DNA of 61,339 nt, the filler included. It is 3 parts of 3 records of this genome, joined end to end, with 100 filler letters (N's around TTAATTAATTAA, not from the genome) between each part and the next. Parts side by side here need not be neighbours in the genome. Positions count along the whole stretch, not along the records: positions 41,269 to 61,339 come from DRR723986_9947; 2 more parts are not named here. One strand, given 5' to 3'. The translations under genes and the position numbers were made by a program. Positions 1 through 61,339 of the stretch are shown here, piece by piece. How positions within the stretch are numbered: the stretch's first letter is position 1; each line of letters begins with the position of its first letter. Below the pieces are notes generated by a model, which worked only from the letters and a program-made list of their open reading frames with translations, searched no databases and had not been told where the DNA came from.

Positions 1-260
1 TAGCTGAGCGGCAGAACGGTCATGTCCAGCTGACCGCGGCTGACCGGGGTGTACTGCTCGCGGGCGCGGAAGAGCGACTGCGAGGGGAAAATGGTGATCT
101 CGAGATCAACATCGGCGGCGGCCACTTCGTCAGCAACCATCTGCGCGACGCGGTGACGGATGTCCTGTGTCGACCACTGGTGCGACAGGCGCAATTCCTC
201 GGCCTGCACGGCCCCGGCCAAAAGTGCGGCGGCGGCGGTTGTAATAAGCGTGCTCTTCAT
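1..260 (-). CDS. TRAP transporter substrate-binding protein, DctP family (5' part; runs off the window start)
   Basis: Manual translation from the ATG at 260, with RBS GGAGGAG upstream: MKSTLITTAAAALLAGAVQAEELRLSHQWSTQDIRH...LEITIFPSQSLF...RGQLDMTVLPLS. This is a signal peptide plus a DctP-like N-terminus. Absent from the ORF track because the stop lies outside the window. Confidence 0.8.
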   Translation of the reverse strand, partial: MKSTLITTAAAALLAGAVQAEELRLSHQWSTQDIRHRVAQMVADEVAAADVDLEITIFPSQSLFRAREQYTPVSRGQLDMTVLPLS

Positions 261-343
261 GGGTTCTCCTCCCTTGGAATTGTGTCCGATTCGGGACCGG
301 ATCGCATTCTTGATCGCAGGTCGTGTATCTGTAGTCAATATTT

Positions 344-353
344 TTGTATACAA
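344..353. promoter_or_regulatory. Palindromic GntR/FadR-type operator TTGTATACAA
   Basis: Perfect palindrome in the AT-rich divergent promoter between the TRAP gene and GntR; a related CTATATACAA lies at 388-397. Confidence 0.7.
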
Positions 354-399
354 GAAAACACCTATTGTACCCGAATAAGGTTGGCACTATATACAAACC

Positions 400-1056
400 A
401 TGGAACGCAAACGCGCAGATATCATCGCGGAAGAGCTCGAAGGCCTGATCTTCGACGGCACTTTCGATAATGGGGAACGCCTCGACGAGGTGCAGCTGGC
501 CGAGAAGTTCTCGGTCTCTCGCACACCTATTCGGGAAGCTTTGCAAAAGCTTGCGCAATCGGGTCTGGTCGAGCAGATCCCGCGCCGGGGCGTCTTCGTG
601 CGTCAGCCCGGCCCTGTCGAACTGATCGAGATGTTCGAGGTCATGGCAGAGCTGGAAGCGGTCTGCGCGAGGCTTGCTGCTTCGCGGATCTCGGACGAGG
701 CGCTTGCCGATCTGCACGAGGCGAACCAGCGCTGCAACGAGGCGGTCGATGCCCAGGACGCCGATCTCTATTACCGTGAAAACGAGAGATTCCACGCGAT
801 TCTCTACCGACAGTCCGGCAACCGCTTCCTCGAACAGGAATGCCTGCGCCTGCACCGCCGCCTGCAACCCTTCCGTCGCCTGCAACTGCGCCTGCGTGGC
901 CGGATGCGGCAGTCGATGGGTGAGCATGAGGCGATTGTGAACGCTCTGGAAGCGGGTGATGGAAACCGCGCCTCTGCCGTGATCCGCGATCACGTGGCGG
1001 TTCAGGGCGAAAAGTTCCATCACCTCATTGCCAACCTGAAACCGGCGGCGGAATAG
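400..1056 (+). CDS. GntR family transcriptional regulator (FCD domain)
   Basis: wHTH 'LDEVQLAEKFSVSRTPIREAL' and FCD motif 'NERFHAILY'. Confidence 0.95.
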   Translation: MERKRADIIAEELEGLIFDGTFDNGERLDEVQLAEKFSVSRTPIREALQKLAQSGLVEQIPRRGVFVRQPGPVELIEMFEVMAELEAVCARLAASRISDEALADLHEANQRCNEAVDAQDADLYYRENERFHAILYRQSGNRFLEQECLRLHRRLQPFRRLQLRLRGRMRQSMGEHEAIVNALEAGDGNRASAVIRDHVAVQGEKFHHLIANLKPAAE

Positions 1057-1071
1057 CCTCCGGCAGGCGGT

Positions 1072-2574
1072 TCAGCCCATCAGGTCTGGACTCAGCGTTG
1101 CGGGAAGATCCTGATAGCACAGTGGGCGCAGCCAGCGGCGGATCGACAGGGTTCCAACCGAGGTGTGGCCAAAATTCGTTGAGGCCGGGTACGGGCCGCC
1201 GTGGACCATGCTATCGCAAACCTCGACACCGGTTGGAAACCCATTGAACAGGATCCGCCCGGCCTTGCGTTCCAGAGTGGGCAACAGGGCGCGGGCCGTC
1301 TCTGTATCGGCGTCATCCATATGCAGGGTGCAGGTCAATTGCCCTTCCAACTGCGCGGCGATCTGTTTCATCTGCCCCGCTCCGTCCACCTCGACGATCA
1401 GGCCAAGCGGTCCGAACACCTCGTGTTGCAGGTCGGGATTGTCCAGAAACGCCGCACCGGTCGTGCGATAGAGGCAGGGGGCGACCTCTCGGCTCTGGCG
1501 GGAGGAGACCAGAAGCCCCTGCACATCGTCCCCCTGCCCCATCCGGTCGCAGCCGTCGCGGTAGGCTTGCGCGATGCCATCCGTCAGCATCATCTGCGGT
1601 GGCGTTTGTGATAGCGCCCCGGCTGCCGTTTCTGCAAAAGCCTCCGCATCGGCCCCGGCGGGCAGGATCGCAACTCCGGGATTGGTGCAGAACTGCCCTG
1701 CCCCCATGGTCAGGGATGCGGCCCAGCCTCGGGCGATGTCTTCCGATCTGGCAGAAAGGGCCCCGGGTAAGATGAACATCGGGTTGACGCTGCCCAGTTC
1801 TCCGAAAAACGGGATCGGCTCGGGTCGTGCGGCACAGAGGTCGAACAGCGCCCTGCCCCCGGCGAGAGAGCCGGTGAAGCCGACCGCGCGGATGAGCGGA
1901 TGGGTGACCAAAGCCGTCCCCACGTCGCGGCGACCGCCCTGGATCAGGGAAAAGACGCCCGATGGCATGCCACAGGCCAAAGTCGCGGCCTCGATGGCGC
2001 GGGCCACGATCTCGCTGGTGCCGGGATGGGCGCTGTGGCCCTTCACGACAGCGGGGCAACCCGCCGCCAGCGCGCTGGCGGTGTCGCCCCCAGCAACGGA
2101 AAAGGCCAGCGGGAAATTCGATGCGCCGAAGACGGCCACGGGGCCGATCGGGCGCTGGATCATCCGCAGGTCTGGCCGGGGAAGAGGCTGGCGGTCAGGC
2201 AGGGCCGGATCATGGCGGCGGTCGAGATAATCGCCCTTCAGGATATGGTCGGCGAACAGGCGCAACTGCCCGGTGGTGCGGCCGCGTTCACCTTGCAATC
2301 GCGCCTCGGGCAGGCCGGTTTCGCGGCTGCCGGTTTCGGTGATTTCGTCGGCGCGGACCTCGATCTCGTCGGCGATGGCGTTCAGAAACCCGGCCCGCGC
2401 GTCGGCGCTAGTGCGCGCATAGGTCTCGAACGCGGCCTCGGCTGCGCCACAGGCGATCTCGACCAGATCGGGCGTGCCGACGCTGAACTCCTGCGCCGGA
2501 CCACGCACCGGGGCGGACAGAAAGCTCTTGTCGCTGCCGGTCCATTGCCCGGCGATGTAATGCTTGCCGATCAT
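1072..2574 (-). CDS. NADP-dependent aldehyde dehydrogenase, alpha-ketoglutaric semialdehyde dehydrogenase-like
   Basis: Motifs GPVAVFGASNFPLAFS, GFTGS, ELGSVNP, GQFCTNPG, GFPTGVEV and HGGPYPAS are typical of the KGSADH-like subfamily. Confidence 0.9.
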   Translation of the reverse strand: MIGKHYIAGQWTGSDKSFLSAPVRGPAQEFSVGTPDLVEIACGAAEAAFETYARTSADARAGFLNAIADEIEVRADEITETGSRETGLPEARLQGERGRTTGQLRLFADHILKGDYLDRRHDPALPDRQPLPRPDLRMIQRPIGPVAVFGASNFPLAFSVAGGDTASALAAGCPAVVKGHSAHPGTSEIVARAIEAATLACGMPSGVFSLIQGGRRDVGTALVTHPLIRAVGFTGSLAGGRALFDLCAARPEPIPFFGELGSVNPMFILPGALSARSEDIARGWAASLTMGAGQFCTNPGVAILPAGADAEAFAETAAGALSQTPPQMMLTDGIAQAYRDGCDRMGQGDDVQGLLVSSRQSREVAPCLYRTTGAAFLDNPDLQHEVFGPLGLIVEVDGAGQMKQIAAQLEGQLTCTLHMDDADTETARALLPTLERKAGRILFNGFPTGVEVCDSMVHGGPYPASTNFGHTSVGTLSIRRWLRPLCYQDLPATLSPDLMG

Positions 2575-3791
2575 GCGCCTTCCCCTTCGCCGTCGCGTGA
2601 CCAGTAGCTGTCAGGCGGCGGGCCGAAGTCGATCAGCGCGCAGGAATAGACCGCCGTTTCGTCGAAGGGATAGCGCGCCTCCATTTCCGGCGTCAGCGTC
2701 AGACCCAATCCCGGTGCCGTGGGGCGCAACAGCTGCCCGTCCACGATGCGGCCCTGATCGCCAATCATCTCGGTCCCGAGCGGGAAAGCGAGCATCGGGT
2801 ATTCCACCAGCTTGCCCCCCGCCGCGAAGGCCGCGTGGTAGCTCGCCATGATCGCCGCCGCTCCGCCCCAGGCATGGACAACGACATCGGTGCCCTTGGC
2901 CTTAGCCGCCTCGAACACATCCATCACCGCCGAAATCCCGCCCATGACCGAGGCATCGGGCTGCACGAAATCGTAGACGTTATGGTTGATCCGTTCGATC
3001 ATCTCTTTCGGCGTGGTGATGATCTCGCCGCCGCAGACGGGTACGTCGATCCGCCCGCGCAGGGCCTTGAAGCCTTCTGGCGCATCCGGGCCTATGGCCT
3101 CTTCCACGAAGATCATCCGCTGATCGGTCAGCGCGTGGACCGCTTCGACATAGGCCACCACGTCCTCCACCTCCTGCGGAGGATCGGCGAGGTTCTGGCA
3201 CATGTCCACCCCCACCTGGATGCCACGTTTGCCGGACTCTTCCAGCACCCAGACCGTGCGCAGGATATCAGTCTTGATCGCGCGGATCTTGTAACGGGTG
3301 ATGCCGAGGCTTTCGAGCAGATTCAGTTCGCGCAGGAACTGGTGTTTCGCATCACAGCACCCGCCCGAGCCATAGATCGGGATCGCGTCTGCCTTTGCCC
3401 CGCCAAGCAGGTCGTAGACGGGCACCCCGAGGCTCTTGCCCTTGGCGTCCTGCAACGCGATCTCGAAGGCCGCGATCACATGGCGCGCCGCGCCCTGCAG
3501 GGACCAGTAGTCGCAGAGCGAGCGCAAGTCGCGCACCCGGCCCGCAATGTCGAACCCGTCCTTGCCCATGACCTGCGGGCGGCAGAGATCAACGATGGAC
3601 TCGAACACTTTGGGCGCGAATACGGCCAGGTAGCCTTCGCCCAATCCGGTCACGCCATTGTCGAGCGTGACCTCGACCATGCCGATGGTGCGCTTGGGAC
3701 CGTTGGGGAAGCATTCCTTGATCTCGGGATCATCCGCATCGGCATAGGACGAACTGAGCAGAACACAGCGGATATTGGTGATATTGGGCAT
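2571..3791 (-). CDS. Mandelate racemase/muconate lactonizing (enolase superfamily) enzyme
   Basis: EIALQDAKGK...GVPVYDLLGG; metal ligands in 'VD', 'EE' and 'GE'; QPD and VHAW suggest the His-Asp dyad. Confidence 0.9.
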   Translation of the reverse strand: MPNITNIRCVLLSSSYADADDPEIKECFPNGPKRTIGMVEVTLDNGVTGLGEGYLAVFAPKVFESIVDLCRPQVMGKDGFDIAGRVRDLRSLCDYWSLQGAARHVIAAFEIALQDAKGKSLGVPVYDLLGGAKADAIPIYGSGGCCDAKHQFLRELNLLESLGITRYKIRAIKTDILRTVWVLEESGKRGIQVGVDMCQNLADPPQEVEDVVAYVEAVHALTDQRMIFVEEAIGPDAPEGFKALRGRIDVPVCGGEIITTPKEMIERINHNVYDFVQPDASVMGGISAVMDVFEAAKAKGTDVVVHAWGGAAAIMASYHAAFAAGGKLVEYPMLAFPLGTEMIGDQGRIVDGQLLRPTAPGLGLTLTPEMEARYPFDETAVYSCALIDFGPPPDSYWSRDGEGEGA

Positions 3792-4696
3792 CAGTAACCT
3801 CGGGTCATGTCGACGACGCCCTGCAAGGGCTGACCCGCCCGGTATCGGGCGAGATTGGCAAGGAAGGTGTCGATCTTGCGGTCCAGTTCATCGGCGGTGC
3901 CGCCGCCGCTGTGCTGGCTCAGAAGGACATTTGGGCAGGTCCAGAACGGGTGATCGGGCGGCAGGGGTTCGTCCTGGGTCACGTCCAGCACGGCCCCGGC
4001 AAGGCGGCCCTCGGCCAGTGCGTCGGCCAGTGCGTCCTCATCCAGCAGCGAGCCACGGCCAAGATTGGCAAGGACCGCGTGACTGGGCAGCAGGGCCAGA
4101 CGTTCCGCCGACAACAGCCCGCGCGTGGCTGGGGTGTCCGGGACCGTCGCCACCAGAATATCCGCCGTTGGCAGCAGGGCATCGAGGTCGGCAGGCGTGG
4201 CGGAACTGTCCAGCGCCGTCACCTCGCAGCCGAAGGAGGCCAGCAGCTCTGCCAGCCGCCGGTTGATCGCGCCATGTCCCAGCATCACCACCCGTGCGCC
4301 TTTCAGCAAACGCAGCCGCGTGCGGATCGGGTCGCCCTCCCATGTCCTGCTCGATTGCAGCCGGGCCAGCCGGTCCACACCACGCGCAAGGGCCAGAAGC
4401 CCCGCAAGTGCGGTTTCCGCGACCGGATCGGCAAAAAAGCCAGCTAGATTGGTCAGGGTCAGGCGCTGGCCAAGCGTGGACCAGTCGAGATCCGCGTATT
4501 CCCCGAAGCCCACGGATTCCAACTGCACCCATCTAAGCGCCTCGGCTTCAGTCAAGGCCTCGGGCGTTGGATTGCCAAAGGCGATCTCGCACCCGTTGAG
4601 ATCACCGGTTTCTTCAAGCTCGGCGTCCCCGATCCCCGCGCGCAGCCGCGCAATCTGGTCGCCGTTCAAATCGAGACACAGCGCGATGCGTATCAT
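3791..4696 (-). CDS. D-2-hydroxyacid dehydrogenase family protein
   Basis: GHGAIN Rossmann motif, NLGRG, LDVT..EPLP and SQHSGG. Confidence 0.9.
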   Translation of the reverse strand: MIRIALCLDLNGDQIARLRAGIGDAELEETGDLNGCEIAFGNPTPEALTEAEALRWVQLESVGFGEYADLDWSTLGQRLTLTNLAGFFADPVAETALAGLLALARGVDRLARLQSSRTWEGDPIRTRLRLLKGARVVMLGHGAINRRLAELLASFGCEVTALDSSATPADLDALLPTADILVATVPDTPATRGLLSAERLALLPSHAVLANLGRGSLLDEDALADALAEGRLAGAVLDVTQDEPLPPDHPFWTCPNVLLSQHSGGGTADELDRKIDTFLANLARYRAGQPLQGVVDMTRGY

Positions 4697-6189
4697 GCAG
4701 GTGTCCCCTGGCAGATCCAGATGGTCTTGGTTTGCAGATACTGTTCCATCGCCTCGACGCCATTGTCCCGCGCCAGCGAACCGGACCGTTTGTAGCCGCC
4801 GAAGGGCGTCTTGATATCGCCCTCGGAAAACCCGTTCACGGAAACCGTGCCACAGGGCAGCCGCCGCGCCATGTGCAGCGCGCGGTCGATGTCTCGGGTG
4901 AAGACGGTGGCATGCAGGCCATAGTCGCTGTCGGCGGCCAGGTGCAGCGCCGCGTCCATCGTCTTCACCGGCAGAATGCCCAGAACCGGGCCGAAGATCT
5001 CTTCCCGCGCGATGGTCATCTCCGGGGTCAGCCCGGCGAAAACGGTGGGCTCCACGAAGAACCCTGCCCCATCCCGCGCGCCGCCGGTTGTCATGCGCGC
5101 GCCCTCGGCCACGCCCTTGTCGATGTAGCCGGTGACCCGGGCCATGTGTTCGGCTGTCACCATCGCGCCGATATCGGTGTCGGGGTCCAGCGGGTCACCC
5201 ACCCTGTAGGCGGCGGCGCGGGCGGTGACCTTGTCCAGATAGGCCTCGGCCACGCGGGCATCGACGATCTGGCGCATATTGGCCGAGCAGTTCTGCCCGC
5301 CGTTCCAGAAGGCGGAATTGACGGCGTGATCGATCAGGTCTTCGCTGAGATCCGCATCGTCCAGCACGATAAAGGGACTTTTGCCGCCCATCTCCAGCCC
5401 GATGACCTTGAGGTTGCTTTCCCCTGCATAGCGCAGGAAATAGCCGCCCACCTCGGTCGAGCCGGTGAAGGAGACGATGTCAATATCGCCGTGCCGCCCG
5501 ATGGCCTGCCCCGTCGTTTCGCCCATGCCGGGCAGGACGTTCAGAACCCCGTCAGGCACCCCGGCCTCTTGCGCCAAAGCGGCAAGGCGCAGGATGCTGA
5601 GAGGCGTCTGTTCCGCCGGTTTCACAAGGCAGGAACAGCCCGCCGCCAGCGCCGGGGCCAGTTTCCAAGCCGCCATCAGCAGCGGGAAGTTCCAGGGCAG
5701 CACCAGCCCGACGACACCCGCCGGTTCCTTGACAATCAGCGCCAGCGCGTCCTCGCCCGTGGGGGCGACCTTGCCGAAGCTCTTGTCGGCCAGTTCGCCA
5801 TACCACTGGAAGAAATTGGCGACCTCGGTGCCGATCTCGTGCAGGCAGTCGGTAATGGTCTTGCCGCTGTCGAGGCTTTCCAGAACCGCCAGATCCTCAG
5901 CGTTCTCGCGGATCAGGGCGGAAAGCTTCAGCATCACCTCCTTGCGATCTTCCGGCGCGGCGCGGGACCAGACCCCGTCATTGAACCGCGAACGGGCAGC
6001 GGCAACGGCGCGGTCCACGTCTGCCCCCGCGCAATGGGCGACGGCGCACAGGGTTTCGCCCGTGGCCGGGTTGACGCTGTCGAATGTCCCGCCGTCTGAG
6101 GCCTCGGTAAAGGCCCCGTCGATGAAGGCGCGGGTTTCGATGCTCAGCGCCGAGGCGCGGGAATGGGCCTGATCTTTGGTCAGCGACAT
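4693..6189 (-). CDS. Aldehyde dehydrogenase (PuuC-like)
   Basis: PWNFP, FTGST, LEMGGKSP, GQNCSA, EEIFGP and PFGGYK. Confidence 0.92.
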   Translation of the reverse strand: MSLTKDQAHSRASALSIETRAFIDGAFTEASDGGTFDSVNPATGETLCAVAHCAGADVDRAVAAARSRFNDGVWSRAAPEDRKEVMLKLSALIRENAEDLAVLESLDSGKTITDCLHEIGTEVANFFQWYGELADKSFGKVAPTGEDALALIVKEPAGVVGLVLPWNFPLLMAAWKLAPALAAGCSCLVKPAEQTPLSILRLAALAQEAGVPDGVLNVLPGMGETTGQAIGRHGDIDIVSFTGSTEVGGYFLRYAGESNLKVIGLEMGGKSPFIVLDDADLSEDLIDHAVNSAFWNGGQNCSANMRQIVDARVAEAYLDKVTARAAAYRVGDPLDPDTDIGAMVTAEHMARVTGYIDKGVAEGARMTTGGARDGAGFFVEPTVFAGLTPEMTIAREEIFGPVLGILPVKTMDAALHLAADSDYGLHATVFTRDIDRALHMARRLPCGTVSVNGFSEGDIKTPFGGYKRSGSLARDNGVEAMEQYLQTKTIWICQGTPA

Positions 6190-6212
6190 GGGAAAGCTCC
6201 GTTACAGATGCG

Positions 6213-7013
6213 TCAGTTGCGGCGGACAGAGATGTGCCAGGGGATGAGCAGCCGTTCGGCCAGCGTCACGAGCCCGAACAGGCACAACCCCAGAAGCGTC
6301 AGGAAGAAGATCCCGGCGAAGGCCAGGTCGGGCCGCATGTTGCCGGTCACGATCTGGATGTAGAAGCCAAGCCCCTCGTCCGATCCGATGAACTCGGCAA
6401 TCGCTGCGCCCACGGTTGCGTTGATGGCCGCATATTTGAAACCCACGAAACACTGGGGCAGCGCGGCGGGCAGCCGAACCTTGAAGAAGGTGCGCCAGAT
6501 GCCTGCCCCGGTCGAGCGCGAGAACAGCGTCAACTCCTCGGACAGAGAATTGAAGGCAAGGATCGCGTTCAGCACGATGGGAAAGAAGCACACGAGGAAA
6601 ACGATGATCACCTTGGGCAGCAGCCCGAAGCCAAGCCAAGAAATGAAGAGCGGCGCAAAGGCGATCTTCGGCACCATCTCGATGCAGACGATGAACGGGT
6701 AGATGGTGCGCTTGAGGATCGTGGAAAACGCGATGGCAAGGCCAAGGGGCAGCGCAAGGACAACCGCCAGGACATAGCCGATAATGACTTCGGTCCCCGT
6801 GACCAGCGTGTAGTCCAGAAGCCGGGGCAGATCAGCCGCGCCGTTTTCGATGATCAGCGACGGCGGGGTGAGGATGTAGAGCGGGATGTCGAACCACAGC
6901 ACCGAGTATTCCCAGAACAGGAAGAACCCGATGAAGAAGGCGACAAACATCCACGAATTCATCAACCGCAGCTTCAGGCCCGCGAAGGTGGGTTTTTTGT
7001 CAAATGACGCCAT
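6213..7013 (-). CDS. NitT/TauT-type ABC transporter permease
   Basis: Multiple TM segments, PKIAFAPLF and IAEFIGSDEGLG; start trimmed to MASFDKK. Confidence 0.9.
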   Translation of the reverse strand: MASFDKKPTFAGLKLRLMNSWMFVAFFIGFFLFWEYSVLWFDIPLYILTPPSLIIENGAADLPRLLDYTLVTGTEVIIGYVLAVVLALPLGLAIAFSTILKRTIYPFIVCIEMVPKIAFAPLFISWLGFGLLPKVIIVFLVCFFPIVLNAILAFNSLSEELTLFSRSTGAGIWRTFFKVRLPAALPQCFVGFKYAAINATVGAAIAEFIGSDEGLGFYIQIVTGNMRPDLAFAGIFFLTLLGLCLFGLVTLAERLLIPWHISVRRN

Positions 7014-7767
7014 AGCCTCTGAAGATCTCCTGGGTTTCATGAACATATGCGGAAAACTCGGGCGAGCGTTTCACCTCGTAGTCGCGCGGATAAGGCAGGT
7101 CGATGTCGATCACCCGCTCGATCCGGCCCGGCCGCGGCGTGATCACCGCAACCTTGCTGGAGAGTTGGATCGCCTCCTCGATGGAATGGGTGACGAACAG
7201 GACCGTTGGTCGCTGCTCCATCCACAGCGATTGCAGATCGCTACGGATGCGTTCGCGCGTCATCGCGTCGAGCTTGCCGAGCGGTTCATCGAGCAGCATC
7301 GTCTTGGGCGCATGGATCATCGCCTGGCAAAACGCGGCGCGCTGCTGCATCCCGCCCGAAAGCTCGTAAGGGTGGCGGTCCGCGAAATCCTCCAGGTGGA
7401 CAGAGGCCAGGATCGCGTCGATCTCGGCCCGTTTCGAGGCCACGGAGATGCCGCGCATTTCCAGTTGCAGCTCGATGTTCCCGCGCACGGTGCGCCAGGG
7501 AACCAGCGTGTTGTCCTGGAACATGATGCCGATATCGGTCTGCGGGCCTTTCACCGGCGTCCCACCGATGCTGACCGAACCTTCGGTCACGTCCAACAGC
7601 CCCGCGGTCATGAGCATCAGGGTGGACTTGCCGCAACCCGACGGTCCAAGCAGCGAGACGAATTCCCCATCCTCCACCACCATATCGACCGGACCGAAGG
7701 CATGGACGGCGTCAGGGCCGCTTCCAAAAACCTTTTTCACGCCCGAGAATTTGATCTGGTTGCTCAT
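7000..7767 (-). CDS. NitT/TauT-type ABC transporter ATP-binding protein
   Basis: GPSGCGKST, LSGGMQQR, LLDEP and FVTH; start MSNQIK with RBS AAGGAAG. Confidence 0.93.
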   Translation of the reverse strand: MSNQIKFSGVKKVFGSGPDAVHAFGPVDMVVEDGEFVSLLGPSGCGKSTLMLMTAGLLDVTEGSVSIGGTPVKGPQTDIGIMFQDNTLVPWRTVRGNIELQLEMRGISVASKRAEIDAILASVHLEDFADRHPYELSGGMQQRAAFCQAMIHAPKTMLLDEPLGKLDAMTRERIRSDLQSLWMEQRPTVLFVTHSIEEAIQLSSKVAVITPRPGRIERVIDIDLPYPRDYEVKRSPEFSAYVHETQEIFRGYGVI

Positions 7768-7785
7768 GAACTCTTCCTTTGAATA

Positions 7786-7809
7786 CCGGGGGCCAGCTGC
7801 GGCCCCCGG
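7786..7809 (-). terminator. GC hairpin after the binding-protein gene (mRNA stabiliser or attenuator)
   Basis: CCGGGGGCC-agctgc-GGCCCCCGG, a perfect 9-bp stem. Confidence 0.5.
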
Positions 7810-7822
7810 CCAGTTTAGCTTG

Positions 7823-8824
7823 TCAGTCGATGAACTGGTTGGTGTAGAAGCTCGCCGCTTCCGCCTCGGGGTCGAGGTCATTGTATTCCTGCATCAGGCT
7901 GACCATGCTTTCCCAGTCGGACGGAACGTTCAGGCCAAGCTGACGTTCGGTGTTGGCGCCGGAATACAGAATACCAAGCGTCACATCGAGAACCGAGCGC
8001 GCCTGCATCATGCCCTGTTCCTCGGCCATGGTGCCACCGACAATGTCGGCAATGGCGGCAACCGCCGTGTCGGGGTCAGCCTCGGTCTGGGTGTAGGCTT
8101 CGATCGTGGCATCGACAAAGCGGTCGACCAGATCCGGGTTGCTTTCGACAAGGTCACGCCGCGTCGAGATGCAGTAGCCAACCTGGTCCACCCCGTAGTC
8201 GGAATAGGGGAACAGGACCGGGTCGTCGCCACCATTGGCGCGGATCTCGGCCGGTTTGTCGTCGAGACCGCCCAGCATGGCGACCGCGCCGCCCGATCCT
8301 TGCAGGTAGCTCGACACGAGGGCGCCGTCGGGCACGTTTGTCAGGGTGACATCATCCTCGGTCAGACCGGCATTGGACAGCACGATCGGGAAGAAGGTAT
8401 TCACGCCCGCATTTGCCGTGGTCAGGATGACATGGCCGCGCAGGTCCTCGATCGACTCGATCCCGGCGTCAGGGCGCACGATCACCGCCTCTGATCCTGT
8501 CGCGTCTATCACGGCGACCGACACGATGTCAGCCCCCTGGCTGGCCAGCGTGATCAGCGCCCCGCAGGAGCCGTAGGCGAAATCGCTGTCGCCGTTGGCC
8601 ACCAGCCTATGTGCCGAGCTGGAGCCGTTGCCCGAGCGGATGTCGAGGTCGATTCCATGCGCGTCGTAGATGCCCGACACATACCCATGCGCGAACCCGG
8701 CGTGAGAGCCGTAATACATCCAGTTCAGGCGCAGCCGGACATCGTCCTGGGCGGCGGCTACGCCGGTCATCAGCAGGCTGGCCGTCAGCGCCAGTCCCGT
8801 GGTCTTCACGATCTTGGTCATCAT
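7823..8824 (-). CDS. ABC substrate-binding protein, NMT1/THI5-like
   Basis: Signal peptide, then 'VRLRLNW...HAGF...GIY..HGIDLDI..GNGS', the SsuA/THI5-like pattern. Confidence 0.88.
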   Translation of the reverse strand: MMTKIVKTTGLALTASLLMTGVAAAQDDVRLRLNWMYYGSHAGFAHGYVSGIYDAHGIDLDIRSGNGSSSAHRLVANGDSDFAYGSCGALITLASQGADIVSVAVIDATGSEAVIVRPDAGIESIEDLRGHVILTTANAGVNTFFPIVLSNAGLTEDDVTLTNVPDGALVSSYLQGSGGAVAMLGGLDDKPAEIRANGGDDPVLFPYSDYGVDQVGYCISTRRDLVESNPDLVDRFVDATIEAYTQTEADPDTAVAAIADIVGGTMAEEQGMMQARSVLDVTLGILYSGANTERQLGLNVPSDWESMVSLMQEYNDLDPEAEAASFYTNQFID

Positions 8825-8881
8825 CTTAATTCTCCCTTTGGATCTGTTCTTGATGGGTTTCGGTGTTGTCTGCACGTCGCC

Positions 8882-9895
8882 TCAGGTAAGGCCGATCAGC
8901 CTTGGCACGCCGATTTTGTTCATCATGGCGTGGGTTTGTTCTTTGTGGGTCTGGCGGATGTCGCGGGTCGGCGGTCGACACCGGCTGGAGGGAAGCCCGA
9001 TCAGCTCCATGCATAGCTTGTCGAGATAGCCGTCGCCGCTTGTATAGGTCTGTTCGATCTCGACCCAGAGCTTGTAGAAGGGCATGCCCTCCTCGACCAG
9101 CATCCGGGCGATCTCGGGGTAGTTCCCTGCCCGCACCTCGTCGATCAGTTTGATCCCCCATTCGGGCCAGAAGTTGCAGTGATGCACCTCGAAGGCCGTT
9201 GCGCCGAGGCTGGGCATCGCGCTCATGCCGAACAGCAGGTTGTTGTCGATGATGGTGAAACGGTCCGAGAAATGGGAACAGACATCCTCGAATTCCATCG
9301 CGTCGGTGCGCGGTGCGGCCCATTTCAGACCGACGAGATTTGGAATCTCCGCCAGCCGCTCGATCATCGCGAAACTCAGGTTCTGGCTGGTCCAGAAGGT
9401 GTTGTAGAGGATGATCCCCACATCCGGCGCGGCGGCGGCGGCGGCACGGACATAGTCTTCGAAATCAGCCTCGGTGTGGGCGAAGTAGAACGGGCAGGAC
9501 ACCTGGATGAAATCCGCGCCAAGCCGATTTGCGGCCTTGGCCAACCGGATCAGTTCCAGGGTGCTGGTGGTTTGCGCGCCCATGGCAATCGGCACCGCTC
9601 CGTCGGCCTCGTCCACAACGACCTCGGCCACGAACAGCCGCTCTTCAAAAGTCATGGTCGAAAAGTCGCCCGCCGCGCCCCCGGCCAGCAGCGTGGCGTA
9701 GTCGGCAGTCAGGCCAGAATCGATCAGGAACCGCACATAGCGCCGCAGCGCCGCCTCGTTCACTGCCATGTCAGGCGTGTCGTCAAACGGCGTCGGGATG
9801 GTGACGTAGCAGCCCTGCAGTTTTTTCTTCTTGTCGTCCACGTTCGGCAGCTCCAGTTCGGATGGCCGCACAGCTCCGCGCGGTGCAAAACGCAC
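8882..9895 (-). CDS. Dihydrodipicolinate synthase/NAL family lyase (true start possibly near 9843)
   Basis: TPF, GAAGDFSTMTFEER, LYN and Schiff-base Lys in VGLKW. Confidence 0.88.
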   Translation of the reverse strand: MRFAPRGAVRPSELELPNVDDKKKKLQGCYVTIPTPFDDTPDMAVNEAALRRYVRFLIDSGLTADYATLLAGGAAGDFSTMTFEERLFVAEVVVDEADGAVPIAMGAQTTSTLELIRLAKAANRLGADFIQVSCPFYFAHTEADFEDYVRAAAAAAPDVGIILYNTFWTSQNLSFAMIERLAEIPNLVGLKWAAPRTDAMEFEDVCSHFSDRFTIIDNNLLFGMSAMPSLGATAFEVHHCNFWPEWGIKLIDEVRAGNYPEIARMLVEEGMPFYKLWVEIEQTYTSGDGYLDKLCMELIGLPSSRCRPPTRDIRQTHKEQTHAMMNKIGVPRLIGLT

Positions 9896-10073
9896 CGCTG
9901 ACGGGGGCCATCAGCCATAAAATTCCAGGGTCTTTTCAGTGTCGGACCAGATGAGACGGGCCCGCTGACATGAAAACAGTAAGGACGAAAATCCCCGTTT
10001 GAGTTGATTATTCTTGCCGATTGCTTCACAAATCTTGCCAGATTGATGCAGTTTCTTGGTCGAGGAGGATGCA

Positions 10074-11120
10074 ATGCCCGATTCCAAAGCCAGCTTTGCC
10101 TTTGTCCTTCAGCCAGAGTTTCCGCTGACCGCGCTGATCCTCGCCTGCGACTCGCTGCGGATTGCGAACCAGAACTCGGGTCGCGACCTCTTTGATTGGC
10201 GCGTCCTGTCCGAAGACGGCGCGGAAGTGCGTGCCTCGAACGGCATGTGGTTCGCCGCCGACAACGATCTGACGCCCTCGGGGCCGGTCGATGTCTGTCT
10301 TTTGTTCCAGGGCAATCTGCCAACGCAGAACTTGTCCCGGCGGCTGCTTGGCTACCTGCGGACGCAGGCCCGCTTCGGGGCAATCGTCGGCGGGGTGGAC
10401 ACCGGCGCCTATGCGCTTGCGCAGGCCGGGCTGGTGGCGACGGAAGCTGCGCCAGAGGTGGTCCTGCACTGGGAGGCGGTGCCCACGTTCCGCGAATGGT
10501 TTCCCGATGCGCAGCCTCTCAACGGCATCTACATGAGCGCCGGCAAGCGGGTTCATTGCGCAGGCGGGATCGCCACGCTGGACCTGATGCTCGACCTCAT
10601 CGCGCGGTTCACGGGCGAGGCGATGGCCAGCGAGGTCGCCAATGCAATGGTCCACAGCAGACGGTCCCCGGATACGCAGCAGCGGCTTGACCAGCCGGTC
10701 GATAGCGGCGCGGGCAGCCTGGTGTCGCGACTGACCCGAACGATGGAGCAGAACCTCGATTTTCCACTGTCGCTGGACGAATTGGCCGAGAGCCTGGACA
10801 CCCCCAAACGCACCCTCGCGCGCGCCAGCGAAACCGCGTTCGGCATATCCCCCATGCGGCTGTATCTTCGGATCCGGCTTCAGGCAGCGCGCAACTTCCT
10901 GTTCTATGAGGATCTCTCGATAAAGGAGATCGCCACCGCCTGTGGGTTCTCCGCGCCGGGGGCCTTCACGCGCAGCTTCAACGCCCAGTTCGGAACCAGC
11001 CCGTCCAGCTTCCGCGCCGCGGTGCGCAAGAGCCAGAGACTTACCGAACACCCCGAGATCCATCGCATCATCCGGCGAAGCGGTCATTCCGCCAACGCCC
11101 CGTCTTCAGACAGTGCATAG
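10074..11120 (+). CDS. GlxA-type AraC transcriptional regulator (DJ-1/PfpI plus HTH)
   Basis: DSLRIAN, GVDTGAYALAQAGL, LHWE and a C-terminal AraC HTH; RBS GAGGAGG. Confidence 0.92.
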   Translation: MPDSKASFAFVLQPEFPLTALILACDSLRIANQNSGRDLFDWRVLSEDGAEVRASNGMWFAADNDLTPSGPVDVCLLFQGNLPTQNLSRRLLGYLRTQARFGAIVGGVDTGAYALAQAGLVATEAAPEVVLHWEAVPTFREWFPDAQPLNGIYMSAGKRVHCAGGIATLDLMLDLIARFTGEAMASEVANAMVHSRRSPDTQQRLDQPVDSGAGSLVSRLTRTMEQNLDFPLSLDELAESLDTPKRTLARASETAFGISPMRLYLRIRLQAARNFLFYEDLSIKEIATACGFSAPGAFTRSFNAQFGTSPSSFRAAVRKSQRLTEHPEIHRIIRRSGHSANAPSSDSA

Positions 11121-11199
11121 GCATAGCCCGATGAGACATACTGCTTGCGCGATGGATTGTCCCTGACACGGATTGCCACCCAATATCGAAAGAGCCGGG

Positions 11200-12324
11200 T
11201 CAGGCCGTCTGCCCGAACCGGGCAGGATGGAAGGCCATGAGAGCATCTGCATCGCCTCCGGTTATGCGTTCGGAAAACAGACGTGCATGCACCGGCGCCA
11301 GCGTGATCCCCGAATGACAGGCCGCGGCACTCGCTCTGTCCGAGAACTGATAGATTGGCGCGCCATCCGGCGTCATGACCCGCAGCCCCGCCCAATGACG
11401 CACCACGTTGATATCACGCAAGGCAGGCGTGATCCGCAGCGCATTGCGCGCCAACTGCCCTGCCGCGTCCAGCGTGGTGGACCGATCAAGCCCTACGTCC
11501 TCTTTCGTCGCCCCCACCAGGAAGGTGCCATCAGCGGTCTGACGCAGGGTGCTGGCAGGCAAGGTCATGACCCTTGGCAGCCGCTGGCTCACGATGACCT
11601 GCCCCCGCTGCGGACGCACCGGGATATCCAGCCCGACGCTTTCGGCAAGCTCCTTCGTCGCAAGTCCGGCAGCCACGGCGACATGTCCGGCGCCGATCCG
11701 CCCCGTGGCCGTAGTCAGTTCCCACCCAAGTGACACCGGCCGGATGGTGTCGACCTTGCTGCCGAACAGCACCCGACCCCCAAGCCGGGGGATGGCCCGA
11801 AGCAGCGCACTGTGCAGCTTGAGCGGATTGACGCAGCCATCGCGCCAGCAAAAGCTGGCCCCTGTCACCTCTGGTCCCAGTTCGAACTCTGGCATCAGAC
11901 GCTGAATGGCGGCCCGGTCGATCATCTCGTGGTCGTTTTCGCCGCCGCGCTCATTGTGCAGCCGATGCAGTTGCGATTCGCGCTCGGTGTAGCCGTCTTC
12001 ACCGAATGTGAATGTCAGCCCACCATTACGCTCATATGACAAGACCGGGCCGGGAACGCCCTCTTCCGGTCCGGCGATCTCGGTCAGTTCCTCAGCGAAG
12101 GCAGGCCATAAGTCGGACGAGACGCGGGTCAGACGCTGGTAGTCGGGACTGCCCGGCCCCTTGCCCTGCACCCAGACCAAGCCGAAATTCGCCGCGGATG
12201 CGCGCGGGTCGCTGGCACTGCCATCTAGCAAGACCACCGAACACCCGCTGAGAGCCAGGCCATAGGCGATGCTTGCCCCAACGACCCCGCCGCCGATTAC
12301 TGCGAAATCCGCCGTCTCATCCAT
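11200..12324 (-). CDS. FAD-dependent amino-acid oxidoreductase, HcnC/opine oxidase/DAO-like subunit
   Basis: VIGGGVVG, ASAANFGLVWVQGKG, WAGLRVMTPDG and HSGITLAP. Confidence 0.88.
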   Translation of the reverse strand: MDETADFAVIGGGVVGASIAYGLALSGCSVVLLDGSASDPRASAANFGLVWVQGKGPGSPDYQRLTRVSSDLWPAFAEELTEIAGPEEGVPGPVLSYERNGGLTFTFGEDGYTERESQLHRLHNERGGENDHEMIDRAAIQRLMPEFELGPEVTGASFCWRDGCVNPLKLHSALLRAIPRLGGRVLFGSKVDTIRPVSLGWELTTATGRIGAGHVAVAAGLATKELAESVGLDIPVRPQRGQVIVSQRLPRVMTLPASTLRQTADGTFLVGATKEDVGLDRSTTLDAAGQLARNALRITPALRDINVVRHWAGLRVMTPDGAPIYQFSDRASAAACHSGITLAPVHARLFSERITGGDADALMAFHPARFGQTA

Positions 12325-12384
12325 GCCGGTTCCTCTCGTCGATGGCTTGACACTAGGAACGGGTTGGCAGAATGTAAAAGCACT

Positions 12385-12415
12385 ATTCGAATAGGTGATA
12401 TTCCAAATGGTTATG
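12385..12415. promoter_or_regulatory. Putative tandem LysR boxes (ATTCGAATAGGTGAT / ATTCCAAATGGTTATG)
   Basis: In the divergent hcnC-like/LysR promoter; the second box recurs at 20064-20079 on the opposite strand. Confidence 0.6.
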
Positions 12416-12417
12416 AC

Positions 12418-13320
12418 ATGAGAAAACCCTCGCTTCGCCAGCTGGAGGCGTTCAAGGCCTTCGTGGAAACCGGAAGCGTGTCGCGCGCGGCGGACGTGCT
12501 GTTCATTTCCCAGCCCGCCGCCAGCAAGCTGCTCAATCACTTCGAAGCCGATATCGGGATGGAACTGATCGACCGCAGCTCCAACCGGCCAGTCGTGACC
12601 GAACGCGGTATGCGGGTTTACGAGGAAATCGACCGTATCCTGTCGGGCGTGGATCAGATCGGGCAGGCCATCGCCTCGATCCGGGCGGAGGAACGCAGTC
12701 AGATCACCGTTGGCGTGGTGCCGGGCTTTCCGGCCAATCTGCTGTCAAAGGCTGCGCAGATCGTGCGGCAGGAACGGCCCGATATCAGCCTGTCCTTCGT
12801 CGTTCGCAGTTCTGAATTCCTGTCGCACGGGGTATTGTCGCGAAAACTCGACCTCGCGCTGATCGCGCGGGAACTGGACCACGCCCAGGTTCGCAGTAGC
12901 ATTTTTTACGACAGGCCCATGGTGCTGATTACCCCGCCGGATCACCCGTTTGCGCAACGCAAAACGGTCAGCATGTCCGACCTGCAGGACCAGCCGTTCA
13001 TCGCTTTCACGCCAGGCAGCGTGACCCGCCGGATGACCGATGCGGCGATGGCAGAGGCCGGGGTGAACGCGGATATCGTGCTGAGCGCGACCACCGCTCC
13101 CAACTGCTGCGCGATGACCGCAGCGGGGCTTGGGGTCTGCGTGCTGTCACCCCTCTTTGCCAGCGATCATCTGGCCCGCCTGGCCGTGGTATCCTTTACC
13201 CCGCAATTGCCGTTTCACGTCCATGCGGTCCGCCCGGTGGAAGCCCGCGACAAACGCGGGCTGGAACTGGTGCTCAGGGCGCTGGAAACGGCGTGCGACG
13301 GTCTGCCAGGCACCGCCTGA
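12418..13320 (+). CDS. LysR family transcriptional regulator
   Basis: LRQLEAF...GSVSRAADVLFISQPAASK HTH plus a substrate-binding domain. Confidence 0.95.
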   Translation: MRKPSLRQLEAFKAFVETGSVSRAADVLFISQPAASKLLNHFEADIGMELIDRSSNRPVVTERGMRVYEEIDRILSGVDQIGQAIASIRAEERSQITVGVVPGFPANLLSKAAQIVRQERPDISLSFVVRSSEFLSHGVLSRKLDLALIARELDHAQVRSSIFYDRPMVLITPPDHPFAQRKTVSMSDLQDQPFIAFTPGSVTRRMTDAAMAEAGVNADIVLSATTAPNCCAMTAAGLGVCVLSPLFASDHLARLAVVSFTPQLPFHVHAVRPVEARDKRGLELVLRALETACDGLPGTA

Positions 13321-14617
13321 GCGGGCCAAGATCGCCTTCGCGCAAACAATCGAAGGCCTGTTCCCACTTGTCGCGGTCTTCCACCGCCACCTGATCGCGC
13401 GTCGCTACCCGAAACTTGCGCAGGCGCAAGTCCCAGCCCGGTCGGTCGCGCGCTTCGCCGCTTGGCGTCGTCACCGGGCTGTCGATCTGCCGGTCACCGC
13501 AGGTCACGCGCAGGTGCACCGGGGTTTCGGCGGGGAAACGCGCTTCCAGCTCCGGGTCGATGGAAATGCTGACCTTTGCCGCAAAGGCCTCGGCGGCTTC
13601 GTCGTGCAGATCTGCGCTCGACATGGGCAACAGGGCGTCTGCCCCGCGCAGAGCAACCAGCGCCAGGCAATAGGGGATGGAGTATTGCGCATCGACCAGG
13701 TTGCGCGGGCGCGGCGCGTTAGGAATGCGCAGAGCGCCGCTGTAAGCTCTGACATGGATCGCGTCGATCTGCGCGGCCTGAAGGCCATGGTCAGCCATCA
13801 GCGCGGCCAACGCCTCGACCGGTGCGTGGACGTGGCGGCAGGCGGCATGAAACTTGGTGTAGCTTTCGCAGATCGCGGGGCCGGGGCGATCGGCAAGGAT
13901 GGCATCGGCGTCGAAGAACGGCGCATGATCGACCAGATCGCGCGCGCCGGTCATGCCAGCCGCGGCCAAGGGCACCGCTGACAAACCTGTCGCAACGCCC
14001 CAGGGAATGCCCTCTTTCACATGGCTGCCATTGGGTTGCGGCCAGGCGGGCGGGGCCGTGGTCGTTGCCATGTGGGGGCCGGTTTCGCCCGCGATGGCCA
14101 GCGCATTGGCCATCTCCATCGGTGCAAGCCCTTGCAGCGCCCCTGCCCCGGCAGCAGCGGCGAAACCGCCCCAGAACCCGGTGCGCGCGTAAAAGCTGCG
14201 GGCCGCCGCGATGCGCAGACCGATCTCGTAGCCGATGGCGATGGCCCGCAGGATCGCCTCGTCGCTTGGCGAGGCACCCAGACTGTCCATCCGGTCGGCA
14301 TGGGCCAGCACCGCAGGCACGACCGCTGCGCCGGGATGCCCGCGCGAGGCACGGTGCCCGTCATCGAGGTCGAGCGCCGCCGAGGCCAGCGCATTGGCGA
14401 AGCCCGCCGCAACCGGTGAGCCCTTTTCGCCCGTGAACCACAGGACCGAGGGGCCAGCACCATAGGCTTCGCGCAGCGCCGGGCCGAAGCCGTGCGGCGG
14501 CGCGGCAGCCGCGGAGGTGACGGTATCGAGAACCGCCTCGATCGCACCCTGCCGCGCGGCATCGCACATCCGAAAGCCATGGGCGAGCTTTGCCAGGTCC
14601 TCCAGAACCGGGATCAT
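13274..14617 (-). CDS. MmgE/PrpD family protein
   Basis: LDLDDGH, GHPGAAVVPA, GYEIG, KFHAACRHVH and AQYSIPY; start MIPVLED overlaps the upstream stop. Confidence 0.9.
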   Translation of the reverse strand: MIPVLEDLAKLAHGFRMCDAARQGAIEAVLDTVTSAAAAPPHGFGPALREAYGAGPSVLWFTGEKGSPVAAGFANALASAALDLDDGHRASRGHPGAAVVPAVLAHADRMDSLGASPSDEAILRAIAIGYEIGLRIAAARSFYARTGFWGGFAAAAGAGALQGLAPMEMANALAIAGETGPHMATTTAPPAWPQPNGSHVKEGIPWGVATGLSAVPLAAAGMTGARDLVDHAPFFDADAILADRPGPAICESYTKFHAACRHVHAPVEALAALMADHGLQAAQIDAIHVRAYSGALRIPNAPRPRNLVDAQYSIPYCLALVALRGADALLPMSSADLHDEAAEAFAAKVSISIDPELEARFPAETPVHLRVTCGDRQIDSPVTTPSGEARDRPGWDLRLRKFRVATRDQVAVEDRDKWEQAFDCLREGDLGPLRRCLADRRTPFPAP

Positions 14618-15585
14618 TCTTCCGGGTTGTGGCATGCGACCCTGCGCCCTGTGTCTTCGATATCGGCCAGAACCGGGGCCTCTTGGCTGCAGATCGCCGT
14701 CGCCCTCGGGCAACGCGGGTGGAACGGGCAGCCCGAGGGCGGGTTCGCTGGCGACGGGATCTCGCCCTCCAGCAAGGCCAGCGCCCGGCGCTTGGATACA
14801 TCGGGCACCGGCGCGGCGTCGCGCAGCGACCGGGTATAGGGATGGCGCGGGCGTTCCAGCAGATCGCCCACTGGTCCGCTTTCCACGACCCGGCCCAGAT
14901 ACATCACCAGCACCCGGTCGCAGAAATTGCGCAGCACCCCAAGATCGTGGGTGATGAAGAGATAGCTCAATCCCCGTTCCTGCTGAATGCGCCGCATCAG
15001 AAGCAGAACCTGCGCCTGCACGGACACATCGAGCGCCGACACGGCCTCGTCCGCGATGATCAGGTCAGGCTCCAGGATCAGGGCGCGCGCGATGGCGATA
15101 CGCTGACGCTGGCCGCCGGAAAACTCATGCGGGTACTTGTCGACGGCACTGGCGGGCATGCCCACCTCCCCCAAAACTTCACGCACGCGCGGCAGGGCGT
15201 CACGATAGCGGATGCCCTTGTGGACATAGAGAGGCTCGGCCAGCGTGCGCCCGATGCTGCGCTTGGAGTTGAGCGAGGAATAGGGATCCTGAAACACCAT
15301 CTGGATACGCCCGCGCATGGCGCGCTTTTCGGCGCTTGCCAGTGTGGTCAGGTCGGTCCCGTCAAAGCGCACCGCGCCCGTGGTCGGCGCGATCAGGTCC
15401 AGCACGCAGCGCGCCAGCGTGGACTTCCCGCAGCCGGACTCACCCACAACGCCCACGGTTTCGCCTTTGGCGACGGTGAAGGAGACATCGCGCAGCGCGG
15501 TGACCTGGTAATCGGGCCGCAAGGACAGGAACCGGCGCGAGGTGAAGGTCTTGCCGAGGTTCTCGACGGTCAAAAGGTTGCTCAT
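14614..15585 (-). CDS. Oligopeptide/dipeptide ABC ATP-binding protein (OppF/DppF-like)
   Basis: GESGCGKST, FSGGQRQR, HPYT and the GCPFHPRC Cys cluster. Confidence 0.95.
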   Translation of the reverse strand: MSNLLTVENLGKTFTSRRFLSLRPDYQVTALRDVSFTVAKGETVGVVGESGCGKSTLARCVLDLIAPTTGAVRFDGTDLTTLASAEKRAMRGRIQMVFQDPYSSLNSKRSIGRTLAEPLYVHKGIRYRDALPRVREVLGEVGMPASAVDKYPHEFSGGQRQRIAIARALILEPDLIIADEAVSALDVSVQAQVLLLMRRIQQERGLSYLFITHDLGVLRNFCDRVLVMYLGRVVESGPVGDLLERPRHPYTRSLRDAAPVPDVSKRRALALLEGEIPSPANPPSGCPFHPRCPRATAICSQEAPVLADIEDTGRRVACHNPEE

Positions 15586-16544
15586 GCCACATCCCTCCTT
15601 GCCCAGCATCGCACCGCGTGTGGCCCTGATGAGAGGCTAGGCGGGCTGGAACAGGCCGCATGCGCTTCGACGCAGCGCGGGGCAAAGCGGCAGCCTTCGG
15701 GCATCGACTGGATCGAGGGCACCTGCCCTTCGATCGGATGCAGATCGAACGCCGCATCCGCGCGCGGCACCGTGCGCAGAAGGGCCTGCGTGTAGGGGTG
15801 CGAGGGCTTGTCGAACAGTTCCCCCACCGGGGCGGTTTCCACAAGGTCGCCCGCATACATGACCGCAACGCGATCCGCGACATTTGCAACCACGCCAAGA
15901 TCATGGGTGATCAGCACGATGGACAGCCCCTGTTCCCGCCGGATCTCATCCAGCAGCGCCAGCACCTGCGCCTGGATCGTTACGTCAAGCGCCGTGGTGG
16001 GCTCGTCCGCGATCAGGATCTCGGGACGACACGCGAGGCCAATGGCGATCATAACCCGCTGGCGCATCCCGCCAGACAGCTCGTGCGGGTATTGCCGCAG
16101 ACGCCGGTCCGCATCGGGAATGCGCACGAGGTCGAGCAGGTGGCGCGCCTCGCGCTTGGCCTCGGACCATCCCATGCCCTTGTGCAGCACCAGGGGTTCG
16201 GCGATCTGCTCGCCCACGGTCAGCACCGGGTTCAGCGAGGTCATCGGTTCCTGAAAGATCATCGCGATGCGCCGGCCGCGGATCGTCTGCAACTCGGCCT
16301 CCGGCATGGTCAGAATATCCTTGCCATCGAACCCGATCCGCCCGCCAAGCCGTGCCGATCCGGGCAGAAGCCGCATCAGCGACATGGCGGTGATGCTCTT
16401 GCCACAGCCGGATTCCCCGACCAGACACAGGGTTTCATCGGGCATGATGTCGAAGGAGACGCCGTTCACCGCACGGCACCAGCGATCCTCGATCCTGAAG
16501 GAAATCGACAGGTCTTCGACCGTCATCAGGGGGGTGGCGGTCAT
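15582..16544 (-). CDS. Oligopeptide/dipeptide ABC ATP-binding protein (OppD/DppD-like)
   Basis: GESGCGKS, FQEPMTSLNP, LSGGMRQR and DEPTTALD. Confidence 0.95.
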   Translation of the reverse strand: MTATPLMTVEDLSISFRIEDRWCRAVNGVSFDIMPDETLCLVGESGCGKSITAMSLMRLLPGSARLGGRIGFDGKDILTMPEAELQTIRGRRIAMIFQEPMTSLNPVLTVGEQIAEPLVLHKGMGWSEAKREARHLLDLVRIPDADRRLRQYPHELSGGMRQRVMIAIGLACRPEILIADEPTTALDVTIQAQVLALLDEIRREQGLSIVLITHDLGVVANVADRVAVMYAGDLVETAPVGELFDKPSHPYTQALLRTVPRADAAFDLHPIEGQVPSIQSMPEGCRFAPRCVEAHAACSSPPSLSSGPHAVRCWARRDVA

Positions 16545-16547
16545 GGC

Positions 16548-17417
16548 TCAGTCCCTCAGCTTGGGGTCGATGGCATCGCGCAGGCCGTCCCCGATCAGGT
16601 TCAGCGAGAGCACGACAAGAAGAACGGCGAAGCCGGGATAGATCGAGACGAAGGGGGAATCGAGAATGTGCTCGAAGCCTTCCCGGATCATCGTCCCGAG
16701 CGTGGGCGTGGGCGGCGCGATGCCAAGGCCGATGAAGCTCAGATACGCCTCGATCCGGATCGCGTAGGCCGCCCAAAGCGATGCCAGTACGATCACCTCG
16801 CCCAAAACATTGGGCGCGATATGCACGGCCATGATCCGAAGGTCGGAATAGCCAAGGGCGCGGGCGGCTTCGACGAATTCGCGCTCCTTCAGCGCAATCG
16901 TCGGCGCACGGGCCACGCGGGCGAATTTGGGCAGGATCGTCACCGTGATCGCCAGGACGATATTCCAGAAATTCGCCCCCAGAACAGCCACGATAAAGAG
17001 CCCGGTGATTAACGTCGGAAAGGCCAGCAACATGTCCATGATCCGCATGATCAGGCTATCGACCCATCCACCGCGATACCCCGCGAGGATGCCGAGCGCG
17101 CTGCCGAGGATCATGGCCAGCGCCGTCGAGATCAGACCGATCAGCAGCGAGACGCGCAGTCCGTACAGGATGCGGGTCCAGGTATCGCGGCCATAGACAT
17201 CGGTGCCAAGCAGGTAGTCGGCCGAGCGGTCCTCCAGCCGGTGCAGAATGTTCTGCGCCAGCGGGTCGTGTGACGAAAGCAGCGGCGCCGCAATCGCGGC
17301 CAATGCGATCAGCCCGAACAGGATAAGTCCTACGGTCGACAGCTTGTTGCGCCGGGCAAGCCGCAACAGCCTCTGGGCCGGGGTGCGCTGCGGGGGAGTG
17401 GTAACGGTCGCGGTCAT
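16548..17417 (-). CDS. Peptide/nickel ABC permease (OppC-like)
   Basis: LGTDVYGRD and the EAA loop EFVEAARALG. Confidence 0.95.
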   Translation of the reverse strand: MTATVTTPPQRTPAQRLLRLARRNKLSTVGLILFGLIALAAIAAPLLSSHDPLAQNILHRLEDRSADYLLGTDVYGRDTWTRILYGLRVSLLIGLISTALAMILGSALGILAGYRGGWVDSLIMRIMDMLLAFPTLITGLFIVAVLGANFWNIVLAITVTILPKFARVARAPTIALKEREFVEAARALGYSDLRIMAVHIAPNVLGEVIVLASLWAAYAIRIEAYLSFIGLGIAPPTPTLGTMIREGFEHILDSPFVSIYPGFAVLLVVLSLNLIGDGLRDAIDPKLRD

Positions 17418-18352
17418 TTCAGTTTCACTCTCGGGTCGACGAGGCCATAGGCGATGTCGGTCAGCAGATTCACCATCACCACGAGGAAGGCCGAGAAGAC
17501 CATGAGCCCCTGCAGCGTGGAATAATCCCTCTGGTTCAGGGCCAGCACGATAAGTTTGCCCAGGCCCGGTCGGTTGAAGATGATCTCGGTCAGAACGGCA
17601 TTGCCGATCATCAGCCCGAAATAGAGCCCGATCACGGTGACGATGGGGATCAGAGCGTTGCGAAGCGCATGATGCAGCACCAGCCGCCGCATCGGTGCGC
17701 CCTTGGCCCGCGCGGTGCGGATATAATCCTCACCCAACACGTCCAGCATGGCAGAACGCGCGGTGCGCATCACATAGGCCACCATGATCAGCCCAAGGCT
17801 GAGGGCGGGCAAAAAGAGGTTGTAAAGCCTGTCCCCGATCCCGCCCGTCGGCGTCGAGATCACCGGGAAGAGGCGCCAGTCGATGGCCAGCCAAAGGATC
17901 AGCAGGATCGCGGTCAGGAAGGCCGGAAAGCTCAGCCCGACCAGCGACACGACGCGCAGCAGGTAATCCAGCCAGCCGTTGCGCTTCAGCGCCGCCATGA
18001 TGCCCAGCGGGGTGCCGATGACCACCCCGAAGAACACCGCGCCCAGCGCCAGTTCCAGCGTGTAGGGCAGCACCTCCAGAATCGAGGTCAGAACCGGCGT
18101 GCCCGAGATCATCGACTCGCCCAGCGATCCGCGCGCGATGCCACGCAGGAAATCGAGATACTGGACCCACATCGGGTCATTGAGCCCCATCCGCTCGCGG
18201 AACGCATCCAGAGCCTCCTGAGAGGCATTGTCGCCCAGGATTGCAAGCGCGGGGTCGCCGGGTGCGACCCGGATCATGACAAAGACGATCGTCAGGACGC
18301 CCAGAAGCGTCGGGATCGTGCTCAGCAGCCGTCTGAGGATGAAACCGGCCAT
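17414..18352 (-). CDS. Peptide/nickel ABC permease (OppB-like)
   Basis: PGDPA, DYIRTARAKG and RDY. Confidence 0.95.
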   Translation of the reverse strand: MAGFILRRLLSTIPTLLGVLTIVFVMIRVAPGDPALAILGDNASQEALDAFRERMGLNDPMWVQYLDFLRGIARGSLGESMISGTPVLTSILEVLPYTLELALGAVFFGVVIGTPLGIMAALKRNGWLDYLLRVVSLVGLSFPAFLTAILLILWLAIDWRLFPVISTPTGGIGDRLYNLFLPALSLGLIMVAYVMRTARSAMLDVLGEDYIRTARAKGAPMRRLVLHHALRNALIPIVTVIGLYFGLMIGNAVLTEIIFNRPGLGKLIVLALNQRDYSTLQGLMVFSAFLVVMVNLLTDIAYGLVDPRVKLK

Positions 18353-18369
18353 CTTGCCCTCCAGAAGAA

Positions 18370-18396
18370 GCAGAGGCGACCCGGGGCCGCCTCTGC
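18370..18396 (-). terminator. Hairpin after the binding-protein gene
   Basis: Minus strand GCAGAGGCGGCC-ccg-GGTCGCCTCTGC followed by TTCTT. Confidence 0.55.
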
Positions 18397-18408
18397 AAGT
18401 TGACCAGC

Positions 18409-19956
18409 TTACTCGGCCAGTGTCGATTGCTCGGTGATCACTGGCCCAAGGGAGAGAGAGCCTTGCAGTTCGTAGCCGAGGTCAACGTCGGGGGACCGCG
18501 CGAAGACCTGCAACAGCTCGAACAGCGGGATCGAGCAGACCTCGTCCACGATTGCCTGTTGCGCGTCGGCCCAAAGCGCCATCTGCGTATCCATATCCGC
18601 CTCTGACCGGGCCTGAACGATCTGGTCGTCTGCAACATCGCAATGCGAGAAATTGGTCACGGCCGTGGGCGTGTTGACGATGCTGTCGGAGTGATAGAAC
18701 TGCGTCAGGTAGGTATCGGCCACCGGGAAACGGGCCGCGCCATAGAGCACCATGGAACTGACATCGTCGCGGATTGCGGCATGCCAGGCGGAATGCTCCA
18801 TCACCTCCAGTTCGACATTGATGCCCGCCGCCGCCAGCTGCGCCTGCAAGACCTGCATCGGCGCAAAGAGTGACGCACGCTCGGTGATTGCCACCGGAAC
18901 GGTAATGCCATCGGGATAGCCCGCTTCGGCCAGCAATTCGCGGGCGCGCTCGGGGTCATAGGCCAGGAACGTAACGTCTGCGTTGTGACCCAGATAGCCA
19001 TCCGGCACCGGCGCCTCGTTGGCTCGGGCCACCGAGGCGCCCATGAAAGCAACCAGCTCTTCCCGGTTCACCGCATGGGCCACGGCCTGACGCACGCGGG
19101 TGTCGTCGAAAGGCGGCATCGCGGCATTGATATGCAGAGTGCGCAATTCACCGGGTTCGAAGACGTCCACTACGGCTTCGCCGGTTTCGGACATATTGGT
19201 GACCCAACGATCTTCACGTGTGCCTGCGATCATGTCCAGTTCACCCGTCTGGAAGGCAAGGTCACGGGTGCTGGCAGAAGAAATATAGCGAATCGTGATC
19301 GCATCGATTTCCGGAGCACCCCGGAAGTAATCTGGGTTGGCGACCAGGCGGACGAATTGGCCTTCAGCCAGTTCATCGAAGGCAAACGGACCTGTCCCGA
19401 TCGGGTTGGTGTGGAAGTTTTCGCCCATTTCCTCGGCGGCGCGGGCGGACACGATATTGCCGCCGTGATAGTTGGCGACAACGCCAAGCAGGCTGGGAAT
19501 ACCTTCTGCCAGCGTGATCTGTACGGTGTAGTCGTCCAGCGCCTCGACGCTTGCGAACTGGGTGTAGTCGGACGACACCCCGGACCGGTCCGGATCGGCG
19601 GCGCGGGTCAGGGAGTAGACGACGTCGGCGGCGGTCATTTCGCCGTAGCCGCCATGGAACTGCACGCCTTGGCGCAGGTGGAAGGTCCAGACCAGGCCAT
19701 CTTCGGAGGTTTCCCAGCTTTCCGCCAGATCGGGTTCGATATCCTCACCGGACATGGAGCCGGGCGCAAAGCGCACAAGGCCGTTGAAGACCATGCCGAA
19801 GACGATCTTGTCCTCGGTGCGCGTGGAAATATGCGGATCGAGCTGACCCGCGCTCTGGGCTGACACAGCCATGGTCAGTTCCTGCGCGTGCAGGTCCGTG
19901 GTCAGGGCGCTTGTGGCAAGTAGGACCGAAAGGGCCGTTGCGTTCAAGAGTTTCAT
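18409..19956 (-). CDS. ABC substrate-binding protein, family 5 (OppA/DppA-like)
   Basis: Signal peptide, PDLAESWE, LRQGVQFHGG, PIGTGPF and RVRQAVAHAVNR. Confidence 0.95.
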   Translation of the reverse strand: MKLLNATALSVLLATSALTTDLHAQELTMAVSAQSAGQLDPHISTRTEDKIVFGMVFNGLVRFAPGSMSGEDIEPDLAESWETSEDGLVWTFHLRQGVQFHGGYGEMTAADVVYSLTRAADPDRSGVSSDYTQFASVEALDDYTVQITLAEGIPSLLGVVANYHGGNIVSARAAEEMGENFHTNPIGTGPFAFDELAEGQFVRLVANPDYFRGAPEIDAITIRYISSASTRDLAFQTGELDMIAGTREDRWVTNMSETGEAVVDVFEPGELRTLHINAAMPPFDDTRVRQAVAHAVNREELVAFMGASVARANEAPVPDGYLGHNADVTFLAYDPERARELLAEAGYPDGITVPVAITERASLFAPMQVLQAQLAAAGINVELEVMEHSAWHAAIRDDVSSMVLYGAARFPVADTYLTQFYHSDSIVNTPTAVTNFSHCDVADDQIVQARSEADMDTQMALWADAQQAIVDEVCSIPLFELLQVFARSPDVDLGYELQGSLSLGPVITEQSTLAE

Positions 19957-20037
19957 CGAGTCGCCTCCGCTGTTTTGACGCTACGTTAAACAACCGCCAC
20001 GACACCTTAACGTCAAATACCGATTTTCGCATCTCGT

Positions 20038-20079
20038 ATTCCAATTGGATATACAGATCTTGGCATAACCTTTTGGAAT
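20038..20079. promoter_or_regulatory. Putative LysR boxes (ATTCCAATTGGATAT; CATAACCTTTTGGAAT)
   Basis: The reverse complement of 20064-20079 (ATTCCAAAAGGTTATG) matches 12400-12415 at 15 of 16 positions. Confidence 0.65.
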
Positions 20080-20150
20080 GAGATCAGCAATAAATGACGT
20101 ATTCACTCATGACTACCCCGCCGCTAGCCTGACCGGCGAAAGGGTATGAT

Positions 20151-20399
20151 ATGTCAGTTTCTCTCATGATCGACGGAAAACCTCACTCAGCGAATGAAGG
20201 CGAATGTCTTGCCTCCGTCCTGATGCGGCAGCAGCCGCCGGTTTTCCGGCAACACCCGGTCGATGGCAGCCCCCGTACCGCCTTTTGCATGATGGGCGTC
20301 TGTTTCGAATGCCAGGTCGAGATCGACGGGATCAGAGGACAGCAAGCCTGTCTTGTTGTCGTGCGCGACGGCATGACGGTCAGACGGGGCCGCATGTGA
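20151..20399 (+). CDS. 2Fe-2S ferredoxin-like subunit (HcnA-like)
   Basis: FCMMGVCFEC...QAC motif in an 82-aa protein. Confidence 0.9.
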   Translation: MSVSLMIDGKPHSANEGECLASVLMRQQPPVFRQHPVDGSPRTAFCMMGVCFECQVEIDGIRGQQACLVVVRDGMTVRRGRM

Positions 20400-21748
20400 T
20401 GGACTACCTGATTGTCGGCGCAGGTCCTGCCGGACTGTCCGCTGCACTTGAAAGCGTTCAGCGGGGATTTCGGCCCGTGGTGATCGACAACCGCCCGGAA
20501 CCGGGTGGAAACATCTACGCGTGGCTTGGTAGCACCTCTCGCAACCGCCCCCGGCACCTCGGGATCTTCGGTCCCGACTATGCCAAAGGCACCGCGTTGC
20601 TGGAAGCCTTCGACACGGCGGTCAGCAAGGACGAGATCACCTATCACCCCTCGACCCGTCTCTGGCAACTGGATCGGTCCGGCCAGTTCGCGTTTACAGG
20701 CCCGCAAGGCACGCGGACCGGACAGGCTGCGCGTGTGTTGCTGGCCACCGGCGCGCAGGAACGGCCCATGCCGGTCCCTGGTTGGACACTTCCCGGCGTC
20801 ATGGGTGTCGGGGCCGCGCAGATCCTTCTCAAATCTGGCGGGGCCTTGCCCGACGGCCCGATCGTCATTGTCGGTGCGGGCCCCCTGCCCCTGTTGCTGG
20901 CCGAGCAATTGCGTCGGCTTGGACGACCCGTTGCCGGGTTCGTCGAGCCGCGCGGCGCGTCCAACCTGTTGGGAACCGGCTCCGCCCTGTTGGGCGCGGC
21001 AAAGGCACCGGCCACCGCCCTGAAAGGGATGATGCTTCTGGCGCGCAGGTCTGCCGGAAAAAGCCGGATATGGCGGCGGGCCACCGATATCCGCATTTAT
21101 GGCGACGGTCGGGTTCAGGGGTTGCGATTTGCAGCCGGGAACGGTCAGCAGGACATTCAGGCCACCTGTGTCCTGCTGCATGACGGAATCATCCCGAACC
21201 TCAACCCGATGCGCGCCGCTTCCCTGCCGATGTCCTACGTAGCCGAACAAGCGACATGGCATTGCAGGCCGCAGGGGGCCATCCAGATCGCCGGCGACGC
21301 AAGCGGCATATTGGGGGCGGACGCGGCGATCATCACCGGCCGAATGGCTGCCGCTGAAGCCGCAGGCGCGGCAGCGGACAGCGCAGACTTGCGCAAGCTG
21401 AAGCGGCTCCGGTCCTTCCGCCGCTTTCTTGATGCCGCCTATCCTCCGGTCAGGACCGCGCGAGGCGCAGCCGCTGACACGGTGATTTGCCGATGCGAGA
21501 TGATCCGGGCCGAAACGCTCCGCACAGCCGCCAGATCGGCGGGCACCGATCCCAATGCGCTGAAACGGGCGCTGAGGGTCGGGATGGGGCCTTGTCAGGG
21601 AAGGCTTTGCGCCCATTCGATCGCGGACCTGATCGCAGCGGACAGTGGATCCGCACCAGCTGAAATCGGCATCCAGTCGATTCGCCCGCCAATCCTTCCC
21701 GTCAGTTTCGCAACTCTTGCCGAGATCGAACTGCGACAGAACCTCTAG
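20399..21748 (+). CDS. NAD(P)/FAD-dependent oxidoreductase with BFD-like 2Fe-2S domain (HcnB/opine oxidase-like)
   Basis: VGAGPAG, LLATGAQERP..PGWTLPGV, ICRCE, GMGPCQGRLC and RPP; the ATG overlaps the TGA of the ferredoxin gene. Confidence 0.9.
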   Translation: MDYLIVGAGPAGLSAALESVQRGFRPVVIDNRPEPGGNIYAWLGSTSRNRPRHLGIFGPDYAKGTALLEAFDTAVSKDEITYHPSTRLWQLDRSGQFAFTGPQGTRTGQAARVLLATGAQERPMPVPGWTLPGVMGVGAAQILLKSGGALPDGPIVIVGAGPLPLLLAEQLRRLGRPVAGFVEPRGASNLLGTGSALLGAAKAPATALKGMMLLARRSAGKSRIWRRATDIRIYGDGRVQGLRFAAGNGQQDIQATCVLLHDGIIPNLNPMRAASLPMSYVAEQATWHCRPQGAIQIAGDASGILGADAAIITGRMAAAEAAGAAADSADLRKLKRLRSFRRFLDAAYPPVRTARGAAADTVICRCEMIRAETLRTAARSAGTDPNALKRALRVGMGPCQGRLCAHSIADLIAADSGSAPAEIGIQSIRPPILPVSFATLAEIELRQNL

Positions 21749-21840
21749 ACTTCTGTTGTCCAGCCACTGATCCTGACTTGGGCCAGGCCGGCCAAAGGAT
21801 GAATCCTGCCAGCAAGCCGTGCCAGCCTCTGCTGCCCTGT

Positions 21841-22965
21841 TCACAGCCCGGCGAAAACCGTTGCATGGAGCGGCAGGAACGCCGCGCCCACATGGGCGGC
21901 ATCCCCGGAAATCCGGCTTTCGCGTAGCACCGGGTTAGGCGTGCCATGTCCGTCCATCGCGCCGTCGCAGGCCCGCAACAGCGCCTGCCGCAGCGCCGAC
22001 GGCGCCTCGCCACCGAAGCAGATCGCGCCGGGATCCACGATGGCCTTGAGCGCCCGGATCATCAGCCGCAGCTGTGGCGCTACTTCGCGCACCCAGTCGT
22101 CGACGCCGGGCCATGTCGGATCGAACCCGGCCACCATGTCCGAGACTGTCTCGAAGACCATGCCCCTGCCGCGCAACCGTTTCAGCAATTCTTCCAGCGC
22201 GGGGCGAGAGCGGGCTTCCTCGGGGGCGAAGAGCGTGGAAAGTTCGCCCGCGTTTCCACGGTCTCCGATCAGCGCATGCCCGTCGACGAATACGCCCCCA
22301 CCGAAGCCGTAGTCGAAGGAGAGATAGATCAGGCTCTTTTCCGCATCTCCGCTGGACATGTAATGCTCGGCAATCGCGCTTGCGGTAGAGTTGTTCTCGG
22401 CAAAGCATGCCATGCCGAAGCGGTCGCCGAAGACCTCGGTCAGAGGCAGACCTCGCCAGAGGTTCAAGGGTTCGGGCGGTTGAAAGCAATCGCTGCGCCC
22501 CGAACGCCAACCCTGCATTCCGACCCCCATGCCGATCAGGGTGCGCGAGGACAGCAGGTCGGATCTCCAACTGTCCAACTGCCGCTCCAGCCTGTCCATC
22601 AGGCTCTCCGGGTCGCCCGGTATGGCGTCGATGACGATGTCTCTGAGAGGCTGACCTGTCAGGTCCAGAAGGCACAGGCCAACCCGTTCCGTGGTGATCG
22701 AAACACCGAGCGAGGCATATTGCGATGCGTCGAGGCACACGGTCGGGCTGGGTTTGCCACGGCCGCGGATCTGCGGATCTCCGAATCGCACCAACCCTTG
22801 TTTGGACAGTTTTTCGAGAAGCCTGTGAACCGACTGCTGCGACAGCGGCGTCAGGTCGCTGAGATCCGATCGCGGCAACGGGCCCTGACGGAACAGCGCA
22901 GACAGGAGCATGCGCTCGCTTTCGCTAAGGGTCAGGGCTGCAATTGGAGGGGTTTCGACGGTCAT
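21841..22965 (-). CDS. ROK family transcriptional regulator
   Basis: N-terminal wHTH, RGRGKP, ENN, GFGGG and GNAGE. Confidence 0.9.
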   Translation of the reverse strand: MTVETPPIAALTLSESERMLLSALFRQGPLPRSDLSDLTPLSQQSVHRLLEKLSKQGLVRFGDPQIRGRGKPSPTVCLDASQYASLGVSITTERVGLCLLDLTGQPLRDIVIDAIPGDPESLMDRLERQLDSWRSDLLSSRTLIGMGVGMQGWRSGRSDCFQPPEPLNLWRGLPLTEVFGDRFGMACFAENNSTASAIAEHYMSSGDAEKSLIYLSFDYGFGGGVFVDGHALIGDRGNAGELSTLFAPEEARSRPALEELLKRLRGRGMVFETVSDMVAGFDPTWPGVDDWVREVAPQLRLMIRALKAIVDPGAICFGGEAPSALRQALLRACDGAMDGHGTPNPVLRESRISGDAAHVGAAFLPLHATVFAGL

Positions 22966-23104
22966 GATCCAGGGGCTGGAGGGGCGCTTTCAATGAAAAT
23001 CCACCCTCAGGCGCGCTGCTGCAAGGAAAATTACACTTAACAGGTCATATTAATTTCACATACAGTGGGTAAAAATGTGCCGACTCGTGGGAGGGGAGGT
23101 CCGC

Positions 23105-24148
23105 ATGACCGCAATTCGAATCAAGGGATTGACCAAGATGTTCGACGGCTTCACGGCCCTGTCGGATATCGACCTCGATGTTGCCCCCGGCGAATTCGTG
23201 ACGCTGCTTGGCCCCTCGGGCTGTGGCAAGACCACGCTTCTGAAGGTGATTTCCGGCTTTCTGGAGCCGACCGAGGGCAAGATTTTCATCGAGGGAAGCG
23301 ACGTCACCGCGATCCCGCCAGAGCGGCGCGACACAGCCCTGTGCTTCCAGTCCTACGCCCTCTTCCCGCATCTGACCGTGCGCCAGAACCTCGAATTCGG
23401 GCTGCGCCAGAAGAAGCTTCCCCGATTCGATCGGGATGAGCGGGTGAAGGATGTTTCGCAGAAACTGGACCTCGCGGCGCAGATGGACAAGCTGCCCAAC
23501 CAGCTTTCGGGCGGGCAGCAGCAGCGGGTGTCCCTTGGCCGCGCGTTGGTGATGCGGCCCAAGGTCATCCTGTTCGACGAACCCCTGTCCAATCTCGACG
23601 CCAAGCTTCGCGACCAGGTGCGGATCGAGATCCGCCGCATCCAGCGCGACTACGGACTGACGGCGATCTATGTCACCCATGACCAGTCCGAAGCGCTGGC
23701 CATGTCCGACCGGGTCGTCCTGCTGAACGGCGGCCGGATCGAGCAGGTGGACACGCCGGAAACCCTGTATCACCGCCCCCGAACGCGCTTTGCCGCCGAT
23801 TTCATCGGAAATTCAAATGTTTTCACGGGGCAGGTGCTTGGCGAGGACAGCGCTGGCCGCTGGACCATCGAAACCCCTGCGGGCATCTTCACCTGCGCCC
23901 TTGAAGATGCGCCGCACGGCAAGGAAGTCGCCCTGTGCTGGCGCCCGGAACATGCCGTCATCGGGGAAACCGGGATCGAGGCCCGCGTCCTGAACCGGGC
24001 CTTCCAGGGCCATTTCACCGATCTCGCTTGTGTTGCGGGCAGTTGCGAGTTTCGCGTGCAGGCGCTTGAGACCACCGCCCGCGAAGGCGACGTGATCCGC
24101 ATCCATGTGCCGCCCGACCGCATCCGGTTGCTGGAGGACAGGTCATGA
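23105..24148 (+). CDS. ABC ATP-binding protein (PotA/FbpC-like, TOBE domain)
   Basis: GPSGCGKTT, LSGGQQQR and DEPLSNLDAKLR; RBS GGAGG. Confidence 0.95.
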   Translation: MTAIRIKGLTKMFDGFTALSDIDLDVAPGEFVTLLGPSGCGKTTLLKVISGFLEPTEGKIFIEGSDVTAIPPERRDTALCFQSYALFPHLTVRQNLEFGLRQKKLPRFDRDERVKDVSQKLDLAAQMDKLPNQLSGGQQQRVSLGRALVMRPKVILFDEPLSNLDAKLRDQVRIEIRRIQRDYGLTAIYVTHDQSEALAMSDRVVLLNGGRIEQVDTPETLYHRPRTRFAADFIGNSNVFTGQVLGEDSAGRWTIETPAGIFTCALEDAPHGKEVALCWRPEHAVIGETGIEARVLNRAFQGHFTDLACVAGSCEFRVQALETTAREGDVIRIHVPPDRIRLLEDRS

Positions 24149-24999
24149 CCCTGCGCCGATGGCTGACGGTTATCCTGCTGCTCCTTCCGGGGCTCGGGTT
24201 GATCCTCGGGCTGATCGGCACCGTGGTCTGGATCGCGATCGCACAGAGCTTCGGGCTCTACGGGTTGAATGGCGAGGACCAGTTCACCCTGCAATACTGG
24301 GCCGAGGTGACCGACCGGCGCGTTTTCGCCCGTTCGATCCGCTACTCCTTCTACGTCGGCACCGTCAGCGCGATCCTGTCGGTTGCGCTGGCCTATCCGC
24401 TGGCGATCTGGCTGCGCAAACCCTTTACCGGCTCGATGACGATCGGCGCGATCCTGAAGGCGCCGATGCTGGTGCACGGGCTGGTTGCAGCCTTCCTGTT
24501 CATCAACGTCATCGCCTATCACGGCATCCTGAATCAGGCGATGCAGGCGCTTGGCATTTGGGACGAGCCGCGCCGCCTGCAGAACGACAGCAACGCCATC
24601 GGCGTCCTGATCCTGCAGGTCTGGAAGAACATGCCCTTCGCCTTGCTGCTGCTGACCGGGGCGGTGCAGGGCATTTCCGACGATGTGCTGGACGCGGCGC
24701 GCGATCTGGGCGCGGGGGCCTGGGACCGGTTCCGCAAGGTGATCGCGCCCCTGTCGATTTCCGCGATGCAGGCGGCGATGGTGATCATCTTCATCGGGGC
24801 CATGGCCGATTTCAGTTTCCAGGTCATCGCGGGCCCGACCAACCGCCAATCCATGTCGCAGCTCATGGTGTTCTTCAAGGACAGGGGGGACTGGCATTCG
24901 GCGGCGGTTGTCGGGGTCACGCTGATGGGGCTGGCCATGCTGGGGGCCTCCGCGCTCGCATTCCTCGCCCGCCTCGTGATGAAAGGCCGGTCCAGATGA
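24145..24999 (+). CDS. ABC permease (PotB-like)
   Basis: TM helices and EAA loop DAARDLGA. Confidence 0.9.
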   Translation: MTLRRWLTVILLLLPGLGLILGLIGTVVWIAIAQSFGLYGLNGEDQFTLQYWAEVTDRRVFARSIRYSFYVGTVSAILSVALAYPLAIWLRKPFTGSMTIGAILKAPMLVHGLVAAFLFINVIAYHGILNQAMQALGIWDEPRRLQNDSNAIGVLILQVWKNMPFALLLLTGAVQGISDDVLDAARDLGAGAWDRFRKVIAPLSISAMQAAMVIIFIGAMADFSFQVIAGPTNRQSMSQLMVFFKDRGDWHSAAVVGVTLMGLAMLGASALAFLARLVMKGRSR

Positions 25000-25823
25000 C
25001 GCGCGAACAGCTGAACAAGGCCTTGCTGATCCTTCTGCTGGTGATCTGCACCATCTGGCTGGCCATCCCCTTCGGCATGGCGATCCTGTGGTCTCTTGTC
25101 GACCCGTCCGAACCCTGGACCGCCGACCGCCTCCTGCCCCCCGCCATGTCCTTCTGGCGCTGGCGCGACATGTGGGAGAACTCCTCGCTTCAGGTCGCGA
25201 TGGCAACCTCCTACACGCTTGCCCCGCTGGCGGCGCTTCTGTCGCTGGCACTGGCGACCCCAACGGCCTATGCGCTCGGCCGCATCGCGTTTCCGGGCCG
25301 GGAGCTGGCCAAGCTGTTGTGCCTGCTGCCCCTGGTCGTGCCGGGATTCGTGACTGCAATCTTCTTCACCTCGCTTCTGTTCCAGCTCGGCCTGCACACG
25401 TGGCGGTTCGGCGCGATCCTTTTTGCGCATGCGGTTCTGGCGCTGCCCTACGCGATCCGCATCATGACCGTCAGCTTCGAACAGGTTCGCCAGGACCATA
25501 TCGACGCGGCCCGCGACCTGGGGGCCACGCCGCTGGCGCGGTTCCGCGTCGCCTTCCTGCCCGCGCTGCGCCCCGGCATTTTCGCGACGCTGCTGATCGT
25601 CTTCATCCAGTCCATCGAGGAATTCGCGATCGCGTTCATCCTCGGCAGTCCGGATGTGGTGACGATCCCGACGCTGCTGTTTTCCGCCCTCGGCCAGGAC
25701 TACGTCCGACCCAATGCCGCGGTGCTGTCGCTGATCCTCGTCGTCCCGAACGTGATCCTCATGCTGATCCTGGAACGACTGCTCAAATCCGCCAACCCGA
25801 CGCTCGCTTCTGGCAAGGGATGA
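24996..25823 (+). CDS. ABC permease (PotC-like)
   Basis: Starts at MTREQLN (ATGA overlap); EAA loop DAARDLGA. It is the C-terminal part of track ORF 24105..25823. Confidence 0.9.
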   Translation: MTREQLNKALLILLLVICTIWLAIPFGMAILWSLVDPSEPWTADRLLPPAMSFWRWRDMWENSSLQVAMATSYTLAPLAALLSLALATPTAYALGRIAFPGRELAKLLCLLPLVVPGFVTAIFFTSLLFQLGLHTWRFGAILFAHAVLALPYAIRIMTVSFEQVRQDHIDAARDLGATPLARFRVAFLPALRPGIFATLLIVFIQSIEEFAIAFILGSPDVVTIPTLLFSALGQDYVRPNAAVLSLILVVPNVILMLILERLLKSANPTLASGKG

Positions 25824-25857
25824 CGGGGATGCCAACCACCACGAAAGGGAGAACCAC

Positions 25858-26961
25858 ATGCTGAAATCCATCTTCACCGCCACGGCCGTGCTCGCGTTGA
25901 GCACTGCCATGTCGAATGCCCAGGACCTGTCGGCCATGTCCTGGGACGAGATCGTCGCCCAGGCCCAGGCAGAAGGGGAACTGACCTGGTATGTCTGGTA
26001 CCTGCAGGACGACCTGCGCCGCGCCGTTCAGGCCTTCGAAGAGGAATACGGGATCGACGTGACCATTCCCGAAGGCACGAACGCCAGCAACGCCGACAAG
26101 CTGCTGGCAGAGCGTGACCGCGAAACCGGCGATATCGACGTGTTCGCCTGGGGCTATGACAGCTTCGCCAACGTCACGCTGAACGACCTGTTCATGCCGC
26201 TGACCATGCTGCCCGAGGATGCAGGGCGCGTCAGCAACCTTGCCGGAGTGGATGGTGGCGACCACGTGCTCGCCTTCTGGGGCAACCAGAGCGGCATTGC
26301 CTATGACCCGGCCCATGTCGATGCCGAGAACCTGCCGCAGACGCCCGAGGACTTCGCCGCCTTCTGGCAGGCGAACCCGGGCCGCTTCGGCTTCAACTAC
26401 GAAAACGGCGGTTCGGGCCCGTCCTATTACCAGAACATGCTGCGCGCCATGACCGGGGTCGATTTCTCGGAAGGGGAAGTCACCGAGGCGCGGATCGCGG
26501 CGCTGGAGCCGGGCTTCGACTTCTTCAACGAAAACGCCGAACACTACGTCATCACCGCAGGCAACGCCGACAGCATCATCCGTGTGTCCGATGGCGAACT
26601 GTGGATGGTTCCGGCCTGGGAAGATCACCTGGCAGGTCTGCAGAACCGGGGCGAAGTCCGCGATGACATCGCCTTCTACATCCCCGAGATGGGCATGAAC
26701 GGCGGCGGCAACGGGGTGGCGATCCCGCTGAACGCACCGCACCCGGCGGCGGCATTGGTGTTCATGAACTGGCTGACCTCTGCCGAGACGCAGACCATGA
26801 TCAACAGCACCTTCGGCACGGCCCCGATGAATACCGCGGCCGACGACAGCGCCGCGCTGGTCCCCAACGAACAGCGAGCCTTCTCGACCGTCTGGGGCGC
26901 CCAGCCGTTCCGTGGCGCCGTCGAAGAAGCCTTCATCGACGCTGTCATCCTCGAAAGATAA
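25858..26961 (+). CDS. Extracellular solute-binding protein (PotD/YnjB-like)
   Basis: Signal peptide, WDEIVAQAQAEGEL and IPLNAPHPAAALVFMNWL. Confidence 0.88.
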   Translation: MLKSIFTATAVLALSTAMSNAQDLSAMSWDEIVAQAQAEGELTWYVWYLQDDLRRAVQAFEEEYGIDVTIPEGTNASNADKLLAERDRETGDIDVFAWGYDSFANVTLNDLFMPLTMLPEDAGRVSNLAGVDGGDHVLAFWGNQSGIAYDPAHVDAENLPQTPEDFAAFWQANPGRFGFNYENGGSGPSYYQNMLRAMTGVDFSEGEVTEARIAALEPGFDFFNENAEHYVITAGNADSIIRVSDGELWMVPAWEDHLAGLQNRGEVRDDIAFYIPEMGMNGGGNGVAIPLNAPHPAAALVFMNWLTSAETQTMINSTFGTAPMNTAADDSAALVPNEQRAFSTVWGAQPFRGAVEEAFIDAVILER

Positions 26962-26971
26962 TCGCTATCTG

Positions 26972-27002
26972 GGGCGGCGGCGGACTGATCCTGCCGCCGC
27001 CC
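26972..27002 (+). terminator. Hairpin after the binding-protein gene
   Basis: GGGCGGCGGCGGA-ctga-TCCTGCCGCCGCCC followed by TTT. Confidence 0.55.
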
Positions 27003-27043
27003 TTTCCCGACATTCCGCAACGATAAGAAATGAGCGCCGATAC

Positions 27044-27796
27044 ATGACCCACCTCAGCAGGCCCAATCCGCGCATCGCCCGCGACGAGGTTCTCGCCCGG
27101 CTGACCGGTCTGTCCGGGGCCGCTGCGCCCCAGTCCATCACCGCCCCGGGACAGGGCGGCAAGTTCACGCCCGACGGCGAGGTGCTTCACCATCCCGGAA
27201 ACACGTTTTTGTGCCACGTTCCGACGGATTCGCCCCTTTTCGCCAGGCTCTGCGCCGTTCAGGACGGGCTGATCGGGTCCCGCTTCGCCGACAGCATGGT
27301 GTTTCTGCCCCGCGAGAGTTTTCACATGACGGTGTTCTGCGGGATCAGCGGCGCACCGCTTGGCGTCGATGGATGGCCGGCGGGGCTTGGCAGGGATGCC
27401 GATTTCGAAGCCATCAACGATGTCTTTCGCGAGCGGTTGAGAGACTTTCACCTCGACGGTCCGTTGCGGGTCAGGGCGAGCGGGGTCAATGGCCCCAACA
27501 GCATCTCGATGGAGCCTGACGGAACCGCCGATAAAGCCCGATTGCGGGGACTGAGGGACAGGCTGCGCGATCTGACCGGCCTGCCCAGAGACGACCACGA
27601 ATCCTACCGTTTCCACATCTCGCTGGCCTATATGCTGCGGTTTCTTCAAGCTGATGAGGCGGAAGAACTTATCTCTCTGTCCGAGACCCTCTTCGCGCGC
27701 CACCTGGCCCCGGTCGGGCCGATCGCGTTCGCGAGCGTGGAGTTCTGCCGGTTCGAGACCATGTTTCGCTTCGATCCGATCTGTATCGTCAGCTAG
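27044..27796 (+). CDS. 2H phosphoesterase family protein (DUF1868-like)
   Basis: Two Hx(T/S) motifs, SFHMTVF and RFHISLAY; N-terminal KF..DG...PGNT..C. Confidence 0.8.
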   Translation: MTHLSRPNPRIARDEVLARLTGLSGAAAPQSITAPGQGGKFTPDGEVLHHPGNTFLCHVPTDSPLFARLCAVQDGLIGSRFADSMVFLPRESFHMTVFCGISGAPLGVDGWPAGLGRDADFEAINDVFRERLRDFHLDGPLRVRASGVNGPNSISMEPDGTADKARLRGLRDRLRDLTGLPRDDHESYRFHISLAYMLRFLQADEAEELISLSETLFARHLAPVGPIAFASVEFCRFETMFRFDPICIVS

Positions 27797-27827
27797 GTGG
27801 TCTTTCACGCCCGAAATCCGACTCCAA

Positions 27828-28335
27828 GGTGGTGTCAGACTAATTCCAACCAAATTCAGCAGGGGCAGTGACACTGTCCCTTTTGCCGCGCAGAGACCTC
27901 GCCATTCAGTAAGGGTGGCGGCGCAGTTCTTCTTGACTTGCTATCGACCCGAGACGCTGTGTTCTTGATTGAAATGGCTGGAGATGGATGCGTGGACTGC
28001 GGTGAACTTTTCCAGGCTTCGCATCCGCCGGAAGCGAGGGACGGCCTGCTCGTGCCTTCGGAATGGCAGGTGTGAATTGTCAGCGCGATTGTTGAACCAT
28101 CGACCATTCTCTTGCCGATCGCTCACCCCGATTTCCCTCAAGGCGGCGCCACCGGATCGGAGCTTTTCAGTCACTATTGCTTCGAGGCGTCTGTTCTTTC
28201 CCATTGTTTCCTGAAGAATTTGAGCGGCCCATCTTGTCTCGGATCATGGCCGTGAAGCTCTCTTTGACCTCACCTTCATGAACTACAGCGCGTCAGAGGT
28301 AGTGCTGCTCTCCGTTGATCTTCACGAAGTCCTCG
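27828..28335 (-). mobile_element. Decayed IS6-family element (3' half of transposase plus right end)
   Basis: Minus strand reads FVKINGEQHYL*RAVVHEGEV (TGA where Trp is expected), then a frameshift, then IVTEKLRS...NNRADNSHLPFRR...RFRRMRSLEKF. IR-like end GGTGGTGTCAGAC at 27828. Confidence 0.85.
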
Positions 28336-28450
28336 GTCACGCCCACGGACGTGACCCATGCGGGGGCGCTGGCCTGCGCCCTGCCACAGCTCAAGACATG
28401 TTACTCTGATGCGACCCTACACTTGAACGATCCGGATCAAAAACCGCTTG

Positions 28451-29554
28451 TTAAAGGAACGGTAACTCGCACAGGGTGCCGGTCAGGTCGCCATCCGGGC
28501 GCCGGACAAGAACCACGTCTCCTGGACGCGTCTCGACCGACACAAGGGCAAGGCCGATGTTGCGCTGCATCCGCCAGGACCAGGCGCAGGCGGTTAAAAC
28601 GCCGATCTTCGCGCCCTCCTGCTCCACGTCGCGCCAGAAGAAATCCGCCTTGGCGGGGGCACCGCCTTCCAGCATCACGCCCAGTTGGTGCCGCTTCGGC
28701 CCCTCCGCCGCGATCCGGCGCAGCGCGGCGATGCCGATGGTGTCGTCGGGCACGTCGAGATCGACATATCTGCCCATCCGCACCTCGAACGGGTTGGTCC
28801 GGTCGTCTGTGTCGCCGCCATAGGACAGAAGCCCGCTTTCGACCCGCTCCACCCAGTTCGGGTTGCCGGGGCCGATGCCATGGGGCTGGCCCGCTTCCTT
28901 GACGATGTTCCACAGCTCCGAGCCGCGGCTGCCGTCCATGAGGTAGAGCTCGAACCCGCCCTGCTTGGACCAGCCCGAGCGGGCGACCGTCACCGGAATG
29001 CCGTTGATCTCGGTTTCGCGGAACCAGAAGTATTTCAGATCTCGCACCCAGTCGCCGCAGATGCCTGCGACCACGGTTTCCGCAAGCGGTCCCTGCACGG
29101 CAAGGGGCGAGACGTCGGGTTCGCTGATCTCCACGTCAAGCCCGCGCTCGCGCGCCACGGCCTCGGCCCAGAACCAGATATTGCTGTCCGCGATCGACAG
29201 CCAGTAACGGTCCTCGTCCAGTTTCAGCAGAACCGGATCGTTGATCAGCACCCCGTCATGGTTGCACAGCGCCACGTATTTGCCCTGCCCGACCTTGCAT
29301 TTGCCCAGGTCCCGCGGGGCCAGGATCTGCGCCAGCCGGCCCGCGTCGGGGCCGCGCAGCTGCACCTGCCGCTGCACCGCAACGTCCCACATCGAAACCC
29401 CGTTGATGATGCGCCAGTATTCCGCCTCGGGATCGCCGTAGGAGGTCGGCAGCAGCATCCGGTTGTAGCTGGTCATGGCGCAGACGCCCTCGGCCACGGT
29501 CGCCGCGTAGAACGGAGAGGGGCGCAGGCGGGACGACGGGGTGATCGAGAACAT
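28451..29554 (-). CDS. GcvT-family aminomethyltransferase, DmdA-related paralog
   Basis: YNRMLLP, WDVAVQRQV, WLSIADS, EPDVSPLAVQGP, ARSGWSKQGGFE and ERVESGLLSYG are shared with the DmdA clade. Confidence 0.85.
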   Translation of the reverse strand: MFSITPSSRLRPSPFYAATVAEGVCAMTSYNRMLLPTSYGDPEAEYWRIINGVSMWDVAVQRQVQLRGPDAGRLAQILAPRDLGKCKVGQGKYVALCNHDGVLINDPVLLKLDEDRYWLSIADSNIWFWAEAVARERGLDVEISEPDVSPLAVQGPLAETVVAGICGDWVRDLKYFWFRETEINGIPVTVARSGWSKQGGFELYLMDGSRGSELWNIVKEAGQPHGIGPGNPNWVERVESGLLSYGGDTDDRTNPFEVRMGRYVDLDVPDDTIGIAALRRIAAEGPKRHQLGVMLEGGAPAKADFFWRDVEQEGAKIGVLTACAWSWRMQRNIGLALVSVETRPGDVVLVRRPDGDLTGTLCELPFL

Positions 29555-29673
29555 GGCGTCTCCGGTCTCGGGGGAAAGGGCATGGGCAAAGGGCCGCCGG
29601 TCCCGGTGCTCCGGTCTCCGGCGGCTTGGGTGTCACGCGGCCCCGGACAGGGGCCGCCGACAGGGAGGCTGGC

Positions 29674-30592
29674 TCAGCTCAGCCAGACATTGCGCAGGCC
29701 TTCGCCGAAGCCCGACACCGATCCGACCGGGTGCGGCGTGTAGCCCTGCACGTTGGCTGCCGTCGCTTCCAGCGAATTCTGGAACACCGGGTTCACGAAG
29801 CCGCCCTCGTCGTTCAGCATGTGCTGCATGTCGCAATACATCTGGCGACGCACGTCCTCGTTCAGCTCGGCCCGTGCGGCGATGATCATCTGGTCGAAGG
29901 CCTCGGATCCCCAGGCGGTTTCGTTCCAGCTGCCGCCCGCCATGTGGGCGATGGTCAGGAAGGCGTCGACCGTGGGCCGCGCGTTCCAGCCCGACATGGT
30001 CATCGGCTGCTGCATCCAGGTGTGCGACCAGTAGCCGTCCGACGGCGTGCGGATCACGTTCACATCCGCCGCGCCTGCCGCCGACTGCTGGAAGGTCAGC
30101 GCGATGTCATTGGCCGAGTTGCCCGCCGTTTCCGAGGTATAGAGGTCGAAGGCCGTCACGCCCGCCCGCTCGAAGTGGAAGCGCGCGCGGTCGAGGTCAT
30201 ATTCGGCCGGCTGCACATCCGGGCACCAGTAGCGATAGGTCGGCCCGATCGGCGTATCGGCGGAAATCGTGCCGATGCCGCGGAAGACCTGGCTCAGCAC
30301 CAGTTCCCGGTCGAGCGCGTGCTTGACGCCGAGACGGAAATCGAGATTGTCCGTCGGCGCCCGGTCGCACATCATCACCATGTTGGTGAAGGCGCCCGTG
30401 GGCGTGTTGTGCAGCGTGACGTTCGCGTTCGTCTGCAGCTGCTCCACAGCAAAGGGCACCACCGCATAGATCAGGTCCACATCCCCTGACAGCAGCGCGC
30501 TCAGTTCGGCATTCGCGTCCGGAACCGGGATGAAATCGATCCCGTCGAGATACGGCTTGCCGTCCTCGTAATAGTTCTCGAACCGCTCGAAC
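29674..30592 (-). CDS. ABC substrate-binding protein, family 5 (3' part, truncated by contig end)
   Basis: Frame stays open to the gap (FERFENYYEDGKPYLDGIDF...); family-5 C-terminal motifs WNET and RRQMY. Confidence 0.85.
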
Positions 30593-30692
30593 NNNNNNNN
30601 NNNNNNNNNNNNNNNNNNNNNNNNNNNNNNNNNNNNTTAATTAATTAANNNNNNNNNNNNNNNNNNNNNNNNNNNNNNNNNNNNNNNNNNNN
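30593..30692. other. Artificial contig linker
   Basis: N44-TTAATTAATTAA-N44 with stops in all frames; sequence composition changes across it. Confidence 0.98.
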
Positions 30693-30717
30693 ACGCTACA
30701 CCGTGCCTTGAACCGCT

Positions 30718-32058
30718 CTAGTGATGGTGGTCATGTCCATGATCGTGGTCATGCTCGTGATGGTGTAATTCCCATGCGGGAATGGGATCCTCGAAACTTG
30801 CCCACGCCTCCGGACCAGCGGCAAACTCCTCATCTGTCAGCAGGCACGCATCGAGCCGCTGACGAAAATCCGCTTCATCCATGTCGTGACCGATGACAAC
30901 CAATTCTTGACGGCGATCACCGAAGGGTGGCTCGGACACCTCAGCGATTTCCGCATGCAGGCCTGGATCGTCCGGCCACTCTTCTTCAGGCACAGCACTC
31001 CACCATTGCCCACTACACTCAAGGCTCCCGAGGCGGCCCGTATGTTGCCAAAGCCCAGCCAGATCCATTCGAGTGGCGATCCAAACATAGCCCTTCGAAC
31101 GAACCGCATCCTTGAAGCCGCCGCCTGAGAAGAAATCATAAAAGCGTTTCGGATGAAATGGTCTTCGAGCGTCGTAAGCGAACGACTCGAACCCGTACTT
31201 CTCCTCATCAACTTCCATTCCTGGCTCCGGGCCGGCAAGCCAATCGGGCAGCGTCTCCGCCCACTCTTCGGAAAACAAACCCGTGTTCAGAATCTCCGAA
31301 AGATCGACCTTTCCATAAGAAGCCTCAAGCAGACGAGCTTGCGGATTCAAGCTGCTGATCATCCGCTTCAACATTCGCCTTTGTTCATCACTGAGAAGAT
31401 CAATCTTGTTGACGATGATCACGTTGGCGAATTCAATCTGATTCACCAACAACTGAGCGACCTCTCTATCGTCTTCTTCATGCAGCCCCATGCGTCGCTC
31501 GCGCAGGTCCTCTACTGAGTTGAAGTCGTCCAAGAAATTGCACGCATCGACAACAGTCACGAACGTATCCAATTGAGCCGCATTGCCCAAGCTTCGTCCA
31601 TCCTCGTCTTGATAGATGAACGTCTCAGCTACAGGAAGTGGTTCGGAAATCCCACTGGACTCGATCAACAGGTAGTCAAACCTTCCTTCGGCCGCCAGTC
31701 GGCCAACTTCCTGCAGCAGATCTTCACGAAGCGTACAACAGATGCAGCCACTCGACAGCTCGATCAGTTTCTCTTCCGCTTGGTTTAGAGTCGCATTGCC
31801 ACCTTTGACAAGCTGTGAATCAATGTTGATGTCGCTCATGTCGTTGACAATCAGAGCAACCTTCATTCCTTCGCGATTGTTGAGCACATGGCTTAGCAAA
31901 GTTGTTTTCCCTGCCCCCAAGAACCCAGAAAGTACCGTGACAGGAATCTTCTTCTCTACTTCATGCTGCTTAGGCAAAATATTCAGTATCGAAAACGGCG
32001 ACTGCTTGGCTTCATCACTAGCCTGCTGGTCGTTGCCATTTGAATCAACATTGTCCAC
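30718..32058 (-). CDS. COG0523 G3E GTPase metallochaperone (ZigA/YciC/CobW-like)
   Basis: [27 protein letters not shown], a CobW_C region (RPFHP) and a His-rich tail [15 protein letters not shown]. Confidence 0.95.
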
Positions 32059-32306
32059 TACTGAATCCTCTTATTCGTCGGTTGCACCCCACGGGATGCA
32101 AGTAATTGACTTCCTAGACTGCGCTACTCCCCATCCATTATGCGGAAGTAGCCGATTTCTGACATAGGCCGCCATCCGATTCAGAGCGTTTCGGCCAATG
32201 AGTTGGGCTTGCTGGGCTGAGACCAATTTGCCAATACGCCAAACAGTTCTGTTAGAGTAGACTGCGAGACGTCCGAATCGATGAACCTACCCAATGAGTA
32301 TAAGAA

Positions 32307-35300
32307 GTGCGCACAATACTCCAGCTAGCTCTTTCTCCCTCCTGGCTACCTGTCTATTTGTTCGTGCTGCTGTCGAGCAACAGCGGTGGTGCTCCGATCC
32401 AGGCAGCCGAACGAAAGCCCAACGTAGTTTTCATTCTGGCGGATGACCTCGGCTGGAGTGACACAACTTTGTTCGGCACGACGACGTTTTACAAGACGCC
32501 GAACATAGAACGCCTCGCTAAAAGAGGAATGACGTTCACCCGTGCTTACTCGTCCAGTCCTCTGTGTTCGCCTACCCGAGCCAGTGTGCTGACGGGACTC
32601 AGTCCAGCCCGGCATGGAATCACGTCGCCGAATTGTCATCTGCCGAAGGTTGTCCTGAAAGCCACCGAGACCGACAGCGGCCCACCGACGCGTTTTGCGA
32701 CGATTCCAGATTCAGTATCACGACTCGACACTCGCTACTACACGCTCGCGGAGATGTTTCGCGACAACGGCTACGCCACCGGACACTTCGGAAAGTGGCA
32801 CCTGGGCTCTGAGCCATACTCGCCGCTCGAACATGGTTTCGACGTAGACGTGCCGCACCACGCGGGCCCAGGTCCAGCGGGCAGTTATGTCGCACCGTGG
32901 AAGTTCAAGGACTTTGATCATGATCCTGACATCCCCGATGAACACATCGAAGACCGGATGGCTAAGGAAGCCGTCGCCTTCATGGAGCAGCACAAGGACG
33001 AGTCGTTTTTCCTAAACTACTGGATGTTCAGCGTGCACGCCCCGTTTGACGCAAAGCAGGATCTGATCGATCAATACCGAAAGGAAGTCGATCCTGAGAA
33101 CCCTCAACGCAGCCCGACTTATGCCGCGATGATTGAGAGTATGGACGATGCAGTTGGCACACTGCTAGATACGCTTGACCGGTTAAAGATAGCCGACAAC
33201 ACCATCATCATCTTTGCTTCCGACAACGGCGGCAACATGTACAACGAGGTCGATGGGTCGACACCGACCAGCAACGCTCCTTTGCGTGGTGGCAAGGCCA
33301 CAATGTTTGAAGGCGGCGTCCGGGGGCCGGCAATTGTTGTGCAGCCCGGTGCAATTCAAGCTGCTTCGCGCAGTGATGCTGTGATACAGAGCAGCGATTA
33401 TTATCCGACGCTACTCGAAATGCTGGCCATTGACGCTCAGCCGAATCAGGAGTTCGACGGGGTCAGCATTTTGCCCGCTCTGCGTGGAAAGCCACTCCAT
33501 CGCGAGGCGATTTTCACTTACTTCCCGCATGCCCCCGGTGTTCCAGATTGGCTACCTCCGTCGGCCAGCGTCCATGCCGGCGACTGGAAGCTGATCCGCA
33601 TTTTTCACGGCGGCGAAGATGGAGCGCACCGGCACAAACTCTTCAACCTCAAAGACGATATCGGAGAAAAGAACAACCTCGCCGAGCAAATGCCCGATCA
33701 AGTCCAGCGACTCGATGCCTTGATTGAGCAACACCTTGTCGACACTGGCGCTGCCCGCCCGTTGCCAAACCCCAAGTTTGATCCGACTAAGTATGACGTC
33801 ACCCAAGAAGGGAAAGCCAAACGGAAAACGAAGCCTCGTCCTGCGAAGGACTCCCCGCGGAAGCCGCCTGGCAAGTCGGTTGCTGGCTGGACTCCCGGCG
33901 GCACCTGCACCCTTGAAAACACACAAGACGCTTTGACGGTCACGAGCACCGGAGGTGATCCTCACCTGAGTCGCCCGGTAGCGGAGCCCATCGACGCCGG
34001 TTCCTTTACGCTGCACGTTACGATGAAATCGAATTCAAGTGGCAATGGCCAAGTGTTCTGGCAAGAGGATGGAGCAGGCCCTTTCAAACGCGACCGCAGC
34101 CAGTTTTTTGATGTGAAACATGACGGCGAGCAACACGACTACGCGATCCAATTCGAAACGACTCGACCGCTCGTAGCCATACGAATCGATCCATCGCGAG
34201 GCCCCGGGCAAATCAACATCCTGAGCGTGCGTCTGGAGACAGATAACAAGAAACCTCGCCAGCTTCTGAAGCTGCTCGTTGCCGCGAAACCATCCGCCAA
34301 CTCAACAACCACATCCGCCAGCAACGCAACCAAGTCTCGAGACAATCGCCGCAAGCCAAACGTGATTGTCGTCTACACCGACGACCATGGTTACTCGGAC
34401 CTGGGTAGCCAAGGCGTCTTCGATGACGTCAAAACACCGCACCTAGACAAACTGGCGGCGAACGGAGTTCGCATGACGGACGGCTACTGCACCGCACCGC
34501 AATGTGTCCCGTCACGAGGTGCACTGATCGGCGGCCAATATCAGACGAAGTGGGGCCTGGAGTCGAATCCGCAAGCCCGCGACGAAGCGGTCATGCAACA
34601 GTTTGATGAACTGGAGACAATTCCTGAGCGACTGCAGAAGGCTGGCTACGTCACTGGCATGGCGGGCAAGTGGCACCTTGGTCCGAACACAGCCGATGCA
34701 ATTTCGACTCATGGATTTGACAAGGTCTTTTTCAAACACAGCAACGCACCTGGTAGCTGGAACATGAACCTTGATGGCAAGGACATTGAAGTTCAGCGGC
34801 AAAAGGGAGGTGGCTACCATATTGATCTAATCTCCGACTTTGCCTGTTCGTTTATCGACCGCTTTCACGACCAACCGTTTTTCTTCTACCTTGCCTGTCG
34901 AGCACCTCACGTTCCACTCGATGCACCTCAGGAGTACCTTGATCGCTTTCCGGGGGAAATGCCCGAGCGGCGCCGAAAAGCCCTGGCGATGATCTCGGCA
35001 GTCGACGACGGCGTCGGGCAGATTGTCGCCACACTGCAAGAGCACCAGATCGAAGAGGACACGTTGATTTTTGTGATAAGCGACAACGGCGCGCCGCTTA
35101 AGATTCACAAGCTAGACGCACCTGGTGGCGGGCCGGGCTGGGATGGATCTCTTAACGATCCAATGAATGGAGAGAAAGGCATGCTGACCGAGGGCGGCAT
35201 TCGCGTCCCGTTTCTGGTGAGCTGGAAGGGGCAGATTCCGGGCGGTCAGGTCTATCGCCACCCAGTCATCACTCTCGATGTTGGCGCAACCGCCTGTTCG

Positions 35301-35720
35301 CTCGCTGGTCTGGCAGAAGATCCAAATCTCGACGGAGTGAATCTGTTGCCTTATCTAACTGGCCAGAAGTTCGGGCCAGCTCACACCGTGTTGTTTTGGC
35401 GATGGCTCGGCCAGTCTGCCATTCGCAAAGGAAAGTGGAAATACCTGCGAGGTGACACTCGGGAGTATCTCTTTGACATGGAAAGTGATCCAGAAGAAAC
35501 AAACAACCTGTTGCAAAACAATCCAGACATTGCCGCTTCGATGCATTCAGAACTAAAGGCCTGGGCAGCAACGCAGTCACCACCCGGAATTGGGGCCATG
35601 AAATCAGAAGCAATGAGCCGTCAGGGTGGCAAGTACTTTGATTGGTATCTGGATGGAAAACGCGATGCCACGCCGCCTGCCCCGGTGGCAAAGAAGAAAC
35701 GCGGAGGGAAAGACAGGTGA
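32307..35720 (+). CDS. Secreted tandem double sulfatase with a central accessory domain
   Basis: Signal peptide; two complete S1 modules (ADDLG..CSPTRAS..GKWHLG and TDDHG..CVPSRG..GKWHLG). Confidence 0.93.
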
Positions 35721-37201
35721 ACCGCTCTGCGCAATCAGACCAGAAACAATGGTGCGTCGCAACATTGCAGGCGATAACGCTTGCTGTGCAACTCGTGATG
35801 CTGTCAACAGCTTGCCACTCAGGGGAACGTCCGAACATTCTGTTCGTACTCACGGAAGATCAGGGCGCTCACCTGAGGCTCCTGGGAACACCGGGACTGC
35901 AGACTCCACACATGGATGCTCTGGCGCAATCTGGGACCTACTTCCGCAATGCTTTCGTTGCCTACCCCGTCTGCTCTGCATCAAAGGCGGCGATTTACAC
36001 CGGCCTGCATAATCACACCAATGGAATTTTGAACAACACGCACAACTTTCACAAACCTGCCTCACAGGTTACGAAAGCGGAGAGGAACCTGAAGCTTGCA
36101 CGCACCAATTGCGTCCACGACAAATTTCAGACACTGACGGAAATCCTAAAGGCGAACGGCTACTATCAAGGCGTTACGCACAAACTGCACGTGCTGCCAA
36201 ATGCGAAGTTTCCTTACGACGAATTTCTCCACGGCTCCGCCGAAGACATTGCCAGCTTCATGGCGACAGCGACAACTCGCAAGCAACCATGGTTTCTGAT
36301 GGTCAACATTCCCAATTCACATCGCCCGTACCCAAACAGCGATCGGATGCCAATTCGGGTGAATCCCGCGGAAGTCAGATTGCCTGCGTTTTTGCCCGAT
36401 TCACCCCCTGTTCGCAAGGATTGGGCCGAGTACCTGGCGGGGATTGAACAAGCTGATGCTCTTACGGGTCGCGCGCTGAAGCTCCTGGAGGAATCCGGCC
36501 AGAGCGAAAACACGATTGTCGTCTTCATGAGTGACCACGGGCCGACGTTTCAGCATGGCAAAATGACGCTTTACGATCTGGGGCTGCGCGTTCCACTGAT
36601 CATTCGCGGGCCCGGCATCCCGCAAAACGCCATCCGCAACGAACTTATAAGTGAACTGGATTTGCTGCCAACGTTTATTGACGTCTGCGATTTGGACGTA
36701 ACGCTGAACTACCAACTTCACGGGCACTCGCTTGCAAGCCTGCTGGCCAAGAATCCCGATCCCCACCCCCAAGGTCACGACTTCATCTTCTCTGAGATTT
36801 CACACCGAGGTCCGCTGCCCAACAACGGGATGCAGGAACGGAGTGTTTACGATGGACGATGGAAGCTGATTTATCGTGAGCGAGTCGACACGGCTTGGCG
36901 TCAGGTCAACGCAGACAGCCGCGAATTCAAAGTCTGGGGCAACCGCACGTACAGAGAAACGGTTCGGTTAAGAGACCAGTTCCCGGTTCAGTATCGCATT
37001 CTTGCGGAAATGGATCCGCAGAATCTTGGTGGGCGAGCCCCGTCACTGGAGCTCTACGACCTGCAATCCGACCCCGATGAAATGCACAACCTTGCGCGAG
37101 AGGCAGAACACAATCAGCACAAGCAAAGGTTGCTCAACGCGTTGATGACTTGGGTGAAGGCAACGAACGACTCTGCGGTGGTTGGAGAATATCGCTGGTG
37201 A
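35717..37201 (+). CDS. Sulfatase (sulfamidase/SGSH-like), possibly a lipoprotein
   Basis: [33 protein letters not shown] and LYDL..DP.E..NLA; the GTG start overlaps the upstream TGA; LSTAC lipobox-like. Confidence 0.88.
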
Positions 37202-37449
37202 ACTCGTCGCTGCACCTAAAGCCGTCCGATCAGTATAGGGGGCGGTGAGGAGAGCGTCGGTGGTGGACTGGCGGCAGCGCAATCGCGAGGACAACTCGTC
37301 GAGCCGCGACAAAAGGACCGACACCTTCGACACGATCCATTTTTGTTCGGTGGAAACCACGCGCAAGTGAGCCACAGCCTACGCATCTCGGGAACTCCAG
37401 TCCCGCTTGCGCCAGAGAAAACGGTATCGGTCGAGTTGCGATCCGCCGC

Positions 37450-38016
37450 TTAACTCAAACGCACCGTTTTGATCGCGCTGGCGAGCGCACCAAACTTCAC
37501 TTCCGTAGGGTTTAGTTTTCGAAGAGAACCGAGAGAAATACTACGCTGGTTTCCCAAAGTCTCCAGGGTGGTCGTGGGCAGAACCAGAAAAGTCCATTGG
37601 TTCAAATCGATTGGATCGGCAAGGTGACGACTCCGCTCATCAAGCAAAGCGAAGACATAAATATCGGCGGAACGACAGGCTTCGAGATCCACTTCGTTGG
37701 AGTCGGCATTCCAACTCTTCTTTCGCGCAATATCGAAAATAACCTTCGATGGCTCCGCCTGATCCCATGACTGCACAAACGCTGCGCTCTTGACCTCGAT
37801 CTTCAAACCATCGGCTGTCATAACATCGAAAGCATCCCACTCTTTGCGAGACTGGTTGGCTGAACCGACTGCCTTCGCGACCAAGAACTCGGCCACAATT
37901 CCCCGATGAGTATTGGTTAAGAGATCCGAAAATGCCCACCTCCAGAAATCAAGCACATCAAAGGATTCACAGCCAAATTTCTCACTACCTTTGAGCGGAT
38001 GAACTGAACTAGTCAT
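37450..38016 (-). CDS. Hypothetical protein with PD-(D/E)XK nuclease-like motif
   Basis: RG..AEFLV..A...WDAFDV....LKIEVKS pattern. Confidence 0.6.
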   Translation of the reverse strand: MTSSVHPLKGSEKFGCESFDVLDFWRWAFSDLLTNTHRGIVAEFLVAKAVGSANQSRKEWDAFDVMTADGLKIEVKSAAFVQSWDQAEPSKVIFDIARKKSWNADSNEVDLEACRSADIYVFALLDERSRHLADPIDLNQWTFLVLPTTTLETLGNQRSISLGSLRKLNPTEVKFGALASAIKTVRLS

Positions 38017-38482
38017 TCGATCCCTGTCTACGACTTTGTGGATTGTGGCGGATTATTAAGCTTCGGTCTCCGAGTAGTGGTAGCACAAATCGCCGAACTG
38101 GGACAGCAGGAACGACAACGCAGCACGCTGCTTGTGATAGCCCCCTGCCCCACGTCGAACCACAGAACTCAGGCCATGCATTCCCTACCGGTTACCGTAT
38201 TCGAGTCAGCGTTGGGCCTCGAATACGTCGGATTGTTATTGGCCGAATGGACCACTTTCGGTTTTCCGCTGTTTGCTGGCGAATCCGAGCCGTATTTCGG
38301 GGGAGCCAAGTCTGCTCGACTCCAAGAATCCGCGTATTCCGACTATTCAGAATCCTTGCGAAGCCGCTGCAACAATACAGCAGAACTTCTCCCATCCCCC
38401 CTCATTCTGTAGCGTAAGCTCCGAAGTCAAACGCAATTCCAGAATTTGCGGCCATCCGCAGGCTGAACAGATTGGTGAGGCT

Positions 38483-38965
38483 ATGTCACAAGCTCGAAGA
38501 AAGCTCTTCGTCGATCCCGAAGTGCAAGGCAGTCTGGTCAAACGATTGCTCGAACACTGGGCCATTCTTTTCATACTGACAATGGTCTGCCTGCTGACGA
38601 TGGACGTGTTCTTGAATTCGCACCAGACGACTATCGGACAGCGGCTGCATTCGCTGTGGGTCAAATACGGTGTAGTGATCCTAGTGATGATTGCGATGCT
38701 ACCGGCATTCATTTACGACACGATCAAGTTGAGTCACAGATTTGTCGGCCCAATCTACCGCTTGCGAGTCACGCTGGGTTCGCTCGCTCATGGCGGGACT
38801 GTCGCCAAAGTCAATATTCGCGAAAACGACTTTTGGCCAGAAATGGCCGACGACTTCAATGCACTGCTTGATCGACTGGAAGCCAGCGAGAAACGTGTCT
38901 CTGAGCTCGAACAATCACTAACAACCGAACACGTGCATTCAGAGTGCGCAGTATCCCAGACCTAG
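38483..38965 (+). CDS. Two-TM membrane protein with HAMP-like region (planctomycete Tad-associated type)
   Basis: RRKLFVDPEVQG, two TM segments, SHRFVGPIYRL and R.NDFW.EMADDFN. Confidence 0.7.
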   Translation: MSQARRKLFVDPEVQGSLVKRLLEHWAILFILTMVCLLTMDVFLNSHQTTIGQRLHSLWVKYGVVILVMIAMLPAFIYDTIKLSHRFVGPIYRLRVTLGSLAHGGTVAKVNIRENDFWPEMADDFNALLDRLEASEKRVSELEQSLTTEHVHSECAVSQT

Positions 38966-39085
38966 CTATTGGATTTTGCTTTTGGTGCAGGCTTGTTCAA
39001 AAGAAGACTATCTTCCAGCGAAGCGAACACTTCGATGCAAGCACGCCATCCATCACCACAAGCTTGTTTTTTAGGGTGCAAGCAG

Positions 39086-39529
39086 ATGACAAAGAACTCA
39101 CATCGCCTCAATAAACCGATTGGAGCTTCACTCCGACGTTCCGCCTGCCTACGTCGCGGCGCAGCAGTTGTCGAGATGGCTGTCGTTTCCCCTGTCCTGC
39201 TCATCATTGCGATGGGCACTCTTGAAGCAACCAATGCGATCCACCTCAAGCAGTCACTAGAGGTTTGTGCGTATGAAGGTGCCCGTGTCGCACTTCTGCC
39301 GGGTACCAAAGCCGAGAATGTTAGGGCCGCTTGTGAGTCTATGTTGGAAGACCGAGGCGTCAAAGACGCCACGGTAGACGTATCACCGACCAACTTCACG
39401 AAGAGACCGTACGGGACCGAAATCACAGTTGAAATAACTGCTCCGCTCGCCAAGAACACCGTCGTAACCATGGTGGTACTTCGAAACAGGACGATTGCAA
39501 GCGAAGTAACAATGATGAAGGAGAGATAG
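39086..39529 (+). CDS. tadE: TadE-like pseudopilin
   Basis: RRGAAVVEMAVVSP prepilin-type motif and AYEGAR. Confidence 0.88.
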   Translation: MTKNSHRLNKPIGASLRRSACLRRGAAVVEMAVVSPVLLIIAMGTLEATNAIHLKQSLEVCAYEGARVALLPGTKAENVRAACESMLEDRGVKDATVDVSPTNFTKRPYGTEITVEITAPLAKNTVVTMVVLRNRTIASEVTMMKER

Positions 39530-39531
39530 TC

Positions 39532-40677
39532 ATGAGCAGCCGGTGCCATGTGAATAGTCGAAAGTACAAGGAACGGCCTAGCCGCGGCGGGGCCATACTG
39601 CCGCTGGTTGCGATCTTGCTGGTTCCGCTGCTCGCCCTCGCAGCCCTTGCAATAAACAGTGCCTACGTGGAGTTGCGACGCACTGAAATGTATATCGCCG
39701 CGGACGCAGCAGCAAGAGCTGGCGGTCGTGAGCTAACAATTGCAAGAAGCAAAGCCGCCGCAATCTCGAAGGCGAAAAAGCTTGCTAGTTTGAACAACGT
39801 CGGTGGAAAACCTCTCACGCTTGATGATACCGATATTGAATTCGGTGTTGCGACAAGAGCGGATACTGCTTCTCGGTATGCCTTCCTGGCCAACGACGAT
39901 AACCCAACTTCGATTCGCGTCACTGCCCGACGCACAGCCGACTCAACCGACGGTCCAATCGACTTGTTGATGCCTAAGATCCTCGGTCGCGATTCCGTTG
40001 AGACGTCGCAGTCCTCTATCTCAACGCAAGTTCAAGTGGATATAGCGTTGGTGATCGATCGCAGTGGTTCAATGGCCTACGCTTCAGACGAGAAAGCGGC
40101 CTTCCCCCCTGCTCCCCAGGCTGCGCCGAAAGGCTGGTTCTTCTGCGACCCCGCTCCGCCAAAATCGCGATGGAGAGAACTAGTCGCAGCGGTTGATGTC
40201 TTCATCGAAGAACTTGAAACATCACCTGCTCCAGAGAAGGTTGCTCTGGTCACTTACGCGGACAGCGCCCGATCGGAAGTAAAGCCCACTCAAAACTACT
40301 CAAAAATTCAAGCCGGCCTCGACAAATACACCAGGTCTCTGTGCGCGGGAAAGACGAATGTTGGAGGTGGGATCGACCGAGCTCGCAGCTTGATCGTTAA
40401 CGGTAGCGGGGCTCGACCGAGCGCTGCAAAAGTCCTTGTCGTTTTGACGGACGGCATCCATAACACCGGGACGAACCCGGTCTCCGCAGCCAACCGTGCC
40501 GGCAAGGACGGCCTCCTTATTTTTAGCGTCACATTTTCTAATGAAGCTGACAAGAAACGGATGCAGCAAGTAGCCGCCAAAGCAGGCGGAAAGCACTTCC
40601 ATGCATCGAACGGCTCTGACCTGATCGACGTATTCCGCGAGATTGCGACGTCGCTTCCAACGCTATTGACCGAGTAA
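39532..40677 (+). CDS. tadG: TadG-like protein with VWA domain
   Basis: RGGAILPLVA N-terminus, AADAAARAG, MIDAS motif DRSGSM and LTDG. Confidence 0.85.
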   Translation: MSSRCHVNSRKYKERPSRGGAILPLVAILLVPLLALAALAINSAYVELRRTEMYIAADAAARAGGRELTIARSKAAAISKAKKLASLNNVGGKPLTLDDTDIEFGVATRADTASRYAFLANDDNPTSIRVTARRTADSTDGPIDLLMPKILGRDSVETSQSSISTQVQVDIALVIDRSGSMAYASDEKAAFPPAPQAAPKGWFFCDPAPPKSRWRELVAAVDVFIEELETSPAPEKVALVTYADSARSEVKPTQNYSKIQAGLDKYTRSLCAGKTNVGGGIDRARSLIVNGSGARPSAAKVLVVLTDGIHNTGTNPVSAANRAGKDGLLIFSVTFSNEADKKRMQQVAAKAGGKHFHASNGSDLIDVFREIATSLPTLLTE

Positions 40678-40694
40678 ATTGTTCGGAGCTAAAA

Positions 40695-41168
40695 GTGTTA
40701 AGAAACTGCTATGAATGTCCCGCCCGACGCGGCGCAACACTGGTTGAATTCTCGCTAGTCTTTCCAGTACTAATTGTTTTCGTGGTTGCGACGATTGAGT
40801 TCGTGCGCGTTGCGAACGTTCGACACACGATCAATACTGCTTCCTACGAAGCAACACGACTGGTGATCGTCCCGGGTGCGTCTGCTGCGGAAGCAGAGGA
40901 AAGAGCGGAAGAGATACTTGCTCGCAACGGTCTGAAGCTGTCGAAAATCACGGTCACGCCTAACCGAATAACCGAAAGCACTCCTTCGGTGACAGTTGAG
41001 ATCGAGGCCGCGCTAAAAGACAATCTGTGGAGCCTAAGCAGGTTCACCAAAGGAATACGGCTCAACGCATCGACGAGCCTCTTAACCGAACGTTCCCCAA
41101 TAGTCGTGGCAAAGGCAATCCCAAAACCAAAACCAAAACCGAAACCAAAGCCGAAACCAAAGCCGAAA
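40695..41168 (+). CDS. tadE: TadE-like pseudopilin with Pro-Lys tail (truncated)
   Basis: RRGATLVEFSLVFP and ASYEATR; runs into the gap. Confidence 0.85.
41121..41168 (+). repeat. (Pro-Lys)n coding repeat, CCRAAR x8
   Basis: ccaaaa/ccgaaa/ccaaag hexamer run at the contig end. Confidence 0.9.
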
Positions 41169-41268
41169 NNNNNNNNNNNNNNNNNNNNNNNNNNNNNNNN
41201 NNNNNNNNNNNNTTAATTAATTAANNNNNNNNNNNNNNNNNNNNNNNNNNNNNNNNNNNNNNNNNNNN
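41169..41268. other. Artificial contig linker
   Basis: N44-TTAATTAATTAA-N44. Confidence 0.98.
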
Positions 41269-41376
41269 ACAAACAAAAAGATCAAAGAGCCTGAGATGCG
41301 AACAGCGTGAGTAGCTCAAAGCGGTCTGGTAGTGGCGGCAAAAGAATGTGTTGTTTGCCCGAAACGCAGACAGGAA

Positions 41377-42183
41377 TCAAAAGTTGAGCGGTATCTTTTT
41401 GTCAAGATTTAACATAAATTCGTACATGCCGGGGCTTAGAATCTCGCGCTGCACTTCCAGAGACTTAAGCTCCAGCTCGGCAAAATTGGGTGCGTGGCCC
41501 TCATAGTTAAAATCGACCGGGCGCGTGTTAATCTGGTAAAGCGACATGGAAAGTCCAAGCGAAAAAACGATGGAACTGATGCGTCCGGCCATGCGACGGT
41601 TGTTACCGGCCAGTAGATTCACCAAAATGTTAATCGCCAGAACAGCGGCAATAATGAGTGTAATGTCGTAGTTATTCCACCACCAGATTTGGCCTGTGCC
41701 ACCCACGTAGGTTTCGAGCGGCCAGAACAGGTTAACACCACCCCAAACGCTGTGCGGTGTGGGCATATCCTCAAAAATGTGAATCAGGCAGGCCGCGCTG
41801 AAGGCCGCCATTCCAGGACGCCGGCGCCGAAACCACTGGCTGAATCCGCCCTCATCATCGCCGCGCCACGGTTTAACAATATAACGCAGGAGCGTAAACA
41901 AAAGCGGTGCAAGTATGGCAAAGGCCAGCGAATGTGTTAAAGCGTGATGTGAATACCACCAGGTGCCAAAGTAGATTTCGCGCCCCGTGTGCTCCAGGTT
42001 AAACCAGGCACCGATTGTGCCGTCAAATCCGGACCAGAGTGAAATTACGTCAATATCGGGTAAAGCGCCACCCAGGGCGCCCACCGCAATAATACCGGCG
42101 CGTTCGCCAACTGTACGCCCGCTTTTAGCCGCCACGACCGTGGCAATTGCAGCGCCCGAAAGCGTGTGTGAAATTATGTCCAT
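41377..42183 (-). CDS. Membrane-bound metal-dependent hydrolase (YdjM-like)
   Basis: SHTLSG, LPDID, HHALTHS, HIFED and G..LFWP. Confidence 0.85.
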   Translation of the reverse strand: MDIISHTLSGAAIATVVAAKSGRTVGERAGIIAVGALGGALPDIDVISLWSGFDGTIGAWFNLEHTGREIYFGTWWYSHHALTHSLAFAILAPLLFTLLRYIVKPWRGDDEGGFSQWFRRRRPGMAAFSAACLIHIFEDMPTPHSVWGGVNLFWPLETYVGGTGQIWWWNNYDITLIIAAVLAINILVNLLAGNNRRMAGRISSIVFSLGLSMSLYQINTRPVDFNYEGHAPNFAELELKSLEVQREILSPGMYEFMLNLDKKIPLNF

Positions 42184-42258
42184 TACTGCGTTTCTCTTGC
42201 TCCTGCTTTATACTGCATTTAATTACCAGGCGCGCCTGACATAACACAATTGTGATGT

Positions 42259-45234
42259 TCAGGACGGGAACTGGCGAAGATCCTGGTCCTTCCCTGACCG
42301 GTCTTCTGAGTCGTCATCCGTGTCGTCGATATCGTCGATATCGTCGGAATCATCCGAATAGTCGCTTTCGTCGGAATCATCAGACTCCAAAGTCTGCGTG
42401 TGATTGTCTTTCTCCGCCGAACCTTCAGTTTCCTCGGCGGGTTCCGCATCCGCCAATTTACGGCGTAGTTTGTTGTAAAAGAATGAGCCAATGAGTGTTG
42501 AGATACCGATTGCGAGGAATACCAATACTTTGGGAATGGTATCCATGCGTGTGATATCGTAGAAAAACAACTTGAGAATTGTTGAGCCCAGCAGCACAAT
42601 TGCTGCAATCCGAACGTGTTTAAGGCCGCGCGCAGTACCTACTATAATCATGCTCAGTGCGAACAGAGCCCACAGAATTGTTAAGCCAAGTTTGAAGGTG
42701 TGCTCAGAGTTGGCCATCTCCATCCAGGTGATTAACTCGCTACTCGTGCAGATCAGGAGTATAATGCTAACAAAGAGGTGGAACATCACGCGCAAGGTCG
42801 TTAAGTCCTCACTCTCCCCTTTGGCGCGCGCCAAACTTTCTTTGAGAGCTTGCCTTAGAGCGTAAATCAGGCTTGCGAGCAGCGCAAATGACACGTAACG
42901 AACTGCCAGGTACATGAAGTTGTAGTCGGCAACCGCCGGATATGGTTGTAGCTGGAACTGACGCCGTAGGGACTCAAGCTCGCCGAGCCCCAAGCTCAGG
43001 AAGGTCAGAATGGTGACGACACTTGCAACAAGACCAAATACTCTGATGTTGCTATTCTGGAGCTTACGGGTGTTAAACTGCATCAGCGCCAGGATAAAAA
43101 ACATCGTGTAATTCAGCAGCCAGATCGTCGCAAAACTGCGGTAATCACTCAGGCCAATGTGGCCCCCTGCCGTATCCAGCAGAGCTTTCGATCCAGCATA
43201 GAGCTGCCCCCAATACAGGTGAATCTCCAGCGCAAACACAAAATACGTCAGCAGCGCCACCAGCCACGGAAATGCCATATTGACAAATCGCGTGCCGTCA
43301 AACAGTATTTTCTCCGACTCCGCGCGCGGATAACGCTGGTTGATATAACTGATCGCTACGTAGACGAGGGTCAAAAAGAAACCTGTGATAAATGCTGAAT
43401 GCAGCAGCGGCGTCTGCATGGTCGCCGGCGCGGAATCCCAAACCCCGGTATAGGTGGCACTCCATTCCACAAACATCCCCATCAGGCTAAAGGCCATCAG
43501 CGGATAGGAAAATGCTTCCAGCAGCCAACTTTGGCGCGTCCGTCCCAGAAAAAAGAGGATCAGTGCCTGCGCCGTCCAGGCTATCGTAATGTGATTGCCT
43601 TCCAGCTCTATCGGCACGGCAATCGTCACAAAGCCAAGCGCCAGGCCGTAGAGCGCATTTTTCACCAGTTTATCGGCCACACCAAGTTTGATGAGCAGGC
43701 GCACAACACCAAAGTGCAGTAACGCATTAGCAATTGTAAACAGTCCCTGGTATGATTCAGCAGCGACTCTGGAGTCCAGAACCCCCATCATCAGCCCAAA
43801 CAGAACAAAGGCGTTGCTGTACAAGCGCAGGACTTCAAACGTCGTAAAGTAGCCGCCGGAACGCACTTTGTAGCCCAAAATCATCGCATAAAACTGCGCA
43901 AAAAAGATGGGCACAAATGTCATCGCAATGCCGAAGTGTATATCGGCTTCGTACTCAAACAGACACCAGGTAAAGACTATTAACCAGGTGGCGAGTGAGG
44001 TCGTAATCTGCAGCGGTTTCCATTGTTTTTTAACGGCTACCACCAAAATCCCGCTGTTAATGATTGCCATGTAACTGAACAAGAGCAATACATTGCCGGA
44101 CCCGGTACTTAACATAAAGGGTACAAAATAAGCGCCTGCCAAACCAATGTGCGCTATCACCTGCCTGTCAAAGAGGAAAGCGGCGTAGACCGTCAGGACG
44201 GTTATCAGCCACATTAATCCAAAGGTCACCGGCAGCGACATCAGTTCAAATGTCACCCCCGCAGTATAACTCACAAAATACATAACGGCCATCGCCCCGC
44301 TGACGAGGACGGCGGCAAAACTCTGGTAGGATTTGCGCAGGCGCATCCCAAAAGCAGCCAGGCCAATTCCAACGGAATATGCCATCAGGATACGCGCCAG
44401 GGGACTGATCATCTCATTGTCAATCGCGTATTTAACACCGATTCCAACACCGATAATGGTTAACAGTACCCCAACGATGCTGAGGATGTTCTCACCAATA
44501 AACTTTTCGACTGAAGATTTTTTGCGTGGCCCTGATTTGGGACGCGGAGCTTTTTGGCGGCGTTGTGCTTCGCGGGCGGCATTTTCTCTGTAGCGTCTTT
44601 CGCGTTCGTACCGGGCTTGTTGTTGCGGGGTCAACGGTCTTCGCGGCGGTTCTGCCTGGGACTTTTGAGTTGTTTGCTGTGGACCTGGCGGCGGCTGGTT
44701 TGCGCCCGTTTGAGTTGACGCTTTGGCGGCTGTTTGCTGGGGCGCTTTGGGCGCTTGCTCCGTGGTCGGCTGTTGATCAGCCGGGGGTGCCGTCTCCGTC
44801 TGGGATTTCTCTTCCGCCTGCGCGGGCCGTTCCGACTGTGGAGCAGATGCGGCATTCGGCAAGGACTCGGCTTCGGCCTGCTTCTGTTTACGAGATTTCT
44901 CGGCCGCAGCTTTTATCGCGGATTCGGTAAGGTCGGAATCCATATGCCTGGGTGACGTTGACGCGCTTGCGGGGCTGGATGTTTTGCGCTCAGCCGGCGC
45001 TTCAGATTGGGGCTGCTGCTGCGCCTGCTGTTTTTGGGCTGTCGCTGCAGCATCGGGCGGCGGCGTTGTTTTCCCTGCCGGCGATTGCGGATTGGCAATA
45101 TCCTCATCGAGCATGTTGCGCAGGTCACCGAGAATCCCATTCAGATCTTTGTTCAGGTTTTCCTGCTGTTGCAGTGCCTGATTGACCCGCTCACTGAGCA
45201 GCAGTATCGTTTTCCGGTTAAATTTTGACGCCAT
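42259..45234 (-). CDS. DUF2339-like polytopic membrane protein with disordered N-terminus
   Basis: EKFIGEN..S.VG...IGVKYAID...P..R start, about 20 TM segments, KLFFYD near the C-terminus and an acidic tail. Confidence 0.85.
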   Translation of the reverse strand: MASKFNRKTILLLSERVNQALQQQENLNKDLNGILGDLRNMLDEDIANPQSPAGKTTPPPDAAATAQKQQAQQQPQSEAPAERKTSSPASASTSPRHMDSDLTESAIKAAAEKSRKQKQAEAESLPNAASAPQSERPAQAEEKSQTETAPPADQQPTTEQAPKAPQQTAAKASTQTGANQPPPGPQQTTQKSQAEPPRRPLTPQQQARYERERRYRENAAREAQRRQKAPRPKSGPRKKSSVEKFIGENILSIVGVLLTIIGVGIGVKYAIDNEMISPLARILMAYSVGIGLAAFGMRLRKSYQSFAAVLVSGAMAVMYFVSYTAGVTFELMSLPVTFGLMWLITVLTVYAAFLFDRQVIAHIGLAGAYFVPFMLSTGSGNVLLLFSYMAIINSGILVVAVKKQWKPLQITTSLATWLIVFTWCLFEYEADIHFGIAMTFVPIFFAQFYAMILGYKVRSGGYFTTFEVLRLYSNAFVLFGLMMGVLDSRVAAESYQGLFTIANALLHFGVVRLLIKLGVADKLVKNALYGLALGFVTIAVPIELEGNHITIAWTAQALILFFLGRTRQSWLLEAFSYPLMAFSLMGMFVEWSATYTGVWDSAPATMQTPLLHSAFITGFFLTLVYVAISYINQRYPRAESEKILFDGTRFVNMAFPWLVALLTYFVFALEIHLYWGQLYAGSKALLDTAGGHIGLSDYRSFATIWLLNYTMFFILALMQFNTRKLQNSNIRVFGLVASVVTILTFLSLGLGELESLRRQFQLQPYPAVADYNFMYLAVRYVSFALLASLIYALRQALKESLARAKGESEDLTTLRVMFHLFVSIILLICTSSELITWMEMANSEHTFKLGLTILWALFALSMIIVGTARGLKHVRIAAIVLLGSTILKLFFYDITRMDTIPKVLVFLAIGISTLIGSFFYNKLRRKLADAEPAEETEGSAEKDNHTQTLESDDSDESDYSDDSDDIDDIDDTDDDSEDRSGKDQDLRQFPS

Positions 45235-46142
45235 ATCCACCGTCGCTTTGCAAATGTCAGTTTTTCACTCACGACCAATCTACGTATCCCGTACAGTAAT
45301 AGGCCGAGCGGCAATATAGTCATTTCGCACTTAGATGTTTTACTTGTCTGAACAAATGGGCCTTGTGGCGGTGGATTTCATAAAAAAAGAAGCTTGAGCG
45401 TCGCGCCCCTTGCCAGGCTGCGTGGCTAACTCTTTGATAATTTTGTTAGTTGTTGGGAGGTCGGATTGGAGCAGTTGAGTCTGTGTCGAGACACGGAGAC
45501 TTGGATGTTGGGGGCGTTGTGTTGACCGTTGAGGCGTGGTGACTTGAGTTTTTGAGGATTTGGGTTTTGAGCCACCAGCCACCAGCTGTGAGCCTTGCAG
45601 CTAAAAGACTTGCCGTTCAGACTCGCAGATGCTGCGTTGAGTCTCGCAGGCTGGACTCTGAGACTGTTTGACTTGATTCTCTCAGAATTCGAGTTGTCCA
45701 CATGCCGCGCGCCGCAGCAAATGTCACGGTCGCCATAAAGAGCCGGCCCCCACAGCCCAATGCCCAAGCCAGGAACAGACTGTTAATCAGCGCAAATCCA
45801 CAAGAAATCAACACATCAGCACTTGAGAACTGACTCTATTCCGTCACGGCCAAACAAGTGACTCTGTTTCCAGCACGCAGCGCTTGCGGCGCGAATATTT
45901 GTGATGGACCAAATGACTTTGGACTCGAATCTCGGCGATGTACTGAATTTCTTGACGTTGAAAATTCGGTGACTAACAAGAAACTCATAAGAGCCTGAGG
46001 AGCCCGCAATGCGGTGCTGCTCAAAGCGATCAGTAATTTACAATGCGCGCCAAAACGGCAAAATGTTAATCAGAAAGTGCCGCTACGAGTTAAACAACTC
46101 ATGCAATTGCAAGTGAGAATATTAAACAAAATTACCACATAC

Positions 46143-46171
46143 AAAAACGGGCCGCACTAAGTACGACCCGT
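46143..46171 (-). terminator. Rho-independent terminator of the NRPS/PKS operon
   Basis: Minus strand ACGGGTCGTAC-tta-GTGCGGCCCGT-TTTT, about 30 bp after the PKS stop. Confidence 0.75.
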
Positions 46172-46201
46172 AAATTGCATTACTTTGAACAGAGCTGGAA
46201 C

Positions 46202-49200
46202 TTATAATTCCAGAATCTCCAGATCGCCGTCGGAGCCGGCGGCATTTGTGGCGGTGTCCAGACGCAGATCGCCAATATTGGGAGTGCCGGCCGTAATGAT
46301 ATCCACCAAACGTTTAAAGTCCTCTACCAGCTGTCCGATGCTTTCCGGCGTGAACAGGCTGGTGGCGTACTGCACGTCAACTGTTAAGCCATTTTCGCCC
46401 TCCGCAAAAATAAGCGTCAGGTCGTAACGTGCCGTGGTTGGTGCTATCGGGAATGCGCGCAACTCCAATTCGTCGGGCGCACGCACACCTTCGCCCGCAG
46501 CTGCGCCGGTGTTAACACCTGTAATATTGTACATGTGCAGCACCGAATCGAACAGCGGATGCCGCTCTTCCTTACGCGACATGTTTAAGTCGTCCACGAG
46601 CGTTTCGAAGGGATAATCCTGATTGTCAAACGCTTCCAGCGCACGGCGGCGTATTAGCGCGAGCACATCGCTGAACTGCATATCGGCCGTGATGTGACTG
46701 CGAATAGCCAGCATACTTGCAAACATGCCTGGAATATTTTCCAGCTCAACGCGCTGACGGCCCGCAATTGGCGTACCAACAATTACCTGTGGATTACCGC
46801 TGCGAACGGCCAACAGAGTATGATACACAGCCATCAGAGTCATAAACATGGTTGTGCTGTTTTTGCGGCCCAGCTCCTGCAGTGCGCGCGTGCGCTCCAG
46901 ACCGATCTCAAAGCTGAGGTTAGCCCCGGCAAAACTACGCGGTGCCGGACGTTTAAAGTCGGTGTTTAACACAGCACTTTGAGGTTTATCCTTAAACAGT
47001 TCATGCCAATACTTAGCTTGTTTAAGTCCCTGTTCTTCTTGCAGAAAAGCCTGCTGCCAAACTGCAAAATCCTTAAAGTGAATTGCGAGCCCGGGCAACT
47101 CGTGTTTGTGATACAAGGCGTAAAAGTCGCCCAGGAACGGCGCCGAGGACGCACCGTCAAAGACGATGTGATGCATGTCGTACAACAAGAAATGAAACTC
47201 GGGGTTAACCTGCACAAGCAGGACACGCAAGAGCGGCGCCTGACTAATGTCAAATGCCCGAATAAAATCCTGCGCAATTTCGGCGAGTTCGGACTCGCGC
47301 GCGTGACGCCGTTCTACCTTCAATTCTACCTGTGCATGAATCTTTTGCATCGCGCGCCCATCAACCATGTGGAAGCTGGTGCGGAACGATTCGTGGCGTT
47401 CAACCATGCCGCGGAAACACTCTTCAACGCGCTCGGCATCCAGTTTGCCGTAAATTTTAAGAGCTGAAGGCACGTTAAGTGTTAAGTCGTCGTCCGCCAT
47501 CTGATCGGTAAAAATGCGCATGCCTTCCTGGCTGCTGGAGATCGGATAATACTCAGCTTTTTCGGCCGGTTCGATCGGCGTGTAACGCTCGGTGCGCCCT
47601 TCGCGCACAATATTATCGACGCCGCGCGCCAGCGAGCGAATTGTACTGAAGGTGAAGATGTCCTTAACATACAGCTTAATATTCCAGAGCTGCTCTATGC
47701 GGTTTGCGACCATTGTGCCGAAGAGCGAGTGGCCGCCGAGGCTGAAGAAATCATCGTCCAAACCAATATTCTCACGCTGCAGCAGGGCGCGCCAGATTTC
47801 CGCGACCTTGCGTTCGGTGTCGGACCAGTCGGATTCATCAACGGCGGTGAGGTCGGCATTCTCCGCTCCGTCTTGATCAACCTGGCTGGGCGTGCTTGCT
47901 GTTGTATTCGCTTCTGCCTTTCTACCGTTCGCATTACCATTTGCATGAACTCTTTCATCCGTGTTCGCTGCCGACTGCGGGTTTGCGGCTCCGTTAACTG
48001 CAGCAGCCTGCATTTCCATCCAGCGCTCGTAATCTGCGTCGCTGTAAGGCTCGCGGTACCAGCATGAAACTTTCTCGAACTGATAAGCCGGCAAGTCGAT
48101 GCGACGTCCGCCCTGCAGTTTGTGGAAGGCATTCCAATCCGGCGAGTAGCCGGCTTCGTATAGCTGGCGCAGCAGGTCCAGATAATCTTGCGTGCCGGTC
48201 TGTTTAATCAAACTGAAATAGAGTTCTGCGTCCGGCATTGTAATATTTGCCAGTGTTTCGCCCAGAATTCCGCCACGTGTTAACTCTACGAGGCCAACGC
48301 GCTCATGTGCACCTTCGCTCTCAACAAAGGCGCGCAGTTTGACTGCCAGGTCCTGCGGCACAAGTGGGACGGCATTGGAGGCCATTTGCAGCGCGGTGGA
48401 GAAGTCAATTTCTTCCAGGACGTAGTTAACAGCAATCTCGCCGACACCAACACCGAGCAAGTTATGCGGATGCACACCACAGGCGCGCATCAGCTTGTAA
48501 TTGGCGATCAGGCCGAGCAGCTGTTTAACCTGGGGTGAATCCTGCTGGGCGGCATTCACCTTGTTTAACAGCTGACTATATGTCTCAGCAAAATGCGGGA
48601 AGCGCGCCTGCATTGCCTGCATCCAGCTTTCAAACTGTGCGGCTGAGTCACTTGCGTCGGCGGGCAGCGAGAGTAAAAAGATGACGTTTTTAAGAGTAGC
48701 CTGCGCCGGTGAGCTGTCGGTCTGCTCAGCTGCAGCGGCAACTTGTTGCTGCAGGTCCTGGGCATCGCGGACTACAAATGCGGCGCGATGGTTAAAATGG
48801 CTGCGGCCCGTGTTAAGTGTGCGCGCTATGTCCTGAATTTCGAGATCGGTTTGCTCACCCAGGAACTTGGCTGTTGCCGCCATGTTGGCGCGCAGTCCTG
48901 CAGCGCGCTTGGAACTAAAACTGACCAGCGTTGGAGCCGCGGCGCGGAAAACTTCCGACGGCTGCGGCGCTTCTTCCAGCAGAACGTGCACGTTGTTGCC
49001 TGCAAAGCCATAAGAAGAGACGGCGGCGCGGCGGACTCCCGAATGCGGATTATCCCACTCGCGTAACTCCGTGTTAACAAATGCAGCTGAATCATCAAAG
49101 TTGATAAACGGATTGGGCTTGGTGAAGTGCAGCGAAGGAAACAGTTGGCGCTTGCGCAGCGCCAGAACCGCTTTGCTGAGGCCCGAGAGCCCGGCAACCT

Positions 49201-50230
49201 GATCGGTATGCCCAATGTTGGTTTTAACGCTGGAGACACCGCAGAAATGATTATCGCTACTGAATTCGCGCAGCGCCAGGTTCAGGCCTTTAATCTCTAT
49301 CGGATCGCCCAGCTGCGTGCCGCTGCCGTGCGCCTCAAAATATTCGATGCCGCGCGGATCAATGCCTGCGCGTTTCCAGGTGTCGATTAACAATCGCGAC
49401 TGCGCCAGGCTGCTGGTAGCCGTCAGGCTGGCGGATGTCTGGCCCGAAGAATTATTTCCGGCGGCCGTAATTACCGCCTGGATTGGATCACCATCGGCCA
49501 GTGCGCGGTCAAGCGGCTTAAGTAATACTGAGACGACGGCCTCAGCGCTACCGGAACCTGTTGAGTCGGCGTTAAAACTACGCGTACGACCGTCATGTGA
49601 AGTCACGCCGACATCGACAAAATTGCGTTTGGGGTGGATATGCAGAACTATGCGCGCACCAAGCACCAGCGCGGTGTCCACGCGTCCCAGCTGCAATTGA
49701 TCGACCGCCATGTTAACACCCATCAGCCCGGACGAACAGCCGGTATCCACCAGCATCGTGGGCCCCTGCATGTTAAAGAAACGCGCTATGCGTCCGGCAA
49801 CGGCAAACTGTGTGTTACCGCTGATCATATGCGTTTCTGCAGCCGTCAAATGCTGCTGATACTCATAAGTCGCGTTGGTGACAATCACGGCCGTGCGACT
49901 TTCGTGAAAGTGTTCGGCCGGGTAAGCTGAACTTTCGATAGCTTCCCAGGCCAACTCCATCATCAGGCGTTGATGTGGATCCATGCCCTGCGCTTCGCGC
50001 AGTGAAATGTTAAAGAAGCGATGGTCAAAGGTGTCGACGGATTGGATCCGCCCCATGTCCATAGCTTCTTCTTCCAGAAACGGCAGTGTAGAGTTCTTGA
50101 ACCGTTCTTTGCTGACCGGCGCAATGCAGTCGCGTCCGTCGCGCAGTACCTGGTGAAATTCGTTCAGGTTGTTGGCACCGGGGAATCTTCCGGCCAGTCC
50201 GATGATGGCAATCGGCATTGTCTGACTCAT
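46202..50230 (-). CDS. Hybrid PKS-NRPS: KS - degenerate AT - carrier - terminal condensation domain
   Basis: KS triad DTGCSS / EAHGSGT / NIGH; AT-like region with LLGVGVGEIA in place of GHSxG; FFSLGGHSL; HHIVFDG; no TE or R domain. Confidence 0.92.
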   Translation of the reverse strand: MSQTMPIAIIGLAGRFPGANNLNEFHQVLRDGRDCIAPVSKERFKNSTLPFLEEEAMDMGRIQSVDTFDHRFFNISLREAQGMDPHQRLMMELAWEAIESSAYPAEHFHESRTAVIVTNATYEYQQHLTAAETHMISGNTQFAVAGRIARFFNMQGPTMLVDTGCSSGLMGVNMAVDQLQLGRVDTALVLGARIVLHIHPKRNFVDVGVTSHDGRTRSFNADSTGSGSAEAVVSVLLKPLDRALADGDPIQAVITAAGNNSSGQTSASLTATSSLAQSRLLIDTWKRAGIDPRGIEYFEAHGSGTQLGDPIEIKGLNLALREFSSDNHFCGVSSVKTNIGHTDQVAGLSGLSKAVLALRKRQLFPSLHFTKPNPFINFDDSAAFVNTELREWDNPHSGVRRAAVSSYGFAGNNVHVLLEEAPQPSEVFRAAAPTLVSFSSKRAAGLRANMAATAKFLGEQTDLEIQDIARTLNTGRSHFNHRAAFVVRDAQDLQQQVAAAAEQTDSSPAQATLKNVIFLLSLPADASDSAAQFESWMQAMQARFPHFAETYSQLLNKVNAAQQDSPQVKQLLGLIANYKLMRACGVHPHNLLGVGVGEIAVNYVLEEIDFSTALQMASNAVPLVPQDLAVKLRAFVESEGAHERVGLVELTRGGILGETLANITMPDAELYFSLIKQTGTQDYLDLLRQLYEAGYSPDWNAFHKLQGGRRIDLPAYQFEKVSCWYREPYSDADYERWMEMQAAAVNGAANPQSAANTDERVHANGNANGRKAEANTTASTPSQVDQDGAENADLTAVDESDWSDTERKVAEIWRALLQRENIGLDDDFFSLGGHSLFGTMVANRIEQLWNIKLYVKDIFTFSTIRSLARGVDNIVREGRTERYTPIEPAEKAEYYPISSSQEGMRIFTDQMADDDLTLNVPSALKIYGKLDAERVEECFRGMVERHESFRTSFHMVDGRAMQKIHAQVELKVERRHARESELAEIAQDFIRAFDISQAPLLRVLLVQVNPEFHFLLYDMHHIVFDGASSAPFLGDFYALYHKHELPGLAIHFKDFAVWQQAFLQEEQGLKQAKYWHELFKDKPQSAVLNTDFKRPAPRSFAGANLSFEIGLERTRALQELGRKNSTTMFMTLMAVYHTLLAVRSGNPQVIVGTPIAGRQRVELENIPGMFASMLAIRSHITADMQFSDVLALIRRRALEAFDNQDYPFETLVDDLNMSRKEERHPLFDSVLHMYNITGVNTGAAAGEGVRAPDELELRAFPIAPTTARYDLTLIFAEGENGLTVDVQYATSLFTPESIGQLVEDFKRLVDIITAGTPNIGDLRLDTATNAAGSDGDLEILEL

Positions 50231-50257
50231 ACAAAGCTCCTGCTTGCAGCAAGCAAA

Positions 50258-53200
50258 TTACAAACTGATTTTGCCAATCCGTTGTTTGGATGGCTGGTTC
50301 GTGTTTTCTTGGTTAACCGCTGAGGCGGAATGATTTGAATCCTGCGTTGCATTTACGGCTTCAGCCTGTAAACGCACCGTATTTTTGTCGAACATATCGG
50401 CCACGTCAAACACGCCCGGGAATGCAGATTGCAAACGTGTTAACAATGCAATACTCTTGAGCGAGTTTCCGCCCTGGTCGAAGAAGTTGGCATGCACGTC
50501 GGGCTCAGCAAAGTCAATCGTTGCCTGCCAGATAGACACAATCCGGCGTTCCAGATCGTTAGCTGGTGCGGTGCGCTCGGCACCGGATGCGACTGACTGT
50601 TCGTCTGCATGACGAAGCGCTTTGTAGTTAACTTTTCCATTGGGCAGACGCGCCAATGCATCTGTTAGGTGAAGTTTATGCGGCTGCATGTGTGCCGGCA
50701 TCTGCGCACGCATGAATTCGCGTAGTTCGCGACGTGTTTGTGCATCGGGCTCTCTATCTGCCTTCAGCTCGGCATAAGCATGTAATTGCGGTCCCGCCGG
50801 CTGCCGCCACAGTTTAACAGCCGCACGTTCCACGGCGGGATGATTAAACAAACAACGTTCAATTTCACCTAGCTCAATGCGGAAGCCGCGAATCTTAACC
50901 TGATCATCGCTGCGCCCTACAAACTGTAAATTTCCATTGGCTAATATGCGCGCGTGGTCGCCGCTGCGATACATGCGTGCACCGGGAATACTCGAATATG
51001 GGTCCGGCACAAACGCCCAGGCCGTTGTTGCCGGACGCTTGTGATATCCGCGCGCCAGCTGCGGACCACTGATCCACAGGTCTCCAATGCTTCCAGGAGG
51101 CACGGGCCGTCCAGCGGCATCCAGCAGGTATATTTGCGTTCGTCCCACGGGTAGCCCGATTGGCACTGTGCCGCGCGTTGGCTGTGCCGCGCAGTCTACA
51201 ACATCTATCGTAGCGCTGATAGTCGTTTCGGTCGGCCCGTAACAGTTAAACAGTTCGCAGTGCGGCAGGCGCGCAGCAAATTGTGTAACGCCGGGCCGCT
51301 GTCCGGCTTCGCCGCCCATCACGACGCGGCGTAAATTGGGCAGGGTAATTTTTGTGTCGCCGGCGGCCATCCATTCCTGCCAGAAGGCGGTCGTCATCGA
51401 CGCTACACTTATCGACTGCTGCGCCAGGAAGGCCTCATATGCACCGAAGTCGCCCATGTCCGCGGTCTGCGGCAGTACAATTACCGCGCCGGCACAGAGC
51501 GGCGCAAACAACTCTTCAATCGCGGCATCGAAGTTAATCGAGGTGAACTGTGCGTAGCGATCGCTTGAGTCTAACTGACTCAGCATCTGAAAAGCCTGCA
51601 GGTACTCCGCCATCGCCGCTTGTGTGATGACCACGCCCTTGGGTCTACCGGTCGAACCCGAAGTGTAGATCACATAAGCGGCCTGTTCTGGGCTGATTTC
51701 CACGTGAGTAAATTGTGGAGCGTCTGAATTCACATCCGCAGAAGTTTTTTCCGGGAGCTGATCAATGCGTATGCTCGGCCGGCCGGCAAACACCTCCGCA
51801 TCGGCGCTGGAGGCATCGAGCAGCACAAGCTGCGGCGCAGTATCGGCCAACATCATTTTTAGGCGCTCAGCCGGATAGGCAATATCCAGGGGCACAAAAG
51901 CCGCTCCACAACGCAGAACCGCAAGTAATGCGGCCGGAAGTACAACCGTACGCGCCAGGGCAATGCCTACAAAGTCTCCGGGCCCGACCCCGCGCGCCTG
52001 CAGGTGCGCTGCCAGTTTACGGCTATAGTCATCCAGCTCTGTGTATGTTAAACAGGCATCCGCTGAATCAAGCGCCGGCCGCGAGCCATGCATGGCAGCA
52101 GTCTGCTCAAAGACTGCGGTAAACAAGTCTGCAGGTTGGTCTGCCACCGGGCCATCTGACGCAAGAACTGCGGACTCAGCGGCGCTGAGCGCGTGGATTG
52201 TCGCGAGGGGCCTGTCCAGATTTTGGCTGAGCTGCTCAAGTAGCGCTACAAACCTGCGGCCCATGTTCTCGACACTTGAATGCTCAAACAGATCGCTGTT
52301 GTATTCAATGATTGCACGCATGCCGCGCGCGTCTTCGGCCATTGACAGTGAGAGTTCGAACTTGGCGACATCAAACTCGGCCTCAAGCATGCTTATGTTA
52401 AGTTCGGAGAGTGCGAGCGGTGCCATCGGCGCATTCTGTACGTCGAACATTACCTGCACCAGTGGACTGCGCCCGGCCGGGCGTTCCACGTCGAGTAATT
52501 CCAGCAGTTCGTCAAATGGCAGGTCCTGATTTGAGTAGGCCTGCAGACAGCTCTGCATGACCGACTGCATGAACTCCCGCACCGTAGCGCCACTCTCTTG
52601 TTTAACACGCAGGACTAATGTGTTAACAAAAAAGCCCATCACCGATTCAAATTCGGGGCGGTTGCGGTTGGCAATCGGTGCGGCTATCAGTACATCCTCG
52701 GAGTGCGCGTGGCGCCCCAACAGCAGTCCCCAGGCTGCCAGGTATGTCATGAAAGTTGTGGCACCCAAGTCTTTGCCGAGCTGCTCCCAGCGCGCCTGCA
52801 AGTCTGGAGAAATCGTCAGGTCTACATGCCCACCGCTAAAAGTCTGTACAGCTGGGTAATCGTGATCCGTAGGCAGATGCAATAGCGTCGGTGCGCCCTG
52901 CAGCGCCGATGTCCAATATTCGCGTTGTTGATCCAGGCCGCCAGCCGCGCGCCAGGCACGCTGCCAGACCGCAATATCGGCGTACTGTAACTGTTCGCGG
53001 TTTAGTGCATGTTCGCCGCCATAAAATCGAACCAGGTCATTAACAAATATGTTAAACGACCAGGCATCTCCGGCGATGTGATGCACATTAACAATCAGCA
53101 GGTATTCGCCGGACGGATCAATGGTACCGGCGTCCTGTGCGGCATGCTGTAGAACAATTAACATGCAGCGCAGCGGATGTTCTTCTGCCAGCTTAAAGGC

Positions 53201-56200
53201 GTAGCCGAACTGCGTGTGCACAATCTGTTTAACTTCTCTGGCCTGCTCCGCCGCAGTTAAGCCACGCAAATCAACTTCTTCAAAGTGAGCTTGCGCGGCC
53301 GGGTCTATAATTTGACGTGGCTCCTGCGCGCCGGACTCCAGCACTATGCGCGTCCGCAGAACATCATGTTGTTGAACGAGCAGATCCAGCGAAGTACGCA
53401 ATTGCGTTCGGTCCAGGCCGCCCTGCAGTTTAAGTGCGGCAGGCATGTTGTAGGCCGCCGATGCTCCAGGCATGTGTGCCAGGAACCACAGGCGACTCTG
53501 CGCCGCACTCAGCGGTGCCGTGCTGTGCTGTGCACAAACGGCAGGCAATTGTGGCAAGTCCTGTGCCGCCCGGCTCGTGACCTTGTCCAGAGTGCTGGAA
53601 GCCTGCCGGGAGTCAAGCTGGTTTTGCATCGAACGCAGCATACCGCGCGGAGTTGGTGTGTTAAACACCTGCGATATGGGAACATCGACTTCAAACTCTG
53701 TGCGCAGGCGCGAGGCCAGCTGCGTCGCCAATAGCGAGTGGCCACCAAGATTAAAGAAGTTTGCCTGCGGACCAAATGTCTCAAGCTGCAGAACCCCGGC
53801 AAAAATCGAACAGACCTGCGCTTCGCGTTCATCGGCCGGCTGTTCCACCAGATCCGGCGACGCTTCACTGTTAATTTCGAGCAAGGCCCGCCGATCGATT
53901 TTACCGTTGACGGTCAGTGGCAACACATCAACGAACACAACTTCGGCCGGGATCACATAATTCGGCAGATGTTTGCCTGCAAATTCCGTCAGTTCGCCCG
54001 GCGCAAGCCCTGTATCCGTGCGCTCAACAAATACCGCCATACGCCGGTTTTCCGCCGCCGTACCGCGAATCACAACAGCTGCGCGCCCGACGTTTGCATG
54101 CCTGCTCAGTGTCGCTTCGACTTCACGTGGATCGATGCGATGCCCGGCAATTTTAACCTGCCTGTCAATCCGTCCCAAAAACTCCAGCGTGCCGTCGCGG
54201 CGCATGCGCACGCGGTCACCAGTGCGATACAGGCGGCCCCCAGCTTGTGTAGCGAATGGATCCGGCACAAAACTGAGCGCCGTGCGGCGCGGATCACGTG
54301 CATAAGCACGCGCAAGTCCTTCACCTCCGGCATACAATTCCCCTGCCAGCATCGGCGGCTGCGGCTGCATATTTGCATCCAACACGCGAATACTGGTACC
54401 CGAAATCGGGCTGCCGAGCGGGACTGCCGCTACGCCGTCATAGTCGCGTGGAACTTCATACACAGCCGTAAAGGTCGTGTTTTCGGTCGGCCCATAACCA
54501 TTTAATAGTTTTGTATTCGGCAGTGAATGTAGAGCTTGTTTAACATGCTCAGGCGAAAGCACATCACCACCGGCCAAAAGATAACGCAGCGCCGTAAGTT
54601 TTTCAGCGGCTACATCAATCATCAAGGAGAACAAACCGCTCGTTAGCCACAAAACGCTGAGCCGATTATCGGCAATGAATTCCGCCAACTCGTTAACACC
54701 GGCGCGCGGCCGCGTTTGCAGAACCAGTTCCGCACCGTTAAGCAGCGCCATAAACACTTCAAAAGTCGAGGCATCAAAACCAAGTGGTGCCAGCGCGCCG
54801 ATCCGATCGCTCGAATCAATCTTGATCCAGTCCGGCTCTACACACAGCCGTTCTATCGCGCGCTGTGGAATGACCACACCTTTGGGTGTGCCGGTTGAAC
54901 CCGAAGTAAACATTACATATGCCGCATGCTCAGGACCGGCATAAAAACGCGGTTCGCGTGCCGGCAGTTGCATTGCCTCTACCCGTGCGGCCTCTATGTC
55001 CACAACCGCAAACTCTTTGCCCAAACTCGTAGCGGAAGAAGGTGCGAGCAGCAACTGCACATCGGCAATTGCACACATTTGTTTAAGTCTGGCGGCCGGA
55101 TAATTTGCATCCAGCGGCACATAGGCCGCACCTGCGGCCAGGATGCCGAGAATTAATGCGATGTCCTGCGCAGAACGCTCCAGTACAATTGCGACGCGTG
55201 CATCAGCGCCAATCCCGCGCGCGTTTAACCAGGCCGCCCAGCGACGCGCAGCCGCCTGTAGCTCAGCATATGTTAAATCTTTGGTAGCCGTGTGCAGGGC
55301 CAATGCGTCGGGCTGCTGCGCTACAACTTCATCAAAACGCGCCATTATGCCGCTGCGCATTTTGTTCTGCAGTTTGCCGGTCGCTAACTGCTCCAGTCTG
55401 CTCTGCTCGTCCGGCAGCAGAATCGGCAGTTCACTTAAACACAACTCCGGACGGCTGCTCCACGCGTGCAGAATCTGCAGGATACGCCCATTCCATTCCT
55501 GTATGCTCGCCGGTGTAAAAAGACTGCTGCGGTATTCCCACATGTTAACCAGTGTCTCGCCGTCTTCGATCGTTGTCAGGGAACAATCGAACTTCGCATT
55601 TTGCTGATCCGGGACGTAAGACTCGAAACTAACACCAGAGAGACTGACACGATCCGCGGGCATGATATGATTCATGTAAACGGTCTGGATAATCGGGTCC
55701 TGGTCTGTGCGCCGCTCAGGCTCCAGCACTTCCACAATGCGCTCAAAAGCGGTGTCCTGCCGTTGATTAGCCGCAAGTATTACAGCGCGTACACGCCCCA
55801 GCAGCGTGCGGAAGTCAGGGTCGTCATTCAGCCGCACCCGCAGCGCCAGTGTGTTGGCAAAAAAGCCGATGATCGCTTCAAATTCACTGTGATTGCGGTT
55901 TGCCACCGGCGAACCAATCACAAGGTCTGTCTGGCCGGTCAAACGCGCCAGCAAAGCAGCGTAAAGCGTGACTCCCAGCATGAAACTCGTGACGCCCGAA
56001 TCACGCGCCAGCTTGCGCCAGCGCGCCGCGTCTTCTGTCTTGAATTCGATTAACAATTGGCGCCCAGCGTGTTCCTGCACGGCCGGACGTGCAAAGTCCA
56101 GCGGCCAGTCCATCGACTGCGGCACCGCACGTAGCTGCGCCTTCCACCAACTTAACTGAGTCTCCAGCTCAGCGCGCCGCGCCGCCGAATGCTGCCAGAC

Positions 56201-57058
56201 CGCAAAGTCTCCATACTGCACCGGCAGGGCCGGTAGCTCCGGTTGCCCGCCTGCAGCAAAAGCCGCATAGGCTGCAATTACTTCTCGCTGAAAGATTTCT
56301 ACCGACCAGCCATCGGAAATGATGTGGTGTTTGCTGTAAATTAACATGTGGCGCTGCTCCGCCAACTTCACCAGAAGAACACGCAGCAGCGGCGCCTGCT
56401 CCAGATCAAAACTGTAGCGACGCTCAGTCTCAATGATTTTATCCAGGGCCAATTTTTGCGCCGAGGCATCCAGCGCGCTCAGATCGGTCGGCTCCCCCAG
56501 CACGCTGTCCCTAAGAATGTTAACTTTCTGATACGGACGGCCATCCTTTGAATGAAAACTCGTGCGCAGACTTTCATGCCGCGCTGTTAAATAGTCAAAG
56601 GCCTGACGCAGCGCCGGAACCGAAAGTTCGCCGTTCAACTCTTTCAGGTCGAACATATTGTAGGCATTGTGCGCCGTCTCTGCGAGCTGATCCAGGAACC
56701 ATAGGCGCAACTGCGTGTGGCTCAGCGGTAAACTACCACTGCGGTTCGCCACCGGAAACTTGCGCGCCGCAGGCACGACAGATGCTGGCTCTGCGGCCTC
56801 CGCTGCAACCGTATCGTCGGCGGAAGTCCGCCGCAGAAAATCTTTAAGCGCTTCCTTGTTGGACTTCAGGCGTTGTTTAAGTTCGGCATTCAGCGCTCCC
56901 TTGGGTGCGCTGAAACGCAGCACGTCACCGTCGCGAAGCTGTAGCTTGACTCCGCGTTTTACCAACTCATCTATCAACAGTTGTAAGTCTTCGGTCGCAG
57001 TCGCCGCAGTAACCTGGCCCGCAGCCGCAGCTGTATTTGTCCCGGAGGCATGACTCAT
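50258..57058 (-). CDS. Bimodular NRPS: TubC_N docking - C-A-T - C-A-T
   Basis: GVKL...LRFSAPKGAL docking domain; HHIISDG and HHIAGDA; two TSGSTGxPKG/YGPTE A domains; GGHSL and GGNSL carriers. Confidence 0.95.
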   Translation of the reverse strand: MSHASGTNTAAAAGQVTAATATEDLQLLIDELVKRGVKLQLRDGDVLRFSAPKGALNAELKQRLKSNKEALKDFLRRTSADDTVAAEAAEPASVVPAARKFPVANRSGSLPLSHTQLRLWFLDQLAETAHNAYNMFDLKELNGELSVPALRQAFDYLTARHESLRTSFHSKDGRPYQKVNILRDSVLGEPTDLSALDASAQKLALDKIIETERRYSFDLEQAPLLRVLLVKLAEQRHMLIYSKHHIISDGWSVEIFQREVIAAYAAFAAGGQPELPALPVQYGDFAVWQHSAARRAELETQLSWWKAQLRAVPQSMDWPLDFARPAVQEHAGRQLLIEFKTEDAARWRKLARDSGVTSFMLGVTLYAALLARLTGQTDLVIGSPVANRNHSEFEAIIGFFANTLALRVRLNDDPDFRTLLGRVRAVILAANQRQDTAFERIVEVLEPERRTDQDPIIQTVYMNHIMPADRVSLSGVSFESYVPDQQNAKFDCSLTTIEDGETLVNMWEYRSSLFTPASIQEWNGRILQILHAWSSRPELCLSELPILLPDEQSRLEQLATGKLQNKMRSGIMARFDEVVAQQPDALALHTATKDLTYAELQAAARRWAAWLNARGIGADARVAIVLERSAQDIALILGILAAGAAYVPLDANYPAARLKQMCAIADVQLLLAPSSATSLGKEFAVVDIEAARVEAMQLPAREPRFYAGPEHAAYVMFTSGSTGTPKGVVIPQRAIERLCVEPDWIKIDSSDRIGALAPLGFDASTFEVFMALLNGAELVLQTRPRAGVNELAEFIADNRLSVLWLTSGLFSLMIDVAAEKLTALRYLLAGGDVLSPEHVKQALHSLPNTKLLNGYGPTENTTFTAVYEVPRDYDGVAAVPLGSPISGTSIRVLDANMQPQPPMLAGELYAGGEGLARAYARDPRRTALSFVPDPFATQAGGRLYRTGDRVRMRRDGTLEFLGRIDRQVKIAGHRIDPREVEATLSRHANVGRAAVVIRGTAAENRRMAVFVERTDTGLAPGELTEFAGKHLPNYVIPAEVVFVDVLPLTVNGKIDRRALLEINSEASPDLVEQPADEREAQVCSIFAGVLQLETFGPQANFFNLGGHSLLATQLASRLRTEFEVDVPISQVFNTPTPRGMLRSMQNQLDSRQASSTLDKVTSRAAQDLPQLPAVCAQHSTAPLSAAQSRLWFLAHMPGASAAYNMPAALKLQGGLDRTQLRTSLDLLVQQHDVLRTRIVLESGAQEPRQIIDPAAQAHFEEVDLRGLTAAEQAREVKQIVHTQFGYAFKLAEEHPLRCMLIVLQHAAQDAGTIDPSGEYLLIVNVHHIAGDAWSFNIFVNDLVRFYGGEHALNREQLQYADIAVWQRAWRAAGGLDQQREYWTSALQGAPTLLHLPTDHDYPAVQTFSGGHVDLTISPDLQARWEQLGKDLGATTFMTYLAAWGLLLGRHAHSEDVLIAAPIANRNRPEFESVMGFFVNTLVLRVKQESGATVREFMQSVMQSCLQAYSNQDLPFDELLELLDVERPAGRSPLVQVMFDVQNAPMAPLALSELNISMLEAEFDVAKFELSLSMAEDARGMRAIIEYNSDLFEHSSVENMGRRFVALLEQLSQNLDRPLATIHALSAAESAVLASDGPVADQPADLFTAVFEQTAAMHGSRPALDSADACLTYTELDDYSRKLAAHLQARGVGPGDFVGIALARTVVLPAALLAVLRCGAAFVPLDIAYPAERLKMMLADTAPQLVLLDASSADAEVFAGRPSIRIDQLPEKTSADVNSDAPQFTHVEISPEQAAYVIYTSGSTGRPKGVVITQAAMAEYLQAFQMLSQLDSSDRYAQFTSINFDAAIEELFAPLCAGAVIVLPQTADMGDFGAYEAFLAQQSISVASMTTAFWQEWMAAGDTKITLPNLRRVVMGGEAGQRPGVTQFAARLPHCELFNCYGPTETTISATIDVVDCAAQPTRGTVPIGLPVGRTQIYLLDAAGRPVPPGSIGDLWISGPQLARGYHKRPATTAWAFVPDPYSSIPGARMYRSGDHARILANGNLQFVGRSDDQVKIRGFRIELGEIERCLFNHPAVERAAVKLWRQPAGPQLHAYAELKADREPDAQTRRELREFMRAQMPAHMQPHKLHLTDALARLPNGKVNYKALRHADEQSVASGAERTAPANDLERRIVSIWQATIDFAEPDVHANFFDQGGNSLKSIALLTRLQSAFPGVFDVADMFDKNTVRLQAEAVNATQDSNHSASAVNQENTNQPSKQRIGKISL

Positions 57059-59475
57059 ATTTCGCCCTCCTCAAAGTCTTCAGTCTCTGAGTCACACACA
57101 GTCAGTCGCTTAACAATTTCTTCAGAGTTCAACTGCGAAGCCGTAATTTCCTGCACGCCCGAAGGCAGCATATACGCCGGAATCCGCTCACGCAAAAACT
57201 GCTGCAGCGAATGCACATCCGGCGCCACACGGCCGGCCAGAGGACATATCTCGACTACGATCGACGTGTTAACAACATCGGCTCCCCTAAGCTGATCAGA
57301 ATCAAACTCTCCATCCGCAGCAAGGGCGGGCCGCACATCGGCCCACGCAACTGCCGGATGTTGTTCGACTGCCATACGTAATTCATTTAATTCAAACTCA
57401 AACTCTCCGGCTTTGAGACTCGCGTCTCCGCCCGATAGTTCGATCATATTAGCTGGTATCCGCCGTGCGCGCACAGTCCCCAGACCGTCAAAATGTGTCA
57501 GCGGCTGTGTAGTGTCGGCACTAACCTGCAATTTGCCGGCCACACCGGCGGCCAAAACCTGCCCCTGCCGCCCAATGATGCTGTATGCCTGGCCTGCGAG
57601 CGCTTGCAGCTGTGGTAAAGCTGTGCTGTTAACACTCTCCAGACTAAACTCTTTTGTCGCTACTGCCGCACCGGCGGCGCGCAGCTCAAAACGCAGATGC
57701 ACGTCCGGCATCAGTTGGAAGTGACGCTCCAGCAGTGCATATGACGGGTACTCTCCAATTAAACAAATGGTCTGGGCCTCCGGCGCGCACATTAATCCGG
57801 CGGCCTGGATGCGTGCCAGTGCCGTCATATACTCACGGCTGTTAAACACGAGTGCGGCTGTATTGGCCTCTGCCGCAGGGTGTGCTGCCCTACCCTTCCA
57901 GTTCACCTCGGAACTCAAAGCCTCCAGCCGCAAGTCCTTCAGCTGCGCAGCCTCTGCCGTACAGAGTCGCTCCAGAATTTCAGTCAGCACTGCCCGCATC
58001 TGTTTAACAAGCTGCGCATCAAAGGCCGCGCTGTTAAACTTCAGGGAACCAAGCACACGCTCGTCAATCAGCCCCACTTCCAGTGCCAGGTCAAACTGCC
58101 CCGTCTGCAGAACATGTTCCTGCATTTGCAGCTCCAAATCCGCAAACTTCACCCAGCCGGATGTTTCCGTGTTGTCCGGAACGGAATCATGCGCCAAACT
58201 CTCAGCAGAACGCTCGTTTGTTTGTTCTGCCGCTGCCTCAGAGCGTTTACTGCGCGCCTGCGCCCTAATCAATTCACGCATCAAACCTTCCGTCGGCAGA
58301 CTCTGAACTACCAGCGCAGATTGGAATGCAGGTGTGATTGCCGCACTCCGCGGAAAACCTCCAGCCGCAACAATGTCGCCAAACGGTAAATGCCGCCGAC
58401 GCAGCCCCGCCTGTACGCTCGACTTTACGGCCGCCACATAATCTGCCAAGGTCATGCTGTCCTGCATCTGCAGACGCAAGGGCAGCATGTTGATGAAGTA
58501 GCCCACCGCCGAACGCATTTCCGGCAAGGCGCGCAAAGTTGTTGGGCTGCCGACCGTGCAATCATCGCTCTGGCAAAACTCGCGCAGCATCAGCCCCCAG
58601 CCCGCCAGAAGCAGAACGTAGAGTGAGGTGTCCAGCTCACGCGCCCGCCGCTGCAAGGCACCGGACTCTGCCGCCGAAAGCTCAAAGCGCAGCGCAGCGC
58701 CTTTAACTTCCCGCACCGCCGGACGCGGACGCCGCACCGGTAGATTTGTCATCGCCTTGGCCGAAGCCAGGCTGCTGCGCCAAAATGCCCGCGCCGCAGT
58801 GCTTTCCGCGCTCGCTAAATATTCTTGTTCGGCAATATGTGCGGCGCTTACATGCGCGCGACTGCTCAACTTTGAAGCCACCGGCACTTCGGCTTGAGCA
58901 TAGAGTCGCAAAAGGTCGTCTACCAACACGCCCATCGACCAATAGTCAACTACAATGTGATGTGCCGCAATAATCAGGAGCGCTTCTTCGGCGGCACCAT
59001 GCAGCTCGGAGCGCCGGGGACGCAGGAGCACAATCCGCGCCAGCTGCTCGTCCAGCTTAAATGCGCGTTTGCCATACTCAGCGCCATAGGCCTGCCATGC
59101 AGCAGCATCCCGCGCAGATGAGCCCGGTACACCAACTTCTTCAAGCCGTAGCGGGCTTGCACTAATATGCAATTGCGTCTCGGCCAACGAGCTGTCACAA
59201 CGTGCGCTGATTGCGGGATGCAGTTTGCTGAGTGCGCGCACTGCTTTACGCAATCGATTGATATCGAGCGCGCCGCGTACTTTAATAGCCGTGAATATGT
59301 TGTAACTATCCGAATCCGGCTCTTCGCTTTGCAACAGATACATCGCTGCCTGTCCGGATGTCAAAGCCACCTGTTGTTGCAGGTCTGCCGTGCCGTGCCG
59401 GATCAAACGTGTAAGAAGAGCGCGTTTCTGCGCAGGGCTCAGTGCTTGTAGAGCTTGCAGTGAAGCCTGTTTCAT
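57055..59475 (-). CDS. Condensation-domain protein with decayed adenylation remnant and SLiM docking tail
   Basis: LSPAQKRALL leader; HHIVVDYWS, VGYFINMLPLR and FDLAL; A-domain C-terminal relic (ELNEL..AVEQHPAV; LRERIPAYMLP); ends EDFEEGEI; no carrier motif. Confidence 0.85.
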   Translation of the reverse strand: MKQASLQALQALSPAQKRALLTRLIRHGTADLQQQVALTSGQAAMYLLQSEEPDSDSYNIFTAIKVRGALDINRLRKAVRALSKLHPAISARCDSSLAETQLHISASPLRLEEVGVPGSSARDAAAWQAYGAEYGKRAFKLDEQLARIVLLRPRRSELHGAAEEALLIIAAHHIVVDYWSMGVLVDDLLRLYAQAEVPVASKLSSRAHVSAAHIAEQEYLASAESTAARAFWRSSLASAKAMTNLPVRRPRPAVREVKGAALRFELSAAESGALQRRARELDTSLYVLLLAGWGLMLREFCQSDDCTVGSPTTLRALPEMRSAVGYFINMLPLRLQMQDSMTLADYVAAVKSSVQAGLRRRHLPFGDIVAAGGFPRSAAITPAFQSALVVQSLPTEGLMRELIRAQARSKRSEAAAEQTNERSAESLAHDSVPDNTETSGWVKFADLELQMQEHVLQTGQFDLALEVGLIDERVLGSLKFNSAAFDAQLVKQMRAVLTEILERLCTAEAAQLKDLRLEALSSEVNWKGRAAHPAAEANTAALVFNSREYMTALARIQAAGLMCAPEAQTICLIGEYPSYALLERHFQLMPDVHLRFELRAAGAAVATKEFSLESVNSTALPQLQALAGQAYSIIGRQGQVLAAGVAGKLQVSADTTQPLTHFDGLGTVRARRIPANMIELSGGDASLKAGEFEFELNELRMAVEQHPAVAWADVRPALAADGEFDSDQLRGADVVNTSIVVEICPLAGRVAPDVHSLQQFLRERIPAYMLPSGVQEITASQLNSEEIVKRLTVCDSETEDFEEGEI

Positions 59476-59621
59476 ACCAATTGCGGAAATGGTGACCGGA
59501 GCTGCGCAGCATCAATCAGTGGATGCACATGCTGCCAACGAACCCGCGAATATACCTAAATTTTGGCACACCTGCAGCAATACAGGGCCTGCTTCTTCAC
59601 CTGTTAACTTCCCATTGAGGC

Positions 59622-59644
59622 AGGCCTTTACGACCAAAAGGCCT
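59622..59644. terminator. Intergenic hairpin downstream of the DUF697 gene
   Basis: AGGCCTTT-acgacca-AAAGGCCT; no clear U tract. Confidence 0.35.
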
Positions 59645-59684
59645 CGGTGGAATTGTATCGTAAGCCCAGGTCCGGCAATCAGGA

Positions 59685-61157
59685 CTACGTAGCTTGTGCT
59701 TCTTGTTTTTCAGCATCGGAGGCCTCGCGTTTCCAACGTTCTGAAACCGTGCCGGCTTCCGCGTACACCTCCCGAAAATGAATCTTCATCTTTTCAGGAT
59801 CAAATGAGAAAAAGCTTCCGCCAGACTCAAAGTGGTAAATAAATATCTTGCCCACCGCGTAGGTAAACGCTGCTCCGAAAGCCGGCATCGTCAGGAAGCC
59901 CAGCAAACGTCCCACACCGGAAAACAGCATCAGGCCAGTACTTGCCGCACCCAGCCCCAGCGTCGTCGCCGTAATCGAGGAAAGCAGTGCGCCCACGTAG
60001 GCCTTGCCGTCATTCTCTGAAAATCGCAAATTGTATTTTTCCGTCAGCCGCCGCAGCATTTTGACCTGCACAACAGTCAGCGCCGCAATATCCAGCCACG
60101 GAATCGGCACGAGGCCCGTGCCCGCCGAATACAGACTAAAGCGTTTGACAACTTTCATGGCCTCCCGCAGACGCGCACGCTCTTCTTCCGGAGTGAGCGG
60201 CACCATCGTCGCCTCCGTCACAGGAATCTCTTTCTCCGCTCCAGCGCTGGTGTTGTTTTGGGCCTCTCCAGTTTTAGACTCCGCAGTTGTAGCTTTGGAT
60301 TGGGCATTACCGTCTTTTGTTTGTTGGTTGGCCTCCGTAGCTGTATCACTGGTTGATGACGCACTCTGGGCGCCGGCCGCCGCTTTTGCCTGCTTGCTTC
60401 TGGCGCTACTTTTTGTGCCAGTACTGGTTGACTTCTTAGCTTCACTTTCCGCGGCACTTTCCGCAACAATTTTCGCCTCAACTACTGGAATCTCTCTCTC
60501 CGCGGCCGCACTTTTGGATTCAGCCTCAGCCGCAGTTTTAGCCGAAGTTTTGGCAGCTGTTCCGCTTATTTTCTGTCCTGTAGTTTTGGACTTGGCGGCA
60601 CGTGTTTTGGCGGTGGTCGCTTTGGCTGCGGGAGCTTTGGCGGCACTTACTTCACTCGCGGGGACAGCCTCGGCAGCTTTGCTGGCCTCTTTTTGAGCTT
60701 TTTGTTTTGCACTGGGTGAGGATGCCCGCGTCTTTGGGCTCGCAGACTTTTTGCGTGGAGTCTTGGCGCCGGCAGGCTTGGGTTCCGTCTCAGAGGCTGG
60801 AGACCCTGAGGCTGGATTGTCGGCTGACGTATCGGCTGACTCGGGGGCTGACGTATCGGCAGTAGATTCAGCTACTTTTGATGTGTGCGCCGCACCGGCC
60901 GTGCGCGCTCCTCCAGGTTTTGCGGCCGCCTTTGATCTGGAGCGCCGCACCGGTTTCTGCGCATCGGTCGCGCCTGAAGAAGTATCTGGCGCATCGGCGC
61001 TTGCGGACGCAGCGGCGGCGCTTTTATCGGCCGCTCCGGCATCTGAATCTGGAGTTTCATAGAGGCGCCGACGCGAGCGGCGCACTGTAGGACGCGGTGT
61101 TTTGTCATTTGACGCAGAGTCTGCGTCGGGTGTATCTTCGTCGGGAAACTGGTTCAT
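59685..61157 (-). CDS. DUF697/YcjF-like protein with about 320-aa low-complexity N-terminus
   Basis: C-terminal GLVPIPWLDIAALTVVQVKML...Y and TYAVGKIF..HFESGG; N-terminus rich in A/S/K/T/E. Confidence 0.82.
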   Translation of the reverse strand: MNQFPDEDTPDADSASNDKTPRPTVRRSRRRLYETPDSDAGAADKSAAAASASADAPDTSSGATDAQKPVRRSRSKAAAKPGGARTAGAAHTSKVAESTADTSAPESADTSADNPASGSPASETEPKPAGAKTPRKKSASPKTRASSPSAKQKAQKEASKAAEAVPASEVSAAKAPAAKATTAKTRAAKSKTTGQKISGTAAKTSAKTAAEAESKSAAAEREIPVVEAKIVAESAAESEAKKSTSTGTKSSARSKQAKAAAGAQSASSTSDTATEANQQTKDGNAQSKATTAESKTGEAQNNTSAGAEKEIPVTEATMVPLTPEEERARLREAMKVVKRFSLYSAGTGLVPIPWLDIAALTVVQVKMLRRLTEKYNLRFSENDGKAYVGALLSSITATTLGLGAASTGLMLFSGVGRLLGFLTMPAFGAAFTYAVGKIFIYHFESGGSFFSFDPEKMKIHFREVYAEAGTVSERWKREASDAEKQEAQAT

Positions 61158-61237
61158 ATGCTGGTCCTGAGCTGCAAGTGAGTATAGGCCGAACTGGTAA
61201 CTGAGAGACTAAAATATTAAATTCTGGAGCCTCGAAT

Positions 61238-61320
61238 TTTTCAGGCGGCAACAGCTGTTAGCCTTAGGCTAACAGCTCGATTTCGCTAGGCCAAAATTTT
61301 CAGGCGTCTACAGCTGTTAG
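61238..61320. repeat. Direct repeat pair plus perfect inverted repeat upstream of the cluster
   Basis: TTTTCAGGCGnnnACAGCTGTTAG at 61238-61261 and 61297-61320; AGCTGTTAGCCT-t-AGGCTAACAGCT at 61253-61277. Confidence 0.8.
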
Positions 61321-61339
61321 GTACTGTGTTAAAAATCAA

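Follow-up and report, generated by a model that had tools for sequence, protein, structure and literature searches.

A four-gene hybrid NRPS-PKS cassette bracketed by condensation domains, with a DUF697 gene, on a low-GC island

Four intact minus-strand genes are carried on a low-GC island, one encoding a membrane protein and three encoding synthases that lack the usual release enzyme and probably produce a small molecule not yet described, by an unusual route. In the window, namely the whole 61,339-nucleotide stretch of DNA analysed here, the cassette opens with a DUF697 gene (61157-59685) and continues with the synthase genes g1, g2 and g3 across 59475-46202. Our preferred reading, put forward tentatively, is a self-contained cassette for a short hybrid NRPS-PKS line with three carriers, whose product would be released by the terminal condensation domain C3. 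Its features are as follows.

30593..61339, unstranded: low-GC island, ~50-57% GC vs 61-67% before it; missing from the nearest genome compared
61238..61320, unstranded: two direct repeats and a perfect 12+12 nt palindrome; AT-rich, non-coding, upstream of the DUF697 gene
59685..61157, minus: DUF697 protein gene, 490 aa, first cassette member; Pfam DUF697 at residues 327-464
57055..59475, minus: g1, 806 aa; conserved basic N-terminal helix, C0, truncated dead A remnant, acidic putative docking tail
57925..59379, minus: C0 condensation domain, g1 residues 33-517; Pfam Condensation, the sole Pfam match in g1
57058..57924, minus: degenerate truncated A domain, g1 residues 518-806, from profile-profile alignment
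57058-57081, minus: g1 tail DFEEGEI, last 8 residues, invariant across three orthologues
50258..57058, minus: g2, 2266 aa; beta-hairpin dock, C1-A1-T1-C2-A2-T2, conserved basic C-terminal tail
56831..56977, minus: TubC_N-type beta-hairpin docking domain, g2 residues 28-76; PF18563, 42.7 bits, cut-off 26
55403..56746, minus: C1, g2 residues 105-552, elongation-type; canonical His-His-x-x-x-Asp-Gly
53864..55381, minus: A1, g2 residues 560-1065; core motifs intact
53636..53818, minus: T1 carrier, g2 residues 1081-1141; Ser of the GGHS motif present
52163..53524, minus: C2, g2 residues 1179-1632, elongation-type; motif kept, Ala replacing Gly
50597..52156, minus: A2, g2 residues 1635-2154; core motifs intact
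50351..50578, minus: T2 carrier, g2 residues 2161-2236; phosphopantetheine Ser present
46202..50230, minus: g3, 1342 aa; KS, linker domain, dead AT remnant, post-AT linker, T3, C3, conserved tail
48941..50230, minus: ketosynthase, g3 residues 1-430; Cys-His-His triad intact
48026..48937, minus: KS-AT linker, shortened AT-fold remnant and post-AT linker, g3 residues 432-735
47624..47809, minus: T3 carrier, g3 residues 808-869; PCP-like GGHS motif
46289..47557, minus: C3 terminal condensation domain, g3 residues 892-1314; canonical His-His-x-x-x-Asp-Gly
46205-46225, minus: g3 tail ending EILEL, identical in three orthologues
46147..46171, minus: terminator-like hairpin of 11 pairs with a following T run, ~30 nt past the g3 stop

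The linked three-gene layout described in an earlier sequence-only reading was borne out by the ORFs and the terminator-like hairpin: g1 and g2 overlap by 4 bp, g2 and g3 are separated by 27 bp, and the 13.3 kb of synthase genes contain neither stops nor frameshifts. The domain order was found to be C plus a truncated dead A, followed by beta-hairpin dock-C-A-T-C-A-T and then KS-dead AT remnant-T-C, giving a total of three carriers (T1, T2 and T3) and four C domains. As that reading had also proposed, Pfam returned no thioesterase, reductase, KR, DH or epimerase match in g1-g3, and since the unassigned stretches in these genes are too short for one, a hidden TE, R, KR, DH or E domain was ruled out. 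Alignments of the three orthologues showed intact catalytic motifs throughout, in all four C, both A and all three T domains as well as in the KS.

C0 of g1 is divergent. His-His-x-x-x-Asp is present in all three orthologues with Tyr replacing Gly, the best solved relative was Txo2 (5e-38), and the domain occupies a long branch in the C-domain tree. In the remainder of g1, Pfam gave no AMP-binding match even at E 10, and no carrier domain was matched anywhere in the protein. The "dead A" of the earlier reading proved to be a truncated remnant: g1 residues ~624-775 (57151-57606) aligned with the last third of the g2 A domains, the A6-A9 part (hhalign probability 96.7%, E 4e-10), and a PDB search gave a weak match to an A-domain C-terminal region (E 0.005). 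The first two thirds of the domain, where the P-loop and the binding pocket lie, are missing, and the remnant cannot be catalytic. Three metagenomic loci (L021, L023 and L026) match g1 up to residue 772-791 over 925-953 codons; they encode full C-A proteins ~170-215 residues longer than g1, an extra length that fits the shortened A part in g1. The g1 tail comes after this A remnant, not after a carrier protein. It resembles EYEEGEL, the tail of a 2739-aa MAG protein that is followed by the sole other beta-hairpin-dock protein of that genome. When the g1 tail was modelled from an alignment of three sequences, the mean pLDDT was 47.3 and the model unusable.

Pfam assigned two Condensation, two AMP-binding (with AMP-binding_C) and two PP-binding domains to g2, and its TubC_N dock was also present in both MAG orthologues. 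The best solved relative of C1 was Txo2 (3e-84). An assignment of C1 as a starter-type domain was unsupported, the solved surfactin starter C matching at 2.8e-21 vs 3e-84 for Txo2. In both A1 and A2 the P-loop, the binding-pocket Asp and the A10 Lys are all present, with PDB A-domain matches down to 1e-136. At what we take to be the GrsA-numbered positions, the A1 pocket reads Asp, Ala, Phe (Leu in the MAGs), Trp, Leu, Ala, Gly, Thr, Phe, Lys; the A2 pocket, presumably Asp, Ala, Glu, Ser, Val, Met, Cys, Ile, Ser, Lys, does not differ among the three orthologues. The basic g2 tail is similar to that of the MAG protein preceding the paralogous KS protein.

For g3, Pfam identified ketoacyl-synt N and C, KS-AT linker families, PP-binding (808-869) and Condensation (892-1314), and no Acyl_transf_1. 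The window, the paralogue and the two MAG orthologues all retain the KS triad, and KS and T3 are 90% and 91% identical, respectively, to those of the MAG orthologues. Residues 432-735 were predicted to fold with a pLDDT of 91.9, and the best structural matches of this model were KS-AT didomains and AT domains (Foldseek E 5e-12, TMq ~0.7); in an hhalign comparison with one real AT, the post-AT linker alone was aligned (probability 71%). At the expected AT serine-motif spot, which was located visually and from a single local alignment short of significance, lies a G-x-G-x-G whose three glycines are invariant in 34/34 family members, and the serine is absent in the four copies read. The "dead AT" claimed earlier was therefore upheld by an AT-like fold, the missing Acyl_transf_1 match and the glycine motif, and this remnant cannot be catalytic. 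C3 found its best solved relative in the TycC PCP-C (1e-89) and was sister to the C domain of a mid-line 1316-aa paralogue in the MAGs (support 97/94 in the C-domain tree). KS-dead AT-T-C proteins are a common type of mid-line module. Furthermore, the g3 relatives P0062, P0082 and P0116 are fused proteins that continue with A-T or A-T-TE, so that the ancestral acceptor of C3 was a carrier-bound amino acid. The conserved C-terminal tail of g3 in turn suggests a protein partner; complex prediction with the g2 dock scored 0.17 where the mark was 0.34, and favours neither reading.

The DUF697 protein consists of a low-complexity, Ala/Ser/Thr/Lys-rich N-terminal part of ~320 residues and a C-terminal domain with two hydrophobic segments in the hydropathy profile. 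It has only two homologues in a collection of 5.8 billion proteins, 71-72% identical in the C-terminal region, and the gene lies directly upstream of g1 in 3/3 loci (window and two MAGs). Because this placement is shared by the window and the two relatives, the only ones found, we regard DUF697 and g1-g3 as a conserved four-gene cassette. This membership and the island setting are new beyond the sequence-only reading. No literature linking DUF697 to a nonribosomal peptide was found, and titles and abstract openings of the DUF697 literature held nothing on function. The direct repeats upstream of this gene (~24-27 nt each, 59 nt apart) gave 2 matches in the window vs any in 0/100 shuffles, and the repeat/palindrome stretch is a candidate operator/promoter region for the cassette; an Rfam search of 45000-61339 gave no match. 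The island extends over at least 30.7 kb, its far end lying past the window edge, and the cassette is horizontally acquired on this island of foreign DNA. Downstream of g3, 21 ORFs were scanned (25.7-46.2 kb, 20.5 kb), none of which matched an NRPS or PKS family; likewise, no AT family or dedicated trans-AT gene occurred in the 21 ORFs scanned over 25.7-61.3 kb. Neither in the window nor at the MAG loci was an amine-supplying, acyl-donor or trans-AT gene found to be kept beside the cassette.

The same four genes in the same order were found in the window and at two further loci, L007 and L008, both in alphaproteobacterial MAGs, whose proteins are the closest to g1, g3 and DUF697. Among 55 matches to g1 in the 5.8-billion-protein collection, two were full-length; a search of genome contigs yielded two full-length relatives and one partial out of 227 pattern matches. 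Full-length g1 occurred in 0/301 genomes sampled from the window's family and in 2/254 genomes of the MAGs' order. The 30 relatives recovered by a metagenome scan reach at most 34% identity, and the g1 form of the cassette is not among them. A g1-profile HMMER search was uninformative on family size, as giant multi-module NRPSs dominate it and only one of the best 150 (P0004) covers the tail. No NCBIfam equivalog model reached its cut-off (best PRK05691, 140 and 322 bits vs 4090). With g1 and DUF697 having two homologues each, the earlier statement that no described cluster is matched holds, and a close full-length match to a characterised cluster, sought in NCBIfam and the protein collection, did not turn up. 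A literature search on Rhodobacteraceae hybrid clusters turned up nothing relevant.

Selection was gauged by dN/dS from one pairwise comparison, that of the two MAG copies. The values per gene were 0.28 for g1, 0.14 for g2, 0.088 for g3 and 0.034 for the DUF697 domain; those per domain were 0.28 for C0, 0.28 for the A remnant, 0.085 for C1, 0.019 for KS, 0.26 for the AT remnant and 0.061 for C3. Pseudogenisation, named beforehand as a finding that would overturn the proposal, was not observed, the genes being free of stops and frameshifts at dN/dS of 0.02-0.28. Together with the intact catalytic motifs, these values indicate that the cassette is not a relic.

In the MAGs, a second assembly line lies close by, with two unrelated genes between it and the cassette. 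It has its own FAAL-ACP start and TE end, and includes the 1316-aa KS-AT remnant-T-C paralogue followed by a 2885-aa protein (a C-lobe remnant, then A-T). All 17 C-domain matches per MAG fall in the one region holding both lines, and apart from a cis AT of the other line, each MAG encodes ATs only in a 330-aa FabD-like gene and in a 1948-aa PKS some distance away. This adjacent line is not present downstream of g3 in the window.

In the mechanism that we propose for a self-contained cassette, g1 (C0 and the A remnant) would be seated on the g2 N-terminus by its acidic tail in the beta-hairpin dock, as suggested by the likeness of this tail to the EYEEGEL that precedes the MAG dock. On these tentative pocket positions, A1 would place a branched hydrophobic, Val-like residue on T1, and A2 an unusual, possibly cationic residue on T2. 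C0 and/or C1 may cap the first residue with a donor made outside the cassette, C2 would join the dipeptide, and KS would add to it one malonyl unit, presumably loaded in trans onto the PCP-like T3 by a housekeeping FabD-type enzyme. As no reductive domain acts, a beta-keto-acyl chain would be left on T3, and C3 would free it, with no thioesterase involved, by condensation with a soluble amine or alcohol or with an internal amine. The DUF697 protein would presumably serve as a membrane anchor for the machinery or handle the product at the membrane. A chemically reasonable variant is tetramic-acid-type ring closure by C3, for which reutericyclin and jamaicamide (JamQ) reportedly offer precedents. 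Macrolactam release via the side-chain amine of residue 2 was set aside, since that ring would by count have only 8-9 members.

Self-containment is argued from the completeness of the adjacent MAG line by itself, and from the terminator-like site and the lack of NRPS or PKS ORFs past g3. The sequence-only reading had already suggested a self-contained line with C-domain off-loading. This suggestion was strengthened by the recurrence of the gene set in two MAGs, the retained C motifs and the C3 dN/dS of 0.06, and weakened by the elongation-like character of C1 and C3, the grouping of g3 with a mid-line paralogue, the docking-like tail and the lack of an amine gene. In particular, C1 is elongation-like yet has no upstream carrier in the cassette, which counts against the mechanism. 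Given that KS-dead AT-T-C is a common mid-line type and that C3 is an ordinary elongation-type domain with a conserved tail, release by the terminal C is a plausible hypothesis, beside which a missing downstream partner and recursive use stay in play.

The same properties of C3 would be expected if the cassette were the front of a longer line, with C3 passing the T3 chain to an amino acid on a separate A-T(-...-TE) subunit that binds the g3 tail, a possibility that we consider rather unlikely. The partner could be the MAG 2885-aa protein that serves the paralogue and, in the window's strain, could be encoded outside the window; partner subunits elsewhere are still conceivable because the window stops 182 nt upstream of the DUF697 gene. 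Here the sister relationship of the elongation-type C3 to the mid-line paralogue's C, the protein after that paralogue, which opens with a C-lobe remnant and goes on to A-T, and the known fused KS..T-C-A-T(-TE) relatives all fit. So do the ~57 of 120 listed g3 relatives (counted by eye) that stand alone as 1201-1387-aa proteins of identical domain set, the acidic-hydrophobic pattern common to the tails of g3 and the paralogue, and the confinement of all 17 C-domain matches per MAG to one two-line region. However, the last five residues of g3 are identical between the window and the MAGs, yet the 21 downstream ORFs have no NRPS/PKS match; the MAG line was not found in the 20.5 kb downstream of the window's g3, and it is complete alone, from FAAL-ACP to TE. 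The whole island is missing from the nearest genome compared, and what is conserved is the four-gene set, not the neighbour. The earlier alternative of a segment of a larger line was accordingly favoured by the C3 type and the g3 tail, and disfavoured by the empty downstream scan.

Recursion was also considered, in which the g3 tail would dock back on the g1 basic helix or the g2 dock, so that the T3 chain passes to the residue on T1 and oligomers of residue 1-residue 2-ketide are released by a C domain, perhaps as a ring. We judge this improbable. The fungal enniatin/beauvericin-type synthetases are recursive, C-bracketed and without TE, and a closed circuit would account for four C domains with three carriers, for C1 and C3 being elongation-type although each lacks a partner carrier in a linear arrangement, and for two acidic tails (g1 and g3) with one beta-hairpin dock. 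Both g1 and the 2885-aa protein open with a basic helix before a C-type fold, and the g3 tail and g1 N-terminal helix are conserved across the three orthologues. Against recursion, the back-docking itself is a supposition, three C domains would stand between T3 and T1, more than one condensation requires, a single carrier precedes C3 vs the twin carriers of the fungal enzymes, and the literature searches yielded no bacterial precedent. There is likewise only a slim chance that such a ring is tethered to the membrane by DUF697 and gives an oligomeric or cyclic (residue-residue-ketide)n product; in a bolder variant, the acceptor of the chain from C3 would be a lysine of the DUF697 protein, whose disordered N-terminal half has 34 of them. 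Hardly credible, finally, is a decaying remnant of a once longer line without product, the carrier and most of the A domain being gone from the first module and A-T-TE from the last. The truncated A and AT remnants, the missing carrier in g1, the missing release domain and the faster evolution of g1 (39-45% identity among orthologues vs 61% for g2 and 71% for g3) would agree with decay. It is opposed by 13.3 kb without stops or frameshifts, catalytic motifs kept in three orthologues, dN/dS of 0.02-0.28 that includes the A (0.28) and AT (0.26) remnants, and AT-remnant glycines invariant in 34/34. Moreover, lineages only ~40% identical have the shortened g1 and its invariant tail in common, which indicates that the truncation is old and maintained.

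If the four genes suffice, as in the self-contained reading that we prefer, they would represent a compact, transferable assembly line using condensation domains only, with a carrier-less C subunit on a docking tail and malonate loading without a dedicated acyltransferase, and would provide the first function-linked context for the DUF697 family. If a partner elsewhere is needed, the cassette would be an ordinary orphan fragment. Since it measures only ~15 kb, the nucleophile choice of the terminal C and the role of the dead remnants are directly testable.

Among known systems, free-standing KS-(AT remnant)-T-C proteins share with g3 the domain set, the length, the three glycines and the PCP-like carrier motif, at 30-49% identity over the full length among the relatives listed, which include proteins of Chitinophaga, Taibaiella, Pedobacter and Paenibacillus. 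The paralogue, itself free-standing, is followed by an A-T protein and the fused relatives continue in cis, whereas no synthase gene comes after g3 in its operon. To our knowledge, no listed g3 relative has been tied to a product. As in AT-less (trans-AT-type) PKS modules, g3 combines an intact KS triad with no functional cis AT, but a dedicated trans-AT gene was not found. PMC5640695 describes the fatty-acid malonyl transferase as the sole one in the genome for the AT-less modules of Legionella.

Beta-hairpin docking of the TubC_N type with a short C-terminal motif is known from the tubulysin, epothilone, rhabdopeptide and enacyloxin systems; g2 carries a TubC_N domain, and g1 a short acidic tail similar to the one preceding the other dock protein of the MAG. 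In PMC9113145, tails of fewer than 15 residues bind the N-terminal beta-hairpin domain at PCP/C or PCP/Cy junctions; the motif there follows a carrier, whereas the putative tails here follow the A remnant (g1) or C (g3). A truncated, non-adenylating A domain kept beside C-type domains in a working NRPS subunit is described for fimsbactin FbsE in PMC11661926, but FbsE retains carriers loaded in trans and g1 has none.

Release by a C domain without TE is known from the rhabdopeptide, zeamine/fabclavine and enacyloxin lines and from VibH of vibriobactin. TE-less bacterial clusters ending in C also include those of crocacin, FK520 and C-1027 and 9/33 complete Legionella clusters, according to PMC5640695. 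The cassette is like these lines in its terminal C with an intact motif, the lack of TE or R and the absence of an AT from the cluster. It differs from them in having no conserved nucleophile gene (polyamine, decarboxylase), in a C3 that is close to the TycC elongation C rather than a divergent release-type domain, and in the extra carrier-less C protein at its front.

The fungal cyclo-oligomer depsipeptide synthetases are likewise two-module, C-bracketed lines without TE. They differ in being a single polypeptide with no KS, no separate C-A remnant subunit and twin carriers before the last C; should the improbable recursive arrangement be true, the cassette would be their bacterial, C-domain-driven counterpart.

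The cassette, made up of three NRPS-PKS genes (g1, g2 and g3) and a DUF697 gene, is arranged with its flanking features as follows.

61238-61320, AT-rich non-coding DNA ahead of the DUF697 gene: a direct repeat of 24-27 nt in two copies 59 nt apart, together with a 12+12 nt perfect palindrome
61157-59685, minus strand: DUF697 gene, directly upstream of g1
57055-59475, minus strand: g1, ORF of 806 aa
50258-57058, minus strand: g2, ORF of 2266 aa
46202-50230, minus strand: g3, ORF of 1342 aa
46171-46147, minus strand, as the genes: terminator-like hairpin of 11 pairs with a T run after it

The ORFs and the hairpin bore out the sequence-only reading of three linked genes, spaced by a 4-bp overlap and then a 27-bp gap and ending at a terminator. 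Its domain architecture was likewise confirmed by Pfam. Namely, g1 contained a single Condensation domain (C0, residues 33-517) and no other family; g2 began with a TubC_N docking domain (residues 28-76, 42.7 bits against a cut-off of 26), beyond which lay two Condensation domains, two AMP-binding domains with AMP-binding_C, and two PP-binding domains (C1-A1-T1-C2-A2-T2); and g3 comprised a KS, KS-AT linker families, PP-binding (T3, 808-869) and Condensation (C3, 892-1314). No TE, R, KR, DH or E family was detected by Pfam in g1-g3, and the unassigned stretches were too short for one.

Both domains that had been called dead, an A domain in g1 and an AT in g3, proved to be real remnants. The 289-residue tail of g1 gave no Pfam match even at E 10. 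When a profile built from the three orthologous g1 tails was used as the hhalign query, residues ~624-775 aligned only to the final third of the g2 A domains, A6 to A9 (probability 96.7%, E 4e-10), and the same part weakly matched one solved A domain (E 0.005). Since the P-loop and binding pocket are missing, adenylation by this remnant is impossible. Three metagenomic C-A proteins match g1 as far as residue 772-791, over 925-953 codons, and are ~170-215 residues longer than g1, which fits a shortened A part in g1. In g3, residues 432-735 were predicted to fold with pLDDT 91.9 (input alignment, a 34-sequence family), and the model was structurally closest to KS-AT didomains and AT domains (TMq ~0.6-0.7, E 5e-12 to 1e-8). 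These structural alignments span ~440 columns, and the remnant is therefore an AT fold minus a part; the post-AT linker was identifiable from sequence (E 1.5e-6). At the expected AT serine-motif spot, located visually and with a single local alignment that was not significant, stands G-x-G-x-G, its three glycines invariant in all 34 family members, and the serine was absent in the four copies read.

For the other catalytic motifs, the window was aligned with two orthologous loci, L007 and L008, of alphaproteobacterial MAGs. His-His-x-x-x-Asp is kept in all four C domains, the Cys-His-His triad in the KS, the core motifs and A10 lysine in A1 and A2, and the serine in all three carriers. The T3 motif GGHS is PCP-like rather than ACP-like, as is the family consensus. 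In GrsA numbering, the A1 pocket reads Asp, Ala, Phe (Leu in the MAGs), Trp, Leu, Ala, Gly, Thr, Phe, Lys, which we take, as a lead only, to resemble Val-type codes. The A2 pocket, the same in all three orthologues, reads Asp, Ala, Glu, Ser, Val, Met, Cys, Ile, Ser, Lys, and is presumably nearest a Lys-type code, its residue at position 239 being acidic, again only a lead.

As listed in the table, sequence identity to the MAGs was uneven across the cassette.

Table. Identity of the window to the MAGs, and dN/dS as one pairwise Nei-Gojobori estimate between the two MAG copies
KS: identity 90%; dN/dS 0.019
T3: identity 91%; dN/dS 0.029
C3: identity 64%; dN/dS 0.061
AT remnant: identity 53%; dN/dS 0.26
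g2, evenly along its length: identity ~61%
C1: dN/dS 0.085
C2: dN/dS 0.117
A1, A2: dN/dS ~0.14
C0: identity 44-46%; dN/dS 0.28
A remnant: identity 35-36%; dN/dS 0.28
DUF697 domain: dN/dS 0.034

The KS-carrier pair of g3 has either been very strongly constrained or been exchanged more recently. No tabulated region looks neutral; as judged from these ratios, the A and AT remnants are maintained under relaxed constraint and the terminal C3 under strong constraint. That the cassette is a dead relic is very unlikely in view of the intact motifs and low dN/dS values.

The cassette is thus real and intact, and it is also rare. Among 55 matches to g1 in a collection of 5.8 billion proteins, only P0004 and P0005 covered its full length (39% identity), the remainder reaching 63% coverage at most. 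The genome collection yielded, out of 227 pattern matches, one partial and two full-length g1 loci, L007 (MAG labelled 'bacterium') and L008 (uncultured Hyphomicrobiales MAG), in both of which the three genes recur (757, 2216 and 1336-1341 aa), including the overlap seen in the window. Among 254 genomes of the order to which the MAGs belong, full-length g1 occurred in 2, the MAGs themselves; a sample of 301 genomes of the window's family yielded none, 13 of them matching g1 in the C-domain part only; g1 is accordingly very rare. Free-standing g3-like proteins of ~1200-1390 aa are common (~57 of the 120 listed, by our count), and fused relatives running on into A-T or A-T-TE also exist.

The DUF697 gene lies directly upstream of g1 on the same strand in all three loci. 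The C-terminal region of its product is 71-72% identical to the MAG proteins, the sole two homologues recovered within the searched length range, a conservation equal to that of g3 and exceeding that of g1 and g2; hydropathy indicated two hydrophobic segments in this part. Low-complexity sequence rich in Ala (24%), Ser (14%), Thr (11%) and Lys (11%; 34 lysines) makes up the first ~320 residues of the protein and evolves fast (dN/dS 0.66). Close to the extreme N-terminus, the window and L008 copies share a short basic motif; the L007 copy ends at a contig edge. The upstream direct repeats and palindrome are unique within the window (2 matches vs 0 in 100 shuffles) and absent from all of 54 other loci compared, and together they form a candidate control region.

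The cassette was horizontally acquired. At ~30 kb of the window GC drops from 61-67% to 50-57%, and the nearest genome available for comparison (99% complete) is 95-97% identical as far as ~30592; past that point it gave one 48-nt chance-level match in 30.6-40 kb and none in 40001-46300. It lacks g1 and has no closer counterpart of the KS than a 33%-identical one located elsewhere. The island seems to start inside or just past a truncated solute-binding-protein gene at 29674-30600 (268-aa ORF, SBP_bac_5 profile positions 172-353 only). Further along lie a CobW-type GTPase gene (30718-32058) and, at 32307-37201, an ORF of 1137 aa that resembles sulfatase in two stretches, its end overlapped in another frame by a 519-aa ORF matching sulfatase from mid-profile onward only; the pair may be a frameshifted or fused gene. 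TadE/TadG-type genes (38969-41216; TadE-like, VWA plus Tad protein, TadE-like) follow, between the sulfatases and YdjM/DUF2339 membrane-protein genes.

Downstream of g3, the MAGs carry a 1045-aa nuclease/protease-like gene and an ABC transporter gene, and then a second, self-contained hybrid line (genome G002, contig C1, 170374-224868; loci L011-L017). It starts with FAAL-ACP and a T-C-A-T-KS-AT-KR-T protein with the tail EYEEGEL, continues with a dock-bearing four-A NRPS, FkbH-type extender genes and, in mid-line, a 1316-aa paralogue of g3, and ends with a C-lobe remnant plus A-T protein, a last NRPS with TE and a type II thioesterase. Directly following the paralogue, this A-T protein (L012, 15409-16368, minus strand) begins with a C-terminal C-domain lobe only (Pfam Condensation positions 285-456, E 4e-5), A-T coming next; this junction is a split C|A, half a C domain being kept by the downstream subunit. 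In each MAG, all 17 C-domain matches fall within the one region holding the cassette and this line, the beta-hairpin docks number only two, and ATs are limited to the cis AT within the second line, a FabD-like gene and one belonging to a distant PKS.

The g1 tail DFEEGEI, invariant in all three orthologues, is close to the tail preceding the other dock-bearing protein, and g1 therefore most likely sits on the dock of g2. The basic g2 tail is similar to the tail of the protein preceding the paralogous KS protein, which would fit the order g2 to g3. The g3 tail EILEL is the same in all three orthologues, and that of the paralogue is similarly acidic-hydrophobic; with acidic tails on both g1 and g3, such tails outnumber docks. 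A basic helix ahead of a C-type fold starts both g1 and the protein after the paralogue.

Among solved structures, the best relatives were TycC PCP-C for C3 (1e-89), Txo2 for C1 (3e-84) and C0 (5e-38), and Txo1 for C2 (3e-68); C1 matched the solved surfactin starter C at 2.8e-21 only. In an 18-member C-domain tree, C3 grouped with the C domain of the paralogue (support 97/94) and C0 was long-branched, the remaining branching not being settled. Given this grouping and the fused A-T or A-T-TE relatives, C3 derives from an ordinary PKS-to-NRPS junction C.

We tentatively favor, at somewhat below even confidence, a self-contained cassette in which a dipeptide would be N-capped, one malonyl unit would be added and left unreduced, and C3 would remove the finished chain. 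The four-gene set is conserved in two different contexts, the neighboring MAG line is complete on its own, and the terminator-like site and strong C3 constraint point the same way; TE-less, AT-less bacterial clusters also have precedent in PMC5640695. Release by a C domain, as proposed from the sequence alone, thus gained from the C3 constraint and the precedent, but C1 and C3 look elongation-type, the g3 tail is conserved, and no gene for a nucleophile or acyl donor is, all of which weighs against it and against self-containment. The same observations favor a downstream partner subunit missing from the cassette, which we consider unlikely yet the more serious rival, and a closed ring used recursively, which appears quite improbable.

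That the architecture matches no described cluster was borne out within NCBIfam and the literature searched: no NCBIfam equivalog scored above cut-off for the cassette proteins, and no paper pairing DUF697 with a nonribosomal peptide was found. What these sources do not describe is the combination: a carrier-less subunit of C and A remnant that ends in a docking tail, a C-bracketed line, and a DUF697 partner of its own. Taken singly, each part is of a known kind: beta-hairpin docking (PMC9113145), AT-less KS modules, terminal C domains (PMC5640695), and truncated A domains retained in working NRPSs, fimsbactin FbsE being an example (PMC11661926).
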